Below are positions 1-64,000 of a stretch of 64,000 nucleotides of DNA, one piece after another. The notes under the pieces are model-generated. The model was not told the origin of the DNA and did no database searches. It saw only the letters and a list, made by a program, of their open reading frames with translations. Position numbers and translations under genes: made by a program. Source of the DNA: Candidatus Moraniibacteriota bacterium (GTDB taxonomy: Bacteria > Patescibacteriota > Minisyncoccia > Moranbacterales > UBA2206); NCBI GenBank assembly GCA_049303905.1, contig JBAQNP010000039.1, positions 36,682 through 100,681 on the forward strand, in the 5' to 3' direction. Every line of letters begins with the position of its first letter. Within the stretch, counting starts at the first letter, position 1.

Positions 1-385
1 GCTTTGGAATGATATCATGCACTATCATAATATGTTTTACTTCCTTATATGGTTGAATGGAAGTAGGACATTGATACATGCTAATAAAAACATCACACTC
101 GTCTTTTTTGACCCGCCTTGGCAAAAGAAATTTTTCCCACCAAATTTTTCGAATCAAATCATCTCTTCTATACATCGGCAAAAATATTTTCTTGGTAAAA
201 TTATCAGGAATCTCAAAATCCTTTGAAATATCTTCTTCCAAATACAAAATAAACTCCAAATCATTTTGTTTGTATCTTGCCAAGTTTTTTAAAAAGTTGG
301 CTGTCACCTGCCCGATGCCGGTATTCGGCTTCCTAAGATATGAAGCGTTGATACCTATTTTCAGTCTGTTATTTTTTTTCTTCAT
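1..385 (-). CDS. GT4 family glycosyltransferase, N-terminal part (C-terminus lies beyond window start)
   Basis: Minus-strand translation from ATG at 383-385: MKKKNNRLKIGINASYLRKPNTGIGQVTANFL...KHIMIVHDIIP. This is the typical GT4/GT1 N-terminal Rossmann region and HD-I-I-P motif. The ORF runs off the window edge, so it is absent from the ORF track. Confidence 0.65.
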   Translation of the reverse strand, partial: MKKKNNRLKIGINASYLRKPNTGIGQVTANFLKNLARYKQNDLEFILYLEEDISKDFEIPDNFTKKIFLPMYRRDDLIRKIWWEKFLLPRRVKKDECDVFISMYQCPTSIQPYKEVKHIMIVHDIIPK

Positions 386-398
386 TTAATTTCTATTA

Positions 399-433
399 CA
401 TGTTTTATGTTATATGTTTCATGTTTCATGACT
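399..433. repeat. Heptad (CATGAAA)n-like element, copy 1, immediately 5' of the GT4 start codon
   Basis: Minus strand reads GTCATGAAACATGAAACATATAACATAAAACATG (7-nt period). It is about 85% identical to the copy at 24064-24126. Confidence 0.55.
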
Positions 434-549
434 TCATTGTAAAGCCAAAATCAAATTATGTCATGCACGCAAAATATGCATTGCCAGATAATCCTTTTTA
501 GGCTATAATCAATTCATAATAAAAGTTAATTTTTAAGCCTATAATACTT

Positions 550-780
550 ATGTTTAGTATTGTTAAATTTGCCATTTGGATTGTTCTTTTTTTAGCCGCA
601 ACCTATTTTGTGCTCAGTTTTTTCGGCTATGATGTCAATCGAGAATATTTTTCCGGTACCAGAAAACAATGCAAAGAGAAGTTAAGAGAATGCACTAATA
701 ATGTATACCACAAAGGCATCGACAATCTTGAGTGTAATCTTGATTGCGTTGACCCTAAATTAATAATTAAAAAGAAGTAA
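550..780 (+). CDS. small hypothetical membrane/exported protein (76 aa), Cys-containing C-terminal part
   Basis: ORF with an N-terminal hydrophobic helix (FAIWIVLFLAATYFVLSFF) ending 1 nt before the next gene. No recognisable family. Confidence 0.3.
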   Translation: MFSIVKFAIWIVLFLAATYFVLSFFGYDVNREYFSGTRKQCKEKLRECTNNVYHKGIDNLECNLDCVDPKLIIKKK

Positions 781-781
781 C

Positions 782-1765
782 ATGAAACTAATCATAAACA
801 TACCCGCTTATAATGAAGAGAAGGATCTTGGAAAAACAATTGAGCGAATCAAGGAAAGTTTTTCAAATGATTTCTATTCTAAAGAAGGCGCGCGCATTAC
901 TGAAAAATTAATTCAAGTAGTGGATGACGGCTCAAGCGACAATACCGCCGAAGTGGCCAGAGAAGCTGGAGCTGATATTGTTATTTCCTATAAACCTAAT
1001 CGAAGATTGGCCTATTCATTCAAACAAGCTGTGGAAAGTTCTCTTAAAAACGGTGCGGATTTCATGGTAAACATTGATGCGGATGGACAATTTGACCCCA
1101 ATGATATTCCTCAGTTGCTTTCGCCAGTTTTGAAAGGCGAGGCTGACATAGCAATTGCTAATCGCTTTGGTGAGTATAAGGCTAAAAACATTCCTTGGGT
1201 ACGAAGCTTTTTTAATCGTTTCGCCGCTTCTTTCATAGGATTTTTTCTAAATTACAAAACTAATGATCTGACTTGCGGATTTCGTGCTCACTCTCGAGAG
1301 GCAATGCTTCGACTAAATCTCACCAATGTTTATTTCACCTATACTCAAGAAACGATCATTGATGCCATTGGAAAAAATTTGAAATTAAAATGGGTTCCAA
1401 TCACAGTCACCTATTTTGACAATCGCGAAGCCAAAATAACAAAATCAATTTTCAAATTTATCAATAATTCTGGAAAAATAATTTTGAAAGCTGTTCGTGA
1501 TGTGAGACCACTAAAGTTTTTTGGCTGGCCAGGAGTATTTTTGGTGACTGTCGGACTTGTTGGTTTTTCTATCTTTCTTTTTCACTATTTCCAAGGTTTT
1601 AAAATTTCTCCCTATTTAAATTACATTATTTTTTCCGCCATCTCAATGCTTCTGGGAATTCAACTTATCGTTTTCGCTTTGATTGCTGATATGATCAAAT
1701 CTTCTCGCCAACTAACTGAAGAACTTTTCTACCAATGGAAGAAAGATAAATACAATAAATCATAA
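782..1765 (+). CDS. GT2 family polyprenol-phosphate glycosyltransferase (GtrB/DPM1-like) with C-terminal TM helices
   Basis: N-terminal IINIPAYNEE...VVDDGSSDNT...NIDADGQ (GT2 DXD region); two hydrophobic helices near the C-terminus, as in the GtrB/ArnC/DPM1 family. Confidence 0.8.
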   Translation: MKLIINIPAYNEEKDLGKTIERIKESFSNDFYSKEGARITEKLIQVVDDGSSDNTAEVAREAGADIVISYKPNRRLAYSFKQAVESSLKNGADFMVNIDADGQFDPNDIPQLLSPVLKGEADIAIANRFGEYKAKNIPWVRSFFNRFAASFIGFFLNYKTNDLTCGFRAHSREAMLRLNLTNVYFTYTQETIIDAIGKNLKLKWVPITVTYFDNREAKITKSIFKFINNSGKIILKAVRDVRPLKFFGWPGVFLVTVGLVGFSIFLFHYFQGFKISPYLNYIIFSAISMLLGIQLIVFALIADMIKSSRQLTEELFYQWKKDKYNKS

Positions 1766-1770
1766 AGTCA

Positions 1771-2889
1771 ATGAAAATATTATTCATCTCTCACTCCTAT
1801 CCCCCAATTCTTGGCGGAGTGGAAAGTCAAAACTATAATTTAGCCCAGGGACTTTCAAAAATTTCTCAAGTTAAAATTATCGCCAATGGTCGTGGTAAAT
1901 GGTGGCTTCCAGTTTTTGTGCCGATAACTTTCCTGCGCGCCTTTTTTTTGATGATGAACTGCGACGCTTGTCTTTTGGGCAATGGAGTTCTGGCGCCAAT
2001 AGGGATAGCTTTGAAATTTTTTCATCCCAAGAAAAAGTTTTTTTCTGTTGTGCATGGACTTGATATAACTTTCGCTAATAAGAAAGGAATTTTACCAAAA
2101 ATTTATAAAGCTATTAATATTCCTTCAATCAAAAAAATTGATAAGCTTTTTATGGTAGGAAATTTCACAATTGAAGCCGCCGTCAAAGCTGGGGTGCCTA
2201 AGGAAAATTGTGTTTTTATTCCTAATGGAGTTTTTATTGAAAACTTCAGAAAAGAATTTTCCCGAAAAGATTTGTCCACACTATGGGCAAAAGACACTGC
2301 TGACAAAAAAGTTATTTTACGCCTTGGACGATTTGTTCCGCATAAAGGCACAGCTTGGTTTATCAAAAATATAATGCCGCGTTTACCGGAAAATGTAATT
2401 CTGTTTGCTGTAGGAGGTCGCGTTGACAAAAATACCGCTGGCGATCCGGATAATTTTGAAGATTGTGAAAAAGAAATAACAGACAATAATCTAGAAGATC
2501 GAGTGAAGCTTATCCCCAATATTCCACAAAGGGATTTAGAGGTCTTATTAAACACTGCTGATTTAGTTGTCGCTCCCAACATTCATTATAAAAGTTCTTC
2601 AGAAGGATTCGGTATCAACGCTATTGAGGCCGCAGCTTGCGAAAGAGTTGTAATTGCTTCAAATATGCAAGGTTTAGCTGATGCAATCAAAGACGGTAAG
2701 AATGGTTTCTTAGTTGAGAGCGAAAACATCGAACAATGGGTCAAAAAAATCAACGCTATTTTTTCCGCCGGACCGGAATTTGCTAAAAATTTTGGGACTA
2801 TGGCGGGAAAATATGTAGAAGAAAATTTCACTTGGAAAAATATTTCAAAAAGATATTTGGAAGAGATGGAGAAAGCAAGTAGAAAGTAG
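1771..2889 (+). CDS. GT4 family glycosyltransferase
   Basis: MKILFISHSYPPILGGVE N-terminus; C-terminal EGFGINAIEAAACERVVIAS...GKNGFLVE (GT4 E-x7-E region). Confidence 0.8.
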   Translation: MKILFISHSYPPILGGVESQNYNLAQGLSKISQVKIIANGRGKWWLPVFVPITFLRAFFLMMNCDACLLGNGVLAPIGIALKFFHPKKKFFSVVHGLDITFANKKGILPKIYKAINIPSIKKIDKLFMVGNFTIEAAVKAGVPKENCVFIPNGVFIENFRKEFSRKDLSTLWAKDTADKKVILRLGRFVPHKGTAWFIKNIMPRLPENVILFAVGGRVDKNTAGDPDNFEDCEKEITDNNLEDRVKLIPNIPQRDLEVLLNTADLVVAPNIHYKSSSEGFGINAIEAAACERVVIASNMQGLADAIKDGKNGFLVESENIEQWVKKINAIFSAGPEFAKNFGTMAGKYVEENFTWKNISKRYLEEMEKASRK

Positions 2890-2971
2890 CAAGTAGTAAG
2901 CAGAAGACTTGCCCGCCGTTTATCTGCCGATGAGGCAGGATGAGGCGTGGTAGAAAGTATTAAGCAGAAAA

Positions 2972-4897
2972 ATGTTAAATTTTATCTACAATCAAATTTT
3001 ATTTTATATTTCCATCGCCGTAATATTATTTATTCCGGGATATTTTTTGCTTTTGGCAATTTTTGGAAAATCCAAAATATTAACTTCTCTGGAAAGATTT
3101 GTACTTTCTTTTAGCCTGAGTATAATTTTTATTGATTTGGCCTTGATTCTTTTGGATAAATTTAATCTACTCATTGATGCAAAATTCATCCTGATTTCTA
3201 TTTTGTTTTTAATTATTATTTGCTACATAATATTTGTAATTAAAAAAGAAAAACAAACAGAAAATTTAGAGAATATTGCCTATTCTAAAAAACAAAACTT
3301 TCTAATAATTTCGATTGTCCTTTTCAGTATTCTAATTCGCGCTTTTTTTCTTTCCTACACTATCGCTCCAACCGGAACTGATCTCGGTCATCATATGTAT
3401 TGGACCAAAAAAATAATGACGACCGGAGAAATTCCTAATTATGAAAAAATAGAGATAGTCCAAAAAGACGGCGCCTATGCTATAAGCGAACCGTCGGCCA
3501 TCGATGATTTCATAATCGGCGAGCATTTAATTTTTGCCTCTATCGGACTTGTCTCAAAAAATGATGTCACTTCCGCTTTTCCACCAATCATATTATTCGC
3601 CATCAATATAATGGGGATGCTAGCTCTTTTTGTTTTATCCGAAAGAATTTTTTCTTCTCTGCCCTATGGAAAAAATATCTCCATCACTGTTTTGTTTTTT
3701 GTGGGCGCCCTTTTTGCTCTTTCTGGTTCGCAGGGAAATTTCATTAGTGGAGGTGTAATTGGAAATCTTCTTGGTAATCTACTCATCCCCTTGATTTTCT
3801 ATTTTTTCTTCCGAGGCATACTTGAAAAAAATTCTGCTTTTTTCTCCCTCGGACTCATCACCTCCTTTGGCCTCGCCTACACTCATCACCTCAGTACTTT
3901 TATTTTTGCCTTTTCTCTTATTTTCGTCCTATTTTTTATCTTACTTTTCCAGGGCAAAGAATTTTTTTCTGAGATAAAAAAATGGTTGGCCTTAATTTTT
4001 TCTCCTAGTGCTTTGGCAATCATTTTTTTTGGAATTGCTTTTTTCTTTTTTGTGCGAATGCCGGGGTACATTGAAAACCAAGCCGTCAAAACAATCGTTG
4101 GCGAGCCATCCCGCTCAACCAAAGCCGGACTAAGTATGGTGCAAATCTTTGCCACTGTCGGAGAAAGTCGCGCTACACTTGGGATAATCGGGATAATTTT
4201 GCTTTTTGTTTTTTTCAAAAAAAATAAGTATCAAAGCGCTCTTTTGGTCGGCTGGTTTCTTTCGATTTTCATTATGTCTTGGAAACCAACTCTCCTTCAT
4301 ATCGATATCCCATCTTCCCGCATCGGGAATTATCTCATTCTTCCTCTCATTCTCGCCGGAGCTTTCGCGCTAAATTGGATTTTTTTTGATTATCTGAAAA
4401 ACAAAGAAGGTGAATATCATTTGGATAAGAATTGGAAATCATCAGCTTTTTTGATTTTAGCTTTATACGTTTCTGTCGGCGGATTTATGTCCCAAGCCCA
4501 ATCAATTAATCCAGCAAAAGCCAATTCAAAATTTATCGAAACCTTTGCCGTTTCAAGATACCTCTCCCAAAAAACAACCACTGCGGATATCGTCCTAAAA
4601 GATCATAATTATGTTTCGGCCGATTCTTGGATGAAAGTTTTTTTGATGCGAGATTATAATTATCCGTTCACTCGAAGTTTTTTATTTCGCTATGACAGTC
4701 CAACTCGTGAACAATGCACTCTTCGCATGATATCTGAACCAAAATCATCTGAAGCGAAAAAATGTTTCAAAGAAACCGGTATCAATTTTGTGGTAGTTAA
4801 TCCTCATTATGATAGTTCGCAATTTAGCGATTCCAAAGAATTTTGGAAAATATATTCCTCTGATTTAATTGGAACTTATTATAAAACGAAAAAATAA
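2972..4897 (+). CDS. polytopic membrane protein with C-terminal extracytoplasmic domain; possible GT-C fold glycosyltransferase
   Basis: 641 aa with more than 10 predicted hydrophobic helices across the first about 480 aa, then a soluble C-terminal domain. Family not recognised with certainty. Confidence 0.4.
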   Translation: MLNFIYNQILFYISIAVILFIPGYFLLLAIFGKSKILTSLERFVLSFSLSIIFIDLALILLDKFNLLIDAKFILISILFLIIICYIIFVIKKEKQTENLENIAYSKKQNFLIISIVLFSILIRAFFLSYTIAPTGTDLGHHMYWTKKIMTTGEIPNYEKIEIVQKDGAYAISEPSAIDDFIIGEHLIFASIGLVSKNDVTSAFPPIILFAINIMGMLALFVLSERIFSSLPYGKNISITVLFFVGALFALSGSQGNFISGGVIGNLLGNLLIPLIFYFFFRGILEKNSAFFSLGLITSFGLAYTHHLSTFIFAFSLIFVLFFILLFQGKEFFSEIKKWLALIFSPSALAIIFFGIAFFFFVRMPGYIENQAVKTIVGEPSRSTKAGLSMVQIFATVGESRATLGIIGIILLFVFFKKNKYQSALLVGWFLSIFIMSWKPTLLHIDIPSSRIGNYLILPLILAGAFALNWIFFDYLKNKEGEYHLDKNWKSSAFLILALYVSVGGFMSQAQSINPAKANSKFIETFAVSRYLSQKTTTADIVLKDHNYVSADSWMKVFLMRDYNYPFTRSFLFRYDSPTREQCTLRMISEPKSSEAKKCFKETGINFVVVNPHYDSSQFSDSKEFWKIYSSDLIGTYYKTKK

Positions 4898-4902
4898 TAC
4901 CC

Positions 4903-5262
4903 ATGAAAAATAAAATAATAATTTTAGCAACAATACTCTTTTTTATCCTTAGTGCATCTTCTTTGGCGTGGATTGAAAAAAAACAATCCGATGAAAATGA
5001 AGGCAAAAATTGGTGGGCGCTATATTTCGCCGAACCCAAATCTGATAGTTTAAATTTTGTGATTGAAAATCATAGCAATGAAAATAATTTTCATTGGGAG
5101 ATATCTTATGGAGGAAATAAAATTAAGGAAGGAAATACTACAATAGAAAAAGGAGCCTCTTTACAACTAAATTCCCACTTAAATATTACTCCTGAAAACA
5201 AAAAAATTATCATTCAGGTGACTTCAGGAGATAAGAAAAAGGAGATTTATAAAAACTTATGA
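4903..5262 (+). CDS. hypothetical secreted protein (119 aa)
   Basis: Signal-peptide-like N-terminus IIILATILFFILSASSLA; no recognisable family. Confidence 0.35.
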   Translation: MKNKIIILATILFFILSASSLAWIEKKQSDENEGKNWWALYFAEPKSDSLNFVIENHSNENNFHWEISYGGNKIKEGNTTIEKGASLQLNSHLNITPENKKIIIQVTSGDKKKEIYKNL

Positions 5263-6383
5263 AAAAAATACTTTTAGTAACAAGACCAATTGCCCCACCC
5301 TGGGACGAAGGTTCGAAAAATTTTGCTTTTTATTTGGCAAAAAATATTCAAAACGAAAATTTGGAAATTAATTTAATGGGGAAGAACGATTTATCTGATT
5401 TGCCAGAAAATGTCCGCCTTCATAAAGTCTATACAACTTCTGAAATTTACCAATTTAATTTTTTGCAAAAACTTCGCGCCCTTCTTTTTCAATTCAAAAC
5501 CAAGGGCCAGTTTGATATTAATCACTATTTTTTCACTCCGACAAAACTCAATTCATTTCTCATTAAATATTTTCTGAAATCTAAAAAAACCAAAACTGTC
5601 CAAACTATCGCCTCTCTTCGTGATGATCTTTGGTCATCGGATGATATCAAAAAACTTATGTTTGCCGATCTCATCATCACCTATTCTGATTATGCTAAAA
5701 ATAAACTCGGGCTTTTGGGATTTCAAAATGTCAAAAGAGTTTACCCGGGAATTGATTTGAAAAAATATCAACCGCAAGAAAAAAACCTTGAACTTATGCA
5801 AAAAAATAATATCTCAAAGGATGACTTTGTGATAAATTTTTCCGGCGAATATGTGCGCCTCGGGGCAATTGATTTGATTATTGATAGTTTTATTGAAATT
5901 TCTAAAAAAATTCCCGAGGCTAAATTAGCTTTAGCAGTCAGAATTAAAAACGAAAAAGACGCTCAGAAAAAAGAAGCGGTCATGGAAAAAATCAAGAAAA
6001 ATAATCTTCTGGAGAAAGTTTCCTTTTTTGATGATGGGAAATATAATATACTGGAAGTCTACAATCTCTGCGACATCAGTCTTTTTCCAGTGCAAAATAT
6101 GCACGGAAAATTTGACATTCCCCTAGCAGTCATTGAAGCAATGGCCTGTGAAAAACCAGTCATTTTTTCAGACCTAGAAATTTTAAAAGAATTGGGAAAG
6201 AATGATAATTCTGTTATAATTGAAAAAGATAATCAAAAACAATTAACTAATGCGATTTTTGATTTATATCAAGACAAAGAAAAGCGCGAAAGATTAGGAA
6301 AGAATGCCAGGAAATATGTCCAAGAAAATTTCGATATTCAAAAAATCGCTGGAATTTATGAAGAAATTTATAAAACTTTATGA
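5259..6383 (+). CDS. GT4 family glycosyltransferase
   Basis: C-terminal LAVIEAMACEKPVIFSD...NARKYVQENFD, typical GT4. The start overlaps the previous stop by 4 nt. Confidence 0.75.
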   Translation: MKKILLVTRPIAPPWDEGSKNFAFYLAKNIQNENLEINLMGKNDLSDLPENVRLHKVYTTSEIYQFNFLQKLRALLFQFKTKGQFDINHYFFTPTKLNSFLIKYFLKSKKTKTVQTIASLRDDLWSSDDIKKLMFADLIITYSDYAKNKLGLLGFQNVKRVYPGIDLKKYQPQEKNLELMQKNNISKDDFVINFSGEYVRLGAIDLIIDSFIEISKKIPEAKLALAVRIKNEKDAQKKEAVMEKIKKNNLLEKVSFFDDGKYNILEVYNLCDISLFPVQNMHGKFDIPLAVIEAMACEKPVIFSDLEILKELGKNDNSVIIEKDNQKQLTNAIFDLYQDKEKRERLGKNARKYVQENFDIQKIAGIYEEIYKTL

Positions 6384-7708
6384 AAAAATATACCCTAGAA
6401 AATATTTCGCCTAACAAAAAAAGTTTTCAAACGGAAAAAATGAAAGTGCCGGCTATTTTGTTTTCCGGTGAAAGAGATTTTTCGCAGAGCGATGTTTTGG
6501 AAAAAGTTGAAGCCATAGCAGAGAGAAAAAATGTTTTTGAAAATATTGCCGTTCTTAGTGAAGCGCACACTAAACCAAATATTGAAAACCCGACTGGTTC
6601 CGTGGTCGCTTCAGAAAACATAATTCCGGAGATGATTGATGCCGCCACTAATTGCGGAATGCGAATTATTTTGACCGATCTAAGTGAAAATGAATTAACC
6701 GCACACAACATAGAAAATCTTTTCTCAGAATTCAAGAAGAATATTCCCTCAAAAAAAATAATCGGTACAAAAATTTCCAAACAGATGGTAGCAGATATTT
6801 TTCAATTCGGTAGCAAAGCTCTGGAAAAAGTTTTCTTAATTAACACAAAAAATGAATTTGAAAATACTTTTTCTCAGGGTAATTTTTTTGCGGACAAAGA
6901 GATATCCTCAGAAGAAATATCCGGCGCTGTTCCAAGGATTGTTTCTTGGATTGCCAAATTTCGATTGGGACTCCTTGGAGCAACCAATAGCCATTTTATT
7001 TATCTTATGAAAGTTTCTTCTATTGAAGATGAAAATTTAGCTAAATTACTTGGAGTTAAAAAAGATCAATATTTATTTTTTATGCACACCGGCTCAAGTA
7101 TTGTCGGACGATACACTGCTTCGCTTTATACCAAAAGAAAAATCAAAAGCTTTTCCCAAAAAATAATTCTCTTTTTGATAAGATTATTCTCCACTTCAAT
7201 TGAAAAAGATAACCGCCAGAAAATTACTACCGCCTTTCGTGCTACAGGAAACTATGGCTTTGCTAATCGAACGCTAATAACTTGCGAGATCCACACGGCT
7301 TTGGAAAAAATATTTGCTAGAACAGTTTCAACTGAACTTCTCTATGACGCTCCCCATGTCTATTTTGAAAAAGAATCACATTTTGGAAAAGAAGTCATTA
7401 TTCATCGAAATGGCGCTAATCGAGCCCTTGGGCCTTCAAAAATGGCTCTTCATGCGGTTTTTTCTCAAACTGGCGAACCAGTGCTGATTGCCCCCTTTGC
7501 CAAGAAAATTGCCTACATTGGAGTTGGGACCGATCAAAATGAAGAAACGTTTTTTTCCGCTAATCATGAAATTGGAAAAATAAAAGAATTGCAAATTCCA
7601 GAAGAAAAATCCCTCGAATACGCTGAAAAAATAGTTAGTGAAATGGAAAGAAATAAAATAATAAAATTAGTGGCAAAATTAGAAACGGTAGAAATTTTAA
7701 CATACTAA
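6380..7708 (+). CDS. rtcB: RtcB-family protein (RNA 3'-phosphate ligase family), divergent active-site motifs
   Basis: Motifs align to RtcB: ATNCGMR (cf. DI/NCGxR), GATNSHFIY (cf. GSGNHF), FMHTGSS (cf. HSGSRG), GNYGFANR (cf. NYAxANR), YDAPHVYFEKE...IIHRNGANRA (cf. YDxxHN...VHRKGATRA), and a C-terminal IIKLVAKLE tail. The canonical STCHGAGR reads SANHEIGK. Confidence 0.65.
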   Translation: MKKYTLENISPNKKSFQTEKMKVPAILFSGERDFSQSDVLEKVEAIAERKNVFENIAVLSEAHTKPNIENPTGSVVASENIIPEMIDAATNCGMRIILTDLSENELTAHNIENLFSEFKKNIPSKKIIGTKISKQMVADIFQFGSKALEKVFLINTKNEFENTFSQGNFFADKEISSEEISGAVPRIVSWIAKFRLGLLGATNSHFIYLMKVSSIEDENLAKLLGVKKDQYLFFMHTGSSIVGRYTASLYTKRKIKSFSQKIILFLIRLFSTSIEKDNRQKITTAFRATGNYGFANRTLITCEIHTALEKIFARTVSTELLYDAPHVYFEKESHFGKEVIIHRNGANRALGPSKMALHAVFSQTGEPVLIAPFAKKIAYIGVGTDQNEETFFSANHEIGKIKELQIPEEKSLEYAEKIVSEMERNKIIKLVAKLETVEILTY

Positions 7709-7713
7709 AAATA

Positions 7714-7862
7714 GGACTTACACATTTGATTGTGGAAAAGATATTAACGCAGTCGCCAGAAAAATATTTTCATGTAAACAATCTCTAATTACTGGCAAAT
7801 TATTAAATTTTATAATTACTTTCGCGACGAGCATATCTTGACGCAAGCAAATGTGTGAGTCC
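7714..7862. mobile_element. 149-bp MITE-like element with 15-bp terminal inverted repeats
   Basis: GGACTTACACATTTG (7714-7728) against CAAATGTGTGAGTCC (7848-7862), 14 of 15 complementary. Flanked by a TAAAATA-like direct repeat (7706-7713 and 7863-7870); AT-rich interior. Confidence 0.4.
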
Positions 7863-7871
7863 TAAAATAAC

Positions 7872-8504
7872 ATGAAATTAATCACGATCTCCGGCCTGGA
7901 TGGCTCTGGAAAATCCACCCAAATAAATCTGCTAAAAAATTATCTCGAATCGCAAAATAAGCGGGTCTTTTATTTTCATGCCATAGAATTTGGCATTGCC
8001 AAAAAAATTGTCAATTTTCGAAATAAGTATTGCCTGATTTGCCGCTTAACTGGAAAATGCAAAGTTTACAAAGAGAAAAGCGTCACTCATGCCAATTGGT
8101 TTCAAATATTTCTAAGAAAGATATTTTTAAAAATTGACATTTATCGTTTTGAAAAATTATATAAGAAATTAGAAAAAGAAGGTTTTGATTACATATTGAG
8201 CGATAGGTTTTTTCATGATTCAATTATAAATATTTGGTATTTAGAAAATTCTAAAATTGAAAATTATGAATTAATTGAAAATTTAAAATTGAAAATTGAA
8301 AATTCTAGATTATTTTATCTCCAAACTGATCCAGCGACTATAATGTCTCGCGAGCGAAAACCCGATCAAGGAATTGCATATCTTAAGAAGAAAAAAGAAT
8401 TATACGAAACAAAAATCTCTGCTTGGAATATAAAAACCATTAATGGCAACAGAAACAAGGAAGAAATTTTTGAAGAGATAAAAAAAATGATAGACCACTT
8501 ATGA
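7872..8504 (+). CDS. thymidylate-kinase-like P-loop nucleotide kinase
   Basis: ISGLDGSGKSTQ P-loop of the Tmk type and an LSDRFFHDS (DRY-like) motif; 210 aa. Confidence 0.55.
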   Translation: MKLITISGLDGSGKSTQINLLKNYLESQNKRVFYFHAIEFGIAKKIVNFRNKYCLICRLTGKCKVYKEKSVTHANWFQIFLRKIFLKIDIYRFEKLYKKLEKEGFDYILSDRFFHDSIINIWYLENSKIENYELIENLKLKIENSRLFYLQTDPATIMSRERKPDQGIAYLKKKKELYETKISAWNIKTINGNRNKEEIFEEIKKMIDHL

Positions 8505-9991
8505 CTAATGATAAATTTGCCAAAATTGGCGAGAAAAAACAATCTGTAGTCTCTTCAATTCTCTGGTTGGCTATCGCGGAGATATTTTTCAATTTTTCCG
8601 GCTATATAATCCACGCCTTCCTCGGTAGAATGCTGGGGCCGGCGGATTATGGACGCTATGGCCTAGTTGTCACGCTCACCACCATGATTATAATGCTCAT
8701 TGGAAATGGCATCCCAACAGCTATGAGTAAATATATTAGTGGTTTTTTTGAAAGCCAACCAGGGCTCGTGCTAAGTGTCAAAAAAAAGGCAGCTATTTTG
8801 CAATTTATCCTGATTGGATCTATCACTATAATATTTTTCCTCTTGGCTCCTGTGCTATCTTTTGTTTTGCGTGATCCGACACTTACTCCGCTTTTTCGCA
8901 TTTCTTCCTTGATTATCCCCTCTTTTGCCGCCGCTTCTTTCTATCTCTACTATTATATCGGCATTCATCGCTTCAGCTTACAATCCACACTAAAAATAGT
9001 CCGCTCTTTTGCTAGAATAATTTTTGTTGTTGGACTAGCTTATTTTTTCGGCCTGAAAGGCTCAATTTCTGGATATATTCTGGCGCCAGCAACAGTTTTT
9101 TTGACTGCCTATCTGATTGATAAATTTTTCATCAACCGACACTTTCCCAAAGACAATACTGATTTTTTCGATTGGAAAAAACTAGTCAATTATGCTTGGC
9201 CAGTCACGCTATTTATGATTTTTTATGAACTTCTAATTTCCTTGGATCTATATTTAGTCAAAGGAATACTTGCCAATGATCATTTAACCGGAATTTATAA
9301 CGCCTCACTCACTGTCGGTCGAATCCCCTATTATTTGTTCTATGCCCTCACACTCGTCATGCTTCCGTCAATTTCCCGAACAACTTCTCAAAATAAACAC
9401 GAGGAAACAAAAAAAATAATGACCGAGACTTTCCGGTTGATGTTTATGATTTTAATTCCAATCATAATTCTTATGGTTGTTTATGCTGAACCTCTCATTA
9501 AGTTATTTTTCGGCTCACATTATGCTGATTCAGTTATCCCAATGCAAATTTTGGCGCCAGGAGTTGGATTTCTCACAATTTTCTATATCCTAAGTTTTGC
9601 TTTAAATGGAGCTGGGAAAGTCAAAATTCCAATGTATATTGCGCTTTTTGGAATGATATTGAACGGCGGACTAAATTATGTTATGATTTTGAAGCTTGGA
9701 ATTTCTGGCTCAGCCACCGCCACCTCTATTGTTTCAGTTATAATTACCGCGATAATTTTGCTCTACGCACTGAAATATTTCGGCCGATTCATTCAGATAA
9801 AAAGCGTAACGAAGATACTTCTTGCCGGAATTGCCATGTTTTTTGCCTCGAATTTTTTCCTTCCGCAAGAATGGATTTTCATCCTTTGGGGCGCTATCCT
9901 TTGTGCCATCTATCTTCTTGTTCTGATTATCCTCAAGGAATTTACTATAAATGATTTTAATTTTTTCAAAAAAATACTACTCAAAAAATAA
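8501..9991 (+). CDS. polysaccharide/oligosaccharide flippase (Wzx-like, MOP superfamily)
   Basis: 496 aa, about 14 hydrophobic helices. The N-terminal pattern ...AIAEIFFNFSGYIIHAFLGRMLGPADYGRYGLV is typical of Wzx/polysaccharide biosynthesis protein family. Confidence 0.7.
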   Translation: MTNDKFAKIGEKKQSVVSSILWLAIAEIFFNFSGYIIHAFLGRMLGPADYGRYGLVVTLTTMIIMLIGNGIPTAMSKYISGFFESQPGLVLSVKKKAAILQFILIGSITIIFFLLAPVLSFVLRDPTLTPLFRISSLIIPSFAAASFYLYYYIGIHRFSLQSTLKIVRSFARIIFVVGLAYFFGLKGSISGYILAPATVFLTAYLIDKFFINRHFPKDNTDFFDWKKLVNYAWPVTLFMIFYELLISLDLYLVKGILANDHLTGIYNASLTVGRIPYYLFYALTLVMLPSISRTTSQNKHEETKKIMTETFRLMFMILIPIIILMVVYAEPLIKLFFGSHYADSVIPMQILAPGVGFLTIFYILSFALNGAGKVKIPMYIALFGMILNGGLNYVMILKLGISGSATATSIVSVIITAIILLYALKYFGRFIQIKSVTKILLAGIAMFFASNFFLPQEWIFILWGAILCAIYLLVLIILKEFTINDFNFFKKILLKK

Positions 9992-9996
9992 ATTAT

Positions 9997-11034
9997 ATGA
10001 GTGAACTGGAGGAAATAAAAATAAAATCCAAGAAAAATCACCTGTGGCCTGTTTTTTTGATTATGGCGGTGCTTTTTTTGATTTTTTTCTCACAATATCC
10101 AATCAATTTGAAAACATTTTTCAGCGCCGGATCAACAGAAAATCAAACTGAAATTAAACAAGAACAACCCAAGATAACTTTGGAAGAAATTTCGGAAATA
10201 ACTAATACTACTCCAACAGAGGAAGCTCAAGGCGCGGGAAATAGTGAAGAAAATATTGTTTCAGAAGAAGTTATAAAAGAAGATTCTCCAAAGGAAGATG
10301 AAGAAAAAGAAGAAATTCCTAGGGCAGATTTAGTAATCGGACTTATCGCCGATGCGCATACTGGACAAAATAATGGCTTCTCTCATCTAAGCTATGTTCT
10401 TTTATCACTCAAAAAATATTCGGCGCCGGATATTGTTGTCGATCTAGGAGATCTCATTGAAAGTCGAAATGACGGATTTATTTCCAAGAAGAAAGCTATA
10501 GCTGATTACAAAAAAGCCAATTCTATGATTACTGCTTCTTTTCCAGTTTATCATGTCCTTGGCAACCATGAACTTCTTAGCCTAAGTAAAGACGACGTCA
10601 ATGATTTAAGGGGACGAAAAAATTATTACGCAGTCACTGTCAAGAATGGATATCGACTGATTGTTCTAGACGCAAATTATACTGACACAGAAGAACATAT
10701 TGACGCTAAGCACGCCGATGACTTCATCTATACCGGCACTCTTTCAAACAGACAGCTCAGTTTATTAGAAAGTGAATTGAAAAAAAATGAAAAAAATTTG
10801 ATTTTCATTCATCACCCTCTTTGGAATTTGACTAACAAAAATGAAGTTTCCAGAATTCTCAAAAAATATAAAGACAAAATAGTTATGACTGCCAACGGAC
10901 ACAAACATCCCTTGGAAATACAAGTAATTGATTTTGGTGGAGTAAAAAACTACAATATCCCTTCAGCCTTCCATCAAAAGGCCTACGCCGTAGCCAGAAT
11001 AAACGGTCTTGAGGTTCAGGTGAGTAATAAATAG
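9997..11034 (+). CDS. membrane-anchored calcineurin-like metallophosphoesterase
   Basis: N-terminal TM helix plus acidic linker, then MPE motifs DAH, GDLIE, GNHE, IHHP, GHKH. Confidence 0.8.
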   Translation: MSELEEIKIKSKKNHLWPVFLIMAVLFLIFFSQYPINLKTFFSAGSTENQTEIKQEQPKITLEEISEITNTTPTEEAQGAGNSEENIVSEEVIKEDSPKEDEEKEEIPRADLVIGLIADAHTGQNNGFSHLSYVLLSLKKYSAPDIVVDLGDLIESRNDGFISKKKAIADYKKANSMITASFPVYHVLGNHELLSLSKDDVNDLRGRKNYYAVTVKNGYRLIVLDANYTDTEEHIDAKHADDFIYTGTLSNRQLSLLESELKKNEKNLIFIHHPLWNLTNKNEVSRILKKYKDKIVMTANGHKHPLEIQVIDFGGVKNYNIPSAFHQKAYAVARINGLEVQVSNK

Positions 11035-11037
11035 TTT

Positions 11038-13212
11038 TTATTCAAGTGTCAGTATATCATAAGTTTTTTCATCCATATCTAACTGCAAAAGAACTCTATA
11101 GTCTACATTATCTATTTTTGTCCTAAAATCACCAGTATGCCAATGCCCAGAATAAACATAAGCCACTCCATTGTTATTAAATAATTCAACAAGCTCCTTA
11201 TTCCTTTCACGTATTTCCTTTTTTCCATTGTCGTTTTTAAAAACTGGACAATGCAAAAATACAATCTTTTTCTTGCTTGTTTCTAAAGATTTTTTAAGCC
11301 AATTCATTTGTTCTTCATCAACTTCCACGCATTCGTAATCATAACCATCACTGTCTCCAATTTTTAGATTATACAGAGCAATCATTCTCCAATTTCCATA
11401 ATCTGTATAAAAATATTTTTGATCTTCCAAGTATATATTTCCGTCATGATTTCCATTGACCCAAATAAAATCTTTTCCTGATTGCTTTTCATATTCTTTT
11501 AATAAGTTAGACATTTCATAGCTTGGTCGTTGTTGATTGTCCCCTGTCATTATTATAAATTTAGAGTTGATTGATTTCCCAACTAAATAATCGAGTTTTT
11601 CTTTCCATTTTCTCGGGTCATATTCCTCTCCCTCTGCAAGTTCTTTTCCAGCATGTAAATCAGTCGCAATGGTTATTTGAAATTTTCTATCTCCCCATCG
11701 ATAAACACTCCCATTCCCTATTCCCTCAATTTCTATTTTTTCTAAATTACTCTCTATGTATTTCAAGGCACCTTTTTTTATATTCTTCTTGTCGTCTTCA
11801 GAAAAAACAATCCATCCGCCTGGATTAGTTGAAATAATTTCCTGAAGTTTTTCCAATGACAAGGGGGTTCTTTTTGTATCGGTCGCAATAGGATACACTT
11901 TTATATTCTGCCCTCTCCAGTAATAGTTCCGCCCTCTTCGGGTTATAAGGGCATCATCCTTGTTTCTATTCTGAACAACATAACCATATATTTTTTTATA
12001 ATCCATTTCATCTTTTAGATAATTCCTATATAAACCATCGACACTAAAAAAATAAAAATAATTAGGAATCAAAAGAAGTAAAAGAATAAATGGCACAATA
12101 AAAGATTTCTTATCTCCCTTAAATCTATTTTTAATAAAACTTGAAAAATAATAAACTCCTGAGGAAAGTAAGATTATTTCAAAAGGTTTTATCAGATACA
12201 GATAGCGAACATTGGGTCTATGAGTCCAAAGAAAAACTGCCGCCAAAAGAATAACAAAGTATGAAAGTCCGACCCAAGTCATTTTTTTTCTTAAATTTTC
12301 CTCCCTTAATGAAAAATATAATCCAAAAATAATAAACAACAAAGATATCCAGTAAGAATTATAATCTATGGCTATTTTCTCAAAATATGAGAAATTATCC
12401 ATAAAAAATTCAATGTGTCCCAAACCTTTTATTATTATTTTATTTTCAAAAAATAAATAAGAGACAATGACCGAAACAGCACCGCTTGCTAGTATTATAA
12501 AATATTTATTTAAAAAATATTCCTTATCCTTAATAGAAAAATATAATTGAACAACCAAATAAGAAATAACTACTGGCGCAATATTAAGTGCGATTGCATG
12601 AATCTTTAGACTCACTAAGCCCAAAGTAATCACCGGAATAAACCATAAAATATTTAAGCCAGTTTGAGTATTTATTTTTTTTAAAATACTATTATTTCCC
12701 TTGTATTTCTCTTCTAAAAATCTAAATAAGGAGAATGAGAAAAGAAGAAAAATTGGAATAAACATAGCATACATTCGAAAAGTTCGATCAGCCTGAATTG
12801 AACAAATGTTAACTGCCAAGAAAAAAGCACTTAGAACTCCAATTATTTTTTTTCCGGAAAAATATGAACCGACAAAATAAATTGAAATAATTGAAATCAT
12901 CCCCCAGAAAATACTAATCAGACGCACTGACATTTCATTTAGTGGAAATACTTTCAATAATTGAGCAGTTTGCCAACGATAAACTATTGTGCGGTTATCT
13001 CGAGTTTTTTTTATATCCTCTACACTTGGAGCTTCAATATTGAAATCCCAAGCATGCCAATTTCCGGTTTTATGATATCCATAAGTTGCGTTAATATCTA
13101 AAAATTCATCAATCGCCAGAGTTGTCTCTCCTATTTTATGAAAACGTAAAAAAAATCCTAACGCCAATATAAGAACTATTGCAAAAATTATAATTTTTTT
13201 TTCTTTTTTCAT
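11038..13212 (-). CDS. fusion protein: GT-C-like polytopic membrane domain (DE motif) + C-terminal calcineurin-like metallophosphoesterase domain
   Basis: N-terminal ...AIDEFLDINATYGYHKTGNWHAWDF plus more than 10 TM helices, paralogous to the two downstream genes. C-terminal DLH, MTGDN, GNHDG, LHCP, GHWH motifs. Confidence 0.7.
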   Translation of the reverse strand: MKKEKKIIIFAIVLILALGFFLRFHKIGETTLAIDEFLDINATYGYHKTGNWHAWDFNIEAPSVEDIKKTRDNRTIVYRWQTAQLLKVFPLNEMSVRLISIFWGMISIISIYFVGSYFSGKKIIGVLSAFFLAVNICSIQADRTFRMYAMFIPIFLLFSFSLFRFLEEKYKGNNSILKKINTQTGLNILWFIPVITLGLVSLKIHAIALNIAPVVISYLVVQLYFSIKDKEYFLNKYFIILASGAVSVIVSYLFFENKIIIKGLGHIEFFMDNFSYFEKIAIDYNSYWISLLFIIFGLYFSLREENLRKKMTWVGLSYFVILLAAVFLWTHRPNVRYLYLIKPFEIILLSSGVYYFSSFIKNRFKGDKKSFIVPFILLLLLIPNYFYFFSVDGLYRNYLKDEMDYKKIYGYVVQNRNKDDALITRRGRNYYWRGQNIKVYPIATDTKRTPLSLEKLQEIISTNPGGWIVFSEDDKKNIKKGALKYIESNLEKIEIEGIGNGSVYRWGDRKFQITIATDLHAGKELAEGEEYDPRKWKEKLDYLVGKSINSKFIIMTGDNQQRPSYEMSNLLKEYEKQSGKDFIWVNGNHDGNIYLEDQKYFYTDYGNWRMIALYNLKIGDSDGYDYECVEVDEEQMNWLKKSLETSKKKIVFLHCPVFKNDNGKKEIRERNKELVELFNNNGVAYVYSGHWHTGDFRTKIDNVDYRVLLQLDMDEKTYDILTLE

Positions 13213-13230
13213 TTTATTATTATGCTTTAA

Positions 13231-14754
13231 TTATTTTCCCCAATGATAAATTGAAATGGAAGTAGGAATTTTTTTACTTTCAATCTTTTCAAGATTTTCT
13301 TTCAGATAATCCCGACCATCCTTACAAACAAAAACCTCGTCAATTTTCGGCAGAATAAATAGACCGCTTGGATTTTCAGCAATTGTTTTTTTCACAAATT
13401 CCAAACAATCTTTCTTCTCAAACGGCAATGTTTGCAGATCCAAAACTTTCACATCATCTCCGCGCCAATAATAACTGCGATAGGCTCGAGTGACAAGCAC
13501 GTCTCCATCTTTTTTGCTTTCCAAAATATGCGGAAAAATATTTTTAAAATCAGGATAATATGAATTTTTAGTATGAACATAGACATTGTTTTCTTTTTTG
13601 AAATAGGAAAAATCAAAAAGAGCCAAAAAAGCCATCAGAAAAACAATCGTCGCGATCATTCCTTTTTTCCCAAAACAACTTCGAATATAAATAGCCATTG
13701 CGTATACTCCGCCAGCAATCAGAATTGCTCCAAAAGATTGAATAAAATAAATATAGCGCTCAGAAGGAGTTCTAACCCAAGTAAAAATCGCAAACGTCAG
13801 CGGAACGAAAGCGGAAACAAAAAGAAAAACAGCTTCTTTTTTTCTCTCTAATTTTTTGAATAAATACCATGCTCCAATAAGCGCGAGAATAAAGGCGACA
13901 ATTGGCAAGTGAAAATCATTAAAATAATCAAAAAAATAGCGGGGATTAAATTCGAACAAAGCTACTTGTTTCTTGAAAGATTTGTAGAATTTAGCCAGAC
14001 TTGGCAATTGACTCACCGCGAGATACGTGGCAAGAATAAGCGCCAGAGTAATTGAGTATTTATTTATCTTATTTTTTTTCTCCCAAATAACCCAACCCGA
14101 AAAAGAAAAGGCTACTATGGTAAAAATAATATTAGCTGTGAGCATATGGACATTATAGCTAATAAATCCTGCCATAAGTGTCGGCAAAAAATAGAAAAAA
14201 TTGACATTAAATTTTTCAGAAATAAATTTGAACAATTTATTTTTCCCGACATATTTCGCTTCATAAAATTGATAGACTAACCAAGAAAAAATCAAATAGA
14301 CCGGAAAGAGCATTGAATACATTCGCAGACGCCGGCTATAAATTATTCCAGATTCTCCAATCGAAACCAGAAGTGCCGAAAGAAGTGCAATCCAATAATT
14401 ACCGGTAAAATATAGAGCGATAAAATAAACCGCCAAAATACTCAGTAGCCCCCAAAAAACACTCACGACGCGACTTGAGCTTTCGGTCGGTTCAAAAAAT
14501 TGGTAAATCTTTGCCAATTGCCAACGATAAATTTCTGCCCGTTCAGTGCTGGTTTCATCTTGAAGTTTTCCGCTAAAAGGTTTTTCACTTCCAAAGTCCC
14601 ATGCCACCCAATTGCCGGTTTTGAAATATCCATACGACGCATTAAGTTCAAAAAATTCATCCCGATCAAAAGAAGTATTTCCTAGATTATAAATCCGCAG
14701 TCCCGCGCCTAAAAAGATAATTAAAAATAACAATGCCAGTGATTTTTTTTTCAT
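13231..14754 (-). CDS. GT-C-like polytopic membrane protein (paralog 2 of tandem triplet)
   Basis: FDRDEFFELNASYGYFKTGNWVAWDF; the same architecture and conserved blocks as the 11038-13212 and 14774-16318 proteins; C-terminal soluble domain ending IYHWGK. Confidence 0.6.
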   Translation of the reverse strand: MKKKSLALLFLIIFLGAGLRIYNLGNTSFDRDEFFELNASYGYFKTGNWVAWDFGSEKPFSGKLQDETSTERAEIYRWQLAKIYQFFEPTESSSRVVSVFWGLLSILAVYFIALYFTGNYWIALLSALLVSIGESGIIYSRRLRMYSMLFPVYLIFSWLVYQFYEAKYVGKNKLFKFISEKFNVNFFYFLPTLMAGFISYNVHMLTANIIFTIVAFSFSGWVIWEKKNKINKYSITLALILATYLAVSQLPSLAKFYKSFKKQVALFEFNPRYFFDYFNDFHLPIVAFILALIGAWYLFKKLERKKEAVFLFVSAFVPLTFAIFTWVRTPSERYIYFIQSFGAILIAGGVYAMAIYIRSCFGKKGMIATIVFLMAFLALFDFSYFKKENNVYVHTKNSYYPDFKNIFPHILESKKDGDVLVTRAYRSYYWRGDDVKVLDLQTLPFEKKDCLEFVKKTIAENPSGLFILPKIDEVFVCKDGRDYLKENLEKIESKKIPTSISIYHWGK

Positions 14755-14773
14755 ATTTTTTTACCTTTAATTA

Positions 14774-16318
14774 TTACCAGCGATAAATATTCACGCCTCT
14801 CACCTGTGAATCTATTTTTTCCAAGTTTTCTTCCAGATATATTCGACCATTTTTGCAAACTGAGAGATGGTCAATCTCCGGCAAAACCACCATCCCACTT
14901 TCATTTTCAGAAATTATCTTGGCAAATGTTTCATCACAATTTTGTTTTTCCAACGGCAAAACTTTCACATCCAAAACCTTAACTTTCCAATCGGAAAAAT
15001 AGAAACTGCGATAAGCTCTTGTCACTAAAACATCCTCTGGTTTCAAATTATCCTTCACAACCGCAAAAACTTCTCTAAAATCAATGAAATTTGAAGATTG
15101 TCTTTGCTGATACAAATTATTATTACCGATAATATGTGAGTAATCAAGCGAGAAAAACATCAAAGTCGAAACGATCAGTGCAATTATCTTTTTATGGTTT
15201 TTGAATTTTTTAGCTAAAAAATAATAAAGCGCATAAATTCCAACGGCAGAAAAGATAATCCCGAATGATTGGATAAAATAGATATAGCGTGAAGCCGGTT
15301 CCCTTACCCAGGAAAAAACTGCATAGAAAAGCGGGACCATTGCCGAAAGGAAAATAAACAAAGCTTCCTTTTTGCGCTCAAGCCTAAACGCCAAGAACCA
15401 CCCACCTAAAAAGAAAAGCGCTATTCCTACGACGAGATATCTAAAATCAGTAAAAAAATATTCGATACTTCTGTAGTTGTCTTGCCAAAAACTTACCGCC
15501 TTATCAAAATCCTTATAGACTCCCCTAAAAAATATTTTCAAGAAAATAACGCCCGCTATCGCACCAAAAATAGTCAAAAAATATTTATTCAAAAAAATAT
15601 TTTTTTCTTTTTTCCAACTAAGCATCGCCCAAATGAAACAATATGCAATCAAAGAAAAAGCGATATGCACACTTAGCTCTTGAATTTCATAACTCACAAA
15701 ACCAACCAATGCCGTTGGCAAAATAAAATTTGGGTTGACTTTGAATTTTTGGTAAATTTTTTGGAAAAAAATTATCTTGCCCCTATAGGCAGATTCATAA
15801 AACTTAAATAGGCACCAAGAAAAAATGAGATAGATTGGAAATAGCATTGAATACATTCGAAGTCGTCGGCCAAAAATAATTTCCGACTCTCCAATAGCCA
15901 CCAGAAGTGCCGCCAGAAGTGCCACATAAAAATTTCCGGTAAAAGACAAAGTCACAAAATATATCGCGATAATACTCACGATCCCCCAAAAAACACTGAT
16001 AAGACGCGCGTTGCCTTCGGTTGGATGCATGACATTATACGACAATGCTAATGGAATTCGGAAAAGCTGGGCGCGAGTGTTACTATAATCTTTCTGTAAA
16101 GACGGTTCCAAGGGTTGATCTAAATTAAAATCCCACGCCAACCACTCCCCTGTTTTGAAATATCCATATGAGGTGTTGATATCAAAAAATTCATCGCGAG
16201 CAAAAGCTTCATCGTTCAATTTATATAAACGCAAAAAACATCCTATCAAAATAATAAGAAACAACACCGCAAGAAATCCATTTTTTTTTCTGCCTTTTAT
16301 AAACAATGCTTTTGACAA
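14774..16318 (-). CDS. GT-C-like polytopic membrane protein (paralog 3 of tandem triplet)
   Basis: FARDEFFDINTSYGYFKTGEWLAWDF; shared blocks RLRMYSMLFP, YIYFIQSFG and LVTRAYRS with its neighbours. Confidence 0.6.
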   Translation of the reverse strand: MSKALFIKGRKKNGFLAVLFLIILIGCFLRLYKLNDEAFARDEFFDINTSYGYFKTGEWLAWDFNLDQPLEPSLQKDYSNTRAQLFRIPLALSYNVMHPTEGNARLISVFWGIVSIIAIYFVTLSFTGNFYVALLAALLVAIGESEIIFGRRLRMYSMLFPIYLIFSWCLFKFYESAYRGKIIFFQKIYQKFKVNPNFILPTALVGFVSYEIQELSVHIAFSLIAYCFIWAMLSWKKEKNIFLNKYFLTIFGAIAGVIFLKIFFRGVYKDFDKAVSFWQDNYRSIEYFFTDFRYLVVGIALFFLGGWFLAFRLERKKEALFIFLSAMVPLFYAVFSWVREPASRYIYFIQSFGIIFSAVGIYALYYFLAKKFKNHKKIIALIVSTLMFFSLDYSHIIGNNNLYQQRQSSNFIDFREVFAVVKDNLKPEDVLVTRAYRSFYFSDWKVKVLDVKVLPLEKQNCDETFAKIISENESGMVVLPEIDHLSVCKNGRIYLEENLEKIDSQVRGVNIYRW

Positions 16319-16372
16319 TAGCCCTTAAATTCAATACTATATAATTATAAATAAAAATTTAAATATAATCAA

Positions 16373-18205
16373 ATGCTAAAAATCACCGCAAAAAACAAAG
16401 CCTACAAAAACATAAAATTTGCTTTTTTGTTTCTAATCGTCTATGCAATTTATTTTTCTTTTGGGTTTCACCACCTATCTCAATTTCAAACTGCCGATGA
16501 ACATTTGTGGATAGGAGAAAGAGTTTACACCTATTGGCATAGCCTCAATCCTAAAAATTGGTCCGACACAGTATTAAGCGACAAACCAGGTATATCGACA
16601 GCTCTAGTATCAGGAATTACGCTTTTTTGGGAAAAAAATCCGCAAAAAGATATTAGCAATATATTGAAAGTTGAATCTCTATATAAATCTTTTCGCCTGC
16701 CTTTTCTTTTCTTTAACGCTTTTTTTATGCTTTTTATTTTTTGGCTGATAAAAAAAATAACCCAAAATTTCTGGATTTCCTTTTGGTCTTTTTCTTTAAT
16801 GCTTCTTTCTCCTATTCTTTTAGGAATTTCACAAATTATTAATCCTGATTCATTATTCTGGCTTTTTTCGACAGCCACGCTCTTGAGTTTTATAGCTTAT
16901 TTAGAAACAGAAGAAAAAAAATTCATAGTTTTAGCGCCAATTTTTCTTGGATTGTCTCTTTTGACTAAATTTGTAAGTGTTATATTTTTCCCCTTTCTTT
17001 TTATCACTACTCTTATTTTTTGTCTATTAAATATTCCGAAATGGAAAGCGGATAAAACACCAATCAATAAGAAAATAATAAGAATTTCTATTTTTTATCT
17101 AACAACAATCATTGGATCACTCGCGGTTTTTTCCCTTTTTATGCCAGCGGTTTTTCTTGATAAACAACTTTTTTTTGATTATACAATTGGATATTCTTCG
17201 ATGAAAAAAATATTGCCACTCATACTTATTTTGCAATTTTTTCTCATTTTTGATGCTGTCAAATTAAAAAGTGAGATATCTCTCAAAATAATAAACTTTA
17301 TTCCTAAAAAATTCGAGGATATTTTTAGATTTCTTCCTCTACTATTATCACTAACTTTTATAGCAGTTATCATAAACTGGAACACGAATTTATTATTCTT
17401 AAATCCTGAGAATATCGTGAAGTATGCCACTCGCTCATCTGACTTTACCAAAGATTCTTTATTTTTAGAAAAATTACTATATCAATTTTATTCTTTCGTT
17501 TTTTCTCTTACTCCGCTTGTCATTATATTTCTACTATTTATTTGGATAAAACAAATATTCAAGAAAATAGATCTGATTTTTACCTCAATTATTCTTCAGT
17601 TATTTATAGTCGTTTTTTATTTCGCTTTAATTGCCGAAAAACTTCCCTCCACTGTTCGCTATAGCATCATTCTCTACCCACTCGCCTCAATTTTAGCTTC
17701 TTTTGGTATTTTTGAATTTTTTTCTCATAATAAACTAAAAAACATTAATAAAATTTATGTTTCACTAGCTATTATTGCCATAAGTTTTCTGAGTCTTTGG
17801 CAAATCAAACCTTTTTATTTCAGCTATATAAATTCCTTGCTTCCGGAGAAATACATTCTTTCGGGCGCTTGGGGCTATGGCGGATATGAAGCGGCTCAAT
17901 ATCTAAATTCATTACCAGACGCAAAAAATTTAGTAGTGTGGTCAGACTATGGCGGTTTTTCCAAATTTTTTCAAGGCACCACATATAGAGATTATATTTT
18001 AAAAAAAGATTTTAAGCCTGTGGAATATTATGTAATCTCTCAACAAGGAAAAATGATGTACGATTATTGGTGTAATAAAAGAAAAAGTACGTGTCAAAGA
18101 AAATATATTCCGCTGAATAATTTCCTGGAAACAAAAACTCCCGTTTGGGAAATGTATATCGGCGGAAGGCCGGATAATTTTATAAAAATATATAAAGCGG
18201 AATAG
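16373..18205 (+). CDS. GT-C fold membrane glycosyltransferase candidate (ArnT/PMT-like)
   Basis: 610 aa, polytopic; TADEHLW (DE) motif in the first extracytoplasmic loop, followed by a soluble C-terminal domain. Confidence 0.5.
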   Translation: MLKITAKNKAYKNIKFAFLFLIVYAIYFSFGFHHLSQFQTADEHLWIGERVYTYWHSLNPKNWSDTVLSDKPGISTALVSGITLFWEKNPQKDISNILKVESLYKSFRLPFLFFNAFFMLFIFWLIKKITQNFWISFWSFSLMLLSPILLGISQIINPDSLFWLFSTATLLSFIAYLETEEKKFIVLAPIFLGLSLLTKFVSVIFFPFLFITTLIFCLLNIPKWKADKTPINKKIIRISIFYLTTIIGSLAVFSLFMPAVFLDKQLFFDYTIGYSSMKKILPLILILQFFLIFDAVKLKSEISLKIINFIPKKFEDIFRFLPLLLSLTFIAVIINWNTNLLFLNPENIVKYATRSSDFTKDSLFLEKLLYQFYSFVFSLTPLVIIFLLFIWIKQIFKKIDLIFTSIILQLFIVVFYFALIAEKLPSTVRYSIILYPLASILASFGIFEFFSHNKLKNINKIYVSLAIIAISFLSLWQIKPFYFSYINSLLPEKYILSGAWGYGGYEAAQYLNSLPDAKNLVVWSDYGGFSKFFQGTTYRDYILKKDFKPVEYYVISQQGKMMYDYWCNKRKSTCQRKYIPLNNFLETKTPVWEMYIGGRPDNFIKIYKAE

Positions 18206-18227
18206 ATAAATTATTAAGTTCTAAAAA

Positions 18228-20309
18228 TTATTTCCTATTCTTCTCTTTCAAGTAGTACGGCACTGCAAAAAAACTCACCAGCATTTGCAAAAATCTTCCA
18301 AAGATTGCGATGGAAATGGCTGCTTCACCATCCACGCCAAAAATTCCAAAAAAAGCAATAAAGGACCATTCCTTAATACCGATATTACCAATACTCACAG
18401 GAATTGAAGAAGCAATGCTAATAATTGAGATGGCAATCATGAAATTAACAAAACTGATTGGGATATGCAGATCTAAAAATAGCATCCAAGTCGCTAAGCT
18501 CACTCCGACAAAATTAAAAATCATTCCCCAGGCCAAAGATTTTGTCAAAATTTCATTTCGTTGATAGGATAATATCTCCTGAATAATTTTGACTATTTTT
18601 TCCGGCAAGAATTTTTTCACTCCTTGCCAAATTGTCAATCGACGAATGATTATGAGCAAAAAATTAGCCACAAAAAAAAGAATGATTCCAATGTTTATCC
18701 CCAAAAGAAGATTACTCTCAAAAACAGTTTTTAAATTAAAAAGACTGAAAATTAGAATCAGCATCATTACACCAGCAAAACCTGTGATGCGATCAACTAA
18801 GACGGTCGAAGTGGCTTCTAAATATTTTCCACCTTCTGACTTACCAAGGGTATAGGAACGATAGGTGTCTCCGCCGATGATAGACGGAAAAAAATTATTT
18901 ATAAAAGCCCCGGTTAGATAAATTTTGAAAAGATCTTGGAATTTCATCTTAAATCCCTTAAAGTCAGCCAGAATTTTCCATTTATAGGAAGAAATTGCAA
19001 TTCCAAAAGCATAAATCAAAACAAAAGCTCCCATCCACCAAATATCCATTTTTTCAAAATATCCCAAAACCTCTTGCCAATCAACCTTGAAAAAAATCCA
19101 AGTCAAGAAAGCCGTCATAAAAACAAGCTTGAAAATAAATTTAATTTTGCTTTTATTTTGCTTTGGCGTTTCTTTTTTCTTTGAAACTTCTTCTAGAATT
19201 TCAAAATATTTTTTGGCGTTTTCACTCCAAGACATTTCTTCTGCCAACTTCCGACTCTTCCCAGACATTTCTTGGCGCAAATTTTCATCACTGATAATTT
19301 TCTCCAGAGAATCATAAATATCCTGGGAATTTTTTTTTCTTATGATAAAACCATTTCCACTCATTAGCTCAGCCGCTCCCGTATCAGTGGTTATAATTGG
19401 AAGTCCTGAGGCAAGGGCTTCTTGCGTCACATTGCCCAAGGCTTCACTTAATGACGGAAGTAGAAATATATGGGATTTTTGATAAATCCCAGCAATTTCA
19501 TCATGATTCACAATTCCCAAAAAAACAACTTTTTCTGACAAATTATTTTTTCTGACAAATTTTTCATATTCATCCTTCATTGGCCCTTCGCCCACAATAA
19601 GCAATCTAGCATTTGGATATTTTTTTGACAAATCTCGAAAAGCCGACAATGCATAGATTGCTCCTTTTCTTTCAATCAACCTTCCCACAAAAAGAATATT
19701 GAAAGTTTCTTCTTTTTTCAAAATTTCTTCATTTGGACAAAATTCTTTCGTATTTATTCCATTCCTAATGATTATTATTTCTTGATCGCCGGAGGTTTTT
19801 TTCGCTAAATTCGAAAGATCATTGCTTAGCGCCACTACTTTTTCTGCCTCCTTCCATATTTTTTTGCTCATCCGCCGAAAAAAAAGTTTATCCAAAAAAT
19901 TGAATCGTTCATTGTAGAATGGCACATCGCTTCCGCGAAGACTCACAATATACGGCAAGTCCAATTTTTTGGCAATATATCCACAAGGAATTCCAAAAAA
20001 AGCTAATGTAGCGTCAAATTTTTCTTTTTTATTCAATTTTTTAGAAAACCAATAGGCTTTCCAAGAATACACCAGTAAATCCCTATTTGTTTGAAAATGC
20101 ATTTTAGAATTACTTTTTCCAATTGGCAATTTATGAATTCGAATATTCTCCCCTATTTTTTCCAAATGATATTTCCTATCAGCCGATGACGTGACTAAAT
20201 CTACCCGGAGATCGGGAATTTTAGAAAATTCTTGCAGAAGATAGAACACGGCATTGCCCGCTCCTCCACCGAGTGGCGGATATTCATAATTCAAAATTAG
20301 TATTCTCAT
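18228..20309 (-). CDS. fusion: GT4 glycosyltransferase + C-terminal lysylphosphatidylglycerol-synthase-TM / UPF0104 flippase-like membrane domain
   Basis: N-terminal MRILILNYEYPPLGGGAGN...GNVTQEALASGLPIITTDTG (GT4); C-terminal 300 aa polytopic, with FFPSIIGGDTYRSYTL typical of PF03706-like domains. Confidence 0.65.
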   Translation of the reverse strand: MRILILNYEYPPLGGGAGNAVFYLLQEFSKIPDLRVDLVTSSADRKYHLEKIGENIRIHKLPIGKSNSKMHFQTNRDLLVYSWKAYWFSKKLNKKEKFDATLAFFGIPCGYIAKKLDLPYIVSLRGSDVPFYNERFNFLDKLFFRRMSKKIWKEAEKVVALSNDLSNLAKKTSGDQEIIIIRNGINTKEFCPNEEILKKEETFNILFVGRLIERKGAIYALSAFRDLSKKYPNARLLIVGEGPMKDEYEKFVRKNNLSEKVVFLGIVNHDEIAGIYQKSHIFLLPSLSEALGNVTQEALASGLPIITTDTGAAELMSGNGFIIRKKNSQDIYDSLEKIISDENLRQEMSGKSRKLAEEMSWSENAKKYFEILEEVSKKKETPKQNKSKIKFIFKLVFMTAFLTWIFFKVDWQEVLGYFEKMDIWWMGAFVLIYAFGIAISSYKWKILADFKGFKMKFQDLFKIYLTGAFINNFFPSIIGGDTYRSYTLGKSEGGKYLEATSTVLVDRITGFAGVMMLILIFSLFNLKTVFESNLLLGINIGIILFFVANFLLIIIRRLTIWQGVKKFLPEKIVKIIQEILSYQRNEILTKSLAWGMIFNFVGVSLATWMLFLDLHIPISFVNFMIAISIISIASSIPVSIGNIGIKEWSFIAFFGIFGVDGEAAISIAIFGRFLQMLVSFFAVPYYLKEKNRK

Positions 20310-20315
20310 AGTTTA

Positions 20316-21302
20316 TTATAAATTGATAAAAGAAGTCATTGATTTCTGGCCTTTAATTTTGATTATCGCGTATTGTTTTTTAATATTAAGCGATGGCATG
20401 TCAATATAATCAATACCAGCGAAGGTCGAACTTTTAGCCGTATGTTTATGACCGCTCGCAATCAAAATCACTTTATCCTTGTATTTTGTAAGCAATTCTT
20501 CAATTTCAATACTGTTTAACAGGCCGTATAAAGGATGATGAATAAAAATTATGTTCTGATTATTTTCTTGGAGTTTTTCTTCTAACCATTTTTTTTCTTT
20601 TTCCGGAATAAATCCGGCGTAAGCTCCCGGTTTTTCTCTGTCTCTTTCAACATCTTCACCTGTAGGAAACCAATAATTGGCATCTAAGACTATAATTTGA
20701 TAATTTTTTGCCATGAAAGAATAGTAACTGTCAGAACCAATAAGTTTTTCATAATCCTTTTTGCGCAAACTAAACATTTCATGATTTCCCGCTACATGAT
20801 AGCGCGGCTCAAAACCCAATAGACTTTCATCAGCCCTTTTCCATTCAGCAATACCTTCCGCTATTGGCTGTTTGCCATTTCCATCAACATTCCTATTCTC
20901 AATAAAATCACCCAGCTCAATGATAAAATCCGGTTTTTCTGGATTAGCTTCTCCTTTTTCTTGTATATGCACTTCTTTGGCAAATTTCGCTATCATTGAA
21001 TAGATACTTCCTTCAGCATGAGAATCTGACATCACTCCAATGACAAGATCCGATCTTCTCTTTGTCATATTTTCACTAACAAAATTTTCATCTACTCCAC
21101 TTGAAATATCAATATTGTTTTGAAATTGATTTGGATAAGTTTTTTTCGAATTAAAACTAAAACTAAAAATTGCAACTACAAGAGCAATTGCAATAATAAG
21201 AATAAGTAATATTATCTTTGCTTTTTTTCTATTTTTTAAGATAAATTCTTTGAAATTTTTAATTTTCAGATTCTTAATTTTATCAATTATTTTTTTCTTC
21301 AT
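20316..21302 (-). CDS. membrane-anchored calcineurin-like metallophosphoesterase
   Basis: TM anchor; motifs MSDSHAEG, GDFIE, GNHEM, IHHP, GHKH all intact. Confidence 0.8.
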   Translation of the reverse strand: MKKKIIDKIKNLKIKNFKEFILKNRKKAKIILLILIIAIALVVAIFSFSFNSKKTYPNQFQNNIDISSGVDENFVSENMTKRRSDLVIGVMSDSHAEGSIYSMIAKFAKEVHIQEKGEANPEKPDFIIELGDFIENRNVDGNGKQPIAEGIAEWKRADESLLGFEPRYHVAGNHEMFSLRKKDYEKLIGSDSYYSFMAKNYQIIVLDANYWFPTGEDVERDREKPGAYAGFIPEKEKKWLEEKLQENNQNIIFIHHPLYGLLNSIEIEELLTKYKDKVILIASGHKHTAKSSTFAGIDYIDMPSLNIKKQYAIIKIKGQKSMTSFINL

Positions 21303-21332
21303 AAAAAATTTAATTACTAATTAGATATTCCA

Positions 21333-22304
21333 TCAATTATATAAATTTAAAAATTCCACCTCAGATACATTTCTTTTTACGCTAATTATCATATATTGTT
21401 TTTGATGATATAAGGAAGGAATATCGGCATAGTGACTTCCAGCAAAATTAAAAGTTCTAGCTCTATTTTTATGACCATTAGAAATCAAAATAATGCTTTC
21501 TTGGTATTTTTTTAGTAACTTTTCAATTTCGACACTGTTTGTCAAATTATATATTGGGTGATGGATGAAGATAATATTACGATTACTTTCCTTAAGTTTT
21601 CCCTCCAACCATGTTTTTTCTTTTGATGGGATATATCCAGTATAAGCCCCTGGTTTCTGTTTTTCTGGATCGACATCCCCCTCAGAACCTTGCCAATACA
21701 TCGCGTCTAAAACTATTATCTGATACCCTTTTACATTAAAGGAATAATATGAATCAAAACCAGTTAGATCTTTATAATCTTTTTTGTTGAGACTAAGCAT
21801 TTCATGATTACCAATCACATGATAACGAGGCTCATAAGCCAAAAGAGCATCGGCTTTTCTGAAATCTGCTACGCCGTCCTCTCTGGGTTGCCTCCCGCCT
21901 CCCGTTTTAGTTCTATTTTCGATAAAATCCCCCACTTCAATCACAAAATCAGGTCTTATCTCATGTTCTTGCAATTTTTTAGCAAAATCTCCAATTAACT
22001 TAAACCTGTCGTCAATAGCTTGAGAATCCGCCATAACGCCAATTACCAAATCTGGTGCTACCTTATAATAGTTCTCGCTCACAAATTCTTCATCTTTAAT
22101 ATCATCTTCATTTGCACCTTCGTTTTGAACCGCAGTATTCTGACAAATTTTTTCAATCGAAAAATTATAAAAGCTTTTCCCAAAAGAACTGAAACTAAAA
22201 ATTACAATAGCAATTATAACTAAAAAAACCAGCAATGTTATTTTTGCTTTCTTTTTGTCTTTCCAAAAAATATTTTTTATCTTATCCACTATCTTTTTTT
22301 TCAT
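21333..22304 (-). CDS. metallophosphoesterase paralog with substituted metal-ligand histidines (possibly inactive)
   Basis: Tandem paralog of 20316-21302. Motif I reads MADSQAID (His to Gln) and the last motif reads GHKNRA (His to Asn); GDFIE, GNHEM and IHHP are retained. Confidence 0.7.
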   Translation of the reverse strand: MKKKIVDKIKNIFWKDKKKAKITLLVFLVIIAIVIFSFSSFGKSFYNFSIEKICQNTAVQNEGANEDDIKDEEFVSENYYKVAPDLVIGVMADSQAIDDRFKLIGDFAKKLQEHEIRPDFVIEVGDFIENRTKTGGGRQPREDGVADFRKADALLAYEPRYHVIGNHEMLSLNKKDYKDLTGFDSYYSFNVKGYQIIVLDAMYWQGSEGDVDPEKQKPGAYTGYIPSKEKTWLEGKLKESNRNIIFIHHPIYNLTNSVEIEKLLKKYQESIILISNGHKNRARTFNFAGSHYADIPSLYHQKQYMIISVKRNVSEVEFLNLYN

Positions 22305-22322
22305 AAGAAAATTAATTTTTTA

Positions 22323-23660
22323 TTATTTATTAAACGGCCGGCCGATTGAGTGATATTCAAAACCAAGCTCTTGCATTTTTTTCGGGTCATAGAGAAGACG
22401 CCCATCAAAAATCAGTGGCTGTTTCAATCTTTTTTTCATTTCAGAAAAATCCGGGGTGCGAAAATCTTTCCATTCGGTGATGATGAGCAGGGCGTCAGTT
22501 CCGCTAAGCGCCTCGTATTTGTTCTCAAAATAACTAATGGCCGGATTATCGCCAAAATATTCCGGGGTTTTTGCCATCTTCATCGCTTCCGGATCATGGG
22601 CTTGAATTTTTGCACCTTTTTCAATTAATTTATTTATAATAGTAATGGCCGAAGATTCGCGCATATCATCTGTCCCAGCCTTAAACGCCAAACCCCAAAC
22701 GGAAAAAATCTTATCTGCCAAATTTTCTCCTAAATTTTCCAAAACCATATCAGCCAAAACATGTTTTTGTTTTTCATTAGTTTTTAAAGTTTGTAAAAAC
22801 ATCTCTGCTTCATAACCAAAATCTTTGGCAATCTTCACTAAAGCTTTCACGTCTTTCGGAAAACAACTTCCACCAAACCCAGGACCGGCATACATAAACG
22901 GCTCGCCAATTCTTGGATCAGCGCCAATAGCTTTTCTCACTAAATCAAAATCCGCCCCTACTCGCACACAAATGTTGGCTAATTCATTATTCACTGAAAT
23001 TTTCGCCGCTAAGAAACTATTGGCCGCATATTTGACTGTTTCTGCTGTTTTTGGATCCATGGCGTAAAAACGGCCCTCCCGACGCATAAAAGGCGCGTAC
23101 AGCTCTTCCATGGTTTTTAGCACCTTCTCATCATCTGCCCCCACTACAATGCGACTAGGCTCTAGAAAATCTTTCACCGCCGTTCCTTGTGCCAAAAACT
23201 CTGGATTACTCACTACATGAAAAGAAATATCTACTCCTCTTTTTTCTAGCTCTTCAGAAATAGTTTTTTTGACTAGCTCAGCCGTTCCTACAGGCACCGT
23301 TGATTTATCCACGATAATGAGTTCGTGTTCCATCATTTGCCCGATCGATCTTGCCACTGAAATTACATGACTAAGATCGGCGCTTCCATCTTCATTAGGT
23401 GGAGTGCCAACAGCAATAAAAACTATTCCGCTGGAATCCAACGCATCTTTCAAATCGGTGGTAAAATGCAAAGTTTCATTTTTCAAATTTCGCGCCACTA
23501 ATTCGTCCAATCCTTTTTCATGCAATGGAACTTTTCCACTCTTAAATTGTTCCACTTTTTCCAGATTATTATCCACACAAATCACGCTGTTGCCCATTTC
23601 AGCAAAACAAGCACCCGTGACTGATCCGACATATCCAGTTCCAATAATTGCTATCTTCAT
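22323..23660 (-). CDS. ugd: UDP-glucose 6-dehydrogenase (nucleotide-sugar dehydrogenase family)
   Basis: MKIAIIGTGYVGSVTGACFAEMGN...GGSCFPKDV...family signature. The start is taken at the internal Met (CAT at 23658-23660) because the upstream 10 codons of the track ORF are the heptad repeat element. Confidence 0.9.
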   Translation of the reverse strand: MKIAIIGTGYVGSVTGACFAEMGNSVICVDNNLEKVEQFKSGKVPLHEKGLDELVARNLKNETLHFTTDLKDALDSSGIVFIAVGTPPNEDGSADLSHVISVARSIGQMMEHELIIVDKSTVPVGTAELVKKTISEELEKRGVDISFHVVSNPEFLAQGTAVKDFLEPSRIVVGADDEKVLKTMEELYAPFMRREGRFYAMDPKTAETVKYAANSFLAAKISVNNELANICVRVGADFDLVRKAIGADPRIGEPFMYAGPGFGGSCFPKDVKALVKIAKDFGYEAEMFLQTLKTNEKQKHVLADMVLENLGENLADKIFSVWGLAFKAGTDDMRESSAITIINKLIEKGAKIQAHDPEAMKMAKTPEYFGDNPAISYFENKYEALSGTDALLIITEWKDFRTPDFSEMKKRLKQPLIFDGRLLYDPKKMQELGFEYHSIGRPFNK

Positions 23661-23690
23661 GACATTCATGAAACATGAAACATGTAGCAT
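23658..23690. repeat. Heptad CATGAAA element, copy 2 (opposite orientation to copies 1, 3 and 4)
   Basis: Plus strand reads CATGACATTCATGAAACATGAAACATGTAGCAT. It lies between the ugd start and the stop of the four-helix-bundle gene. Confidence 0.55.
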
Positions 23691-23700
23691 ACAACAATAA

Positions 23701-24069
23701 TTAGGATTTATCTTCTATTCCCTTAATTGTTGTCCACAACATCGCTCCAATTTCTTCAGCTAAATTAATTAATTTTTTATAATCTTCTTCCTTAATATAC
23801 CCTTCTCTTTCTGAAAAATATAATAAATATTTTGTTTCCTTTAGTGATCCATAAGACATCTGTAAAAAATATTTCAACTGATTATCCCCTAGTCTTGCAT
23901 AACCTTCGATATAATTCAACACTACCGATAAAGATGCTCTGCGTAATTGAGAAGTAATCCCGTAAATTTCTTCTTTTGGAAAAGTTTTCGTAACTCTGTA
24001 TGAGAGATAGGCAAACTCATCTAATTTCTTTTTTAATATTTTATGAAAAGTTTCCTTATCCTGTTTCAT
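23701..24069 (-). CDS. four-helix-bundle protein (23S rRNA intervening-sequence protein family, PF05635-like)
   Basis: 122 aa; SYRVTKTFPKEE...QLRRASLSVVLNYIEGYAR...fits the TIGR02436/PF05635 pattern. Confidence 0.7.
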   Translation of the reverse strand: MKQDKETFHKILKKKLDEFAYLSYRVTKTFPKEEIYGITSQLRRASLSVVLNYIEGYARLGDNQLKYFLQMSYGSLKETKYLLYFSEREGYIKEEDYKKLINLAEEIGAMLWTTIKGIEDKS

Positions 24070-24126
24070 GTTTTTGTATTTTGTATTTTGTCTTATGCTT
24101 CATGTTATATGTTTCATGCTTCATGA
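24064..24126. repeat. Heptad CATGAAA element, copy 3
   Basis: Minus strand reads TTCATGAAGCATGAAACATATAACATGAAGCATAAGACAAAATACAAAATACAAAAACATGAAA (7-nt period). It overlaps the last codons (HEA stop) of the GT2 gene and sits directly 5' of the four-helix-bundle gene ATG. Confidence 0.55.
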
Positions 24127-25049
24127 ATCTCCTTTATCGAGTAGTTCATTCTATTTTGGCTTTTGAAATAGTTCTTGATTAGGATATCTGCCAAAAGTCC
24201 GAAAATGAAAAGCTGGATGCCGATCATAATGAAAAAAACACCTATAAGTGGCCAGATTTTATCGGAAATCGATCCGCCCATGATTTTTTCCACCACCATC
24301 CAAATTAAAATTAAAAATCCCAAGAAAGACAAGAATATTCCTGATCCGCCAAAAAGATGCAGGGGTCGGTTGGCATATTTTCCCCAAAACCAAATGGACA
24401 CCATATCCACAAAACCTTTCATTCCGCGTTTCCAATTATATTTCGTCACTCCACTAGTACGCGGATGATGTGAAACCTTCACCTCTCCGACTTTATAGCC
24501 TTGAAGTTCCAAAAGCGCCGGAATGAAGCGATGCATCTCACCAAAAAGATCCACATCTTTGAAACATTCTCGTCTATAGGCCTTGAGTGAACAGCCGGAA
24601 TCATGAATTTTGTCATGAATCAGAATTTTTCGCAATAAATTAGCGGTGCGAGAAAATATTTTTTTGCTCAAAGAATCTTTTCTTTGCCATCTCCAGCCGG
24701 AAACTATATCATAGCCCTTTTCTATTTCCGCCAAAAGCAAAGGGATATCCGCCGGATCATTTTGCAGGTCCCCGTCCATCATCACAATAATCTCACCCAG
24801 TGAATTTTTCACACCAGCATCAAAAGCAGCGGTCTGTCCAAAATTTCTTCTAAATTTGATGAGTTTGAGTGGTGTGAGTCCTTGGCAATTCTCCACGGTC
24901 TTGTCGCGTGAACCATCATCGATAAAAATAATTTCAAAACTTTTCTCTAATTTTTCACAAGCTTCTTTGATTTTTCTATGAAGCTCGCGAACATTCCCCT
25001 CTTCATTGTACAGCGGAACCACCACTGAGATTTTTTTGTTTTCTTGCAT
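24114..25049 (-). CDS. GT2 family polyprenol-phosphate glycosyltransferase (GtrB/DPM1-like) with C-terminal TM helices
   Basis: ISVVVPLYNEEGN...IFIDDGSRDKT...MMDGDLQNDP; two C-terminal hydrophobic helices. Confidence 0.8.
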   Translation of the reverse strand: MQENKKISVVVPLYNEEGNVRELHRKIKEACEKLEKSFEIIFIDDGSRDKTVENCQGLTPLKLIKFRRNFGQTAAFDAGVKNSLGEIIVMMDGDLQNDPADIPLLLAEIEKGYDIVSGWRWQRKDSLSKKIFSRTANLLRKILIHDKIHDSGCSLKAYRRECFKDVDLFGEMHRFIPALLELQGYKVGEVKVSHHPRTSGVTKYNWKRGMKGFVDMVSIWFWGKYANRPLHLFGGSGIFLSFLGFLILIWMVVEKIMGGSISDKIWPLIGVFFIMIGIQLFIFGLLADILIKNYFKSQNRMNYSIKEIHEA

Positions 25050-25153
25050 AAAAATAAAATTAAGATATTACTTATCCTCTTATGATTCAATAATACTATA
25101 ACTTTCAAAAAACGGCAATTTATCAAAATTTGCTTTTATGATATACTAAAAAA

Positions 25154-25831
25154 ATGAAAATATATATCGTTATTCCTGCTTTCAATGAAGGGAATATAAT
25201 CCAAGAGGTCATTAGAGAAATTCAAAAAGCCGGCTATGAAAAAATAGTCGTGGTTGATGATGGCAGTAGTGATGATACCTTTTCCAAGGCTCAAGAACTT
25301 TTGCCAAATACAGTTTTTCGTCATCGTCTAAATCGCGGAAAAGGCGCCGCTACTAAAACCGGCATCGAAGCGGCCAAAATTCTGGACGCTGATATTATCG
25401 TCACGCTTGACGGCGATGGCCAGCATGATCCATCTGACATTGTCAAATTGACCGCTCCGATTGAATTTGATAATTTTGATGTAGTACTCGGAACAAGACT
25501 CCTAAATCCAGAAGGTATGCCGAAACACAAAATCCTGGCTAATAAAATTGGAAATTTTTTCACTTGGTATTTCTATGGTCTTTGGGTAACCGATTCTCAG
25601 TCGGGCTTTCGCGCCTATTCAAAACGCGCCTCTGAAATAATCGACACGAAATCTGATCGTTATGAATATGAATCTGAAGTAATTCGTGAAATAAAAAAAC
25701 ATAAACTAAAATACATCGAAGTTCCCATCACTGTGCGCTACACCGAATATTCAATGGGCAAAGTCCAAAAACAAAGTTTCCTAAACGGCCTCAAAACATT
25801 ATATAAAATGGTTTGGAATATAATAAGTTAA
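25154..25831 (+). CDS. GT2 family glycosyltransferase, soluble DPM1-like (225 aa)
   Basis: MKIYIVIPAFNEGNII...VVVDDGSSDDT...LDGDGQHDP. Confidence 0.8.
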   Translation: MKIYIVIPAFNEGNIIQEVIREIQKAGYEKIVVVDDGSSDDTFSKAQELLPNTVFRHRLNRGKGAATKTGIEAAKILDADIIVTLDGDGQHDPSDIVKLTAPIEFDNFDVVLGTRLLNPEGMPKHKILANKIGNFFTWYFYGLWVTDSQSGFRAYSKRASEIIDTKSDRYEYESEVIREIKKHKLKYIEVPITVRYTEYSMGKVQKQSFLNGLKTLYKMVWNIIS

Positions 25832-25839
25832 ACTAATCG

Positions 25840-25872
25840 CAATTTTCAACTTTCAATTATCAATTTTCAACC
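25840..25872. repeat. Direct repeats (CAATTTTCAAC x2) forming the left arm of inverted repeats flanking the second four-helix-bundle gene
   Basis: AATTTTCAACC at 25862-25872 is the exact reverse complement of GGTTGAAAATT at 26383-26393. A second unit TCAACTTTCAA is mirrored by TTGAAAGTTGA at 26370-26380. Confidence 0.5.
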
Positions 25873-25902
25873 AATAATCAATTTTAAAATTATAATTTAT
25901 CC

Positions 25903-26271
25903 ATGAGCAATCAACGAGAGTATAATCTAGAAGAAAGATTGGCAGTTTTCGCTGAAAAAGTTATCGACCTCATGAAAAAACTTCCTAATAATCCCATAAA
26001 CCTCCGCATGATTCCTCAAGAAACAGCAGCAGCCGGTTCATCAGGTGCGAATTATTGCGAAGCGACGGAAGCTGAAAGCAAGAAAGATTTTATTCATAAA
26101 ATTGGGATTGTAAAAAAAGAATTAAAAGAAAGTAAACACTGGCTAAGACTATTAGCTCGAGCAAATCCAGAATTTGCAGAAGAATTCAGAGAATTATGGA
26201 AAGAAAATCAAGAATTAATTCTAATATTTTCTAAAACCCTGAAAACTTGCAGGGAAGGAAAAGAAAAATAA
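25903..26271 (+). CDS. four-helix-bundle protein (PF05635-like), second copy
   Basis: 122 aa; GANYCEATEAESKKDFIHKIGIVKKELKESKHWLRLL, typical of the family. Confidence 0.7.
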   Translation: MSNQREYNLEERLAVFAEKVIDLMKKLPNNPINLRMIPQETAAAGSSGANYCEATEAESKKDFIHKIGIVKKELKESKHWLRLLARANPEFAEEFRELWKENQELILIFSKTLKTCREGKEK

Positions 26272-26366
26272 AAGTTTCAATATTCAACCGAACAATGATC
26301 AATTAATTTTCAAGTAAAAAAACTTTCAATGATCATTGAGAATTTAAAAATTAAAAATTAATTGAA

Positions 26367-26395
26367 CGGTTGAAAGTTGAGCGGTTGAAAATTAG
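26367..26395. repeat. Right arm of inverted repeats flanking the four-helix-bundle gene; also part of a local long hairpin (26284-26375)
   Basis: CGGTTGAAAGTTGAGCGGTTGAAAATTAG. Additionally, TTCAACCGAAC (26284-26294) against GAACGGTTGAA (26365-26375) forms an 11-bp inverted repeat. Confidence 0.5.
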
Positions 26396-26430
26396 CAATC
26401 TCATTATAATAATTTAATTAAAAAAACCAT

Positions 26431-26775
26431 ATGCCTTCTATTCATCTCTACCAAATCGCCGTTATTATCGTTTCTTCCTTGATGATCTATCAAGGACTGG
26501 ATCGATATTTCAAAAAACAAAAAAATCAGTCTTTTTTGAAACTTCTCATTCGCCTGATTGTTTGGGGCGGAATGATTGCAATTGTCGTCTATCCTAAGAT
26601 AAGCATGAGCCTAGCAGAACTCATTGGCATCGAAGGCAACATCAACGCTGTGATTTTAGTCGGCTTTATCCTGATTTTCCTAATAATTTTCAAACTTTTA
26701 AATGCCATAGAAAAACTAGAACAGCAAATGACGGAACTAACTAGAAAAGATAGTTTAGAAGAGATTAAAAAGTAG
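26431..26775 (+). CDS. small 4-TM membrane protein, DUF2304-like (GT2-associated)
   Basis: 114 aa, 3-4 hydrophobic helices and a charged C-terminal tail, positioned between two GT2 genes; the family call is from memory, not from a search. Confidence 0.35.
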   Translation: MPSIHLYQIAVIIVSSLMIYQGLDRYFKKQKNQSFLKLLIRLIVWGGMIAIVVYPKISMSLAELIGIEGNINAVILVGFILIFLIIFKLLNAIEKLEQQMTELTRKDSLEEIKK

Positions 26776-26809
26776 AGAAGTTTTTAAAGTTATAAAGTTT
26801 TTAAAGTTC

Positions 26810-27580
26810 ATGAAAATATCAATAATTACTCCCAGCTTCAACCAAGCGCAATTTATTGAGCGGACAATTAAAAGTGTGTTGGAGCAAAATTATCCGGATT
26901 TGGAATATATTGTGATGGATGGCGGATCAACTGACGGCACTGTGGAAATTCTCAAAAAATATTCTGATCGCATTATTTGGAAATCAGAAAAAGACCGAGG
27001 ACAATCCGATGCGATAAACAAGGGTTTGAAAATTGCCACTGGTGACATTGTCGCCTATCTAAATTCAGATGATACTTATGAACCGAAAGCTCTGCAAAAA
27101 GTGGCCGATTATTTTTCGCGCAATCCAAACTCAAAATGGGCATACGGAAAATGCAAAATTATCAATGCTAATGATCAAGAAATTAGAAAACCTATCACTT
27201 GGTATAAAAATTTTCTGTTAAAAAAATATAGCTATTCTAAACTACTCTGCGAAAACTTCATCTCCCAGCCTGCGGTCTTCTGGAAGCGCGAAATTCATTC
27301 TGAGTTGGGTTTTTTCAATGAAAGCGAGCACTTTTGTATGGACTATGAATTTTGGCTTAGGATCGGCCGAAAATATCCTGCCGGAGTCATTAATGACTAT
27401 CTCGCAAATTTCAGGTATTATTCAAACAGTAAGTCTGGCAGTGTCAACAAAAAACAATTTCAAGATGAACTCAGATTGGCCAAAAAATTCGGCGCTGGTT
27501 ATCCCCTCTTAATTTTTTTGCATAAAATTAATTATTATAAAATAACAGGAATATATCGAATCTTGAATTTATTTCAATAG
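26810..27580 (+). CDS. GT2 family glycosyltransferase
   Basis: ISIITPSFNQAQFIERTIKSVLEQNYPDLEYIVMDGGSTDGT...GQSDAINKG...LNSDD. Confidence 0.8.
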   Translation: MKISIITPSFNQAQFIERTIKSVLEQNYPDLEYIVMDGGSTDGTVEILKKYSDRIIWKSEKDRGQSDAINKGLKIATGDIVAYLNSDDTYEPKALQKVADYFSRNPNSKWAYGKCKIINANDQEIRKPITWYKNFLLKKYSYSKLLCENFISQPAVFWKREIHSELGFFNESEHFCMDYEFWLRIGRKYPAGVINDYLANFRYYSNSKSGSVNKKQFQDELRLAKKFGAGYPLLIFLHKINYYKITGIYRILNLFQ

Positions 27581-27588
27581 TTATCTTA

Positions 27589-28713
27589 TTAGGCTATAAA
27601 ATCCAAGTAGTTTTCCTTAGTTATCACTTCAAAAGAAGCGGTCGGATAATTTTCCTTCCATTGAGATGGAGCTTTAGTATTTTTATCGGAATATTTTATT
27701 TCATATCCAAAAAGTTTTCCTTCTCTTTCTTCGACAATATCAACCTCTTGTTGTTGCCAGGTTCTCCAGAAATAAACATTAGCGGATATATCCTCATAGG
27801 AGCGTTTTTTCAATCGCTCCATAAAAACAAAATTTTCCCAAAGAGCGCCAATGTCATTTCTAAGTGGCAACTCATTAAAATTCGCGATGATGGCATTACG
27901 GATACCATTATCATAAAAATAATATTTGCTTTTCTGTGTTATCTCATCGCGCAAATTTCCACTATATCCACGCACATTCAAAAGAACAAATGATTTTTCA
28001 AAAAGATCAAGATAGCGCGCCACGGTTTTCGTGTTAATGCCAACCTTTTGCGCAAGTTCCGACAGTGAAACTTCATTTCCAATTTGGAAAGCAAGTAGAC
28101 GCAAAAGATCTAGAAGAATTTTTGAACTTTTTACTTTTTCTAATTCCAAAATATCTTTGAGTAAATAAGAATGAGCTATTTCTTCAGCCATTTTACGCTT
28201 AAGATCGTTGGTTGCCCTAGTCATTACCTTAGGATAATTTCCATAAATCAATTGTTGTTCCAATTTTTCCTTTAGATCGAAATTATTCAAGGTTTTTTTG
28301 AGCTCAAGTTGAGAAATTGGAAAAAGTGAAAGAGTTTGTTTTCTGCCTGTGAGGGGTTCGCCTATTTGACCGGCTAGTTCGAAAGATGAAGATCCAGTAG
28401 CGATAAGGCGGATACCAGGAATATTATCCACAATTATTTTAAGCACCATACCTATATTAGGAATGCGCTGAGCTTCATCGAAAGCGATAACATCATAACC
28501 CTTAGCAAATTCTTTTATTGTTTCAAAATCAGCCGATCCCAATTCTTGAATGCGAGTATTATCTCCATTTTCATAACGCCATTTCAGTTGAGTGCGAGCT
28601 AGAAAATTTTTCACTAAAGTCGTTTTTCCTACTTGGCGAGGACCATAGATAACTAATACTTGATTGGGTTCAAGCATTTTTTCGATTTCATCATAGATTC
28701 TTGCGATTTTCAT
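27589..28713 (-). CDS. AAA family ATPase (AAA_14 + DUF4143-type)
   Basis: VIYGPRQVGKTTL Walker A and VIAFDEAQRIP Walker B; the C-terminal region is typical of the DUF4143 ATPase family. Confidence 0.7.
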   Translation of the reverse strand: MKIARIYDEIEKMLEPNQVLVIYGPRQVGKTTLVKNFLARTQLKWRYENGDNTRIQELGSADFETIKEFAKGYDVIAFDEAQRIPNIGMVLKIIVDNIPGIRLIATGSSSFELAGQIGEPLTGRKQTLSLFPISQLELKKTLNNFDLKEKLEQQLIYGNYPKVMTRATNDLKRKMAEEIAHSYLLKDILELEKVKSSKILLDLLRLLAFQIGNEVSLSELAQKVGINTKTVARYLDLFEKSFVLLNVRGYSGNLRDEITQKSKYYFYDNGIRNAIIANFNELPLRNDIGALWENFVFMERLKKRSYEDISANVYFWRTWQQQEVDIVEEREGKLFGYEIKYSDKNTKAPSQWKENYPTASFEVITKENYLDFIA

Positions 28714-28872
28714 ATATTTTTACTATTAGATATTTTATGGCTAAATATTAGCATAATACTCAAAATTTGTCAATTATGGGTAGTCCCGATACCCAAAATA
28801 GTTATTCTTTGGGTATTCATAGTACAATTATTAGTTTGCCATTTGATTTTAGCTTTGCTATTATGAATTACA

Positions 28873-30015
28873 ATGAAACAAAAAATACTGATTATTATCC
28901 ACCCTCATTTTACCCTTCCTGGAGGAGCGGGGAAAGTTATGCTGGAACTAGGCAAGCAACTCTCCAAAGAAATGCGCATTGTGATAATTGCGCAAAAAAT
29001 AAATCGGAATTATATCGATGAATATCCCGAACTTGAATTTGAGAGTATCAATGGACCAATTACTAGCAGTTTTTTCTTCTGGTTCCTTTTCCCTTGGTGG
29101 TACCAAAAAACTGCGAAAGCGATAGATTCGCTAAGGAAAAAAGGCGAAGTATCGATTCTTTGTAATGTTTTTCCGGCTAATTGGATCGGGCTTTTGTATA
29201 AATCTTTTCACAAAGAAATTCATTGCAGTTGGTTTTGTCATGAACCAAGCGCTTTTATTCATGTTAGAAAATGGCGAAACGCAATAGCCAATCCTATAAA
29301 AAAAGATTTAGCTAATTTTTTCTTCCCTCTTTTTTCAATAATCGACAAAAAATTGACCGGTCTCGCCGATGAAATTTTTGCCAATTCAAACTATTCTAAA
29401 GGGATAATTAAAAAATACTATCAAAGAGATTCGATTGTGATTTATCCCGGAATAAATCCTTTGTCTTATACTCCAATTCCATTTGAGCAAAAGAAAAACT
29501 ATATACTAACAGTAGGTAGACTCACAAAATTCAAAAATAATGATATGATAATCACCGCCCTATCAAAAATAGAAAACGATGAAATTTCACTTTACATCGT
29601 CGGCGACGGAGAAGAAAAAGAAAATTTGCAAAAGTTGGCAAAAAAACTTAACATAGAAAATAGGGTTAGAATTTTTGCCAATATTTCTGATCGTGAAATT
29701 ATTCAATTTTACGCCCAGGCAAAAATATTCATATTGGGCTCAAAAAATGAACCGTTCGGAATTGTGCCAATTGAAGCAATGTCATGCGGGACTGCGGTTA
29801 TTGTGGATAATTCAGGAGGACCAAGCGAAACTATTTTGAACGGAAAATCAGGAAGATGTATTGATTTTGAAGTTGAAAACCTCACAAAAACAATCAATGA
29901 ATTACTGCGCGATGAAAAAACCCTGGAAGAAATGTCTGTTTTTGCCAGAAAATATGCTCAAGAAAATTTCAGCTGGGAAAAATCAGCGGAAAAAATAAAA
30001 AGGAGTTTTCAATAA
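28873..30015 (+). CDS. GT4 family glycosyltransferase
   Basis: C-terminal EPFGIVPIEAMSCGTAVIVDNSGGPSETI...GRCI, typical GT4. Confidence 0.8.
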   Translation: MKQKILIIIHPHFTLPGGAGKVMLELGKQLSKEMRIVIIAQKINRNYIDEYPELEFESINGPITSSFFFWFLFPWWYQKTAKAIDSLRKKGEVSILCNVFPANWIGLLYKSFHKEIHCSWFCHEPSAFIHVRKWRNAIANPIKKDLANFFFPLFSIIDKKLTGLADEIFANSNYSKGIIKKYYQRDSIVIYPGINPLSYTPIPFEQKKNYILTVGRLTKFKNNDMIITALSKIENDEISLYIVGDGEEKENLQKLAKKLNIENRVRIFANISDREIIQFYAQAKIFILGSKNEPFGIVPIEAMSCGTAVIVDNSGGPSETILNGKSGRCIDFEVENLTKTINELLRDEKTLEEMSVFARKYAQENFSWEKSAEKIKRSFQ

Positions 30016-30020
30016 AATAT

Positions 30021-30809
30021 ATGAAACTATCAATAATTACTCCGAGCTATAATCAGGGAAAATTCATCAGAGACACTTTCAATAGCATCCTCAATCAGGA
30101 TATTAATTTTAAATTGGAATATATCTTGGTTGATGCAGTTTCAAAAGATGAAACATCAAAAATTGTTGAAGAATTTTCTCCGAAATTTAAGACTAGAGGA
30201 ATTGATTTTATCTATATTTGCGAAAAAGACAGCGGTCAATCTGATGCCATTAATAAAGGTTTCCGTTTAGCTACGGGAGATATTATAACTTATCTCAATT
30301 CGGATGATTTTTATGAACCGAATTCCCTGCAAGAAGTAATTGAATATTTTGACAATAATCCAAAAATAAAATGGGCCTACGGTGGATGGAATCTTGTCAC
30401 GAAAAATTCCATGATATTTCGTATTCTAAGCCCGCAAAAATATAGCAAGGATACTCTTTTGAACTATTGCAATATCGGACAACCTAGTTGCTTTTTTAGA
30501 AAAGAATTATTAAATGAAGTTGGTATGTTGGACGAAAATTTGCATCTAGCTATGGACTATGATCTATGGCTACGTTTTGCATCGAAATATGATGCTGGAA
30601 TTATAGGAAAAATCATTTCCAATATGCGCTATTACAGTGAAGCAAAAAGTTCCGCTAAAGCGACAGCTCAACTTCTAGAAACCTTACGGATTGGAAAAAA
30701 ACACACTAAATTATTTAGCTTTAGAAGATTTGCTCAATATTTTTTTTATCTGAGAGGGTTGATTGCTATTATGCTCAAGGTTTCAAAAATTCAAAGAAAT
30801 ATTTCATGA
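30021..30809 (+). CDS. GT2 family glycosyltransferase (paralog of 26810-27580)
   Basis: LSIITPSYNQGKFIRDT...GQSDAINKGFRLATGDIITYLNSDDFYEP. Confidence 0.8.
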   Translation: MKLSIITPSYNQGKFIRDTFNSILNQDINFKLEYILVDAVSKDETSKIVEEFSPKFKTRGIDFIYICEKDSGQSDAINKGFRLATGDIITYLNSDDFYEPNSLQEVIEYFDNNPKIKWAYGGWNLVTKNSMIFRILSPQKYSKDTLLNYCNIGQPSCFFRKELLNEVGMLDENLHLAMDYDLWLRFASKYDAGIIGKIISNMRYYSEAKSSAKATAQLLETLRIGKKHTKLFSFRRFAQYFFYLRGLIAIMLKVSKIQRNIS

Positions 30810-30832
30810 TGCTACTATTTTTTTTGCCTAAA

Positions 30833-31837
30833 TCAACTGCTTAGATAGAGCTTTTTCAGATATGCATTAACCCTGTTGGGCAAAAAAAGCCTAGTGAACA
30901 AAAAAAGTGATTCCCGAAAATCAAGCATGAGATTTCTTGGATATTTTCTACTGTAATAAAAAAATTCAAGCCAGGATTTCTTCTTTGAGCCATTTTCAAT
31001 ATAATAAAGTATTTTAAAATAGTGGGTTTTTCCCCGCATATATTTTATCGCTTTTTGCATTTTTTCATTACCCGCATACTCTTTTGCATAACTATCCAAA
31101 ATTATTTCCAGTTGATTGCAAACCTTAAATATGTCTGCTGAATTATTATTGGGATGTTTTCTATATTGCAAAAGAATTTCGTCGATATAATAAATTTCAT
31201 TTTTTGTTGAGACAAGAAAATTAAAATCCCAATCCGATGGTAGAAATATTTTTTCTTCAAGAGCAAAGCTTCTTGGATAACCCGAAATAGCTATAACATT
31301 TTTCCGTATCATTATCTGACTATAGGTAGAAAATGGTAAAAGCTTCGAATATAAATATTCGGCCGGTTGTATCATTTGGTTTCTGTAAGTAGAAATCCCA
31401 AGTTTTTTGTAATAATCGTGAATAAGAATGTTTCCTTTGGCACCAATAGCGCAGAAATTGCAATACACCATTCCTATTTTTGGATATTGCTCAAATATCC
31501 TCATCTTGCTTTTCAAATTTTCCGGATAAAAAACATCATCACCCTCCAAAAAAGCAATGTAATCCCCTTTTGAATTGTCAATCAAAAACTTCCAATTAGG
31601 AATAAGCCCTTTGTTTTCATTGTTACGAAAAGCTTTGATTCTGGAATCTTTTTTGGCCCACTCTTGAATAATGCTCCAGCTTCCATCCTTTGAACAATCG
31701 TCCACAATCAACATTTCCCAATTTTGATAGGTTTGATCCAAAACACCTTGAATGGTCTTTGCTATGAATTTTTCGTGATTATAGAAAGGAGTAATCACCG
31801 AAACAAGTGGTTTTTTTTCTGAGACTGTTTCTGACAT
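30833..31837 (-). CDS. GT2 family glycosyltransferase
   Basis: LVSVITPFYNHEKFIAKTIQGVLDQTYQNWEMLIVDDCSKDGS. Confidence 0.8.
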   Translation of the reverse strand: MSETVSEKKPLVSVITPFYNHEKFIAKTIQGVLDQTYQNWEMLIVDDCSKDGSWSIIQEWAKKDSRIKAFRNNENKGLIPNWKFLIDNSKGDYIAFLEGDDVFYPENLKSKMRIFEQYPKIGMVYCNFCAIGAKGNILIHDYYKKLGISTYRNQMIQPAEYLYSKLLPFSTYSQIMIRKNVIAISGYPRSFALEEKIFLPSDWDFNFLVSTKNEIYYIDEILLQYRKHPNNNSADIFKVCNQLEIILDSYAKEYAGNEKMQKAIKYMRGKTHYFKILYYIENGSKKKSWLEFFYYSRKYPRNLMLDFRESLFLFTRLFLPNRVNAYLKKLYLSS

Positions 31838-31978
31838 ACTAATATGTTTGATTTTACTATAACATGGCTATAACATGGTTTTGCTTTTTAGTTATTTTTA
31901 TAAATTAACTATACTATAATTTTATAAATAAAATTTAATACTTATATTAATACTTTGCGATATCCCATGAGCAATGAT

Positions 31979-32752
31979 TTATTTAATACCAACAAAATAA
32001 ACTCCGGCTGACATTATATATTGTTTGTTTTGTGGAATATATTGATTAAATTGGTTAAAATCAATAAGAAATTTATCTTCAAATTCTCTTTTAATTTTAT
32101 CATCACTTAGTAAATCGCGATAAGTTCTGAGAAGAATATTAAGAGTATACGAGGCTGTTTGATAACTTTCAACTCCGGCATCAATTTCCTTGAAACTCTT
32201 AAACACTTCTCTCAGGCCCTCCAAGGTCATGTTGAAATAATGATATGGGTCAGCATGAACGGGCTGCAAAAAAGCGGTATCAATTAAAACCTTTCCGCCA
32301 GGTTTCAAAACACGATAGATCTCTTTTGCATAATAGAATGGGTCCTTCACATGCTCAAATACAGACTCACTTATTACAAAATCAAAAATATCATCCCCGA
32401 AAGGTAAATTCCCTTCAGTTGAAACAATGTCCGTAGATTTGTAATGCACAAATTCCATTTTCAAAATATTATCAAAAAGTTCTTCCTTGGCTGGATTTCC
32501 TGCGCCGAAATCTAAAATTTTTGCATCTGGATTATTTTTTATTATCTCTAATGATTTTGATGAGTAAGGATTAGTGCTATTTGTTTCATTAAGTTTATTA
32601 ATATATATCGTTTCATCAGCCAGAAACACTGGAACATTTTCTTTGATCTGAAATTTATACCCACATTTTTGGCAATTTTCTTTTTTTAATTCAATCTTGT
32701 TGCGACACCTTGGGCAAGCTAGATTGTTCGCAATTAGTTCTATTTTGTTCAT
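31979..32752 (-). CDS. class I SAM-dependent methyltransferase with N-terminal zinc-ribbon
   Basis: CPRCRN...CQKCGY zinc ribbon; LDFGAGN (motif I) and LKPGGKVLI (post-I). Confidence 0.7.
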   Translation of the reverse strand: MNKIELIANNLACPRCRNKIELKKENCQKCGYKFQIKENVPVFLADETIYINKLNETNSTNPYSSKSLEIIKNNPDAKILDFGAGNPAKEELFDNILKMEFVHYKSTDIVSTEGNLPFGDDIFDFVISESVFEHVKDPFYYAKEIYRVLKPGGKVLIDTAFLQPVHADPYHYFNMTLEGLREVFKSFKEIDAGVESYQTASYTLNILLRTYRDLLSDDKIKREFEDKFLIDFNQFNQYIPQNKQYIMSAGVYFVGIK

Positions 32753-32759
32753 TTTTTTA

Positions 32760-34559
32760 TTATTTTAAATTTTTATACCATAATCTGTAAACCAATATAC
32801 TATATAATAATCGTCCACGATCCTCTTTTCCTGATAAATGATTGTCAATTAATATTTTGTAATAGTTATTATTAATTAGATCATTTTGAATAAAATCAGA
32901 GCTTTCTATTAATTTTTCTTTTAGTATTCCCCTTAACCATTCCGACATCGGCAAATTAAATCCTTGTTTTTTTCTAGAAAAAATTTCTTTTGGTAATAAA
33001 TCAACACAAGCCTCTCTCAATATATACTTACTCACACCTCCTTTCCATTTATATTTTTTTGGTAAATTATAACCATATTCAACTAGTTTTGAATCTAAAT
33101 ATGGAGCTCGTCCCTCAAGTGAAGCTGCCATCCCCATTCGATCATATTTTATGAGTAAGTCATCCACTAGCCAACTATAGATATCAGAGTGCTGAGCTTT
33201 TTTCATTCGATCTTTTATGCTTTGAGAATCCTTTATGAATCCTTTTTCATTAATACTTTTTTCAAAATCAATCTCATCTTCTCTAGCATTTTTTCCCATA
33301 AGTATCAATCGATCAAATTTATTTGTTATAAGCGGAAAACCACTTGTAGTCTGGCAAAGAATTTCATTTAAAAAAGATTTTTTATTGCTAAATAAACTTT
33401 TTATTATGTCTTTTAAATTATCATTTTTCACAAAAGGAGCATAATATTCATAACCACCAAAAACTTCGTCTGCACCCTCTCCGCCCAACACAACCGTTAC
33501 ATATTTCTTAGCTTCTCGAGAAAGCAATAGAACGGGCAGTAATGCTTGATCACCGATTGGTTCATCCATATATTTTACAACCTCGGGTAACATATTAACA
33601 ACATCTTTTTCTGTAAATACAAAGTGATGATGATCTGTTTTATAATGTTTCGCGACTGCCTTTGAAAAATTCGATTCATCAAATTTCGGATTTTCAAAAC
33701 CAATCGAAAAAGTCTTGAGATTTTTAGTATGTTTTGACATAATTCCCACCATTATCGAAGAATCTATTCCGCCACTCAGAAAAGCCCCCACAGGAACATC
33801 GGCAACCATGCGATCCCTGATACTTTTTTCAATATACATTCGAATATTTTTTTTAGCTTGGCTAAAAGAATCCTTTATTATCCTTTCATTTAATTTCCAA
33901 TATTTTTTCATATTAAATTCCAATGTTTCAATATCTAAAACTAAATAATGACCTGCTTTCAAACGAACAATGTCTTTCAAAATAGTTTTTTCCTCTGGAA
34001 CAAAATGCAAAGCTAAAAATTTATATAAGGATTCCGGCTCGATTTCTTTTGGTGTGTTTTTATCAACTAAAATCGCTCTTAATTCGGAAGAGAATATAAA
34101 TTTCTTACCATCCGTATGATAATAAAGCGGTTTTTCTCCGAATCTATCTCTTGCTATAAAAATCTTATTTTTTCGCTTATCATAAATTGCAAAAACAAAC
34201 ATTCCTTCAATTTTTTCAAGAAGACCGTCTATGCCCCATTCTTCGTATCCATGTACTAAAACCTCTGTATCTGATTTTGTTCCAAAAATATGACCACCTC
34301 TAAACAACTCCTCCCGCACATTCTTAAAATTATATATTTCACCATTAAAAAAAACGATGATATTTCCGTTTTCATTGTAAATTGGTTGATCTCCTCCAGA
34401 GATATCTATAATTTTTAATCTCCTCATCGCTAAAGCAATTTTATCTTCAACAAAAAAACCCGCGCTATCAGGACCGCGATGAAATATTTCATCATTCATT
34501 TTTTCTATTTCACTTTTTTCTATTTTATTCTTACTAACAATCCCAACTATTCCACACAT
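32760..34559 (-). CDS. asnB: asparagine synthase (glutamine-hydrolysing) family amidotransferase
   Basis: MCGIVGIV N-terminal nucleophile; SGGIDSS PP-loop; 599 aa. Confidence 0.9.
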   Translation of the reverse strand: MCGIVGIVSKNKIEKSEIEKMNDEIFHRGPDSAGFFVEDKIALAMRRLKIIDISGGDQPIYNENGNIIVFFNGEIYNFKNVREELFRGGHIFGTKSDTEVLVHGYEEWGIDGLLEKIEGMFVFAIYDKRKNKIFIARDRFGEKPLYYHTDGKKFIFSSELRAILVDKNTPKEIEPESLYKFLALHFVPEEKTILKDIVRLKAGHYLVLDIETLEFNMKKYWKLNERIIKDSFSQAKKNIRMYIEKSIRDRMVADVPVGAFLSGGIDSSIMVGIMSKHTKNLKTFSIGFENPKFDESNFSKAVAKHYKTDHHHFVFTEKDVVNMLPEVVKYMDEPIGDQALLPVLLLSREAKKYVTVVLGGEGADEVFGGYEYYAPFVKNDNLKDIIKSLFSNKKSFLNEILCQTTSGFPLITNKFDRLILMGKNAREDEIDFEKSINEKGFIKDSQSIKDRMKKAQHSDIYSWLVDDLLIKYDRMGMAASLEGRAPYLDSKLVEYGYNLPKKYKWKGGVSKYILREACVDLLPKEIFSRKKQGFNLPMSEWLRGILKEKLIESSDFIQNDLINNNYYKILIDNHLSGKEDRGRLLYSILVYRLWYKNLK

Positions 34560-35662
34560 ATATTTTTTATTAATGTTTCATATTTTTCTAACATAATTTC
34601 AAAAGAAAAATCTTTTTCCACTTTTTTTCTAGCATTATTAGCTAGTTCATTCGCATTGTTCTTATTCTCAAGCATCCATTTCATTTTTTGAAACAGTTCT
34701 GCCACATCCCCCGCCATTATTAAAATTCCTTCCTTTTTATTTTCTATTTGTTCAGAAATTCCATAAACATCAGTTGCGATTATTGGCAGATTAAATGCCA
34801 TCGCTTCTAGAACTACTCTTGGGAAAGATTCAATGTAGGAATTACAAACAAAAAAATCACTCATCAAAAAATATTCATATGCTCCAAGAGATTCCTTGAT
34901 GATTTTAATATTCTCAGCGTAACCACTCTCTTGAATTATTTCATTAATTCTTCTTTCATACAAACTGTCTCTCCCTCCAATGATAAGGAACTTGAGCTTT
35001 CTATTTCTTGTTTTATTAAGTAGTTTTATAGCAGCTTGAGTAAATTCTAATTGCCCTTTACGCAAGCATACTGCACCCACAATACAAAAAATTAAATCAG
35101 TATCTGCAATTCCATATTTTCTTCTCATGCCCTGCTTAGAATTTTTTTTAATAAAAGCGTTAATTTTCCCTAAATCAAGCCCATTATATATTGTCACAAA
35201 ATTATTTCTTTCCATATCTCCATATATTTCCATAGTACTTTTTGCAACAAAAACAACTCGAGCAACTTCCGAAAAAAATTCTTTTTTTAAATCAGCATAT
35301 TTATTGAAATATACCTCCCTCTCACTTTCCCTTATGCACCAAACTATTTTATTTTTTTCGACATTTAGATTTTTTATAAATTTATATCCGAGAATAGTGT
35401 TAACAAAAAAAACATCCACATCCATTAATAATTGTCTCGGGCAAGTTCTCGAAAAAAAATCAAAAACAGACACATCAACACCTTCATTTTTATAAAAGTC
35501 AGTAAGTGGTCCGTCTTGCGGAGATATTACACTCACTTCATAGCCCAACCTTTTAAAACCTTTGACCAAATAAAAAAGCGACCATGTTGCACCCTCTGGC
35601 TCCAAATTGTGTGAAACAAATAAAATTCTTTTAGTTTTCTTCTTTAATTCTAAATTGTTCAT
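34547..35662 (-). CDS. GT4 family glycosyltransferase
   Basis: RILFVSHNLEPEGATWSL...ESFPRVVLEAMAFNLPIIATDVYGISEQI. Confidence 0.8.
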   Translation of the reverse strand: MNNLELKKKTKRILFVSHNLEPEGATWSLFYLVKGFKRLGYEVSVISPQDGPLTDFYKNEGVDVSVFDFFSRTCPRQLLMDVDVFFVNTILGYKFIKNLNVEKNKIVWCIRESEREVYFNKYADLKKEFFSEVARVVFVAKSTMEIYGDMERNNFVTIYNGLDLGKINAFIKKNSKQGMRRKYGIADTDLIFCIVGAVCLRKGQLEFTQAAIKLLNKTRNRKLKFLIIGGRDSLYERRINEIIQESGYAENIKIIKESLGAYEYFLMSDFFVCNSYIESFPRVVLEAMAFNLPIIATDVYGISEQIENKKEGILIMAGDVAELFQKMKWMLENKNNANELANNARKKVEKDFSFEIMLEKYETLIKNICVE

Positions 35663-38528
35663 TACTTAGTGATAAATTTATATTATAATATGGATCGCTT
35701 TTAATATATTTTTTCCATGTATTTTTGAAATAATTTAGTTCATTTAAATTATCTCCAAATCCTCGCGTTTTTCCCTCGTGATGGTAAAGAATTGCGCTTG
35801 GATTATATACTATCCTACTTCCAATCTCCAAAATTTTCAAACAATAATCAACATCTCCATATGAAACTGCTAAATCTTTTTCATTAAATCCGTCAACTGT
35901 CTTAAAAAGACTTTTTTTAGTCAATAAACATGCGGCTGTAACAGCAGAATAATTCTTTAGAACAAGAGCATAACTTAAATACCCAGAATCGTTTCTATTC
36001 ATCAGCTTATGAGCATGTCCAGCAGAATTATCATTAAGTCCAAGCACAACACCAGCGTGCTGGATTCTATTATCAGCATAAATTAATTTTGCCCCTATAG
36101 CTCCAATTTTTTTATCCACCGAGATTGATCCGACCATTTCTAAAAGCCAATTTGAAGAGATAATTTCTGTATCATTATTAAGAAATAGAATAAGCTCTGA
36201 ATTTATTTTGTCAACCGCCAGATTATTTATTTTGGAAAAATTAAATTTATATGTTTTAATATCAATAACAGAAATTTTTTCATTTTTAAAATATTGAAAT
36301 GTTTCCTTTTCAATACTATTATTATTAATAACTAAAATCTCGTAATTGGAATAGTTCGTCTTTTCTTTTATACTGTCAATGCATCTTTTTAATAATGGGA
36401 TATTATCCTTTGTCGGAATAATAATTGTAACTTTTTCTTGATAATCTTTCGGGTTAAATTTAAGTTTATATACGCCAATTCGGGATTTTTCAGCAAAATC
36501 AGGAATTACTGCAGTTGCCTTAATGCCTCTGCGATCTAACGCTTCCTGAACCGCCACTTGTCCTAGTCTTATGCTTGCAGGTTTTTCAATAGTAGAATAC
36601 GCCACCGAACCAGGAATGCTTCGCCAATGATACAATATTTTTGGGATATGCCCAATTTTTTCAGTTACCTCAGCCAATCTAAGTAAAAAATCAAAATCTT
36701 GAGAACCATCAAATTCGCTTCTAAATCCTTTCAAATCTATAAATATTGATTTTCGCAAAAACTTAAAGTGACTTATATAACAATACGACAATAACAATTC
36801 CGGACTCCAATCAGGTTTAAATTGCGGATCATAACGAAAACCATTTTCATCAATTTTGTCATCATCGCTATATATCAAATCAAGCTCTTTATTTTTATTT
36901 AGCAATTTAATATTTTCATATAGAGCTTCTGGCTCCAGCTCATCATCATGATCGAGAAAAGCAATAAATTCTCCCGTTGCCATTTCCACACCTTTATTTG
37001 TCGCTCCAGATATACCCAAGTTATCATCTAAATACAGAACCTTAACTCTATGATCTCTATTTTTAAATTCGTTAAGAATTTTCTTGATTATTATTTTGTC
37101 AGATTTGTCATCAATAATACACAACTCCCAATTCTCATAATATTGATAAAGTACAGAAAATATTGCCTTTCTTAGAAAAATTTCATCCGTATTATAAACA
37201 GGCAAAATAATTGAGACTTTAGGTTTATAACTTAAATATTTTATTTCCTTTTCAATATTTCTATAATCAATTATTTTTTTCTCTCTTTCTATATTACTTA
37301 TCCATTTTTTATAAGGTATATCATTATTTTCAAAATCTTTCTTTTTTTCTAAAAATCCTTCCCCATAAAAAATGTAATTCCATATCCTCAGTGTTACATT
37401 TCTGAAGCCTTCTGTCCTAAATGAAATGACCGCTTGCTGATATAAAACTCTTATTTTTCTAAGAAATCCCAATACTCGATCAATCATTCTAAAAATCGGT
37501 TGAGGAATTTGTTTTTGAATATTGTTTATATAGAAACAATAGAAAAAATTGGGAATTCTCCATTGTAAAGATTTTTTGATCGCGTTAAGTTCGAAATGTT
37601 GCTGTTGCAATATATTCTCTTTATTTTCAAGTTCTTGATTTTTTATTCCTATTTCTTGATCTTTTTGTTGAATTTCTTGATCCTTTTGCTGAATAGATTG
37701 ATCTTTTCGCTGAATTTCTTGGTTCTTTTCTTGGATAATTTGATCTTTTTGCTGAATTTCTTGGTTCTTTAAATATTCTTTATACTTTTCATATAATGGA
37801 TTTATTCTTCCGTCATACAAAATTTTGTGCTTCAAAAAAATGTATTCATATACTCCCTCCACTCCTTTATCGTCTGCATATAATTTTTTATTCCTTGATT
37901 TTTTCCTAATTCTGTAAAAAAAATGAACTTTTGGAATTTGGTAAACAATATCATTTTCTTTTAAAAATGACAACCAAAAATCCCAATCCTCAAGACCATC
38001 TTTCATTTTTTCATCATAACCACTTGTGCTATCATAATCTAATCTTCTAAACATTGCTGTACAAAAAATCATATTTCCAAATAATATTTTTTCATAAGAA
38101 TATTCTGGAAGATTCCAAATACCCAAAGCATCTCCAAATAATTCAACCTTACAATATACTAACTTTATTTTTGGTTTGTTTTCTAAAATTCCTACCGCTT
38201 CCTGCAAATAATCTTTTGATATAAGATCATCTGAATCCAAAGGAAGAATATATTTACCACTACTATTTAATATGCCATTATTGCGGGCTACTGATGGTCC
38301 TTGATTTTCTTGTTTGATATATTCAAAACGCTTATCTTGATTGCAATATTTTTGAGCAATATCTTTTGTGTTATCAGTAGAACCATCGTCTATGATTATA
38401 CATTCCCAATTTTTATAATCCTGCTCCAAAACCGAATCTAAAGTTTCAGATAAAAAAATCGCCTGATTATAAGAAGGAATAATAACAGAAACTAATGGAT
38501 CATTATTTTTATCACTTATCTCAAACAT
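35631..38528 (-). CDS. multi-domain protein with three GT2 glycosyltransferase domains and a central Q/K/D/E heptad coiled-coil repeat
   Basis: Domain 1 VSVIIPSYNQ...IIIDDGSTDNT; domain 2 VSIILPVYNTDE...CIIDDKS; domain 3 VTIIIPTKDN...LVINNNS. Between domains 1 and 2 lies QEIQQKDQIIQEKNQEIQRKDQSIQQKDQEIQQKDQEI. Confidence 0.8.
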   Translation of the reverse strand: MFEISDKNNDPLVSVIIPSYNQAIFLSETLDSVLEQDYKNWECIIIDDGSTDNTKDIAQKYCNQDKRFEYIKQENQGPSVARNNGILNSSGKYILPLDSDDLISKDYLQEAVGILENKPKIKLVYCKVELFGDALGIWNLPEYSYEKILFGNMIFCTAMFRRLDYDSTSGYDEKMKDGLEDWDFWLSFLKENDIVYQIPKVHFFYRIRKKSRNKKLYADDKGVEGVYEYIFLKHKILYDGRINPLYEKYKEYLKNQEIQQKDQIIQEKNQEIQRKDQSIQQKDQEIQQKDQEIGIKNQELENKENILQQQHFELNAIKKSLQWRIPNFFYCFYINNIQKQIPQPIFRMIDRVLGFLRKIRVLYQQAVISFRTEGFRNVTLRIWNYIFYGEGFLEKKKDFENNDIPYKKWISNIEREKKIIDYRNIEKEIKYLSYKPKVSIILPVYNTDEIFLRKAIFSVLYQYYENWELCIIDDKSDKIIIKKILNEFKNRDHRVKVLYLDDNLGISGATNKGVEMATGEFIAFLDHDDELEPEALYENIKLLNKNKELDLIYSDDDKIDENGFRYDPQFKPDWSPELLLSYCYISHFKFLRKSIFIDLKGFRSEFDGSQDFDFLLRLAEVTEKIGHIPKILYHWRSIPGSVAYSTIEKPASIRLGQVAVQEALDRRGIKATAVIPDFAEKSRIGVYKLKFNPKDYQEKVTIIIPTKDNIPLLKRCIDSIKEKTNYSNYEILVINNNSIEKETFQYFKNEKISVIDIKTYKFNFSKINNLAVDKINSELILFLNNDTEIISSNWLLEMVGSISVDKKIGAIGAKLIYADNRIQHAGVVLGLNDNSAGHAHKLMNRNDSGYLSYALVLKNYSAVTAACLLTKKSLFKTVDGFNEKDLAVSYGDVDYCLKILEIGSRIVYNPSAILYHHEGKTRGFGDNLNELNYFKNTWKKYIKSDPYYNINLSLSNEQFRIKEEN
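37636..37770. repeat. 21-bp tandem DNA repeat encoding the QKDQEIQ coiled-coil heptads
   Basis: Plus strand carries repeated units ...TTGCTGAATTTCTTGATCCTT... with about 6 visible copies. Confidence 0.6.
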
Positions 38529-38532
38529 TGAT

Positions 38533-40998
38533 TTATGAATTATTTTTTAGTTTATTATAAATTTTTAAAATTTTATAATAACCAATCTTTAAGTATCTAT
38601 TTGTAAAATTTTTGATTAGAAAAATTAAATTTAAAAGAGAAGTTGTCCTCATTATGATTTGTTTTTTGTGAGAAATATGAACTATTTCAATTTTACCTTG
38701 AATATTTTTATATAGCTTTTCATCTTTTTTATTACTTAAATACCCTGTCACAAGATCGAATTTGTTTTTTTCAAGTAAACCAAAAAATTCAAATCTTTCC
38801 TTATTTAAGACAACTGAATCCTTTAAGCATGTATTATATTTATATATTTGTTCAACCTTGACTGTCTTAAAAATTATGCCGTCTCTAATTTTTTCAAATA
38901 TTTCAAGCCCTTTTTCTGAATTAACAATAACAGCAGAAACTCCCCTATCATCATCAAAATTTTTGTCTTCAATATCTATTCCCCAGAAATCACCTAAAAT
39001 AATATCCGCTGTACTCTTTTTGGAAAGTCTATATTCACAATCATAGCATGATTGTCTTAAATAATAATTTTTTAAAAATCCAATCATAAATGAATCTTCC
39101 CATATTTTTTTCTTTACTGACTTGTTTTTGAATATATACTCTACCTGATAATTTTTCCATCCTTTTTCTTTATTTCTAAAATTGATTTCAATTAAAATAT
39201 CATTTTGCTGTTTTTCTAATTCTTTTATATTTTTCAGAAAGACCTTTTTACTTGGTACACCATGGCATACAACAGAAACACAATACAAATTAGAATAATC
39301 TTTCCCTAAAAAAGCTCTCAGTCCTTCTATCTGACAAGGGGTTCCAGAAAATAATACTTTTTTTTCACTTTCCAATTCCTGCTTTACTTTATTATAACAA
39401 TCACCAATAATACTTTGTACATATTTCGAACCCCTCAATTTACTTAAATCTTTTTCATTATCTATTTTAATATGTTTCACTTCATAATCAAAATAAGTAG
39501 CACCAAAAACACACCCACCTTGTTTTAATATATTCCTTGCTAATAAACTGAAGACTCCCCCCGATGAACTTTTAAGTCTTTCGTTTTTTGAAATATTTTT
39601 GCAAGCATAAGCAAGCAAATTATCGTATTCATATGCATAGTTTTTATTATTTGGACAAATATTTCTACAAATATTACATTCAATACATTTTTGTTTATTT
39701 ATATTTGGAAACAAAAAACCCTCATTATCCTCTTTCATCTCTATTGCTTTTTGTGGACAAGAATTTGCGCAGGCCCCACAGCCAGAACACCCTTCTTTTT
39801 TTGTTACATTTTCACTATCTAATTTTTCTAATTTTTCTAATGTCACTTCAAATAATTTATCTGATTCCTTTTCAAAAATTGGCATTTTTTTCTCCAAAAC
39901 GTTTTTTATTTTTTCTTCATTTTCCACTAAGCATTTAAATTTTTCAATCAATTTTTTTTCGCTCATTTCTTCTATAGGTAACACATAGTCCTCATAATTT
40001 CCAAATATATCTTTTGCGATACCTTTCGATTTTATGCTATATCCTAAAACTAAAGTCGGCACGTAAGTTGAATATCCAGCGATACTAGCATGTGTTCGTG
40101 CTGCGATAAGAAATCTGCATTTTGAAATTATATATTTCAATTCATTACAATTGTAAATTCTTTCCTTTAAAACAAAGACTCTTTCATCATTAGAATACAT
40201 TTCTTTTATTTTCTCAAGAGTATCAAGATCATTCCCATCTTCTATGTAAACATGAGGAATTAAAGCAATTTTATATTTATGATTACTTAAAATATAATCA
40301 ATTAATTTTTTAACACTTGCGATTATGTCGGTTTTATCACTTTGATAATTTAATATCATTGGACTTATGTTCAAACCAACAATACCCTCCTTAGAATTAA
40401 ATTTTTCAGGAAGATTAATTTTTTGAATTTCCAATGAAAAAGCAATATCTGGACCTAATATTATTTTTTTTTCATCAATAAATTTTGATAACAAGCCGTA
40501 TGTCAAAGATTCTCTAACTAAAACAATATCGAATTCCCTGATATCTTTTATAAATTTTTCATCTATTGCTTCAGCATTGACCGAAGCTCCCCAAAGGATA
40601 AGTTTTTTATTTTTTTCTTTTATTTTTTTATCAATAAAATAAAGCCAATTTGAAACATTATAGCAGTAGTTATCTCCACCAACAGATATAAACAGATCAT
40701 TTCTTTCTATTTCTTTTACTACATCCTTATGTGCCATCTCTTCTATATCCACTTTTTTTTCATCACATAATGCTATTTTTTCTCTATCAAATTTATGTGC
40801 CCATTCATGAATAACATATTTATCTATAATATCATTATAATATTTTTTATCATTTTCAATATCAAAAGTAGCAACAGTTAACTTATTGCTTCGATTAAAT
40901 TCTTTTATAGTTTTGGAAGTATTGGTTACAATAGCCTCGCACCCCTTGTTCAGATAAGACCCATGACCAAATAGTAAAATATTATATTTTTTGTTCAT
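38533..40998 (-). CDS. fusion: polysaccharide pyruvyl transferase domain + 2x[4Fe-4S] ferredoxin domain + coenzyme F420 hydrogenase beta-subunit (FrhB)-like domain
   Basis: N-terminal ILLFGHGSYLNKGCEAIV (PS_pyruv_trans-like). CSGCGACANSCP and CIECNICRNICP are two CxxCxxCxxxCP clusters. C-terminal SSSGGVFSLLA...GTPCQIEGLRAF...VVCHGVPS...DIILGDFWG matches the FrhB N- and C-terminal domains. Confidence 0.7.
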   Translation of the reverse strand: MNKKYNILLFGHGSYLNKGCEAIVTNTSKTIKEFNRSNKLTVATFDIENDKKYYNDIIDKYVIHEWAHKFDREKIALCDEKKVDIEEMAHKDVVKEIERNDLFISVGGDNYCYNVSNWLYFIDKKIKEKNKKLILWGASVNAEAIDEKFIKDIREFDIVLVRESLTYGLLSKFIDEKKIILGPDIAFSLEIQKINLPEKFNSKEGIVGLNISPMILNYQSDKTDIIASVKKLIDYILSNHKYKIALIPHVYIEDGNDLDTLEKIKEMYSNDERVFVLKERIYNCNELKYIISKCRFLIAARTHASIAGYSTYVPTLVLGYSIKSKGIAKDIFGNYEDYVLPIEEMSEKKLIEKFKCLVENEEKIKNVLEKKMPIFEKESDKLFEVTLEKLEKLDSENVTKKEGCSGCGACANSCPQKAIEMKEDNEGFLFPNINKQKCIECNICRNICPNNKNYAYEYDNLLAYACKNISKNERLKSSSGGVFSLLARNILKQGGCVFGATYFDYEVKHIKIDNEKDLSKLRGSKYVQSIIGDCYNKVKQELESEKKVLFSGTPCQIEGLRAFLGKDYSNLYCVSVVCHGVPSKKVFLKNIKELEKQQNDILIEINFRNKEKGWKNYQVEYIFKNKSVKKKIWEDSFMIGFLKNYYLRQSCYDCEYRLSKKSTADIILGDFWGIDIEDKNFDDDRGVSAVIVNSEKGLEIFEKIRDGIIFKTVKVEQIYKYNTCLKDSVVLNKERFEFFGLLEKNKFDLVTGYLSNKKDEKLYKNIQGKIEIVHISHKKQIIMRTTSLLNLIFLIKNFTNRYLKIGYYKILKIYNKLKNNS

Positions 40999-41006
40999 AT
41001 TTGTCT

Positions 41007-42314
41007 TTAATTACTTTGATTCCTCCATTCATGTTCAAAATCACATAAGCCCCTATAATTTCCTTTTAAGCCAGGAGTGAATATTTTTAGTTTTTTATAT
41101 TTTTGTTTTATATCATAATAAACAATTTCTTCTTTACCGAAACAAGCAGCATTTAAATAATAATCTCCTTTTAAAATAGAAAGTTTGTTGAAATGCAAAA
41201 TTAAATTATTGTTATCTTCTTTTATTTTAAAATTATCCATCTGCGTATTATAACTAAAAATCCTTTCATCTTTTTCAGATCCATAAATCCCAACACCTAT
41301 ATTTAATCCGTCTATCTTTTTATAAATTTTAAAACTAATTTTAATATCAATACTTTCTCCTGTTTCGAAAACATTTTTCTTCTTACCATTATTATCTAAA
41401 AATTCAACATCAGTTATTTCTACCATCTTATTTTTCCTTTCTTCTTCCTGCTTTTTTTTCTCCTCTGCAATCCTCTTTTTTTCATTTTCCAATTCCTTGC
41501 CTTTCATCTTCTCCATCGCTTTTTTTGCCCATAATGCTTTTTCCTTTTCCTCTTTTAATATTCTCTTTTCTTCATCGCTCATATTATCATAAACGTAAGC
41601 ATTTGCTATTTCACTGGCTTTGCCGATTTTTTTGATCTTTCCGTTGCGAAGAAGCATTGCTCGATCGCAATATCTTTCCACCACCGAAATATCGTGCGTC
41701 ACGATGATAACAGTCCGTCCTAAATTTCTATAGCGATTAAATTCCGTGATGCATTTTGATTGAAAATTTGAGTCCCCTACGGCCAAAACTTCATCCATCA
41801 AAAGAATATCTCGGTTGGCGTGAATGGAAACTGAAAAAGCCAACCGCACTTGCATACCAGAAGAATAGTTTTTTAGTTTTTGATCGATAAATCTTTCTAG
41901 TTCTGAAAAAGCTACTATGGAATCAAATTTTTTGTCAATTTGTTTTTTAGTCATTCCAAGTACGGTAGCGTTGAGATAGATATTGTCGCGCCCCGAAAGC
42001 TCAGGATTGAAACCAATTCCCAACTCCAAAAATGGCGAAATCATCCCATTTATTCTAATTTTCCCCTTATCTGTTTGATATATTCCGGCCAAAATTTTGA
42101 GCAAAGTTGACTTTCCGCTTCCGTTTCGCCCGATAATGCCAAAAAATTCACCTTTTTTTACTTCAAAAGAAACATCGTTCAGTGCTTTGAATTCTTCACA
42201 AGCTTTTTCTCTGAAAGTATTTTGAACCGCACCCAAGACTGAATTAGTTTTTTCATGCGGAATACGGAAAGTTTTGGAAATATTTTCAACTTTTATCGCA
42301 ATTTTTTTGTTCAT
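41007..42314 (-). CDS. wzt: ABC transporter ATP-binding protein, Wzt/TagH-like, with about 200-aa C-terminal extension
   Basis: GRNGSGKST Walker A, LSGGMQ-like YSSGMQVRLAF signature, LLMDE Walker B; K/E-rich linker, then a beta-rich C-terminal domain. Confidence 0.85.
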   Translation of the reverse strand: MNKKIAIKVENISKTFRIPHEKTNSVLGAVQNTFREKACEEFKALNDVSFEVKKGEFFGIIGRNGSGKSTLLKILAGIYQTDKGKIRINGMISPFLELGIGFNPELSGRDNIYLNATVLGMTKKQIDKKFDSIVAFSELERFIDQKLKNYSSGMQVRLAFSVSIHANRDILLMDEVLAVGDSNFQSKCITEFNRYRNLGRTVIIVTHDISVVERYCDRAMLLRNGKIKKIGKASEIANAYVYDNMSDEEKRILKEEKEKALWAKKAMEKMKGKELENEKKRIAEEKKKQEEERKNKMVEITDVEFLDNNGKKKNVFETGESIDIKISFKIYKKIDGLNIGVGIYGSEKDERIFSYNTQMDNFKIKEDNNNLILHFNKLSILKGDYYLNAACFGKEEIVYYDIKQKYKKLKIFTPGLKGNYRGLCDFEHEWRNQSN

Positions 42315-42403
42315 AATTTTTTTACATAAAAATGCTAAAAATAAGCATTTTTTGCATGTTTTAATTCTATACTATTTTCAAACATCTTTCAAGGATAATA
42401 GTT

Positions 42404-44329
42404 TTGGCAAAAGGATTAAAATATGCTAAAATTAAACATATGGAAATAAAAAAATTAAAAAAGAGACTTTTCTTTCTTTCGTTTTTTGTTTTTAATTTGG
42501 TTTTTTTATTTGGAAGTCAATTTTTAAAAGTAGAAGCGACTTACTCTTCTGAAGGGATTGGTTTTTATGCGCAAACAAATTCTTTTGGATATACTGCTGA
42601 GGGCATTGCATTTTATACTTACACATCCCAAGTGGATGAAACATTGCCGGTATATAGATTTGTTAATTCAACTAGCGGAGACCATTTTTATACTGCATCG
42701 GAAAATGAAAAAACAGCCGTATTAAATAATCCTCAATGGGGATATACAGCAGAAGGAATTGCGTTTTATGTTTACACATCCCAAGTGAATGAAACATTGC
42801 CGGTATATAGATTTGTTAATTCAACTAGCGGAGACCATTTTTATACTGCATCGGAAAATGAAAGAAATTCTTTAAACAACAATCCTCAGTGGGGATATAC
42901 GGGAGAAGGAATTGCATTTTATGTATTTGACACACAGTTAGCAACAACATCTCCCGTTTATAGATTTTATGCTCCATCTACCGGAGATCATTTCTATACT
43001 GCTTCAGAAAGCGAAAAAAATAAATTAACTCTGTCTCCTGTTTATAGATTTTATGCTCCATCTACCGGAGATCATTTCTATACTGCTTCAGAAAATGAAA
43101 AAAGCATCGTAACAAACACATCCCAAAGCGGATATTTGCCTGAAGGTATAGCGTTTTATGCGTATACCACACAATTCAATGGGACTGTTCCAGTTTATAG
43201 ATTTTATGCTTCATCTACAGGAGATCATTTCTATACTACTTCGGAAAGCGAAAGAGATTCCCTAAATAATAATCCTCAATGGGGATATACCGCCGAAGGT
43301 ATAGAGTTTTATGCATATACCACACAAGCTGACGGAACCGTTCCGGTTTATAGATTTTATGCTCCATCTACCGGAGATCATTTCTATACTGCTTCAGAAA
43401 ATGAAAAAAATAATCTACTACTCTCTGAGTTAGGACCAGAAATTCCCGTTGGACTTTGGAACTATGGGTCCAGAACAGCTTTAAAGGATGATCCTTTCAA
43501 AATCAGTGCCAACAAAGCATACAATATAAAAAATAGAGATGGAAATATAGTTGCTCAAATAGATGGAGGCACACAAACTAGAGTGACTTATGACAGCGAT
43601 TCATATCTCAAAGCTTATGGTTCAGTTTCTGAAACAAGATCCAAAAATGTTTTCTATTTTGACGCAGTTGACGGTGACAATTCAACTTTGATTTTTGATG
43701 TCAATCGTCCAAGCTCCACCTATGACCAATATCGCGGAAAAATAAAAATCCAATATACCGACAGTGCCAACCTTTGGGTCATTAATACCCTACCATTAGA
43801 ACACTATGCTTGGGGCGCAGGAGAATTTACTGGAACCGGACCAGCGGAGCATAGCAAAGTAATGTCAACTATCTTTAGAACCTACGGCTACCAATATATA
43901 TCCTGGACTTCAACCATCTATGTTCCCTATGGATTTAGAATTAAAAGCGATTCCGGCAATCAAATTTATCGCGGTTATGATTGGGAAACGACCTATCCCA
44001 ATGTGAAAGTTGCCGCTCAAGCCACGCGCGGAGTTATTGCGACCTATAACGGTGATGTCGCTCTCACTCCATACAGTTCTTGGAGTGATGGCAGAACCAG
44101 AAGTTTTGAAGAAAGATGGGGATCGAAGGATTATCCTTGGTGTCGATCAGTTTCTGATCCCTACGGAAAAAACTCAACCATGACCACAAAGCAATTGGAA
44201 GATGCTGGTAATCATATGGTTGGACTCATTGCCAATGGATCTTTGAATCTCGCTAATAATCATAATTGGGATTGGCAAAGAATAATGAAATATTACTATA
44301 CCGGAATTTCCCTTAACACGGCCTACTAA
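42404..44329 (+). CDS. secreted protein: about 7 tandem 50-aa YRF...GDHFYT repeats + C-terminal SpoIID/LytB domain
   Basis: Repeats GYTAEGIAFYVYTSQVNETLPVYRFVNSTSGDHFYTASENE. The C-terminus LEHYAWGAGE...FRTYGYQY...QIYRGYDWE...YSSWSDGRT fits SpoIID/LytB. The likely true start is the internal Met at 42440 (signal peptide). Confidence 0.65.
   Translation: MAKGLKYAKIKHMEIKKLKKRLFFLSFFVFNLVFLFGSQFLKVEATYSSEGIGFYAQTNSFGYTAEGIAFYTYTSQVDETLPVYRFVNSTSGDHFYTASENEKTAVLNNPQWGYTAEGIAFYVYTSQVNETLPVYRFVNSTSGDHFYTASENERNSLNNNPQWGYTGEGIAFYVFDTQLATTSPVYRFYAPSTGDHFYTASESEKNKLTLSPVYRFYAPSTGDHFYTASENEKSIVTNTSQSGYLPEGIAFYAYTTQFNGTVPVYRFYASSTGDHFYTTSESERDSLNNNPQWGYTAEGIEFYAYTTQADGTVPVYRFYAPSTGDHFYTASENEKNNLLLSELGPEIPVGLWNYGSRTALKDDPFKISANKAYNIKNRDGNIVAQIDGGTQTRVTYDSDSYLKAYGSVSETRSKNVFYFDAVDGDNSTLIFDVNRPSSTYDQYRGKIKIQYTDSANLWVINTLPLEHYAWGAGEFTGTGPAEHSKVMSTIFRTYGYQYISWTSTIYVPYGFRIKSDSGNQIYRGYDWETTYPNVKVAAQATRGVIATYNGDVALTPYSSWSDGRTRSFEERWGSKDYPWCRSVSDPYGKNSTMTTKQLEDAGNHMVGLIANGSLNLANNHNWDWQRIMKYYYTGISLNTAY
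42575..43420. repeat. approximately 150-bp tandem DNA repeats (about 7 copies) inside the repeat-protein gene
   Basis: For example, 42640-42715 and 42790-42865 are nearly identical at the nucleotide level (TGAAACATTGCCGGTATATAGATTTGTTAATTCAACTAGCGGAGACCATTTTTATACTGCATCGGAAAATGAAA). Confidence 0.7.
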
Positions 44330-44337
44330 AAAAATAT

Positions 44338-44904
44338 ATGAAAAAAATATTCATTGTTTTGTTTCTAATACTTTCGGTTGCTAGCGTATATTATTCCTAT
44401 CCGATAATCAAAAACCGCTATTTTCCAGCTGTTTCCAAATCCGATCAAACGGAAAATCAGAATCAGTCTCAAGAAAATGACAAACAGCCAGACTCTTTTG
44501 AAAGCAATCCTTCCAGTGCCGAAAATAATCCTGAATCGACAGAAGAATCTTTGACGGACAATGATGAAATCGAACCTATTTCAATTAATGCTAATAATCA
44601 AAATAACGCCAGTGAAGATGTCTTAGCTAATATTACCCATGAGCATTGCGATTCTGAGTGTAAAGCATTCGCTAATAATTTTGAACATTTGGAATATTGC
44701 CAGCAAGTCTGTGGCATCTCTCCCGCAAAGAAAGTTTCCACTTCAGATTGCAAAGAGAAAAAAGATTTAGCCAAAGATTATTGCTTCAAGGATTTGGCTA
44801 TCAGCGAAAAAGATTTTTCCATTTGTGACAAGATAGAAGATTCAAATATCAAAAACTCTTGTAAAGATAGGATTACGCAAGATATTATTGAGCAAGCTAA
44901 GTAA
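44338..44904 (+). CDS. hypothetical secreted protein with low-complexity N/Q/E/S-rich region and Cys-rich C-terminus
   Basis: Signal-anchor N-terminus; 10 Cys in the last 80 aa; no recognisable family. Confidence 0.35.
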   Translation: MKKIFIVLFLILSVASVYYSYPIIKNRYFPAVSKSDQTENQNQSQENDKQPDSFESNPSSAENNPESTEESLTDNDEIEPISINANNQNNASEDVLANITHEHCDSECKAFANNFEHLEYCQQVCGISPAKKVSTSDCKEKKDLAKDYCFKDLAISEKDFSICDKIEDSNIKNSCKDRITQDIIEQAK

Positions 44905-44940
44905 TTTGAAATTTAAAATTTAAAATTCCAACCTCGTTGG

Positions 44941-45714
44941 TTATATGTTTTCCGCTACCTTAGGTATAAGTTTTCGATAAGAATACATTCCCAAAGCAAA
45001 GACAGAAATTACAATAGCGAAAAAAACCAAAACATAGTGAGTTGAAATTACAGATTGATTATAAATCAATGCTTGCTTGGTAAAATGCACAATGAAGGCC
45101 AACGGGTTTAGGAGAAAAATAACATGGTATTTTGCTGGAATAATAGATAAGGGATAAATTATCGGCGAGGCATACATCAAAATCATCAAAAGAACTTCCC
45201 AAATCATCGCTAAATCGCGAAATTTAACATACAGCGGAGCGGTTATAAGCGAAAAAGATAGGATTAGAATATACATGAAAATCGAAAAGATAAAAAAAAT
45301 CAAAATTGATCCAATGCTTGGCATAAATCCTTTGATAGCAAAAAATAAAGCAATCACAACGAGATTCATCAAAAAAATCATAGTCGCATTAATGGTTGAG
45401 GCAACTATTATTGTCCAGCGTGGAACATAAATCTTTGTTACTAATTGCGCTTTAGATAGGAGCGAACCCATGCCGGCAGTAGTACCCTCAGAGAAAAAAA
45501 AGAAAAGCATTAGTCCAACCAAAAGTTCCAGAGAATAAGTGCCACTAGCTCCGAACATAGCAGAAAAAACAAAATTCAAGACAGCAAAAATACAAAGAGG
45601 CTTCAAGAGAACCCACAGATAACCCAAAACAGAACCGTGATAGCGAAGTTTGAAGTCTGTTTTCGCCAGCATCCAGATTAGTTCACGATAATTTTCATGT
45701 TTTCTATTTTCCAT
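44941..45714 (-). CDS. wzm: ABC-2 type polysaccharide export permease (Wzm/TagG-like)
   Basis: 257 aa, 6 TM helices; N-terminal RELIWMLAKTDFKLRYHGSVLGYLWVLLKP, typical of ABC-2 permeases. Confidence 0.8.
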   Translation of the reverse strand: MENRKHENYRELIWMLAKTDFKLRYHGSVLGYLWVLLKPLCIFAVLNFVFSAMFGASGTYSLELLVGLMLFFFFSEGTTAGMGSLLSKAQLVTKIYVPRWTIIVASTINATMIFLMNLVVIALFFAIKGFMPSIGSILIFFIFSIFMYILILSFSLITAPLYVKFRDLAMIWEVLLMILMYASPIIYPLSIIPAKYHVIFLLNPLAFIVHFTKQALIYNQSVISTHYVLVFFAIVISVFALGMYSYRKLIPKVAENI

Positions 45715-46996
45715 AACTTCTTCTAATTATAAGTACATTAACGATATTATACAAACAATATAGCAAAACAAAATATGTGAGCGTTTCCACCTTGGCTATG
45801 AATAAAAGGCCATACATTATGAAAAAAATAAAAAGCATTACATAGGACACTTTTTTCAAGGCTAGATAATTTTTTTCTTCGCAAGATATTATGCTTTTAT
45901 ATAAGCTACTCACAAGCTGTAAGAATGCCATAGCTGAAAATGCCATTATATAAAAAACATTCAAATGATATTCCTTTCCGAATATGTTCATTATAGCATA
46001 GGAAAACAAAAACAACACAAAGGTTCCGGGAATCAAACCTAAGAATAATAATTTATCCACCTTTTTCATTATCACACCCTTGTCCTCAACTTGATTCACG
46101 ATTGGAAAGAACACATTATTGAATATCAAAATAATCTGGCCAACGAAGATGGCGGTGGAAACGAGATAGGCGCTATAGATTCCGATTTGCTCAATCCCCA
46201 ATGTTTTTCCGATAAAAAGCTTGTCCATCGATGCCATTATCGTCCCTATTATCGACAAGATGACGGTTATTTTGGAATACTGGATAATCTCCAAAAATTT
46301 TTGCTTGTTCCAAGCGACTAGCTTATGTCTTATTTTTAGGAAAAATATCAGGCCTAAAACAAAATATCCCGCCATTAGGGATATAAGATAATACTCATAG
46401 TCGTTGAATTTTAGAATAAAAAACAACAGAATAAATGTTGAGAGAATGACAATCCCCTCGACAATTTTGAAAAGTGATTGAAATTTGAAAAAATTGAAAC
46501 TTTTGATGAAACTGTCCAACAGTGTCCGCAGATTCGCCACAATGGCAAAAACAACTGCTAACAAAAATATTTTTTGATCAAAATTTAATAAGTGCACTAT
46601 CCGGAAATAAAAAGGAATAGAAAAAACAATCAAAAGAAAACTTGAGGATAAGATAATATAGAAAGAATTGGAGAGATATTGTTTTTTGTCTTCTTCTTTC
46701 TGACTGGATGAAATATATTTTATCGAAGTCATATCCAGACCTAGCAAGACAAAAATAGAAAGAATGTTCGCCACTACAAGCACCAGATTATATTTCCCAT
46801 ACCCCTCGGGACCCAAAATTCTTCCCGCCAAAACATTTACGATGAAAAGCACAATTCCATTGAAAAATATCCCGAAAAAAGACCAGGACAATTGTCTTAG
46901 AAAATCTTTCATCGTCGGACTGATTTCATGCCCAAAAACCCAAAGGTGTACGATTTCAACCACTGCGATTATTTTTTTCTTCCAAATTTCCAGCAT
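45704..46996 (-). CDS. Wzx-like flippase / MOP-family polysaccharide biosynthesis membrane protein
   Basis: About 12 TM helices; NVLAGRILGPEGYGKYNLV motif as in Wzx. A more likely start is the internal Met at about 46912 (MKDFLRQ). Confidence 0.65.
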   Translation of the reverse strand: MLEIWKKKIIAVVEIVHLWVFGHEISPTMKDFLRQLSWSFFGIFFNGIVLFIVNVLAGRILGPEGYGKYNLVLVVANILSIFVLLGLDMTSIKYISSSQKEEDKKQYLSNSFYIILSSSFLLIVFSIPFYFRIVHLLNFDQKIFLLAVVFAIVANLRTLLDSFIKSFNFFKFQSLFKIVEGIVILSTFILLFFILKFNDYEYYLISLMAGYFVLGLIFFLKIRHKLVAWNKQKFLEIIQYSKITVILSIIGTIMASMDKLFIGKTLGIEQIGIYSAYLVSTAIFVGQIILIFNNVFFPIVNQVEDKGVIMKKVDKLLFLGLIPGTFVLFLFSYAIMNIFGKEYHLNVFYIMAFSAMAFLQLVSSLYKSIISCEEKNYLALKKVSYVMLFIFFIMYGLLFIAKVETLTYFVLLYCLYNIVNVLIIRRSYGK

Positions 46997-47044
46997 AAAT
47001 TACATAATAACCAAATCACAAACTAATTATAATCTAATTATAAT

Positions 47045-47300
47045 CTAATTCTGAATTATTTCCCAATATCCACCCTTGTTAGGACTAATTCTCTTGAGGA
47101 GGCCTTTTTTAAGCCAAAATATCTCGCTATTGACATATTTTCAATTTCTGGTAGTATTACATTACATAAGGATCCCGGCCAGAAGTTTATACACTTCACA
47201 TAGGCGGGGTTTTTATTTTATTCTGGTGGAAAGCAAGACATAAAATACTTTCTTTTTCTTTAGATTTATAATAAGCTATTTTTCATTTTACCCTAGTCCT
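47045..47300 (-). pseudogene. decayed paralog of the winged-helix gene at 51101-51364
   Basis: Minus-strand frames give SKEKESILCLAFHQNKIKTPPM-stop, then (after a frame shift) KYVNSEIFWLKKGLLKRISPNKGGYWEIIQN-stop. These match SKNQKEILFEINRNKAITQ and VRNNIAELKEKGLLERIGPDKGGHWKIVKK of the intact gene. Confidence 0.55.
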
Positions 47301-47330
47301 ATTTTAGACGATTATTAGACGATTGAATAT

Positions 47331-47744
47331 TTATTTCTTCCTTCGATAGGCCAGAGCGATTTTTGCCAGACTCAAGATAACAAAAAGCGCGCCCATCCAG
47401 ATGGAAACCAATTCCTTGCTAGGACCTCCGAAAGACAATATCCCTTGGGAATGGCTTGGGGTTATGGTGATGGCAAGAATGGAAAGAACTATCCAAACTC
47501 CGGCAAAGCGAATCCATTTGAGGAAAATTTTATCGTTGATGAAGAAAAGAAAAGGAGAGATGATAATCATAAACAAAGAATAAAATGCTATTTGATCAAT
47601 ATATTTTGCATATTGAAAAAAACAGTAGCTATTCTTATGGCATATATTCAATTCGTATGCGTTAGTAACTAGATAGCTCCATCCAAAAAGAATAGTCCCT
47701 AGCAATGCTACTAAAATTCTCCACCAATAAGTTTTTTTATTCAT
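47331..47744 (-). CDS. small 4-TM membrane protein, hypothetical
   Basis: 137 aa, four hydrophobic helices and a basic C-terminus RRKK. Confidence 0.4.
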   Translation of the reverse strand: MNKKTYWWRILVALLGTILFGWSYLVTNAYELNICHKNSYCFFQYAKYIDQIAFYSLFMIIISPFLFFINDKIFLKWIRFAGVWIVLSILAITITPSHSQGILSFGGPSKELVSIWMGALFVILSLAKIALAYRRKK

Positions 47745-47761
47745 CTTTTTTTCTTAATTTA

Positions 47762-50700
47762 TTATAAACTATTTTTTATCCACCTTAAGTCTTCAATGAT
47801 AATATTTTTTATCGCCAAGTCATAATTCTTTTTGTCTTTTTGAATTCTTCTGATCATAGCATCAATTTGCCGGTCTATCTCCCGTTCAATCAGTATTATC
47901 AAGAGATTCTTTGTTTTTTTGTTCAAAAATGGATTGATTTTGATCATTTGCAAAAGCTTGCTTTCATTTTGAATCAGTTTAGTTTCCGCCAGCAATTTGT
48001 TTTTCTCAGCTTTATTTTTGATCAGTCTTGCTTGATAATATTTTTCTACATTGCTTTGGAAAATAGCCAGATTCATTCCGACTGAAAATTCTGTTTCTTT
48101 TTCCGATTCATTACCAGCTTCATCCACCGCGGATATCTTGAGCTTATGCTTCCCTGGGACAAGCCTTGAAAGATCAATAATTTTGGAAGAAATTTTTTCA
48201 TTGTCCAAATATATTTCCGTTATAATTTTTTCCGGCGCTGAAATATTATCACTAACTGAAAAATCAATTTCCAAATTCAAATTTCCTGAATAAGTTTTGC
48301 TTTGAGGGCTCGTTATGACAATTTCCGGCGAAATTTCATCCGTGCTCAAAGTCGCCTCGCCATTTAGAACGGGCGCCACCACATAGTCAATTTGCTCATC
48401 TCCGTCAAAATCAGCCTTTAGATCTGACAAATCAGCTAGTCCCGCTTCAGGAACTTCCAATGCCACGCTGGTGTCTTTAGAAACTGGCAAATTAGCAAAG
48501 GCGGTATGGGAAACAATTTCTTCGCCTGTCTGCAAGAGAGTCACCTCTTCCAGCTTCAGTGTATACGCTCCGTCATCATATCCTTTCATTTCAATGCGAA
48601 TTTTTTCTCCTTCCGAAAAACCGACATATTTTCTTTCTCCAAATTGCCAATAATAACTATTAGGGATACTTTCTTCGAAAATGATTTTTTTGTTGCCATT
48701 TTCATCAGTGATTTCCTTTGGTCCGGTATGATTGCCATTTTCATCATACAGATGAACATCCAATGGGGAGTGAAGCGACATTCGAATACGCGGTTTGGCA
48801 TTGTCATAATCTTCCGGTCGAGAAATGTGGATATAATCAGGCAGTGAAGATGAATAATCTTTATTTTCAATAATATTTGAAATAAATTGTTGAAGAGAAC
48901 TTGTTTCGAGAATATTTCCGTGATTTCTATCAATATTTAATCCTTTATTATTTGACCACAAATCCACCCAATATTTTTCCACCTTATTTTCTTTTTTTGG
49001 TATCATCAGCGCGCTGGGAACAGTCACCACCTCATCACCATCCACTGTCCAGCTTGGCTCATAAATCGGTTCATACTCACCTGCTCCGGTACAAGATGGC
49101 AATTTTCCGTCTGCCGGATAGCAAGTGACTTTTTCTCTTTGGGAATATTTGACTCCGTTTATAGTGTCTAATCCCCAACCGGCGATTTGAATCACCTTTA
49201 CATTTTCCGGTGGTTCCCAAGAATCTAAACTTTCGTGAGACCACACTGCCTGTTCCAAAAGATTCTCCCGAAGAATATTTTCCTTTTCGATGTCTTCCTC
49301 GGCTGGATCTTCTCGTTCGTCAAGCTTGCCGGTCAAAAAATTCTGAAATTTTTCAAATTCCCCTTTTCCAATACTTTCGCCATATACTTCTTTGAAAATT
49401 TTATAAGGCGTATCAAGGGATGAATCCACGGCCGAAAAATCAATCAGCGGTTTTTCCAAGCGATTAAGATATTCTTCTGATGGCAAAAGCCCATAAGCTC
49501 CCGGCATATTTTCCACTAATTTTCTGGCTTCCGCGCGACTCATAAGTGATCCTAGTGCTAACTCTTCATCATATCCATATAGCAAAGAAAGAATTGACAT
49601 TGGAGTGCCCATCTGAGGCGAACCGACAAAAATAATCTTATCCACCGCTTCCTCCATGCCTATTTCTTCTAATTTTTGCATTATATTTTTAGCCAAAAGA
49701 CCGCCATTTGAATGTGCAATGATCGTTATTTTTCTGTTTTGAGAAGTCATCACTAGATTTTCAACTTCCTGCATAACTTCGACATCTGCCACATTTTTCC
49801 GCCAATCATAAGCCAGGAGGCGATAGTCATTAATATTCCGATTTTCCTTAAGGTCTTCCAGCTTTTCCGCTAAAGATTTATAGATATTCTCACCAGTAAA
49901 TGGAAGTTCTTCAATGACTCCTTTGGCATAGACATCTTCAACACTATCTCCATCTTCATCCAGAGCCAATTCCGACACATCATCTCCAAAATAATTCGGT
50001 GGCCATAATTGATCTTCACCCGAATCTCCATTTTTATACAAATAGCTGGCTTTTATTCCTGGCAAAAACAAAACATTGGCATTCTCATCAGGAAATAGTG
50101 CCCAGCGAGTAGAACTAAAACGATCAAAAAAGCAACTGATCAACATTTCTCCTTCTTTACCATCATAGAGGCTTAATTTCGGACCATCTGGTCTGCCGTA
50201 CCAATTATTTTTCAAAATAAGCATATCCAGAAGATTGGGATTGAAATTTATCTGCGGACCATAGATGCTGGAAACAACTGCTATATTATTGAGATTATTT
50301 TCAAAATTTGAATTGATAATTTTCAAGCTGTCGTCTTGATTTTCATTCTCCACCCTCAAATCAACTTCCACATCCATTCCGAAATTATATGAAAACTGGC
50401 AGTTTTCCATCCGCAGTTTTCCACCCTTGAAACTTAGCGCCGGCTCTCCATAGTCATCGGCATAGACGGTATTTATAAAAGAACGGAAAATATTTTTAAA
50501 AACTTGGCAATTACCATCCTCACATCCTCCACTACTGGATGGACTCGCTCCGCCATCAGATAATTTCACATAATTAAAAATTGATTCAGGAGTAGAAACT
50601 TTTCCATTTTCATCGTAAATATTATTTCCGAAATAAATCAAATTATTTCCGAAACCATCTCGGCGCGAAATATATATTGGATTTTCTTTTGTTCCATCGG

Positions 50701-51022
50701 CGATAATCCGACCGCCAAAAACAGAAATTTGCGTGGATTCCCCTTGACAACTGGTTACGAATTCAATTTTCGCTCCTGGTTTAATAGTAAGAGTTCCTCC
50801 TTCATATATATGCACTGACCTATTCAGAACATGTACGCCTTTTTCCAACACGGCGCCATCTCTGATTTCCCACCTATAATCACTCTCCTCACATTCGACA
50901 TATTCTTCTTCATCAATTTCATCCGCCGTTGTCAAACGATATGTGCCGAAAGACAACACTATTATCGCCAATAAACCAAGAATCAAAACAAGGGAATTCC
51001 TAAATATTTTGTTTTTTGACAT
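47762..51022 (-). CDS. large secreted multidomain protein with LCAT/PGAP1-like alpha/beta-hydrolase (lipase/acyltransferase) domain and C-terminal coiled coil
   Basis: Signal anchor; LLAYDWR motif and nucleophile elbow IIAHSNGG (A/G-H-S-x-G), characteristic of the LCAT-like family; Ig-like beta region KLKISAVDEAGNESE; 1086 aa. Confidence 0.55.
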   Translation of the reverse strand: MSKNKIFRNSLVLILGLLAIIVLSFGTYRLTTADEIDEEEYVECEESDYRWEIRDGAVLEKGVHVLNRSVHIYEGGTLTIKPGAKIEFVTSCQGESTQISVFGGRIIADGTKENPIYISRRDGFGNNLIYFGNNIYDENGKVSTPESIFNYVKLSDGGASPSSSGGCEDGNCQVFKNIFRSFINTVYADDYGEPALSFKGGKLRMENCQFSYNFGMDVEVDLRVENENQDDSLKIINSNFENNLNNIAVVSSIYGPQINFNPNLLDMLILKNNWYGRPDGPKLSLYDGKEGEMLISCFFDRFSSTRWALFPDENANVLFLPGIKASYLYKNGDSGEDQLWPPNYFGDDVSELALDEDGDSVEDVYAKGVIEELPFTGENIYKSLAEKLEDLKENRNINDYRLLAYDWRKNVADVEVMQEVENLVMTSQNRKITIIAHSNGGLLAKNIMQKLEEIGMEEAVDKIIFVGSPQMGTPMSILSLLYGYDEELALGSLMSRAEARKLVENMPGAYGLLPSEEYLNRLEKPLIDFSAVDSSLDTPYKIFKEVYGESIGKGEFEKFQNFLTGKLDEREDPAEEDIEKENILRENLLEQAVWSHESLDSWEPPENVKVIQIAGWGLDTINGVKYSQREKVTCYPADGKLPSCTGAGEYEPIYEPSWTVDGDEVVTVPSALMIPKKENKVEKYWVDLWSNNKGLNIDRNHGNILETSSLQQFISNIIENKDYSSSLPDYIHISRPEDYDNAKPRIRMSLHSPLDVHLYDENGNHTGPKEITDENGNKKIIFEESIPNSYYWQFGERKYVGFSEGEKIRIEMKGYDDGAYTLKLEEVTLLQTGEEIVSHTAFANLPVSKDTSVALEVPEAGLADLSDLKADFDGDEQIDYVVAPVLNGEATLSTDEISPEIVITSPQSKTYSGNLNLEIDFSVSDNISAPEKIITEIYLDNEKISSKIIDLSRLVPGKHKLKISAVDEAGNESEKETEFSVGMNLAIFQSNVEKYYQARLIKNKAEKNKLLAETKLIQNESKLLQMIKINPFLNKKTKNLLIILIEREIDRQIDAMIRRIQKDKKNYDLAIKNIIIEDLRWIKNSL

Positions 51023-51100
51023 ATTTTTTTGTTTTTAATTTTTATTAATTATTAAGATTATTTTTTTACTTCAAAGCTTCTGGTATTAATTTACTATGCC

Positions 51101-51364
51101 TTATTTCTTAACTATTTTCCAATGCCCGCCCTTGTCCGGACCGATTCTCTCAAGTAGTCCTTTTTCCTTAAGTTCAGCTATATTATTTCTCACATTCTTC
51201 TCGTTGATACTTACTTTCAGACTTAATTCTCTTTGAGTAATAGCTTTATTTCTATTTATTTCAAAAAGTATTTCTTTTTGATTTTTAGAAAGCCCTAAGT
51301 TTTCTAGGTCTTTTTCTAGGTCTTTAATCTCTCTTATTACAACACAATATAAAAAAAGACGCAA
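51101..51364 (-). CDS. small winged-helix DNA-binding protein (putative regulator); start codon uncertain
   Basis: ...SKNQKEILFEINRNKAITQRELSLKVSINEKNVRNNIAELKEKGLLERIG resembles the wHTH of MarR/PadR/Lrp-like proteins. The only in-frame ATG lies inside the metK terminator stem. Confidence 0.45.
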   Translation of the reverse strand: MRLFLYCVVIREIKDLEKDLENLGLSKNQKEILFEINRNKAITQRELSLKVSINEKNVRNNIAELKEKGLLERIGPDKGGHWKIVKK

Positions 51365-51380
51365 CTATTTTGCGTCTTTT
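51351..51380 (-). terminator. rho-independent terminator downstream of metK
   Basis: Minus strand AAAAGACGCAAAATAGTTGCGTCTTTTTTTA: 9-bp perfect stem, 5-nt loop, T7 tract. Confidence 0.7.
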
Positions 51381-51387
51381 ATAATCA

Positions 51388-52566
51388 TTATTTGCATTTC
51401 CCCATCTCCCTCTTCAATTTCCCCGCCACATCCGTTTTTTCCCAAGTGAAATCTTTATCGTCTCGGCCGAAATGACCGTAGGCGGAAGTTTTTCGGTAGA
51501 TTGGGCGCTTTAGTTTTAGGGTGTCGGCAATAGCTTTTGGCTTGAAATCGAAATATTTTTTGATAAGTTCAATAATTTTTGTTTCATCAATTTTCTCGGT
51601 GCCGAAAGTATCGATGTAGATTCCCACTGGCTCGGCCACTCCAATCGCATAGGCAACTTGCAGTTGGCATTTTTTGGCTAGGCCAGATGCCACCACATTT
51701 TTGGCCACGTAGCGCGCCATATAGGCACCGCTTCGATCAACTTTGGAAGAATCTTTTCCAGAAAATGCGCCACCACCATGCGGAGCTACTCCACCATAAG
51801 TGTCCACGATAATTTTTCTGCCCGTAAGTCCGGCGTCTCCTGGAGGTCCGCCAATCACAAATCTTCCGGTTGGGTTGATGAAAATTTTGGTTTTTTTGTC
51901 GAGCAAATTTTCCAAAATCGGTTCGATTACTTGCTCTCGAATGTCCGCTCGCAGTTTTTTCAAACTTACCTTGTCGCTGTGATGGGCTGAAATTACCACC
52001 GTTTCCACTCGCTTGGCAATGCCATTTTCATATTCAATCGTCACTTGGCTTTTGCCGTCTGGTCGCAGATAGGGCAAGATGCCTTCTTTCCTAACTTGCG
52101 TGAGACGCTTGGTCAATTTATGCGCCAGAAGAATTGGCAGTGGCATAAGTTCTGGAGTTTCGTCAGTCGCATAACCAATCATAAGACCTTGGTCTCCCGC
52201 GCCCTGCTCCTTATATTCCCCCGCTTCCTCATCCACGCCCTGCGCAATGTCTGGACTTTGTTCATGGAGTGTGATGACCACTCCCACATCATCTGCAGAA
52301 AAACCATATTCCGGTTTGTCATAGCCAATGTCACAAAGCACTTCTCGCACCACTTGATCAATATTGACATATGCCTTAGTCCTTGCCTCTCCACCCACCA
52401 AAACCAAACCGGTAGTGCAAAAGCATTCGATCCCCGCGTGACTATCCTTGTCTTGTTTGAGCATCTCATCCAAAATGCCATCTGAAATGCGATCACAAAC
52501 TTTGTCCGGATGACCTTCTGTTACTGACTCTGAAGTAATAAGTCTGATATTTTTTTTCGTTTCCAT
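51388..52566 (-). CDS. metK: S-adenosylmethionine synthetase
   Basis: [28 protein letters not shown], and the full-length MAT signature. Confidence 0.95.
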
Positions 52567-52584
52567 TTTTCAAATTTTAATTAA

Positions 52585-53541
52585 TTATTTTACCTTGTAA
52601 TATTCCTTATACCAAGCGACAAAATTTTTGATTCCTTCTTCGATTCGAGTTGAAGGCGCCCAGCCAAGTTTGCGAAGTTTTTTGATGTCAGCCACGGTCG
52701 CTGGAACATCTCCTGGTTGCATTGGCATAAGTTTCTTTTTAGCTTTCTTTCTAAGACATTCTTCCAAAACTTCAATGTAGCGGAGGAGTTTTTCTTCACG
52801 GTCTCCTCCAATATTCATCACGCCATAATCTAAATTAGCATCCAACACCGTGATGGTGCCAGAAACGATATCATCAATATAGGTGAAGTTTCGCGACATT
52901 TTTCCACGGTTATATACTTCAATTGGTTTGCCAGCGAGGGTATTTTTTGTGAATTTGAAAAGCGCCATATCCGGTCGTCCCCATGGGCCATAGACGGTGA
53001 AAAATCGCAGTCCCGTCGTTTTTAGACCATAGATGTGAGAAAAAACATGCGCCATTAGTTCTGTGGCTTTTTTAGAAGCGGCGTATGGAGAGATCGGAGT
53101 GTCGACATTGTCAGTTTCCGAAAATGGTTGCTTTTTATTATTGCCATAAACCGAAGATGAAGAAGCATAAATGAAATTTTTGATTTTATACTTCGCGCTT
53201 AAATTCAACAAATTAGTTGTGCCAAGAATATTGACATCAGCATAAAGAAGCGGGTGTTCAATGGCATAACGCACTCCCGCCATCGCGGCTAGATGAATCA
53301 CTTTGTCAATTTTTTCAGTCTTGAAAATTTTCTCCGTTAATTTCTCGTCGCGAATATCTCCACGATACAGCTTGAATTTGTAGCCTTTCAAAAATATCTT
53401 AATTCTCGCCTCTTTCAGGCTTGGGTCATAATAGTCATTAAAATTATCAATCAAAACTACCTGGTCTCCTCTATCCATCAATTTTTTGGCAATAGCACTG
53501 CCGATAAATCCTGCTCCTCCCGTGATTAGAACTTTTGTCAT
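52585..53541 (-). CDS. NAD-dependent sugar-nucleotide epimerase, UDP-glucuronate 4-epimerase-like
   Basis: MTKVLITGGAGFIGS...DNFNDYYDPSLKEARI (block typical of UDP-GlcA 4-epimerases)...YASSSSVYG...YAASK. The start is taken at the internal Met (CAT at 53539-53541). Confidence 0.7.
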   Translation of the reverse strand: MTKVLITGGAGFIGSAIAKKLMDRGDQVVLIDNFNDYYDPSLKEARIKIFLKGYKFKLYRGDIRDEKLTEKIFKTEKIDKVIHLAAMAGVRYAIEHPLLYADVNILGTTNLLNLSAKYKIKNFIYASSSSVYGNNKKQPFSETDNVDTPISPYAASKKATELMAHVFSHIYGLKTTGLRFFTVYGPWGRPDMALFKFTKNTLAGKPIEVYNRGKMSRNFTYIDDIVSGTITVLDANLDYGVMNIGGDREEKLLRYIEVLEECLRKKAKKKLMPMQPGDVPATVADIKKLRKLGWAPSTRIEEGIKNFVAWYKEYYKVK

Positions 53542-53590
53542 ATGTTTTATTGTTTCATGTTTCATGCTTCATGTTTCATGATACATGATT
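53539..53590. repeat. Heptad CATGAAA element, copy 4, spanning a GT4 stop / epimerase start junction
   Basis: Minus strand reads ATCATGAAACATGAAGCATGAAACATGAAACAATAAAACATATG. It encodes the GT4 C-terminus ...IMKHEA-stop and ends in the epimerase ATG. Confidence 0.55.
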
Positions 53591-54752
53591 TTAAATAATT
53601 ATAATATTCTTCGTTATGACTGTTTTTATTAGTATAATCAAGTAAGACTTTTTTTCGCGCTTTCTTTCCTATATCTTGTCTTAATTTTTCATCTTCAACC
53701 AGTCGGCTTATTTTTTCCACCCACTCGGAAGTTTTATCCGCTAAAAATCCATCCACGCCATCAGAAATTGCTTCGCTAAAAGTTTGATTTCTCACCGCCA
53801 CAGTCGGAATTTCAAGAATTCCCGCTTCAAAAAATTTGAGTTCCGATCTTGATTCACAAAAAGGATTACCAATTTCCAAAGGCACTATGTTAATATCACA
53901 TTTAAAAATATTATTGTAATATTCTTCTCGTGGCACTCTCGGCAAAATTTCAATGCGATCTTTGAATCTATTAAGTTTATTTTCGATATCTAGCGGTCCT
54001 GCTAAAAGCAATTTGACATTTTTATTTTTTTCTAAAATTTCTAAAAGCGCATCATTTATTGTGGCAAAATCCCTATTATGCGAATAAGTTCCAGAAAAAT
54101 ATCCTATCCGCAAAAATCCATCCTGTTTTTTTCTTTCTGATAATATTTTATCAGCAATTTCCAATTCATTATTGGAAATTTTATTCGGCACTATAAAAAC
54201 TTTTTTATTCTTTTCTCTAATTTTCTGCGCTAAATATGAAACAGTGGTGGTGCATACCTTAACATATTCGTCATTTATAATTTCTGCGCCAATTCCTTTT
54301 TCATATTCTTTTTTTTCCGAGTCCGAAATAAGTGAAAAATAGTCCATATATTTCAAATATTGCGGATCGTAGTCCAAATCATCCGTGTCAAAAATAATTT
54401 CTTTGTTTTGTTTTTTTATCTCGGAAATTAATTTAGCTATTTTTTCGTTATAAGTCACTTTATGCAAAACAAAAATCTTAAACTTATTGGCAAATTTTAT
54501 CAAATTAACATTATCTGCCACGGTCACGGCACATTTGAAATCATGGATCATTAATTCTTCCGCTACGCCAAAAGCTCGAAAATGAGCTTTGTCGCCTATT
54601 CCTCCTGTGATGAATAAGATTTCTCCTGAATTCACGAAAAAAGATTTGGCATAATCTTTGACATATCCCAAAACTATTTTTCCGCCAATTCTAATTCCGC
54701 TTTTCTCCATCATCCGGCACGCTTTATTCAATTTTATCAAAAAAGATTTCAT
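53562..54752 (-). CDS. GT4 family glycosyltransferase
   Basis: Rossmann N-terminal domain plus C-terminal GNPFCESRSELKFFEAGILEIPTVAV...DGVDGFL, typical GT4. Confidence 0.7.
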   Translation of the reverse strand: MKSFLIKLNKACRMMEKSGIRIGGKIVLGYVKDYAKSFFVNSGEILFITGGIGDKAHFRAFGVAEELMIHDFKCAVTVADNVNLIKFANKFKIFVLHKVTYNEKIAKLISEIKKQNKEIIFDTDDLDYDPQYLKYMDYFSLISDSEKKEYEKGIGAEIINDEYVKVCTTTVSYLAQKIREKNKKVFIVPNKISNNELEIADKILSERKKQDGFLRIGYFSGTYSHNRDFATINDALLEILEKNKNVKLLLAGPLDIENKLNRFKDRIEILPRVPREEYYNNIFKCDINIVPLEIGNPFCESRSELKFFEAGILEIPTVAVRNQTFSEAISDGVDGFLADKTSEWVEKISRLVEDEKLRQDIGKKARKKVLLDYTNKNSHNEEYYNYLKSCIMKHEA

Positions 54753-54760
54753 ATTCCCAA

Positions 54761-56152
54761 CTAATCCCCCTTTTGAAATTCAAATTTCAAATCCTTGTCT
54801 AATGTTTGCTCTTGATTATATTCTCCGTCCTTAGTTTTTAGATGAACCTTGAAAGGAATATTCCCCACTCCGGATTGTTTTTGAATTAATAGATTATAAT
54901 CATCAATATTGAAACCAGCCGGCAATTCATATTTGATTGTGGCATTAGTTTCTCGACCAATCAAAACGTGACAGATAAAACCGAAATATGTTTTTTCAAA
55001 ATCCTCTCCCTTGTTCGCTAAACTCACCATTTTACTTTCTAAGAAAGTTGAACCTTTTGGAACATAGACGCGCAGATATGAATGATAGTCGGAGGTGCGC
55101 CAATCACCATAAGTAGCAGTGTTTTTATATAAAATATTAAGTGTCACGGTCGGTTTTTCGAGTGTCAAATCAACGTCATAAGAAACATCTCGTTTGATAT
55201 AGTGATCGGTTTTTAGGGCGCCCATATTAGCATCCACCATCATCAGATAATCAGAATTCCAGCCCTTAGCTACCTTTCCGTCCCAATAAACACTTTCCAC
55301 AAGACCTTGAAGATATGGGTCTTTGAAATTTATCATCACATTTCTATTTTGCAATTCTTTGTGTCCAAGTTCGGCAATCTTAGTGATATTTCCTAAGCTA
55401 AATAATTTTTCAATCATCATCGGTGCCATCTTTTTCATAATTTCCTTTCTGTTTTGCGTGTCTATTTCTGGATTCATAATATAGCGTTTTTCCACATATT
55501 CTTCCAATTTCAAAGCTCCATCCGTGCTGTTAAATGTGACGCCGTATCCTGGAACAGTGATCGGACCAGTTAGTTCCAAAACATCGTTGAAAACTTCAGC
55601 GTTAACTGCAATCACTCCATCGAAATCAGAATTTCTTCCCGCTAGGCGATAGAAATATTTGGCTTTTTCCACATTAGTTGGAAAATCTGGTGAAAAATTT
55701 GAATCGCGAAATTTCCACTTCTTTATATCCATCATCCGAGTGAAAGGATATGGTGGCGCAATTTTAGCATCAATTCTTTGATCTAAAAGATTAGCATCTT
55801 CAAAGAAAGTAGAAATCACTTCGCCGTCCTTGACCTTCAAAATCGCATACTGACCCAAAAATCCTCCCCCAGGACGGAGCTCCATATTATTTTGAAGCAT
55901 CAACATAAAAGTCCGCGTCACGCCATCTTTTTTGGTGAAATATTCTACTAGCTTATTTATCACATCCAGCTCTTTTTTTTCATCATCAGGAATAGGCAAA
56001 AGGCCGGAAAATTTGTTAATCACCGCTAGCGATTTTATAGCAAGGTCTCTTTTGTTGATTTTAGAAAAATTGAATAAATATACTCCGCCCGCCAGAAGAA
56101 CCAGAGCAATCCCAATTAAAATCATCCTTCTTCTAGTGAAAAAATTTTTCAT
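54761..56152 (-). CDS. membrane-anchored extracytoplasmic protein, DUF4012-like
   Basis: N-terminal TM helix; LRPGGGFLGQYAILKVKDGEV block; 463 aa; the family call is from memory. Confidence 0.4.
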   Translation of the reverse strand: MKNFFTRRRMILIGIALVLLAGGVYLFNFSKINKRDLAIKSLAVINKFSGLLPIPDDEKKELDVINKLVEYFTKKDGVTRTFMLMLQNNMELRPGGGFLGQYAILKVKDGEVISTFFEDANLLDQRIDAKIAPPYPFTRMMDIKKWKFRDSNFSPDFPTNVEKAKYFYRLAGRNSDFDGVIAVNAEVFNDVLELTGPITVPGYGVTFNSTDGALKLEEYVEKRYIMNPEIDTQNRKEIMKKMAPMMIEKLFSLGNITKIAELGHKELQNRNVMINFKDPYLQGLVESVYWDGKVAKGWNSDYLMMVDANMGALKTDHYIKRDVSYDVDLTLEKPTVTLNILYKNTATYGDWRTSDYHSYLRVYVPKGSTFLESKMVSLANKGEDFEKTYFGFICHVLIGRETNATIKYELPAGFNIDDYNLLIQKQSGVGNIPFKVHLKTKDGEYNQEQTLDKDLKFEFQKGD

Positions 56153-56279
56153 TTATTTTTTTGTTTATTATTAAATTAATTTGTCGGCAAAAACAAAAAG
56201 TATTTCGCAATACTTGCTTTCCCCTACTGTTTAATTCTAACTCAAATATTAAATATTGGCAAAACTGATTTTTTTGGTT

Positions 56280-56294
56280 ATAATAGAACATATG
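56280..56294 (+). promoter_or_regulatory. candidate -10 box (TATAAT) 6 nt upstream of a probable leaderless/short-leader start
   Basis: GGTTATAATAGAACATATG; the ATG at 56292 begins MKNFQQF... Confidence 0.3.
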
Positions 56295-57761
56295 AAAAAC
56301 TTCCAACAATTTAAGGATTTTTGCAAAAAATCACACTTTCTATTATTCCTAATCTTGACTATTTTCTTTTTGAAGGGACTGGTGCTTATCGCTGTTATTC
56401 CAATTTTTAATGGTTATGATGAAGCTCGCCATTATAACACCATTCAATACCTAGCCGAATCAAAAGAAAAAAATTGGCCAAAAATTGAAAAAGACAAAAC
56501 TGATGAGGGCGATTTAGTTCAACGCTTCAACTATAGTGAAGAGATAAAAAAAACGGCTGAAAAAATCCGCTGTGTTGGTGGGGAAGATAAATGCAACCTA
56601 TATGAAAATAATCTTTTTATTCAAGGTTTCTATGGTCAAAATGAAAAAGAAATCAATAGCCGACCATGGAAACAATATAATGATGAATATCCGGTAAATA
56701 TAGCTTCTTCTGGAAAAAGCTTGTACCATAAACTTGGCGCCATAATTGAAAAATTGCTTAGTGAAAAAAGTATCCTGACTAGATTTTATACTCTTCGAGT
56801 CTTTTCAGTTCTATTTGGAACAATAACTATTCTCATTTTCTATCTAATTTTGAAAAATATCGGTTTTGCAAAAAAACACAGTTTGATTCTTACTGCCATC
56901 ATTTCTTTTCAACCTCACTTTTCTTTTTACTATACTTATATAAATTATGACTGCCTATTGATTTTATTTTTTGCTACTTTTGTTTTGGGCACAATTCTTT
57001 CTCTTAAAGACGGAATTAATTGGAAAAACTTAGCACTAATGATAGCATCTATTTTCTTTGGAATTTGGGTTAAGGGAACCGCCTACATACTCCTAGCTGT
57101 TTTTGTTTTTCTAATTTCTTTCCTTGTTTATAAAAAATTATCCAAAAAAACTAACGTCAAAGCCGTCTTTTGGTTATATTTTTTTCTCGCCATTTCTCTT
57201 TTCATTATAATGATAACCCTTGCAAAATATTTGCCCCTAATAGGAAATTTCAATGAAATCGCTGGAAGTTTTTTCCGCTATTTCATGAAAAATGCTGATT
57301 TTGGACTTATTCTTTTATCATCAAAGACTTATTGGGGAACCTTGCCTTTTGGCAATTGGATTTCCAATAACCTCATTAATATTATTTGGTTCATTCAATC
57401 CATTTCAATTATCGGCCTATTCCTTTTTATTTTTTCAAAAAAGAAACCCGAATTTTTACCAGAAAAAAAATATGTTATTTTTTTTATTTTAATGATCATT
57501 GCCCTTCAAATCGGTATTCGTTTAGCTGACTGGCAGTATTTCACTCTTTATGGAAGATTAGAATTGCAAACTCCAGGGAGATATTTCTTTCCTAATATCG
57601 CTCTCCATATCACACTCGTCTTTATCGGCCTAGGTATGATTTCAAAAATCCTAAAAAAAGAAAACTATTTCGACTTTATTTTATCCTCTGGGCTAGTTTT
57701 TATGTTTATTCTTTTTATGCATAATTTATTCAATTTGTTATTATTAGATTTTTATTTATGA
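56292..57761 (+). CDS. polytopic membrane protein, possible GT-C-like glycosyltransferase (YDEARHY motif)
   Basis: About 12 TM helices; a DE-containing motif GYDEARHY in the first predicted external loop. The start is chosen at the internal Met, since the upstream 12 codons overlap a -10-like TATAAT. Confidence 0.4.
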   Translation: MKNFQQFKDFCKKSHFLLFLILTIFFLKGLVLIAVIPIFNGYDEARHYNTIQYLAESKEKNWPKIEKDKTDEGDLVQRFNYSEEIKKTAEKIRCVGGEDKCNLYENNLFIQGFYGQNEKEINSRPWKQYNDEYPVNIASSGKSLYHKLGAIIEKLLSEKSILTRFYTLRVFSVLFGTITILIFYLILKNIGFAKKHSLILTAIISFQPHFSFYYTYINYDCLLILFFATFVLGTILSLKDGINWKNLALMIASIFFGIWVKGTAYILLAVFVFLISFLVYKKLSKKTNVKAVFWLYFFLAISLFIIMITLAKYLPLIGNFNEIAGSFFRYFMKNADFGLILLSSKTYWGTLPFGNWISNNLINIIWFIQSISIIGLFLFIFSKKKPEFLPEKKYVIFFILMIIALQIGIRLADWQYFTLYGRLELQTPGRYFFPNIALHITLVFIGLGMISKILKKENYFDFILSSGLVFMFILFMHNLFNLLLLDFYL

Positions 57762-58387
57762 AAATAACCAGATTTAAATTTTCCAAAAAAATATTCCTAT
57801 TGCTAATTTTGGCAATATTTCTACTTTTCATCTTTCTTAGATTTGAAAAGGAATTGATTTTTTTTGAAAACAGCCTCCAAAAAAATTCTTCGATAAAAAT
57901 CTCAAAAGACCAAAAACTTTCCGGAAAATTTGAATCCACCCGCGCAAATCTCACCCAAGTTGAGATATTACTAGGTGGAGGAAAAAAACTAACCAATCCC
58001 ACAGCAGTTAAAATTAAACTAGCTGATGAAAATTGCTCCAAAATTATCCGCGAAGGATCAGTTGAACCTTCCTATTTAAAAAGAAAAGATATCTATGAAT
58101 TCAGATTTTCCAAAATTGCCGATTCAAAAGACAAAAAATATTGCCTTATTTTAGGATATGAACCCCAAAAATTGGATGCAAAAAATCTTCAGGTATATAC
58201 TTCAGGTGATCAGCCGGCCATGCGAGCAGTCTATGTAAATGATAATACGTGGCAAAACATCAACGAGCTTAGTCAAAGAATGTCTCAGTATAAACCCCTT
58301 TTCTTGAAACACTATTTTCTTTGGGCCATTTTTCTCAGTTTTATCTTTTTTTCAATTTTCTTGATTGTTGTATTAATTCTAATTTAA
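57758..58387 (+). CDS. hypothetical bitopic membrane protein (N- and C-terminal TM helices)
   Basis: 209 aa; overlaps the upstream stop by 4 nt (ATGA), suggesting translational coupling. Confidence 0.4.
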   Translation: MKITRFKFSKKIFLLLILAIFLLFIFLRFEKELIFFENSLQKNSSIKISKDQKLSGKFESTRANLTQVEILLGGGKKLTNPTAVKIKLADENCSKIIREGSVEPSYLKRKDIYEFRFSKIADSKDKKYCLILGYEPQKLDAKNLQVYTSGDQPAMRAVYVNDNTWQNINELSQRMSQYKPLFLKHYFLWAIFLSFIFFSIFLIVVLILI

Positions 58388-58405
58388 TCTATACTATAAA
58401 GGATT

Positions 58406-60157
58406 ATGTTTGAAACACCGCTAAATAAAAAAGAACTATTCTCCGTTTTTATCTTACTTTTTTTGGGTCAAATTTGGCTTTCCTTAATTTTGGCTTTTTT
58501 GGGCATTTTTTATCCGATTATTATTTTGCTTTATATGTTAGGCGCCGTTTTGTTTTTGAGTTATCTAATTTGGAAAAATTTTTCTCAAATTAAGCCAGCC
58601 AAAAGTGAAATATTTTTCCTATTTTTAGTTTTATCTTTCATCATCCTTTTTTCTTTTTTTTCTCAACCGACAATTTTTTCTGGCCGAGATCAAGGCTCAC
58701 TTAGCGAAGCAGCTATCCGACTTTCCCAAAACCATCGATTAACTTTTTCTTCCCCCGCAACAAGAGAATTTTTTGAAATTTACGGACCAGGTCAAGCTTT
58801 GAATTTTCCCGGTTTTAGCTACAAAGAAAATGGCAACCTAATCACCCACTTCCCGCTTGGCTACATCGCCTGGCTAGCTTCGTTTTTTTCTCTTTTTGGC
58901 CTTTTTGGTCTAACAATCGCCAACGGAGTTTCCTTTTTTATTTTTTCTTGCGCTTTTTATCTCCTAGCCAAAAAGTTACTATCGCCTTTTTCCGCTCTCC
59001 TGACTTGGGTTTTGTCCATTACTGTTTTCACTTCTTTTTGGTTTTTCAAATTTACTCTAAGTGAAAATTTAGCCTTAGCCTTGGTTTGGCTCAGCATCTA
59101 TTTTTTTGTTCTTTTTTGGGATAATCCGAAAAAATCATATTTCATTCTTTCTTTTTTGACATTCGGCCTTTTAATCTTTACCCGCATCGAAGGTTTGGCT
59201 TTTCTTTTAGTCGCCATAATTCTATTTTTCTTGAAATTTAAAAATCATCATCCATTTAGAATTTTATTGGATAAAAAAATTATCTTTTTGTTTCTTGCTA
59301 TTATTGCTCTTTACACTCTAAACATCTTCATTGACCGACAATTTTTCATCTCCATTGCCAAAGCCATTATCAAGCCTTTTTTTGAATCTTCAAATAGCTC
59401 CTTCTTGCCATCCAATCCTTTCTTTTCAATTTGGCAGATTATGAAAATATTTTATCTTTATGGACTGCTACTATTTTTTCTCTTGGGCTTGGCCGGATTT
59501 GCATTGTCTTTGCGAGAAAGAAAAATCAGAATACTCATCCCCTTTTTGATAATTTTGCCGGCCTTTATATATATCATCTATCCAAACATTTCTGGCGATC
59601 ATCCTTGGATGCTTCGACGCTTTATGTTCGCTATAATTCCCGTTAGCATTCTTTATTCAGTTATTTTTTTGGAAAAATTTTTTCGCCGAAAAATAATTAT
59701 TTATGCTTTTTTAGTTTTATTTTTAGCTGGAAATTCACTGATGCTATTCTATTTTTTGAGATCAATTCCAAACCAAAATCTACTTGCGCAAATTGAAAAA
59801 ATTAGCCATAATTTCAAAAAAGAGGATCTGGTTCTTATCGATCAAAAAGCTACAGGAGAGAATTGGGCAATGATGAGTGGGCCAATGAGTTTTCTCTATG
59901 GACTACAAGCAGTCTATTTTTTTAATCCGCAGGATTTGGAAAAAATTGATCTTAAAAAATTCAGCGCTGTTTATTTTATCATTCCTAATGACAATCTAGA
60001 TTTTTATTCAAAAAACAACCTTATCGACAGATTAGAACCAACTGGAAACTATTTCATAGAAAATAGAACAATAGGAAAAATTTCTTTGAGTGAAAAATTA
60101 GTTTTGCCGGAAACTGAAACACATCTAATTTTAGGCAAAATTTATTTGTTAAAATAA
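58406..60157 (+). CDS. GT-C fold membrane glycosyltransferase candidate (ArnT/PMT-like)
   Basis: 583 aa, about 11 TM helices, the motif SGRDQGSLSEAAIRL in the first loop, and a C-terminal soluble domain. Confidence 0.45.
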   Translation: MFETPLNKKELFSVFILLFLGQIWLSLILAFLGIFYPIIILLYMLGAVLFLSYLIWKNFSQIKPAKSEIFFLFLVLSFIILFSFFSQPTIFSGRDQGSLSEAAIRLSQNHRLTFSSPATREFFEIYGPGQALNFPGFSYKENGNLITHFPLGYIAWLASFFSLFGLFGLTIANGVSFFIFSCAFYLLAKKLLSPFSALLTWVLSITVFTSFWFFKFTLSENLALALVWLSIYFFVLFWDNPKKSYFILSFLTFGLLIFTRIEGLAFLLVAIILFFLKFKNHHPFRILLDKKIIFLFLAIIALYTLNIFIDRQFFISIAKAIIKPFFESSNSSFLPSNPFFSIWQIMKIFYLYGLLLFFLLGLAGFALSLRERKIRILIPFLIILPAFIYIIYPNISGDHPWMLRRFMFAIIPVSILYSVIFLEKFFRRKIIIYAFLVLFLAGNSLMLFYFLRSIPNQNLLAQIEKISHNFKKEDLVLIDQKATGENWAMMSGPMSFLYGLQAVYFFNPQDLEKIDLKKFSAVYFIIPNDNLDFYSKNNLIDRLEPTGNYFIENRTIGKISLSEKLVLPETETHLILGKIYLLK

Positions 60158-61467
60158 TGTTTAACCCAACCAAAAACATAGCTCTGGAACCAACCTGGCA
60201 AAAAATTTATTATGTTGGGCGCATTTTAGTTTTTATTTGTTTCTTTTTAATCATTTTGTATTTTACAAAAAATACCTTCTTCCCATCGGAAAAATTCGCT
60301 TTGAATTTTAACAATCAGAAAATAGAAGAAAGCTTGTTGGGTTTTGAAGATGCTTCCAGTTCAGAAAAAATTTTTAGCGCCTATTCTAAAGATAATTTTT
60401 CCTTTGCTAATTTCAAAATAACCGCCCAAAAAAACCAACCCGATTTAACAAATGAAGAAGTGTTGTTACGAAAAACCTATTCAGCTTTCGCCTACCCACT
60501 CTCAGATCAACTGGCAATTTTTCCTGACAGAACATTACTTCAAAATAACAATGATTTTTTTCTTGTTTCTAATGGAAAAATGAGAAAATTTTCCTCACTA
60601 AAGATTCTCGAGGCTCTGGGATATTCGCAAGATAATTTTCAAAAAATAACGGACGAGGAAATCAGCTATATGGAAAAGGGCGAAGAAATAACCGAAACCG
60701 AGAATTATCCTGACAACTCCCTATTTTTAATTGATGGAACTTATTTCGAACTCCTAACTGGTGTTTTGCGTCCATTCGTAAGTGAAAGAGCCTTCCTTTC
60801 TTATTGTGAAAAAAATCAGGCCCTATTAAAAGACAATAATTTTTTGAAAAAATATTCTGTTGATCAGGATCATCCAATTGGTTTTTCCAATGGAACGCTT
60901 TTGTCTTTTGACATCGGAGTGTTTTTAGTCGAAGAAGGAAAAGTGGTGCCATTTAATAATCCGGAGACTTTTCTGGCACTGGGCTATAACTGGGATGATA
61001 TAATCCCTGCTAACGAAGAAGAAATTGGCCTCTATCAACGCGATAAGGTTTTTTCCATCAGCCGACCACACCCATCAGGAACGATTTTTCAAGATCAAGA
61101 TAGCGGAAAATATTATTTAATTCTAGGAAAAGAAAAAAAGGAAATCCGAGGAGAAAATATCCAGCGCATCTATCTCAAAAGAAAACCCGTCCTGGCTAAT
61201 GAAAAAAGTCTGGATTTTAATATTTCTTGTAAGCTAGAAAAGAAATTGTGGCCACTAAACTCCTATGGTTGCCAAATGCCAACGGCGACTTTAGAAAAAA
61301 TAACTGGCAAGGATTATCAATTCAAATTAGCTACTGACTCTAGTGTGGATATTTCAAAAGTTAATATAATTTTTTCTCGAGAGATAAATTGGCTTAATAT
61401 GCGAGATATTTTCTCGGATATCAAACAGCGCCTCTTGGGAAGTTATGGTTATGGAGAAGAAAACTAA
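60157..61467 (+). CDS. hypothetical membrane-anchored exported protein
   Basis: N-terminal TM helix VGRILVFICFFLIILYF followed by a 400-aa soluble domain; no family recognised. Confidence 0.4.
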   Translation: MFNPTKNIALEPTWQKIYYVGRILVFICFFLIILYFTKNTFFPSEKFALNFNNQKIEESLLGFEDASSSEKIFSAYSKDNFSFANFKITAQKNQPDLTNEEVLLRKTYSAFAYPLSDQLAIFPDRTLLQNNNDFFLVSNGKMRKFSSLKILEALGYSQDNFQKITDEEISYMEKGEEITETENYPDNSLFLIDGTYFELLTGVLRPFVSERAFLSYCEKNQALLKDNNFLKKYSVDQDHPIGFSNGTLLSFDIGVFLVEEGKVVPFNNPETFLALGYNWDDIIPANEEEIGLYQRDKVFSISRPHPSGTIFQDQDSGKYYLILGKEKKEIRGENIQRIYLKRKPVLANEKSLDFNISCKLEKKLWPLNSYGCQMPTATLEKITGKDYQFKLATDSSVDISKVNIIFSREINWLNMRDIFSDIKQRLLGSYGYGEEN

Positions 61468-61852
61468 ACAACAAATAGAATTATTAACATACAAATTGCT
61501 CCACGACGTTCTTTTTTTGTGGCTTTTTGGAACTGCTTGCCTACTCACAGCACAAAATATTTTGCCTAATTATTTTTTCAGTGAATTTTCTTTAGCAAAA
61601 ATAATTTTTGGACTTTTTGCTATTCTATTTCTCATTGGATTTTTTGGTAAAAAACAAAATATTTCTACCTCTGAAAATCCAGAAAAAACAAAAAAACCAA
61701 GTAGGACTCTGGTTTTTCTGATTATTATTTCTTCTATTTTAATTATAAATTCATTTAGAACTTTGGAAATTTTTCCCCTCATTGCTTCCTGCGTTTTTGC
61801 TCTGTTTATCTTCTTTGCTTTTTTCCAAATTACTTCCAGAAGTCAAGAATGA
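61445..61852 (+). CDS. small membrane protein, hypothetical
   Basis: 135 aa, 3-4 hydrophobic helices. Confidence 0.3.
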   Translation: MVMEKKTKQQIELLTYKLLHDVLFLWLFGTACLLTAQNILPNYFFSEFSLAKIIFGLFAILFLIGFFGKKQNISTSENPEKTKKPSRTLVFLIIISSILIINSFRTLEIFPLIASCVFALFIFFAFFQITSRSQE

Positions 61853-61857
61853 AAAAA

Positions 61858-62973
61858 CTAACTTTTTAAATAGTCCAGAGTTTCCTGCGCGCATTTTTCC
61901 CAAGAAAATTTTTGTGCTTGCTTTATGCCTTTAGAAATCAAATCTTGCCTAAGTTCTGGATTGTCAAGAATTTTTTTAATTTGCAAAGACAATTGTGAAT
62001 AATCTTTTGGCTCAAAATATAGCGCTGCCTCCCCTGCCACCTCTGGAAGCGAAGAATTATTCGCACAAACCACTGGAACGCCTGAAATGAAGGCCTCGAG
62101 CACCGGAATACCAAATCCCTCATAGAGTGATGGAAAACAAAAAATCTCCGCTCCGCGCATCAGGTGCCCCAAATCAGCAAATTTGATTTTTCCGGGAGTT
62201 ATTATCTCGTTTCTCACTGGGCTGTTTTGAATTTGTTGAAAAATTTCTTTCCACAGCCAAGCTTTTTCTCCAGCTAAAACTAATTTCACATCCCTATACT
62301 GCTTTTCTTTTTTTAGTTCCTCAAAGGCACTGATTAATGTTTTTAAATTTTTTCTTGGCTGAAGAGCACCAACATAAAAAATATAACGTCCTTGAATGTT
62401 AAATTTATCTCTAATTTCCTGTTCTTTTTCCTGATTTCGTTCTTTTTCAAAAATTTCCTTATCAAAACCATGATTTATCACTTTGATTTTATCTGCTTTT
62501 ATTTCCGGATAAAATTTCAAAATATCTTTTTTGGTTGCCTGCGAAATGGCAATTATTCCATCACTTCTTCGCACCGCCCAACCAACCAGGAGATTAAGCT
62601 TTAATAAATCATACTTCCTGAAATGATCTGGAAAATATTTGAAGGCCAAATCATGAATTGTCACCACGGTTCTCATTTTTTTATTGCGGAAAAGTGGGAT
62701 ATTGTGCATTGGCATCCAAAGTACATCCGGCTTCTCCCAAAAAAGACTGAGACACAATCGAATTTGCGTCCAAAAAAATGGAAAAGGGATTTTCCGAATA
62801 TCATAATTAGAAAATTTATCCGGAGTAAGTTCCGGATTGAAATTTTTTTTGTGATAAATTAGAAATTGGCTTTTTAGATCAAGCTTCCCGAAATATTTGA
62901 GAAGATTCAAAATATAGACTCTGGTCCCATCAATTCTTTCCCAATCTAAATCCGCCGCCTGAATAGCAATTTT
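61858..62973 (-). CDS. GT4 family glycosyltransferase
   Basis: MKIAIQAADL... start (internal Met of the track ORF); C-terminal EGFGIPVLEAFISGVPVVCANNSSLPEVAGEAALYFEP. Confidence 0.8.
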   Translation of the reverse strand, partial: KIAIQAADLDWERIDGTRVYILNLLKYFGKLDLKSQFLIYHKKNFNPELTPDKFSNYDIRKIPFPFFWTQIRLCLSLFWEKPDVLWMPMHNIPLFRNKKMRTVVTIHDLAFKYFPDHFRKYDLLKLNLLVGWAVRRSDGIIAISQATKKDILKFYPEIKADKIKVINHGFDKEIFEKERNQEKEQEIRDKFNIQGRYIFYVGALQPRKNLKTLISAFEELKKEKQYRDVKLVLAGEKAWLWKEIFQQIQNSPVRNEIITPGKIKFADLGHLMRGAEIFCFPSLYEGFGIPVLEAFISGVPVVCANNSSLPEVAGEAALYFEPKDYSQLSLQIKKILDNPELRQDLISKGIKQAQKFSWEKCAQETLDYLKS

Positions 62974-63077
62974 CATACTTTGCGAATTACCCGCCTCGCA
63001 TCGACGAGCAATCGTCTTTGCGAGTCGAGGCGGGCGAATTTTGTACAAATATACAAATGTACAAAAATTTATATAAA

Positions 63078-63947
63078 TTATATTTTTAGAGTTTTTAGAT
63101 AAGCTCTTAGTTTATCTTTAATTTCTGGATGTTTTAAGCCTAAATAAATACTTACTCGGAGAAGATTAAAAGGATCTCCTGTATCCAGCCATGTTCCTTC
63201 TAGAATTTTTCCATAAATCGGCTTTCCTTCTTTCATCATTATTTCAAAGGCATCAATCAAGCGAATTTCTCCAGAATTTCCATTTTCTATTGTAGATAAA
63301 ATATTAAGAACTTTTGGAGTTATTATATATGCACCAATCGCTACTGTCAGAGCTGGAGCTTCTTCATTTTTTGGCTTCTCTATTAACTGTTTTATCTCCA
63401 TTGTATCTTTATCAAGAGAAATCCCTGTATAAACTCCGAATTTGTGCACTTCATCACGGGAAACTTCAGTAAGACCAACCACTGGATCATGATATTTTTC
63501 ATAAGTTTCGACTAATTGTTTCACTATCGGAACTTTGCTGTCATAAACAGTGTCCCCAAAAACAACTGCTACCGGTTCATCTCCGACTAGATGGGCTGCC
63601 TGAAGAATTGCATGTCCATCTCCTAGCTGATGAGATTGTCTGACATAAGAAAATTTAGCCAATCCTTGAATTTTTTTTAATTCCTCTAAAAGATCGGTTT
63701 TATTTTTTTCCGCCAACTTATCCTCCAATTCATAAGCGATGTCAAAATGATCTTCAATCGCACGTTTTCCCCGGCCTGTCACGAAAATTATTTCTTCGAT
63801 ACCAGCTGCTACCACGCTTTCTACTACATATTGCACTGCTGGCTTATTTAGAACCGGAAGCATTTCTTTTGGTTGAGCCTTAGTGGCTGGCAAAAATCTA
63901 GTTCCGAATCCAGCTACTGGTAAAATTGCTTTTCTAATTTTTTGCAT
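63078..63947 (-). CDS. galU: UTP--glucose-1-phosphate uridylyltransferase
   Basis: KAILPVAGFGTRFLPATKAQPKEMLPV is the GalU signature; 289 aa. Confidence 0.9.
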   Translation of the reverse strand: MQKIRKAILPVAGFGTRFLPATKAQPKEMLPVLNKPAVQYVVESVVAAGIEEIIFVTGRGKRAIEDHFDIAYELEDKLAEKNKTDLLEELKKIQGLAKFSYVRQSHQLGDGHAILQAAHLVGDEPVAVVFGDTVYDSKVPIVKQLVETYEKYHDPVVGLTEVSRDEVHKFGVYTGISLDKDTMEIKQLIEKPKNEEAPALTVAIGAYIITPKVLNILSTIENGNSGEIRLIDAFEIMMKEGKPIYGKILEGTWLDTGDPFNLLRVSIYLGLKHPEIKDKLRAYLKTLKI

Positions 63948-63968
63948 AAATTTTTGTAAATTGTTTTT

Positions 63969-63995
63969 ACTACAGTATACTGTAATACTGTAGTG
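63969..63995. promoter_or_regulatory. nested perfect palindromes upstream of galU (candidate operator)
   Basis: TACAGTATACTGTA (63971-63984) is a 14-bp perfect palindrome. CTACAGTAT/ATACTGTAG forms a second inverted repeat around it. It lies 24 bp upstream of the galU ATG, at the window edge. Confidence 0.3.
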
Positions 63996-64000
63996 TTTTA

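Follow-up and report, generated by a model that had tools for sequence, protein, structure and literature searches.

The window (the whole 64-kb stretch of DNA analysed, with a GC content of 33.5%) carries two genes for four-helix-bundle proteins, each between inverted arrays of short tandem repeats (Table 1). Gene 2 is the central part of a cassette of ~555 bp lying between two co-directional genes, for a GT2 glycosyltransferase and a DUF2304 membrane protein; the GT2 stop codon is 8 nt short of the cassette start. The 5' array is found by TRF at 25840-25870 with period 7 and 4.4 copies (direct-repeat family D1), and degenerate units extend it to ~25885. The core of the 3' array (26362-26393), TTGAACGG TTGAAAG TTGAGCGG TTGAAAATT, repeats the 5' units as their reverse complement. 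The leader has no visible Shine-Dalgarno-like motif.

Table 1. Features of the two cassettes, their host genes and the solo arrays (positions in the window).
Feature	Position	Strand	Evidence or remarks
Upstream host gene, GT2 glycosyltransferase	25154-25831	+	PF00535 E 1.3e-23; co-directional
Whole gene-2 cassette	25840-26394	+	5' array, leader, four-helix-bundle ORF, 3' region, 3' array
5' terminal inverted array	25840-25872	+	CAATTTT CAACTTT CAATTAT CAATTTT CAACC; period 7
Leader, A/T-rich, 5' array to start codon	25873-25902	+	Sequence
Four-helix-bundle ORF (gene 2)	25903-26271	+	PF05635 / TIGR02436
Direct-orientation heptamers, 49 nt	26272-26320	+	CAATATT CAACCGA...; present in the window, missing from L001 (indel, alignment A4)
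3' terminal inverted array	26344-26394	+	IR pairs I2 and I12; TRF period 8 and 15
Downstream host gene, DUF2304 membrane protein	26431-26775	+	PF10066 E 1.2e-17; co-directional
Second cassette (gene-1 element)	23661-24131	-	IR pairs I3, I4; PF05635 E 2.4e-28
Gene-1 5' array	24088-24131 (CATGAAR units); 24070-24091 (TACAAAA units)	-	
Gene-1 ORF	23701-24069	-	PF05635 98.9 bits; TIGR02436 101 bits
Gene-1 3' array	23661-23697	-	TTTCATG units
Solo CATGAAA array	396-430	-	No ORF, no partner arm; 10 nt 5' of a minus-strand gene start; TRF period 7
Solo CATGAAA/CATGAAG array	53542-53587	-	Junction of minus-strand GT1 and epimerase genes; TRF period 7, 5.4 copies

An earlier, sequence-only reading of this stretch had described an ORF of 369 bp, which is the length of gene 2 with its stop codon, flanked by perfect 11-bp inverted repeats. 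The repeats are inverted and real: AATTTTCAACC (25862-25872) pairs exactly with GGTTGAAAATT (26383-26393), as does the mirrored sub-repeat TCAACTTTCAA (25846-25856) with TTGAAAGTTGA (26370-26380). They are not isolated 11-mers, however, but the tips of two inverted arrays of ~7-nt units (CAAYTTT), 25840-25872 and 26344-26394, the first of which contains two of the 11-mers. A third, 11-bp inverted repeat had also been reported, but only 8 bp of it (TTCAACCG/CGGTTGAA) pair. Its coordinates were off by one (TTCAACCGAAC is at 26283-26293 and GAACGGTTGAA at 26364-26374), and the two are not reverse complements, that of TTCAACCGAAC being GTTCGGTTGAA. It does lie inside a genuine, imperfect hairpin downstream of the ORF, with arms of 37 nt (26277-26313 and 26344-26380) that are 73% complementary. 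This is the "long downstream hairpin" of that reading, formed by pairing of the direct-orientation heptamers with the 3' array; the 3' region (26272-26400) folds with z = -3.9. L110, like L001, has no match to the heptamer stretch 26272-26320.

Significance of a single perfect 11-mer on its own was rejected: when the same two flanks were dinucleotide-shuffled 2000 times, the longest inverted repeat reached 11 or more with a probability of 0.08. By gapped flank-to-flank inverted-repeat scores the two PF05635 genes are first and second of the 49 genes in the window (41 and 40; the next is 33), which bears out the claim that both are bounded by inverted repeats. In both the MFE and the centroid folds the terminal arms close the whole ORF. 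For gene 2 (z = -2.9), 25839-25851 pairs with 26383-26397 and 25860-25872 with 26368-26380; for gene 1 (z = -3.3), the closing stem is of ~20 bp.

Profile matches and structure prediction place the gene-2 protein, of 122 aa, in the PF05635/TIGR02436 family (23S rRNA IVS protein, S23p), with a predicted four-helix-bundle fold like those of 2RLD and 2GSC. It scores 47.3 bits with PF05635 (E 2.6e-12; cutoff 33.8) and 65.5 bits with TIGR02436 (E 4.5e-18; cutoff 24), and matches PDB 2RLD in sequence (E 4e-12). Its AlphaFold model (pLDDT 93.3; helices 9-26, 31-55, 60-87, and 89-118) has TM values of 0.81 to 2RLD, 0.80-0.82 to 2GSC, and 0.71-0.74 to Avd (4DWL). The gene-2 protein has no match to Avd models, NF033474 included. 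Weak matches of this kind are found for the gene-1 protein (NF033474, E 1.9e-6; bAvd-like PF22296, E 1.1e-8; and PHROG 3206, E 4e-7, gene 1 being the only one of the two with a PHROG match), whose 28.1 bits with NF033474 are far under the cutoff of 80 for an Avd equivalog.

Between the window and its sister genome L001, the gene-2 ORF has 12 synonymous and no non-synonymous codon changes, a sign of strong purifying selection on it. Its dS is 0.18, against 0.44-0.72 in the five flanking genes (Fisher p = 8e-5), and the 5' array and leader have 0 differences in 63 positions; the low value in the cassette may be due to additional constraint and not to recent transfer. The 3' arm in L001 is 16% diverged, with the 49-nt indel, and the 5' arm in L125 is almost gone: the gene can remain in place as its arms degenerate.

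The arms of the gene-1 cassette (23661-23697 and 24088-24131) are 84-87% complementary over 30-31 nt, and the 5' arm includes the end of the upstream GT2 gene (its last codons and the stop at 24114-24116). A pattern search for CATGAAA-type sequences gave 13 matches, against 0.65 expected, and the solo array at 396-430 matches the gene-1 5' arm in 25 of 26 nt. Same-locus enrichment of ORF-less arrays with a cassette's own heptamers was not found (0.96 vs. 0.66 sites per 10 kb, p = 0.32); the test is uninformative because heptamer types are common to several loci. Separately, an array adds a spurious N-terminal extension to the UGDH gene in the window.

When 25701-26500 is compared by BLAST with homologous cassettes (L110, L115, L116, and L108), similarity runs from 25841-25848 to 26393-26394, and alignments A5 and A6 have none beyond the cassette limits. 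At their 3' ends, the L110 and L116 elements keep the terminal ...GAGCGGTTGAAAATT, and that of L115 differs from it by one substitution (GAGCGGTTGATAATT). Cassettes like that of gene 2, at 74-91% amino acid identity, are found in at least six unrelated gene contexts, with homology ending at the outer ends of the repeats. By these alignments, 25840-26394 is a unit in its own right, with copies among unrelated genes.

The same junction is differently occupied in relatives. The GT2 orthologues in L081-L099 adjoin DUF2304 without the gene-2 cassette, and more distant relatives, whose flanking gene is 60-72% identical, show the uninterrupted state, a plain spacer of 2-31 nt between GT2 and DUF2304. 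L082-L084 have at this junction a ~95-nt ORF-less hairpin with inverted 9-mers (folds of L082 and L083 have z = -4.7 and -5.5), L081 and L087 an ORF-less inverted CGAAT-heptamer hairpin, and L085 a different four-helix-bundle cassette (49% amino acid identity). At the next junction, L001 and L081 have a GxxExxY gene flanked by inverted repeats, and the window a 34-nt spacer. The gene-1 cassette is missing from L001, where a ~58-nt spacer replaces it, and from L085; L096 and L120-L127 (other Moranbacteria) have it at the GT2-UGDH junction that it occupies in the window. Cassettes of the gene-2 type have evidently been gained, lost, and replaced at operon junctions in close relatives. The sequence-only reading had proposed cassette-like mobility for both PF05635 genes, to be judged by other copies and by empty sites, and this is supported: gene 2 has the copies, and the junctions of both cassettes are empty or otherwise filled in close relatives. 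The simple terminator that it had named as a refutation finds no intrinsic-terminator-like site (GC-rich hairpin and T-run) in 23500-26900, where 2.2 were expected from shuffles; there is no T-run 3' of the gene-2 hairpin.

No consistent target-site duplication was found at six junction pairs inspected, whose boundaries are A/T-rich and uncertain by 1-3 nt. A Pfam search found no transposase, integrase, or reverse transcriptase in the cassette or in window ORFs of at least 100 aa, and the window has no RNase III gene. As to carriage by phage, no relative was found among viral contigs, and the four-helix-bundle proteins have no PADLOC match.

Homologous genes elsewhere are similarly bracketed. 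In 78 homologous loci, from genomes of 32-68% GC, the median flank inverted-repeat score is 42.5, against 18 in 433 control genes (Mann-Whitney p = 2e-38), and 95% of these loci, which span many phyla, lie above the control 95th percentile. At lag 7, autocorrelation reaches 0.57 and 0.55 in the arms, compared with 0.23 for coding sequence. By naive ORF calling, 73 of 75 loci have a co-directional gene upstream. Two of four finished cyanobacterial plasmids have clear inverted heptamer arrays around the four-helix-bundle gene; in one of the four examples the arrays are not complementary. Heptamer copy number differs among orthologous cassettes, and the order of variant heptamers can be mirrored between the arms of one element (57 nt with three mismatches in L080; 28 of 28 in L024). 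A universal heptamer consensus, C-N-A-A-T-N-N, was considered and rejected: it fits the gene-2 subfamily and approximately that of Coxiella, and fails for gene 1 (CATGAAA) and for cyanobacteria (TAGGGTG, AAGGGAA). A period of seven is the only general heptamer feature. On this comparative evidence, the array-bracketed architecture is general for the PF05635 family across phyla.

At the RNA level, mismatches in the arms show no wobble bias (85 G·U-compatible vs. 95 A·C, p = 0.50), and duplex energies of the sense and antisense strands do not differ (-35.1 vs. -36.0 kcal/mol, p = 0.22). Arm pairing therefore resembles DNA-level repeat identity, and no selection on a sense-strand RNA helix is claimed. 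Promoter-like matches around the gene-2 cassette are not above chance (14, against 12.1 expected from shuffles), no Rfam family reaches its gathering threshold in the window, and no universal rRNA motifs were found in loci L001-L119.

The reading favored here, with a probability of roughly 0.6, is that 25840-26394 is one copy of an IVS-type selfish or mobile cassette living in an mRNA operon, with steps of read-through, RNase III cleavage, and protein-arm recognition that we infer. Its parts would be a promoter-less PF05635 ORF (S23p/Avd-like) and, on either side, inverted arrays of ~7-nt units acting as terminal inverted repeats, set in sense orientation in a short spacer between GT2 and DUF2304 genes that are probably co-transcribed. 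Transcription would come by read-through from the upstream gene. In the resulting transcript the arms would pair into a 26-40-bp duplex around the ORF (~-35 kcal/mol, mean across loci), a likely substrate for RNase III by analogy with the 23S rRNA IVS of Coxiella and Leptospira, which have the same architecture and for which this has been demonstrated, and cleavage would free the cassette RNA from the polycistronic message. S23p/Avd-like four-helix-bundle proteins are pentamers in solved relatives. The protein could be the element's own factor, recognizing the repeat arrays much as its homologue Avd, also a pentamer, binds structured RNA encoded in cis beside its own gene (bioRxiv 10.1101/2023.10.23.563531).

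Terminal inverted repeats and copies in several genomic contexts, both found here, are equally marks of a MITE-like non-autonomous transposon. A transposase from another part of the genome would then use the arrays as TIRs; the four-helix-bundle gene would be cargo that serves the host or some other function, without a part in mobility, and any RNA hairpin would be incidental. Termini conserved in unrelated contexts (AATTTTCAAC... / ...GTTGAAAATT) around a discrete unit, ORF-less inverted-array hairpins at the same junctions, solo arrays of the same heptamer elsewhere in the window, and arm complementarity that acts as DNA-level identity without G·U bias would all be accommodated. A single trans-acting transposase, however, fits poorly with heptamers that vary as widely as CATGAAA and CAAYTTT within one window while keeping period 7, and near-absolute sense orientation (73/75) is atypical of DNA transposons. 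With no target-site duplication at the six junction pairs (given their uncertainty of 1-3 nt), no transposase domain in window ORFs of 100 aa or more, and arms whose constant partner is the same protein family from CPR bacteria to Planctomycetota and cyanobacteria, such a transposon is unlikely. The arrays might instead be host-level intercistronic RNA hairpins of the STRR type, born by slippage, that stabilize or process operon mRNA or couple translation, the small ORFs having spread by homologous recombination of their flanks in the style of free-standing homing, not by transposition. Hairpins of 7-bp STRRs are known between co-transcribed cyanobacterial genes, with roles in transcript stability or translational coupling proposed (PMC2670836), and solo arrays directly 5' of start codons in the window, variable copy number among orthologous cassettes, a cassette dS below that of the flanks at a conserved site, and several different inserts at one junction point the same way. 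Flank-dependent homing cannot yield the same cassette with both arms between unrelated genes, though, nor does independent slippage yield the mirrored order of variant heptamers in L080 and L024; this explanation is rather improbable.

The core consensus of integrons is GTTRRRY. As in an integron-type cassette (a promoter-less ORF with an attC hairpin), the ORF has no promoter, lies in sense, and is tightly packed; GTTGAGC and GTTGAAC in the gene-2 3' arm happen to fit the core, and inversion between the flanking inverted repeats, as in an invertible switch, is conceivable in principle. Yet repeats stand on both sides of the ORF and not as a single 3' attC, heptamers of other members (CTAATTT, CGAATGA, TAGGGTG) do not fit the core, the cassettes occur singly, dispersed among housekeeping genes, the window lacks an integrase, and the near-invariant orientation (73/75) speaks against frequent inversion. 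Either version is very improbable. Ordinary sequence, in the form of a terminator or attenuator or of chance matches in 33% GC, low-complexity DNA, could call on the window's base composition and on the 8% of shuffles that produce a perfect 11-mer. It is contradicted by the comparative data, since 95% of 78 homologues, in genomes of 32-68% GC, have the same feature and homology boundaries coincide with repeat positions; moreover, no terminator-like site was found, no T-run follows the hairpin, and the two four-helix-bundle genes have the top inverted-repeat scores of 49 in the window. Its probability is close to negligible.

The IVS-type cassette may be part of something larger. A more speculative proposal, doubtful as yet, is that PF05635 genes and their inverted period-7 arrays make up a single, pan-bacterial kind of autonomous mobile element, of which ORF-bearing rRNA IVS, ORF-less rRNA IVS or STRR-type hairpins, and orphan four-helix-bundle genes in operons would be different states. 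The pentameric protein would recognize the arrays (~five to six units per arm) and drive or maintain insertion without a classical transposase, with GxxExxY (PD-(D/E)XK-like) cassettes as another cargo or engine built to the same design. As far as sequence can tell, the build of an IVS from 23S rRNA genes is here found between genes of a sugar-transferase operon, and the design recurs in many bacterial phyla. The nature of rRNA intervening sequences and S23p proteins has been a question since the early 1990s, and the meaning of the cyanobacterial STRR heptamers is likewise of long standing. If a unit of ORF and inverted heptamer arrays widely inhabits ordinary operons, the IVS would be one habitat of a general mobile cassette and not a peculiarity of rRNA, thousands of unexplained "four helix bundle protein" annotations would gain a context, and the problem could be tested in tractable organisms such as Nostoc. 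Cassettes and ORF-less hairpins are also a source of rapid intergenic turnover in CPR polysaccharide gene clusters, and a likely cause of mis-called start codons (e.g., UGDH in the window).

Among known systems, Correia elements of Neisseria are short intergenic MITEs with TIRs and no transposase inside, whose transcribed hairpin is cut by RNase III; they lack an ORF, can be inserted either way round, duplicate a TA target, and have a single conserved repeat sequence. The cassettes resemble them as short intergenic elements with terminal inverted repeats and no internal transposase, and differ in having a conserved ORF, strict sense orientation, no detectable duplication, and variable period-7 arms. 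With Avd of diversity-generating retroelements the likeness is in the fold (TM 0.71-0.74 to 4DWL) and in the weak gene-1 matches to Avd models; unlike a retroelement of this kind, the window has no reverse transcriptase, template repeat, or variable-repeat target. No description of such cassettes outside rRNA was found in openly readable papers, nor any literature linking STRRs to PF05635 genes. Cyanobacterial STRRs, such as that between hupS and hupL, share with the cassettes 7-bp tandem units and hairpins between co-transcribed genes (PMC2670836). The ORF-less inverted arrays of L081-L084 resemble them, and four-helix-bundle genes of finished Calothrix and Geminocystis plasmids have inverted heptamer arrays immediately on either side. 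STRRs are, however, described as gene-less and specific to filamentous cyanobacteria, whereas the cassette arrays enclose a conserved ORF and move with it from one context to another, and they are found in CPR bacteria, Planctomycetota, Desulfobacterota, and other groups.

The closest resemblance is to the 23S rRNA IVS of Coxiella and Leptospira, which are, like the cassettes, elements of ~430-560 nt with a PF05635/S23p protein in the loop. RNase III excises the Coxiella IVS, which combines an S23p ORF, a 28-bp stem of terminal inverted repeats, and tandem heptamers 5' of the ORF (PMC4990558); in CPR bacteria, 23S_rRNA_IVP ORFs lie within rRNA insertions (PMC11270868). In the gene-2 cassette, too, terminal inverted repeats close a stem-loop with an S23p ORF in the loop, and stems of 26-40 bp in the cassettes compare with the 28 bp of Coxiella. 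TRF finds tandem heptamers of period 7 at 25840-25870 and 24095-24125, as just 5' of the ORF in Coxiella, whose GACAGAT, rephased to CAGATGA, is one base from the CAAATGA common among the homologues. In both the ORF is in sense to host transcription, and distribution is sporadic, with ORF-less versions as well (PMC4990558; PMC11270868). The setting differs: rather than within a 23S rRNA gene (helix 9, 25, or 45), the gene-2 cassette lies outside rRNA, in the spacer between the protein-coding GT2 and DUF2304 genes of a glycosylation operon, so that the RNase III cut predicted here would sever an mRNA, whereas rRNA fragments stay together in the ribosome.

Two of the inverted 11-mers that the sequence-only reading had placed around the PF05635 gene at the GT2-DUF2304 junction (gene 2) match exactly. 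A single perfect 11-mer between the flanks of this gene is not significant (P about 0.08); these are the tips of two tandem arrays with units of about 7 nt. A third proposed pair does not form 11 bp, since only TTCAACCG and CGGTTGAA pair, and its coordinates were off by one, but the long downstream hairpin is genuine and holds both words of that pair; the fold of this 3′ region has z = -3.9. The other PF05635 gene (gene 1, at the GT2-UDP-glucose dehydrogenase junction) is arranged alike around another repeat unit, so that both genes are bounded by inverted repeats, as had been suggested. They rank 1 and 2 among 49 window genes by gapped flank-to-flank inverted-repeat (IR) score, and in MFE and centroid folds of both cassettes the terminal arms close the entire ORF (z = -2.9 and -3.3).

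Positions of repeat arrays, genes, and other features in the window
Feature	Position	Strand	Remarks
Gene-2 5′ array	25840-25872		CAATTTT CAACTTT CAATTAT CAATTTT CAACC
Gene-2 ORF	25903-26271	+	122 aa; PF05635 E 2.6e-12; TIGR02436 E 4.5e-18
Gene-2 downstream hairpin	26277-26313 / 26344-26380		37 nt, 73% complementary
Gene-2 3′ array	26362-26393		TTGAACGG TTGAAAG TTGAGCGG TTGAAAATT; reverse complement of 5′ array
Gene-1 ORF	23701-24069	-	PF05635
Cassette-1 arrays	24088-24131 / 23661-23697		CATGAAR / TTTCATG; arms 30-31 nt, 84-87% complementary
UDP-glucose dehydrogenase	22323-23690	-	mechanical ORF; begins within cassette-1 3′ arm
Solo arrays	396-430; 53542-53587		CATGAAA-type; no partner arm or ORF
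AAGTAGA heptamers	2874-2905		operon spacer; 3′ end of ORF 1771-2889
RtcB RNA-ligase homologue	6380-7708		E 1e-48; RNA repair/ligation enzyme; amid glycosyltransferase genes
Intergenic region	7709-7871		163 nt; near-perfect 16-bp closing IR, AGGACTTACACATTTG ... CAAATGTGTGAGTCCT; no ORF, no Rfam match
(GAAAATT)x8 array	8244-8304		complement of gene-2 arm unit AATTTTC
Tandem 9-mers	26776-26809		AAAGTTTTT; spacer between DUF2304 and next GT2
AAA_14 + DUF4143 ATPase	27589-28713	-	antisense inside glycosyltransferase cluster; PADLOC candidate defence family PDC-S01, E 1e-142
Tandem coding repeats	42587-43413		153-nt units, DUF5648 domains; 641-aa protein, also SpoIID domain

Each cassette occupies a short spacer of a glycosyltransferase operon, in sense orientation, and the GT2 gene 5′ of cassette 1 has its stop codon inside the cassette arm. 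No terminator-like sites were found around them, and promoter-like matches are at chance level. ATG-containing heptamers can generate spurious N-terminal extensions, as in UDP-glucose dehydrogenase (MLHVSCFMNV; the start kept in the sister genome, L001, is MKIAIIG, window position 23660) and in many homologues (MSNAKIQMPNE...).

The window (33.5% GC) comes from a CPR bacterium near Candidatus Moranbacteria UBA4824: the gene-2 protein is identical (100%) to that of L001. AlphaFold models this protein as a four-helix bundle (pLDDT 93.3); among solved structures it comes closest to 2RLD and 2GSC (TM about 0.8), with the retroelement protein Avd next (TM 0.71-0.74).

The arrangement is not particular to this genome. 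The best 80 loci of 557 relatives (scanned with one genome per species) belong to Patescibacteria, Planctomycetota, Desulfobacterota, Chloroflexota, Nitrospirota, Zixibacteria, and Cloacimonadota, and their contigs have a GC content of 32-68%. The median flank-IR score was 42.5 at four-helix-bundle loci (n = 78) vs. 18 for 433 other genes from the same loci (Mann-Whitney p = 2e-38), with 95% of the former above the control 95th percentile; the top-scoring “controls” include several other four-helix-bundle genes or their direct neighbors. Autocorrelation at lag 7 is 0.57 and 0.55 in the two arms, against 0.23 in coding sequence, and at lag 14 it is 0.49 against 0.25. The median arm is 39 nt, about 5.6 units, and the median element span 475 nt. 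Unit sequence varies between homologues (AATTTTC, AATTTCT, AAATGAC, AATGACG, and others), with a loose C-N-A-A-T-N-N pattern in the gene-2 subfamily (upstream side, sense strand), and within one element the two arms carry their variant units in mirror-image order (in L080, for instance, over 57 nt with three mismatches). Array alignments are ambiguous in register by 7. By naive ORF calls, 73 of 75 loci have a co-directional upstream neighbor, and in 58 of 78 both neighbors are co-directional. These loci are mostly from metagenome-assembled genomes, but finished sequences agree: the gene is co-directional with its neighbors in four cyanobacterial plasmids. The heptamer arrays around it are clearly inverted in Calothrix (TAGGGTG) and Geminocystis (AAGGGAA), Nostoc punctiforme has a partial one, and those of PCC 7120 are not complementary.

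Genes whose products are 74-91% identical to the gene-2 protein have unrelated neighbors and occur in at least six contexts. In BLAST of window positions 25701-26500 against these loci, similarity extends from 25841-25848 to 26393-26394, and in junction alignments the termini (A)ATTTTCAAC... and ...GTTGAAAATT are conserved while nothing outside them can be aligned; this delimits the element as 25840-26394, in essence what was first proposed. Occupancy of operon junctions also differs among relatives, and both observations support the suggested cassette-like mobility. At the GT2-DUF2304 junction, relatives with 60-72% GT2-gene identity have plain spacers of 2-31 nt; L082-L084 (84-89%) have an ORF-less hairpin of roughly 95 nt built from AAAGTCCAT units in inverted arrangement (the two folded, L082 and L083, give z = -4.7 and -5.5); L081 and L087 (90-94%) have an 82-nt inverted CGAAT-type array without an ORF; and in L085 the site is taken by a different four-helix-bundle cassette (49% amino acid identity) with AAATTTT-type arms. 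Cassette 1 is also present at its GT2-UDP-glucose dehydrogenase junction, with variable unit numbers, in L096 and L120-L127; its place is taken in L001 by a spacer of roughly 58 nt with a solo (ATTCGTA)5 array, and in L085 by a spacer retaining CATGAAG and ATTCGTA arrays. Operon junctions thus gain and lose cassettes or have them replaced. Six junction pairs inspected (boundaries ± 1-3 nt) had no consistent target duplication, and window ORFs of at least 100 amino acids yielded no transposase, integrase, or reverse transcriptase.

GxxExxY (TIGR04256, PD-(D/E)XK-like) genes are a second IR-flanked cassette type (L001 5842-6321; L081 1087-1566; L115 1092-1445). In L001 and L081 the gene lies at the next junction, 3′ of DUF2304, between inverted units of the CACATGATT / AATCACGTG type; the corresponding spacer in the window is 34 nt long, the tandem 9-mers. 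In L115 it directly follows a four-helix-bundle cassette; in L116 such a cassette is followed by an ATPase similar to the AAA_14 + DUF4143 one. Solo arrays in the window are immediately 5′ of minus-strand start codons, one (396-430) sharing 25 of 26 nt with the cassette-1 5′ arm; lost cassettes may have left them behind, or they may have inserted independently. The (GAAAATT)x8 array is in frame within a thymidylate-kinase-like ORF (7872-8504), adding roughly ENSKIENYELIENLKLKIENS to the protein.

Relative to L001, the gene-2 ORF has 12 synonymous and no non-synonymous codon changes, and its dS is 0.18, compared with 0.44-0.72 for the five genes around it (Fisher p = 8e-5). No change is seen in the 5′ arm and leader (0/63), with substitutions resuming 1-3 nt beyond the arm (25837 and 25839); the 3′ arm is 16% diverged, with a 49-nt indel. 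The cassette is a discrete unit that lacks a promoter, lies in sense orientation, and is under purifying selection.

We infer all RNA- and protein-level functional steps. In the Coxiella 23S rRNA intervening sequence (IVS), with a 28-bp terminal stem and tandem GACAGAT heptamers just upstream of the S23p ORF, RNase III cuts at the first repeat (PMC4990558). The arm duplex in a read-through transcript (predicted at about -35 kcal/mol, mean over loci) could plausibly be an RNase III substrate as well. The encoded protein might reasonably bind the arrays, since its homologue Avd, a pentamer, binds a cis RNA element beside its own gene (bioRxiv 10.1101/2023.10.23.563531). Against an RNA-centered view, G·U-type and A·C-type arm mismatches are equally frequent (85 and 95), duplex energy is the same for the sense and antisense strands (p = 0.22), and arms at times decay while the gene persists; arm complementarity accordingly resembles DNA-level repeat identity.

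Integron cassette, diversity-generating retroelement, and terminator were each rejected as the identity of the gene-2 element. Literature searches, older subscription journals aside, turned up neither heptamer-array-flanked PF05635 cassettes outside rRNA nor a link between STRR (short tandemly repeated repetitive) elements and this gene family. 23S_rRNA_IVP ORFs also occur in CPR rRNA insertions (PMC11270868). The gene-2 element lacks the defining 23S rRNA location of an IVS but shares all other tested features, and its ORF-less relatives are similar to the STRR hairpins already described, though not explained, in cyanobacteria (PMC2670836).

Follow-up and report, generated by a model that had tools for sequence, protein, structure and literature searches.

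A polysaccharide pyruvyl transferase-like domain fused to an iron-sulfur flavoprotein in a glycan operon of Candidatus Moraniibacteriota: a possible enzyme of lactyl ether formation

A single gene in a glycan operon of a Candidatus Moraniibacteriota bacterium encodes a polysaccharide pyruvyl transferase-like domain joined to an iron-sulfur flavoprotein, and its transferase half lacks the Asp residue of the NxGD motif. We propose that the product may be a bifunctional glycan-tailoring enzyme, which would transfer an enolpyruvyl group from phosphoenolpyruvate (PEP) and then reduce it, in a ferredoxin-driven step, to a 1-carboxyethyl (lactyl) ether before export by an ABC transporter. We give this reading a probability of about one half; the PEP donor, as well as the substrate, electron source and product of the enzyme, are what we infer.

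The gene occupies positions 38533-40998 of the window (the whole stretch of DNA analysed, 64,000 nucleotides of contig JBAQNP010000039.1), where translation of the minus strand gives one ATG-initiated open reading frame (ORF) of 821 aa. A preliminary description of this DNA had reported the ORF and its length, both of which were borne out; the strand is now given as minus, and the plus-strand frame across the same positions is riddled with stops. An identical 821-aa protein is present in NCBI as a 'polysaccharide pyruvyl transferase family protein' of a Candidatus Moraniibacteriota MAG. The protein comprises four parts, i.e. a PS_pyruv_trans domain, two CxxCxxCxxxCP ferredoxin motifs, an FrhB-like [4Fe-4S]/flavin module and a helical tail, which are laid out, together with a linker, as follows:

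39964-40998, minus strand: PS_pyruv_trans-like GT-B domain, aa 1-345 (Pfam PF04230, hhalign, AF2, Foldseek)
39811-39963, minus strand: three-helix linker joining the transferase to the redox half, aa 346-396 (AF2 helices)
39634-39810, minus strand: 2x[4Fe-4S] ferredoxin domain, aa 397-455 (Fer4_7, Fer4 and Fer4_9 matches)
38824-39633, minus strand: FrhB-like [4Fe-4S]/flavin module, aa 456-725 (FrhB_FdhB_C, Foldseek)
38533-38823, minus strand: helical tail, aa 726-821 plus stop (AF2 at low confidence, tail alignment)

Three of these parts had already been recognised. Each of the three domains is supported by HMM matches and also by fold, which is GT-B in the N-terminal half and FrhB-type in the C-terminal half (Pfam, AF2, Foldseek); the helical C-terminal tail (aa 726-821) was added to them as a fourth part. 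The full-length AF2 model is confident as a single body (pLDDT 89.5, pTM 0.84), and the linker helices (residues 347-359, 361-380 and 382-396) have pLDDT values >90. Since the motif residues of each of the three modules are conserved across 98 aligned homologues (41-84% identity), the fusion is not a chance pattern.

The gene was said to lie directly downstream of the Wzt ATPase gene in an ABC-transporter-type glycan operon, which is the case: the two are on the same strand, with a gap of 8 nt. The other genes of this neighbourhood (GT, glycosyltransferase family) are:

41007-42314, minus strand: first gene of the operon, a Wzt-type ABC ATPase with a carbohydrate-binding Wzt_C domain at its C-terminus (ABC_tran 1.7e-21, Wzt_C 1.5e-17)
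35631-38528, minus strand: triple-GT2 protein of 965 aa (three Glycos_transf_2 stretches, E 8e-79)
34547-35662, minus strand: GT4 (Pfam)
32760-34559, minus strand: AsnB-like amidotransferase (Pfam)
31979-32752, minus strand: SAM methyltransferase (Pfam)
30833-31837, minus strand: GT2 (Pfam)
44941-45714, minus strand: Wzm-like ABC-2 permease (Pfam)
45704-46996, minus strand: Polysacc_synt (Wzx-like) membrane protein (Pfam)

The triple-GT2 gene begins 4 nt past the fusion gene, and its 965-aa product is a candidate polymerising glycosyltransferase. In the rest of the operon (30833-35662, minus strand) the ORFs overlap or abut, and the ORF map places two plus-strand genes between wzt and the minus-strand pair at 44941-46996. 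The Wzt ATPase also matches NCBIfam teichoic-acid/galactan exporter ATPases. A weak promoter-like site ahead of wzt (42392-42364) is a hint only; the promoter/terminator scan found 109 sites in this AT-rich DNA, barely above the shuffle expectation of 89 +/- 9.

A domain HMM scan upheld the PS_pyruv_trans assignment of the N-terminal half. The match to PF04230 (aa 17-321, E 1.5e-30) reached 107.5 bits, where the cut-off is 25.3, and covered profile positions 1-279 of 280. Escherichia coli K-12 WcaK, our reference pyruvyltransferase for the residue alignment, was aligned with this half by hhalign with 95% probability over 314 columns. The fold is GT-B, with two Rossmann-like halves (AF2 pLDDT 89), and the best Foldseek matches are GT-B enzymes (UDP-GlcNAc 2-epimerases, BshA), the same pattern as that reported for WbbZ (PMC10629545). 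The solved pyruvyltransferases WbbZ (6X1L) and Pvg1p (5AX7) were outside the top 50 Foldseek matches, a PDB sequence search with the whole protein returned only the ferredoxin and FrhB parts, and a PDB search with the N-domain profile gave nothing meaningful. The conserved residues of this half are N17-x-G19-C20-E21, R162xxxT166, H249 and R301-T-H303. R162, H249, R301 and H303 are invariant, and position 166 is S or T in 98/98 homologues; the Rxxx(S/T), His and second Arg motifs assigned to PEP binding are therefore all present in this alignment.

The missing residue is the Asp of NxGD. The hhalign alignment sets 'GNRGDSAIL' of WcaK against 'LNKGCEAIV' of the fusion protein, which places C20 at the position of the Asp; among the 98 homologues this position is occupied by C (75), V (22) or I (1). 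Nine further independent fusions have NYGA, NHGA or NHGCE at the same site, and in about 20 unfused transferases with a reductase partner NxG is followed by C, V, S, A, G or N. The Asp is absent from every reductase-associated transferase examined (107 fused copies and ~20 unfused partners, from loci that are partly related to one another), and is kept in 4/4 controls which have no reductase neighbour (WcaK, Rhizobium, L. plantarum and Priestia). NxGD is reported to be conserved in 49 ketal-pyruvyltransferases, and an acceptor-contacting Asp is essential in Pvg1p (PMC10629545); the equivalence of this residue, D106, to the NxGD Asp is putative. In the NxGCE subgroup, an invariant Glu stands right after the motif and might replace the Asp. 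Thus, the N-terminus is pyruvyl transferase-like, as first described, in its family membership (HMM), but with the conserved NxGD Asp missing it is not a canonical ketal-pyruvyltransferase.

By sequence and fold, the redox half appears to be intact as a catalyst, with all 12 cluster Cys residues and the flavin-site motifs conserved. The two CxxCxxCxxxCP motifs that had been claimed are present (C404-SG-C407-GA-C410-ANS-C414-P and C438-IE-C441-NI-C444-RNI-C448-P); they lie about 30 residues apart in a region (aa ~400-451) matched above threshold by Fer4_7, Fer4 and Fer4_9 of Pfam, and all eight ferredoxin-domain Cys are found in 97/98 homologues. FrhB_FdhB_C matches aa 546-716 (E 6e-24, 85.1 bits, cut-off 23.3). 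FrhB_FdhB_N (aa 470-529) remains below threshold with 18.4 bits against a cut-off of 22; it exceeds the threshold in related fusions (e.g. 41.1 bits in P0169), and the fold match spans this region of the fusion protein. Conserved features of the FrhB-like module are SSSGG (477-481), GSKY (523-526), C555-Q, C578-HG, R648, C651, C654 and GDFWG (669-673). C555, C578, C651 and C654 are invariant in 98/98 homologues, as are S477, S479, G480, G523-S-K-Y526, D670, W672 and G673. By analogy, the four Cys would bind a [4Fe-4S] cluster, and the SSSGG, GSKY and GDFWG motifs would form the flavin site. Foldseek matches of the C-terminal half include 8rja_E (5e-15), 8riu_B (5e-14), 7npa (Fsr, 2e-13), 7bkb_E, 6qii_B (FrhB) and 5dqr (HCAR).

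The family name and the best of these structural matches, which are F420-reducing or F420-oxidising subunits, would make the protein a genuine coenzyme F420-dependent oxidoreductase. We judged this highly improbable, since all NCBIfam equivalog cut-offs are far missed (e.g. 51.8 bits vs 475 for FpoF), and HCAR, a ferredoxin-dependent enzyme that uses no F420, is among the structural matches too. Moreover, the carriers are gut Clostridia, Bacilli/Mycoplasmatota, Bacteroidota and Desulfobulbia, and we know of no F420 synthesis in these taxa. Alternatively, the transferase might perform canonical ketal pyruvylation, with the Fe-S/flavin half as a non-catalytic redox sensor, regulatory module or scaffold. 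Regulatory Fe-S domains do sometimes occur, and the strong PS_pyruv_trans match and the conserved PEP-binding residues speak for this model. It does not agree with the retention of the FrhB-cluster Cys in 98/98 and the ferredoxin Cys in 97/98 homologues, with flavin-site motifs kept as in an active FrhB-type enzyme, with the existence of stand-alone reductases of the same kind, or with the absence of the putative equivalent of the Asp needed for ketal formation by Pvg1p, and we consider it unlikely.

The preliminary description had proposed a database search for the domain order. The architecture proved to be widespread and not singular: there are >460 homologues, relatives are found in the genomes of 583 species, and the reductase module by itself accounts for 17,446 cluster representatives. 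The two modules are fused in either order, and some proteins are triple fusions that also contain GT2 or GT4. The genomic coupling of transferase and reductase is obligate: in the best 80 genome loci the two form a single fused ORF in 62 cases and separate ORFs in 14, of which 13 are adjacent. Stand-alone reductases of ~385 aa share an operon with a PS_pyruv_trans gene in metagenomic Clostridiales loci, and likewise in Bacteroides finegoldii, Desulfotalea psychrophila and Pseudobutyrivibrio xylanivorans, the last of which has two such pairs; in these three the unfused genes belong to capsule/EPS loci. The adjacent pair of B. finegoldii is WP_262916171 and WP_306561199, and cultured carriers include P. 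xylanivorans MA3014, D. psychrophila LSv54 and Terrisporobacter muris DSM 29186. The pairing is common in the polysaccharide gene clusters of anaerobes.

Sugars with 1-carboxyethyl (lactyl) ethers have been known for decades from O antigens, capsules and rumen or cyanobacterial exopolysaccharides; to our knowledge, muramic acid is the sole lactyl ether with an established biosynthesis. A link between such ethers and the transferases is suggested by Klebsiella, in which the K8, K22, K37 and K66 types were scored as not pyruvylated, yet have pyruvyltransferase genes (PMC4616057). According to the published gene listing, K22 and K37 have in common a private transferase plus a 'nitroreductase' (HG127), and K66 has a private transferase plus a gene annotated 'coenzyme F420 hydrogenase' (HG203); these flavoreductase genes are private as well. 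The K22 and K37 capsules contain 4-O-(1-carboxyethyl)-GlcA (literature), and for K66 a beta-Glcp-O-lactyl residue was read from a tab-delimited table. This correlation of genes with chemistry comprises three K types, of which only one has the FrhB-like gene. K8 has the transferase gene, no reported pyruvate and no listed reductase. In E. coli, the loss of glucolactilic acid that separates O124 from O164 maps to wfeP (literature), a gene assigned in a review to nucleotide-sugar synthesis (UDP-GlcLA), not polymer modification. The papers on E. coli O antigens, supplements included, give no annotation of wfeP; in a Zunongwangia EPS cluster, a gene annotated 'WfeP' adjoins a '4Fe-4S ferredoxin' gene.

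It should be borne in mind that coupled domains may have separate targets. The transferase might add pyruvate (as a ketal or otherwise), while the Fe-S flavoprotein catalyses some other, unrelated redox reaction of that glycan or of its precursor, such as reduction of a keto-sugar or of an unsaturated sugar or acyl substituent; the fusion would then provide shared localisation only. This possibility, to which we accord a low but appreciable likelihood, would suit a GT2-reductase fusion without a transferase domain (P0173), as well as the very large size of the reductase family, which may have several substrates. On the other hand, the repeated independent fusion with PS_pyruv_trans in both orders, together with adjacency in at least three phyla, argues for consecutive steps. 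Separate targets are also difficult to reconcile with the co-variation of Asp loss with reductase presence, and with K66, K22 and K37, which have lactyl ethers and no ketal pyruvate.

In the preferred reading, i.e. enolpyruvyl transfer followed by reduction, the enzyme would act in the cytoplasm on a lipid-linked polysaccharide, ahead of Wzm/Wzt export. The N-terminal GT-B domain would bind PEP via its conserved Arg and His residues and transfer the three-carbon acid onto one sugar hydroxyl. Because the NxGD Asp is missing, we infer that the product released would be an enolpyruvyl ether, without closure to a cyclic ketal. The electron donor of the second step would be of low potential; reduced ferredoxin or flavodoxin is probable, F420 is not. 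The electrons would pass through the two ferredoxin-type [4Fe-4S] clusters and the FrhB-type [4Fe-4S] cluster to the flavin. The flavin would then reduce the enolpyruvyl ether at its C=C bond, yielding an O-(1-carboxyethyl) (lactyl) ether. Within the FrhB family, HCAR and BciB are FAD/Fe-S reductases that depend on ferredoxin, and the bond reduced by BciB is a vinyl C=C.

The same end product might arise through a different intermediate, if the transferase built a cyclic pyruvate ketal, one C-O bond of which was then cut reductively by the FrhB-like module. The data on module coupling and chemotype fit this route equally, and the PEP-binding residues of ketal-pyruvyltransferases are kept. However, it leaves the loss of the NxGD Asp in every reductase-associated transferase unaccounted for, and of the two reactions only C=C reduction has an FrhB-family precedent (BciB), as we know of none for reductive ketal cleavage. 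A route through the ketal seems quite unlikely.

A further question is where on the polymer the modification is placed. The enzyme might be a chain terminator, which adds a lactyl-ether cap at the non-reducing end, with the cap as the ligand of the adjacent Wzt_C and the coiled-coil tail as a WbdD-like ruler of chain length; we regard this extension as doubtful. A terminal pyruvate cap has a precedent in WbbZ of Klebsiella O1b (PMC10629545). The tails of homologues consist of a variable-length, coiled-coil-like helical insert followed by 'YNSKRWKY'. In the window protein the insert is short (tail alignment), residues 765-802 have pLDDT <50 (AF2), and the end is basic/hydrophobic, TSLLNLIFLIKNFTNRYLKIGYYKILKIYNKL. 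A cap-binding Wzt as a general partner of these enzymes was mostly rejected: 41/43 of the Wzt proteins encoded beside homologous enzymes are short (243-270 aa) and have no binding domain, and a Wzt_C-like region, present in the Wzt of the window, was found in none of the related loci. The chain-terminator reading, if true, would link cell-surface polymer export to the low-potential redox state of the cell.

The redox half was said to lack an established role in glycan pyruvylation, which agrees with the searchable literature. The terms 'pyruvyl*' and 'F420' co-occurred there in a polysaccharide context in one paper only, a Klebsiella cps catalogue that lists the genes. The words F420, ferredoxin and lactyl do not appear in a 2019 review of glycan pyruvylation, and no function was found in the open-access literature for the 'coenzyme F420 hydrogenase beta subunit' genes, which are very common in capsule/EPS loci.

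If the lactyl-ether proposal is true, a family of thousands of proteins gains a function and a better name. NxGD, as opposed to NxG-non-Asp plus a reductase partner, would then allow ketal or lactyl decoration to be predicted from genomes, which could help serotype and capsule prediction in Klebsiella, E. coli/Shigella, gut Bacteroidota and Clostridia. The pathway would be a second, convergent and Fe-S-dependent answer to MurA/MurB chemistry, and therefore reliant on anaerobic or low-potential metabolism.

Several known systems share features with the fusion protein. Its N-terminal half resembles the ketal-pyruvyltransferases of PF04230 (CsaB, WcaK, WcfO, WbbZ, Pvg1p) in HMM match, GT-B fold, PEP-binding residues and glycan-operon setting. 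These enzymes carry the NxGD Asp, whereas the fusion has Cys (Val in some homologues) and other reductase-associated members have A, G, N or S; in addition, covalent or genomic coupling to an Fe-S flavoprotein is not required for ketal formation by PF04230 enzymes. The redox half is similar to the FrhB family (FrhB, FpoF, FdhB, the N-terminal half of Fsr, and plant/cyanobacterial HCAR and BciB) in the FrhB_FdhB_C domain, the four Cys, the flavin motifs and the fold, and it shares the N-terminal 2x[4Fe-4S] ferredoxin domain with Fsr and FpoF. Unlike that family, it belongs to no hydrogenase, dehydrogenase or sulfite-reductase complex, always accompanies polysaccharide genes, and occurs in lineages without known F420 synthesis.

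Like WbbZ and the WbdD-type chain terminators of ABC-transporter-dependent O-antigen pathways, the fusion is a putative tailoring enzyme whose gene lies beside wzm/wzt, and the Wzt of the window has the Wzt_C cap-binding domain. The family tails, with their variable coiled-coil-like insert and basic end, may also be WbdD-like, although that of the window protein has only a short coiled coil; the kinase and methyltransferase domains of WbdD-type terminators are absent from the fusion, for which terminal placement of the modification is a proposal. With MurA and MurB, the enzymes of muramic acid synthesis, the fusion would share the logic of a PEP-derived enolpyruvyl ether followed by flavin-mediated C=C reduction to an O-lactyl ether. 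The likeness is confined to this proposed chemistry: the folds are unrelated and there is no homology, and Pfam (E up to 0.1) detected neither EPSP-synthase-type (MurA) nor FAD_binding_4/MurB_C (MurB) domains in the fusion protein. While MurA and MurB use NADPH and a nucleotide sugar, with UDP-GlcNAc as the acceptor of the enolpyruvyl group, the fusion is predicted to use electrons from ferredoxin through Fe-S clusters, and its substrate is presumably a lipid-linked glycan.

We found that the preliminary description of an 821-aa three-domain fusion, placed directly downstream of the Wzt ATPase in an ABC-transporter-dependent glycan operon, was real and correct in both respects, since the ORF, the Pfam and fold matches and the operon map all agree. 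The gene lies on the minus strand and has the following features:

38533-40998, minus strand: fusion gene, a single ORF of 821 aa (ATG at 40998, stop codon at 38533-38535)
aa 17-321: PS_pyruv_trans (Pfam, 107.5 bits against a cut-off of 25.3), which upholds the pyruvyl transferase assignment of the N-terminal part
approximately aa 400-451: 2x[4Fe-4S] ferredoxin domain (Pfam), with both CxxCxxCxxxCP motifs present
aa 470-529: FrhB_FdhB_N (Pfam, below threshold)
aa 546-716: FrhB_FdhB_C (Pfam, 85.1 bits against a cut-off of 23.3)

AlphaFold2, supplied with 98 homologues, modelled the whole protein as one confident body (pLDDT 89.5, pTM 0.84), with low definition confined to the helical tail (aa 765-802). 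Foldseek aligned the N-terminal half with GT-B enzymes and the C-terminal half with subunits of the FrhB type; the latter matches include 8rja_E (5e-15), Fsr, FdhB and FrhB as well as HCAR, a plant reductase. NCBI holds a 100% identical protein, named "polysaccharide pyruvyl transferase family protein", with the source label Candidatus Moraniibacteriota MAG.

The Wzt gene, whose product carries a Wzt_C domain, is separated from the fusion gene by 8 nt, and a gene whose 965-aa product has three GT2 domains begins 4 nt 3' of it, followed by genes for a GT4, an AsnB-like amidotransferase, a methyltransferase and a GT2. The Wzm permease gene is located farther upstream, past two divergently oriented genes. 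The surroundings include:

32760-34559, minus strand: asparagine-synthase-like glutamine amidotransferase, in the same operon as the fusion gene
42404-44904, plus strand: the two divergently oriented genes between wzt and wzm, one encoding a 641-aa protein (three DUF5648 repeats and a SpoIID domain), the other a 188-aa ORF without a family match
47762-51022, minus strand: 1086-aa protein with an LCAT/PGAP1-like alpha/beta-hydrolase mid-region, adjoining a Wzx-like gene
54761-56152: DUF4012 protein

A short hairpin (44928-44940) separates convergent gene ends. Over the fusion and triple-GT2 genes (36001-40000) the GC content falls to 27.8%, while most of the window has about 32-35%; such a drop is usual in glycan loci that are variable or exchanged horizontally.

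The fusion architecture is common and already present in databases, and it is functionally unstudied. A full-length search returned 463 significant proteins, and nearly all of the 120 matches listed share the domain order, at 800-860 aa. Relatives occurred in 583 species (one genome scanned per species), and the best 80 of these belong to gut and rumen Clostridia, Bacilli/Mycoplasmatota, Muribaculaceae, Alistipes, Rikenellaceae, Lachnospiraceae and Oscillospiraceae. Of these 80 loci, 43 have a Wzt/Wzm pair within 10 kb, most often directly upstream. The nearest species-level relatives are from gut Clostridia and Bacilli (at most 48% identity); the sole matches at 84% are on two short metagenomic contigs. 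A partial fused gene (46% identity) at a contig end in a MAG labelled Methanobrevibacter (L067) may reflect mis-binning or transfer.

A single fused ORF was present at 62 of the 80 loci, while in 14 the transferase and the reductase had an ORF each, the two adjoining with a spacing of 0-76 nt in all but one. The exception (L078) is Terrisporobacter muris DSM 29186, a cultured isolate, where a 334-aa ORF lies between a 394-aa transferase and a 675-aa ORF whose N-terminal portion is the reductase. Other fusions show the reverse domain order or the arrangements GT4-transferase-reductase, GT2-reductase-transferase and GT2-reductase. Larger proteins with an added GT2, GT4 or GT92 are P0005, P0007, P0009 (about 1130 aa), P0178, P0216, P0300 and P0173, the last being a GT2 plus reductase without the transferase domain. 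Three sets of metagenomic loci have a stand-alone reductase and a PS_pyruv_trans gene in one operon, as do the annotated records for Pseudobutyrivibrio xylanivorans (with two pairs at a single locus), Desulfotalea psychrophila and Bacteroides finegoldii. The P. xylanivorans pairs lie in an EPS locus of plasmid pNP95 of strain MA3014 (L088); in the first pair, the annotation splits the transferase into two overlapping CDS (perhaps a frameshift), with a radical SAM gene just upstream. The repeated fusion in both orders and the adjacency across phyla provide strong evidence that the two modules serve the same pathway step or consecutive steps. By itself, the ferredoxin-FrhB module is represented by 17,446 clusters at E <=1e-3 (8,196 at 1e-30), most of them stand-alone proteins of about 385 aa; that the two halves perform unrelated tailoring steps is nevertheless unlikely.

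The transferase half departs from known ketal-pyruvyltransferases at a conserved position. Three motifs are conserved in 49 glycan ketal-pyruvyltransferases, namely NxGD, Rxxx(S/T) and a His, and in Pvg1p an Asp touching the acceptor galactose is essential (PMC10629545). The fusion family shares the other two motifs and differs in lacking the Asp of NxGD. In the 98-sequence alignment R162xxx(S/T), H249 and R301-T-H303 have no exception, and the residue following N17-x-G19 is Cys in 75 sequences, Val in 22 and Ile in one; in a profile alignment with WcaK of E. coli (314 columns, 95% probability), this Cys falls opposite the Asp of "NRGD". The Asp is likewise replaced in nine more, independently fused proteins (NYGA, NHGA or NHGCE) and in about 20 unfused transferases beside a reductase gene (NxG and then C, V, S, A, G or N). 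This sample, which is partly related by descent, includes no fewer than two different subtypes of transferase (NxGCE; NYGA/N/G). NxGD was kept in all four transferases found without a nearby reductase (WcaK and plasmid genes of Rhizobium, Lactiplantibacillus plantarum and Priestia).

In the redox half, all eight ferredoxin-domain cysteines are present in 97 of 98 homologues; another four (C555, C578, C651 and C654) never vary, nor do the SSSGG, GSKY and GDFWG motifs. Judged from sequence, an active FrhB-type enzyme that binds a flavin and three [4Fe-4S] clusters would show just this pattern, and a non-catalytic redox or regulatory role appears improbable. Genuine F420 dependence, which the FrhB-like fold might bring to mind, is extremely improbable: the NCBIfam cut-offs for F420 enzymes are far above the scores of the fusion protein, and we know of no F420 synthesis in the carrier lineages. 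BciB and HCAR are FrhB-family members of non-methanogens that act as ferredoxin-dependent FAD/Fe-S reductases, BciB on a vinyl C=C bond.

Within the searched literature, pyruvylation and F420 came together in a polysaccharide context only in a paper that catalogues the cps loci of 79 Klebsiella types (PMC4616057), which agrees with the earlier remark that the redox half has no established role in glycan pyruvylation. The K8, K22, K37 and K66 capsules lack pyruvate, yet their loci contain pyruvyltransferase genes (PMC4616057). K22 and K37 have in common a private transferase (wclZ) and a private "nitroreductase", while K66 has a private transferase (wcqF) and the sole "coenzyme F420 hydrogenase" of the data set (PMC4616057, supplementary table). 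A constituent of both K22 and K37 is 4-O-[(S)-1-carboxyethyl]-glucuronic acid, and the K66 side chain, as read from a tab-delimited table row, has a beta-Glcp-O-lactyl residue. Combining the gene table with these structures, a pyruvyltransferase-family gene is paired with a flavoreductase gene in all three lactyl-ether types. E. coli O124 and O164 differ solely in glucolactilic acid, which maps to a wfeP frameshift; in a Zunongwangia EPS cluster, a "4Fe-4S ferredoxin" gene adjoins one annotated "WfeP". Carboxyethyl sugars are abundant in the exopolysaccharides of Butyrivibrio and Pseudobutyrivibrio.

We propose, with a probability of about 0.5, a two-step mechanism preceding export: enolpyruvyl transfer and ferredoxin-driven reduction to a 1-carboxyethyl ether. 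The domains, conserved residues, genomic coupling and Asp loss are observations, beside which we infer the donor, substrate, electron source and product. The GT-B domain would move the enolpyruvyl group of PEP onto one sugar hydroxyl of a lipid-linked glycan and, because it lacks the acceptor-contacting Asp, would leave the ketal unclosed. The opposite sequence, in which a ketal is formed first and then opened reductively, is quite improbable. A low-potential donor would then supply electrons that reach the flavin by way of the three clusters; the flavin would convert the enol ether into the 1-carboxyethyl ether, and Wzm/Wzt would finally export the modified glycan. Asparagine-synthase-like glutamine amidotransferases amidate sugar carboxyl groups, so that of the operon (32760-34559) might act on a uronic acid or on the new carboxyethyl carboxylate.

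The enzyme might also be a WbdD-like chain terminator, which we consider doubtful. This reading derives from the Wzt_C domain of the window Wzt, the variable helical insert of the homologues and known terminal pyruvate caps. In E. coli O9a a domain of the Wzt_C kind binds the terminal cap, and the window Wzt shares this type of domain. Terminal pyruvate caps have precedent (PMC10629545). Against termination, 41 of 43 Wzt proteins beside homologues are short and lack such a binding domain, and the helical insert is short in the window protein. At loci L008 and L037 the Wzt-like ATPase lies inside an ORF of about 1030-1045 aa and is thus fused to something else. The tail of the homologues consists of the insert, of highly variable length, then a conserved "YNSKRWKY" and a basic tail; that of the window protein (38533-38823) deviates in the same way as those of P0004 and P0010, the insert being short and the end hydrophobic/basic.

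To conclude, the two-step mechanism gives the fusion family a specific candidate function and a sequence rule (the Asp loss), both testable. The type of reaction is known, and the family that would carry it out has no assigned function. Although according to Pfam the fusion protein belongs to neither the MurA nor the MurB family, the working scheme proposed for it is the same as that of MurA followed by MurB.
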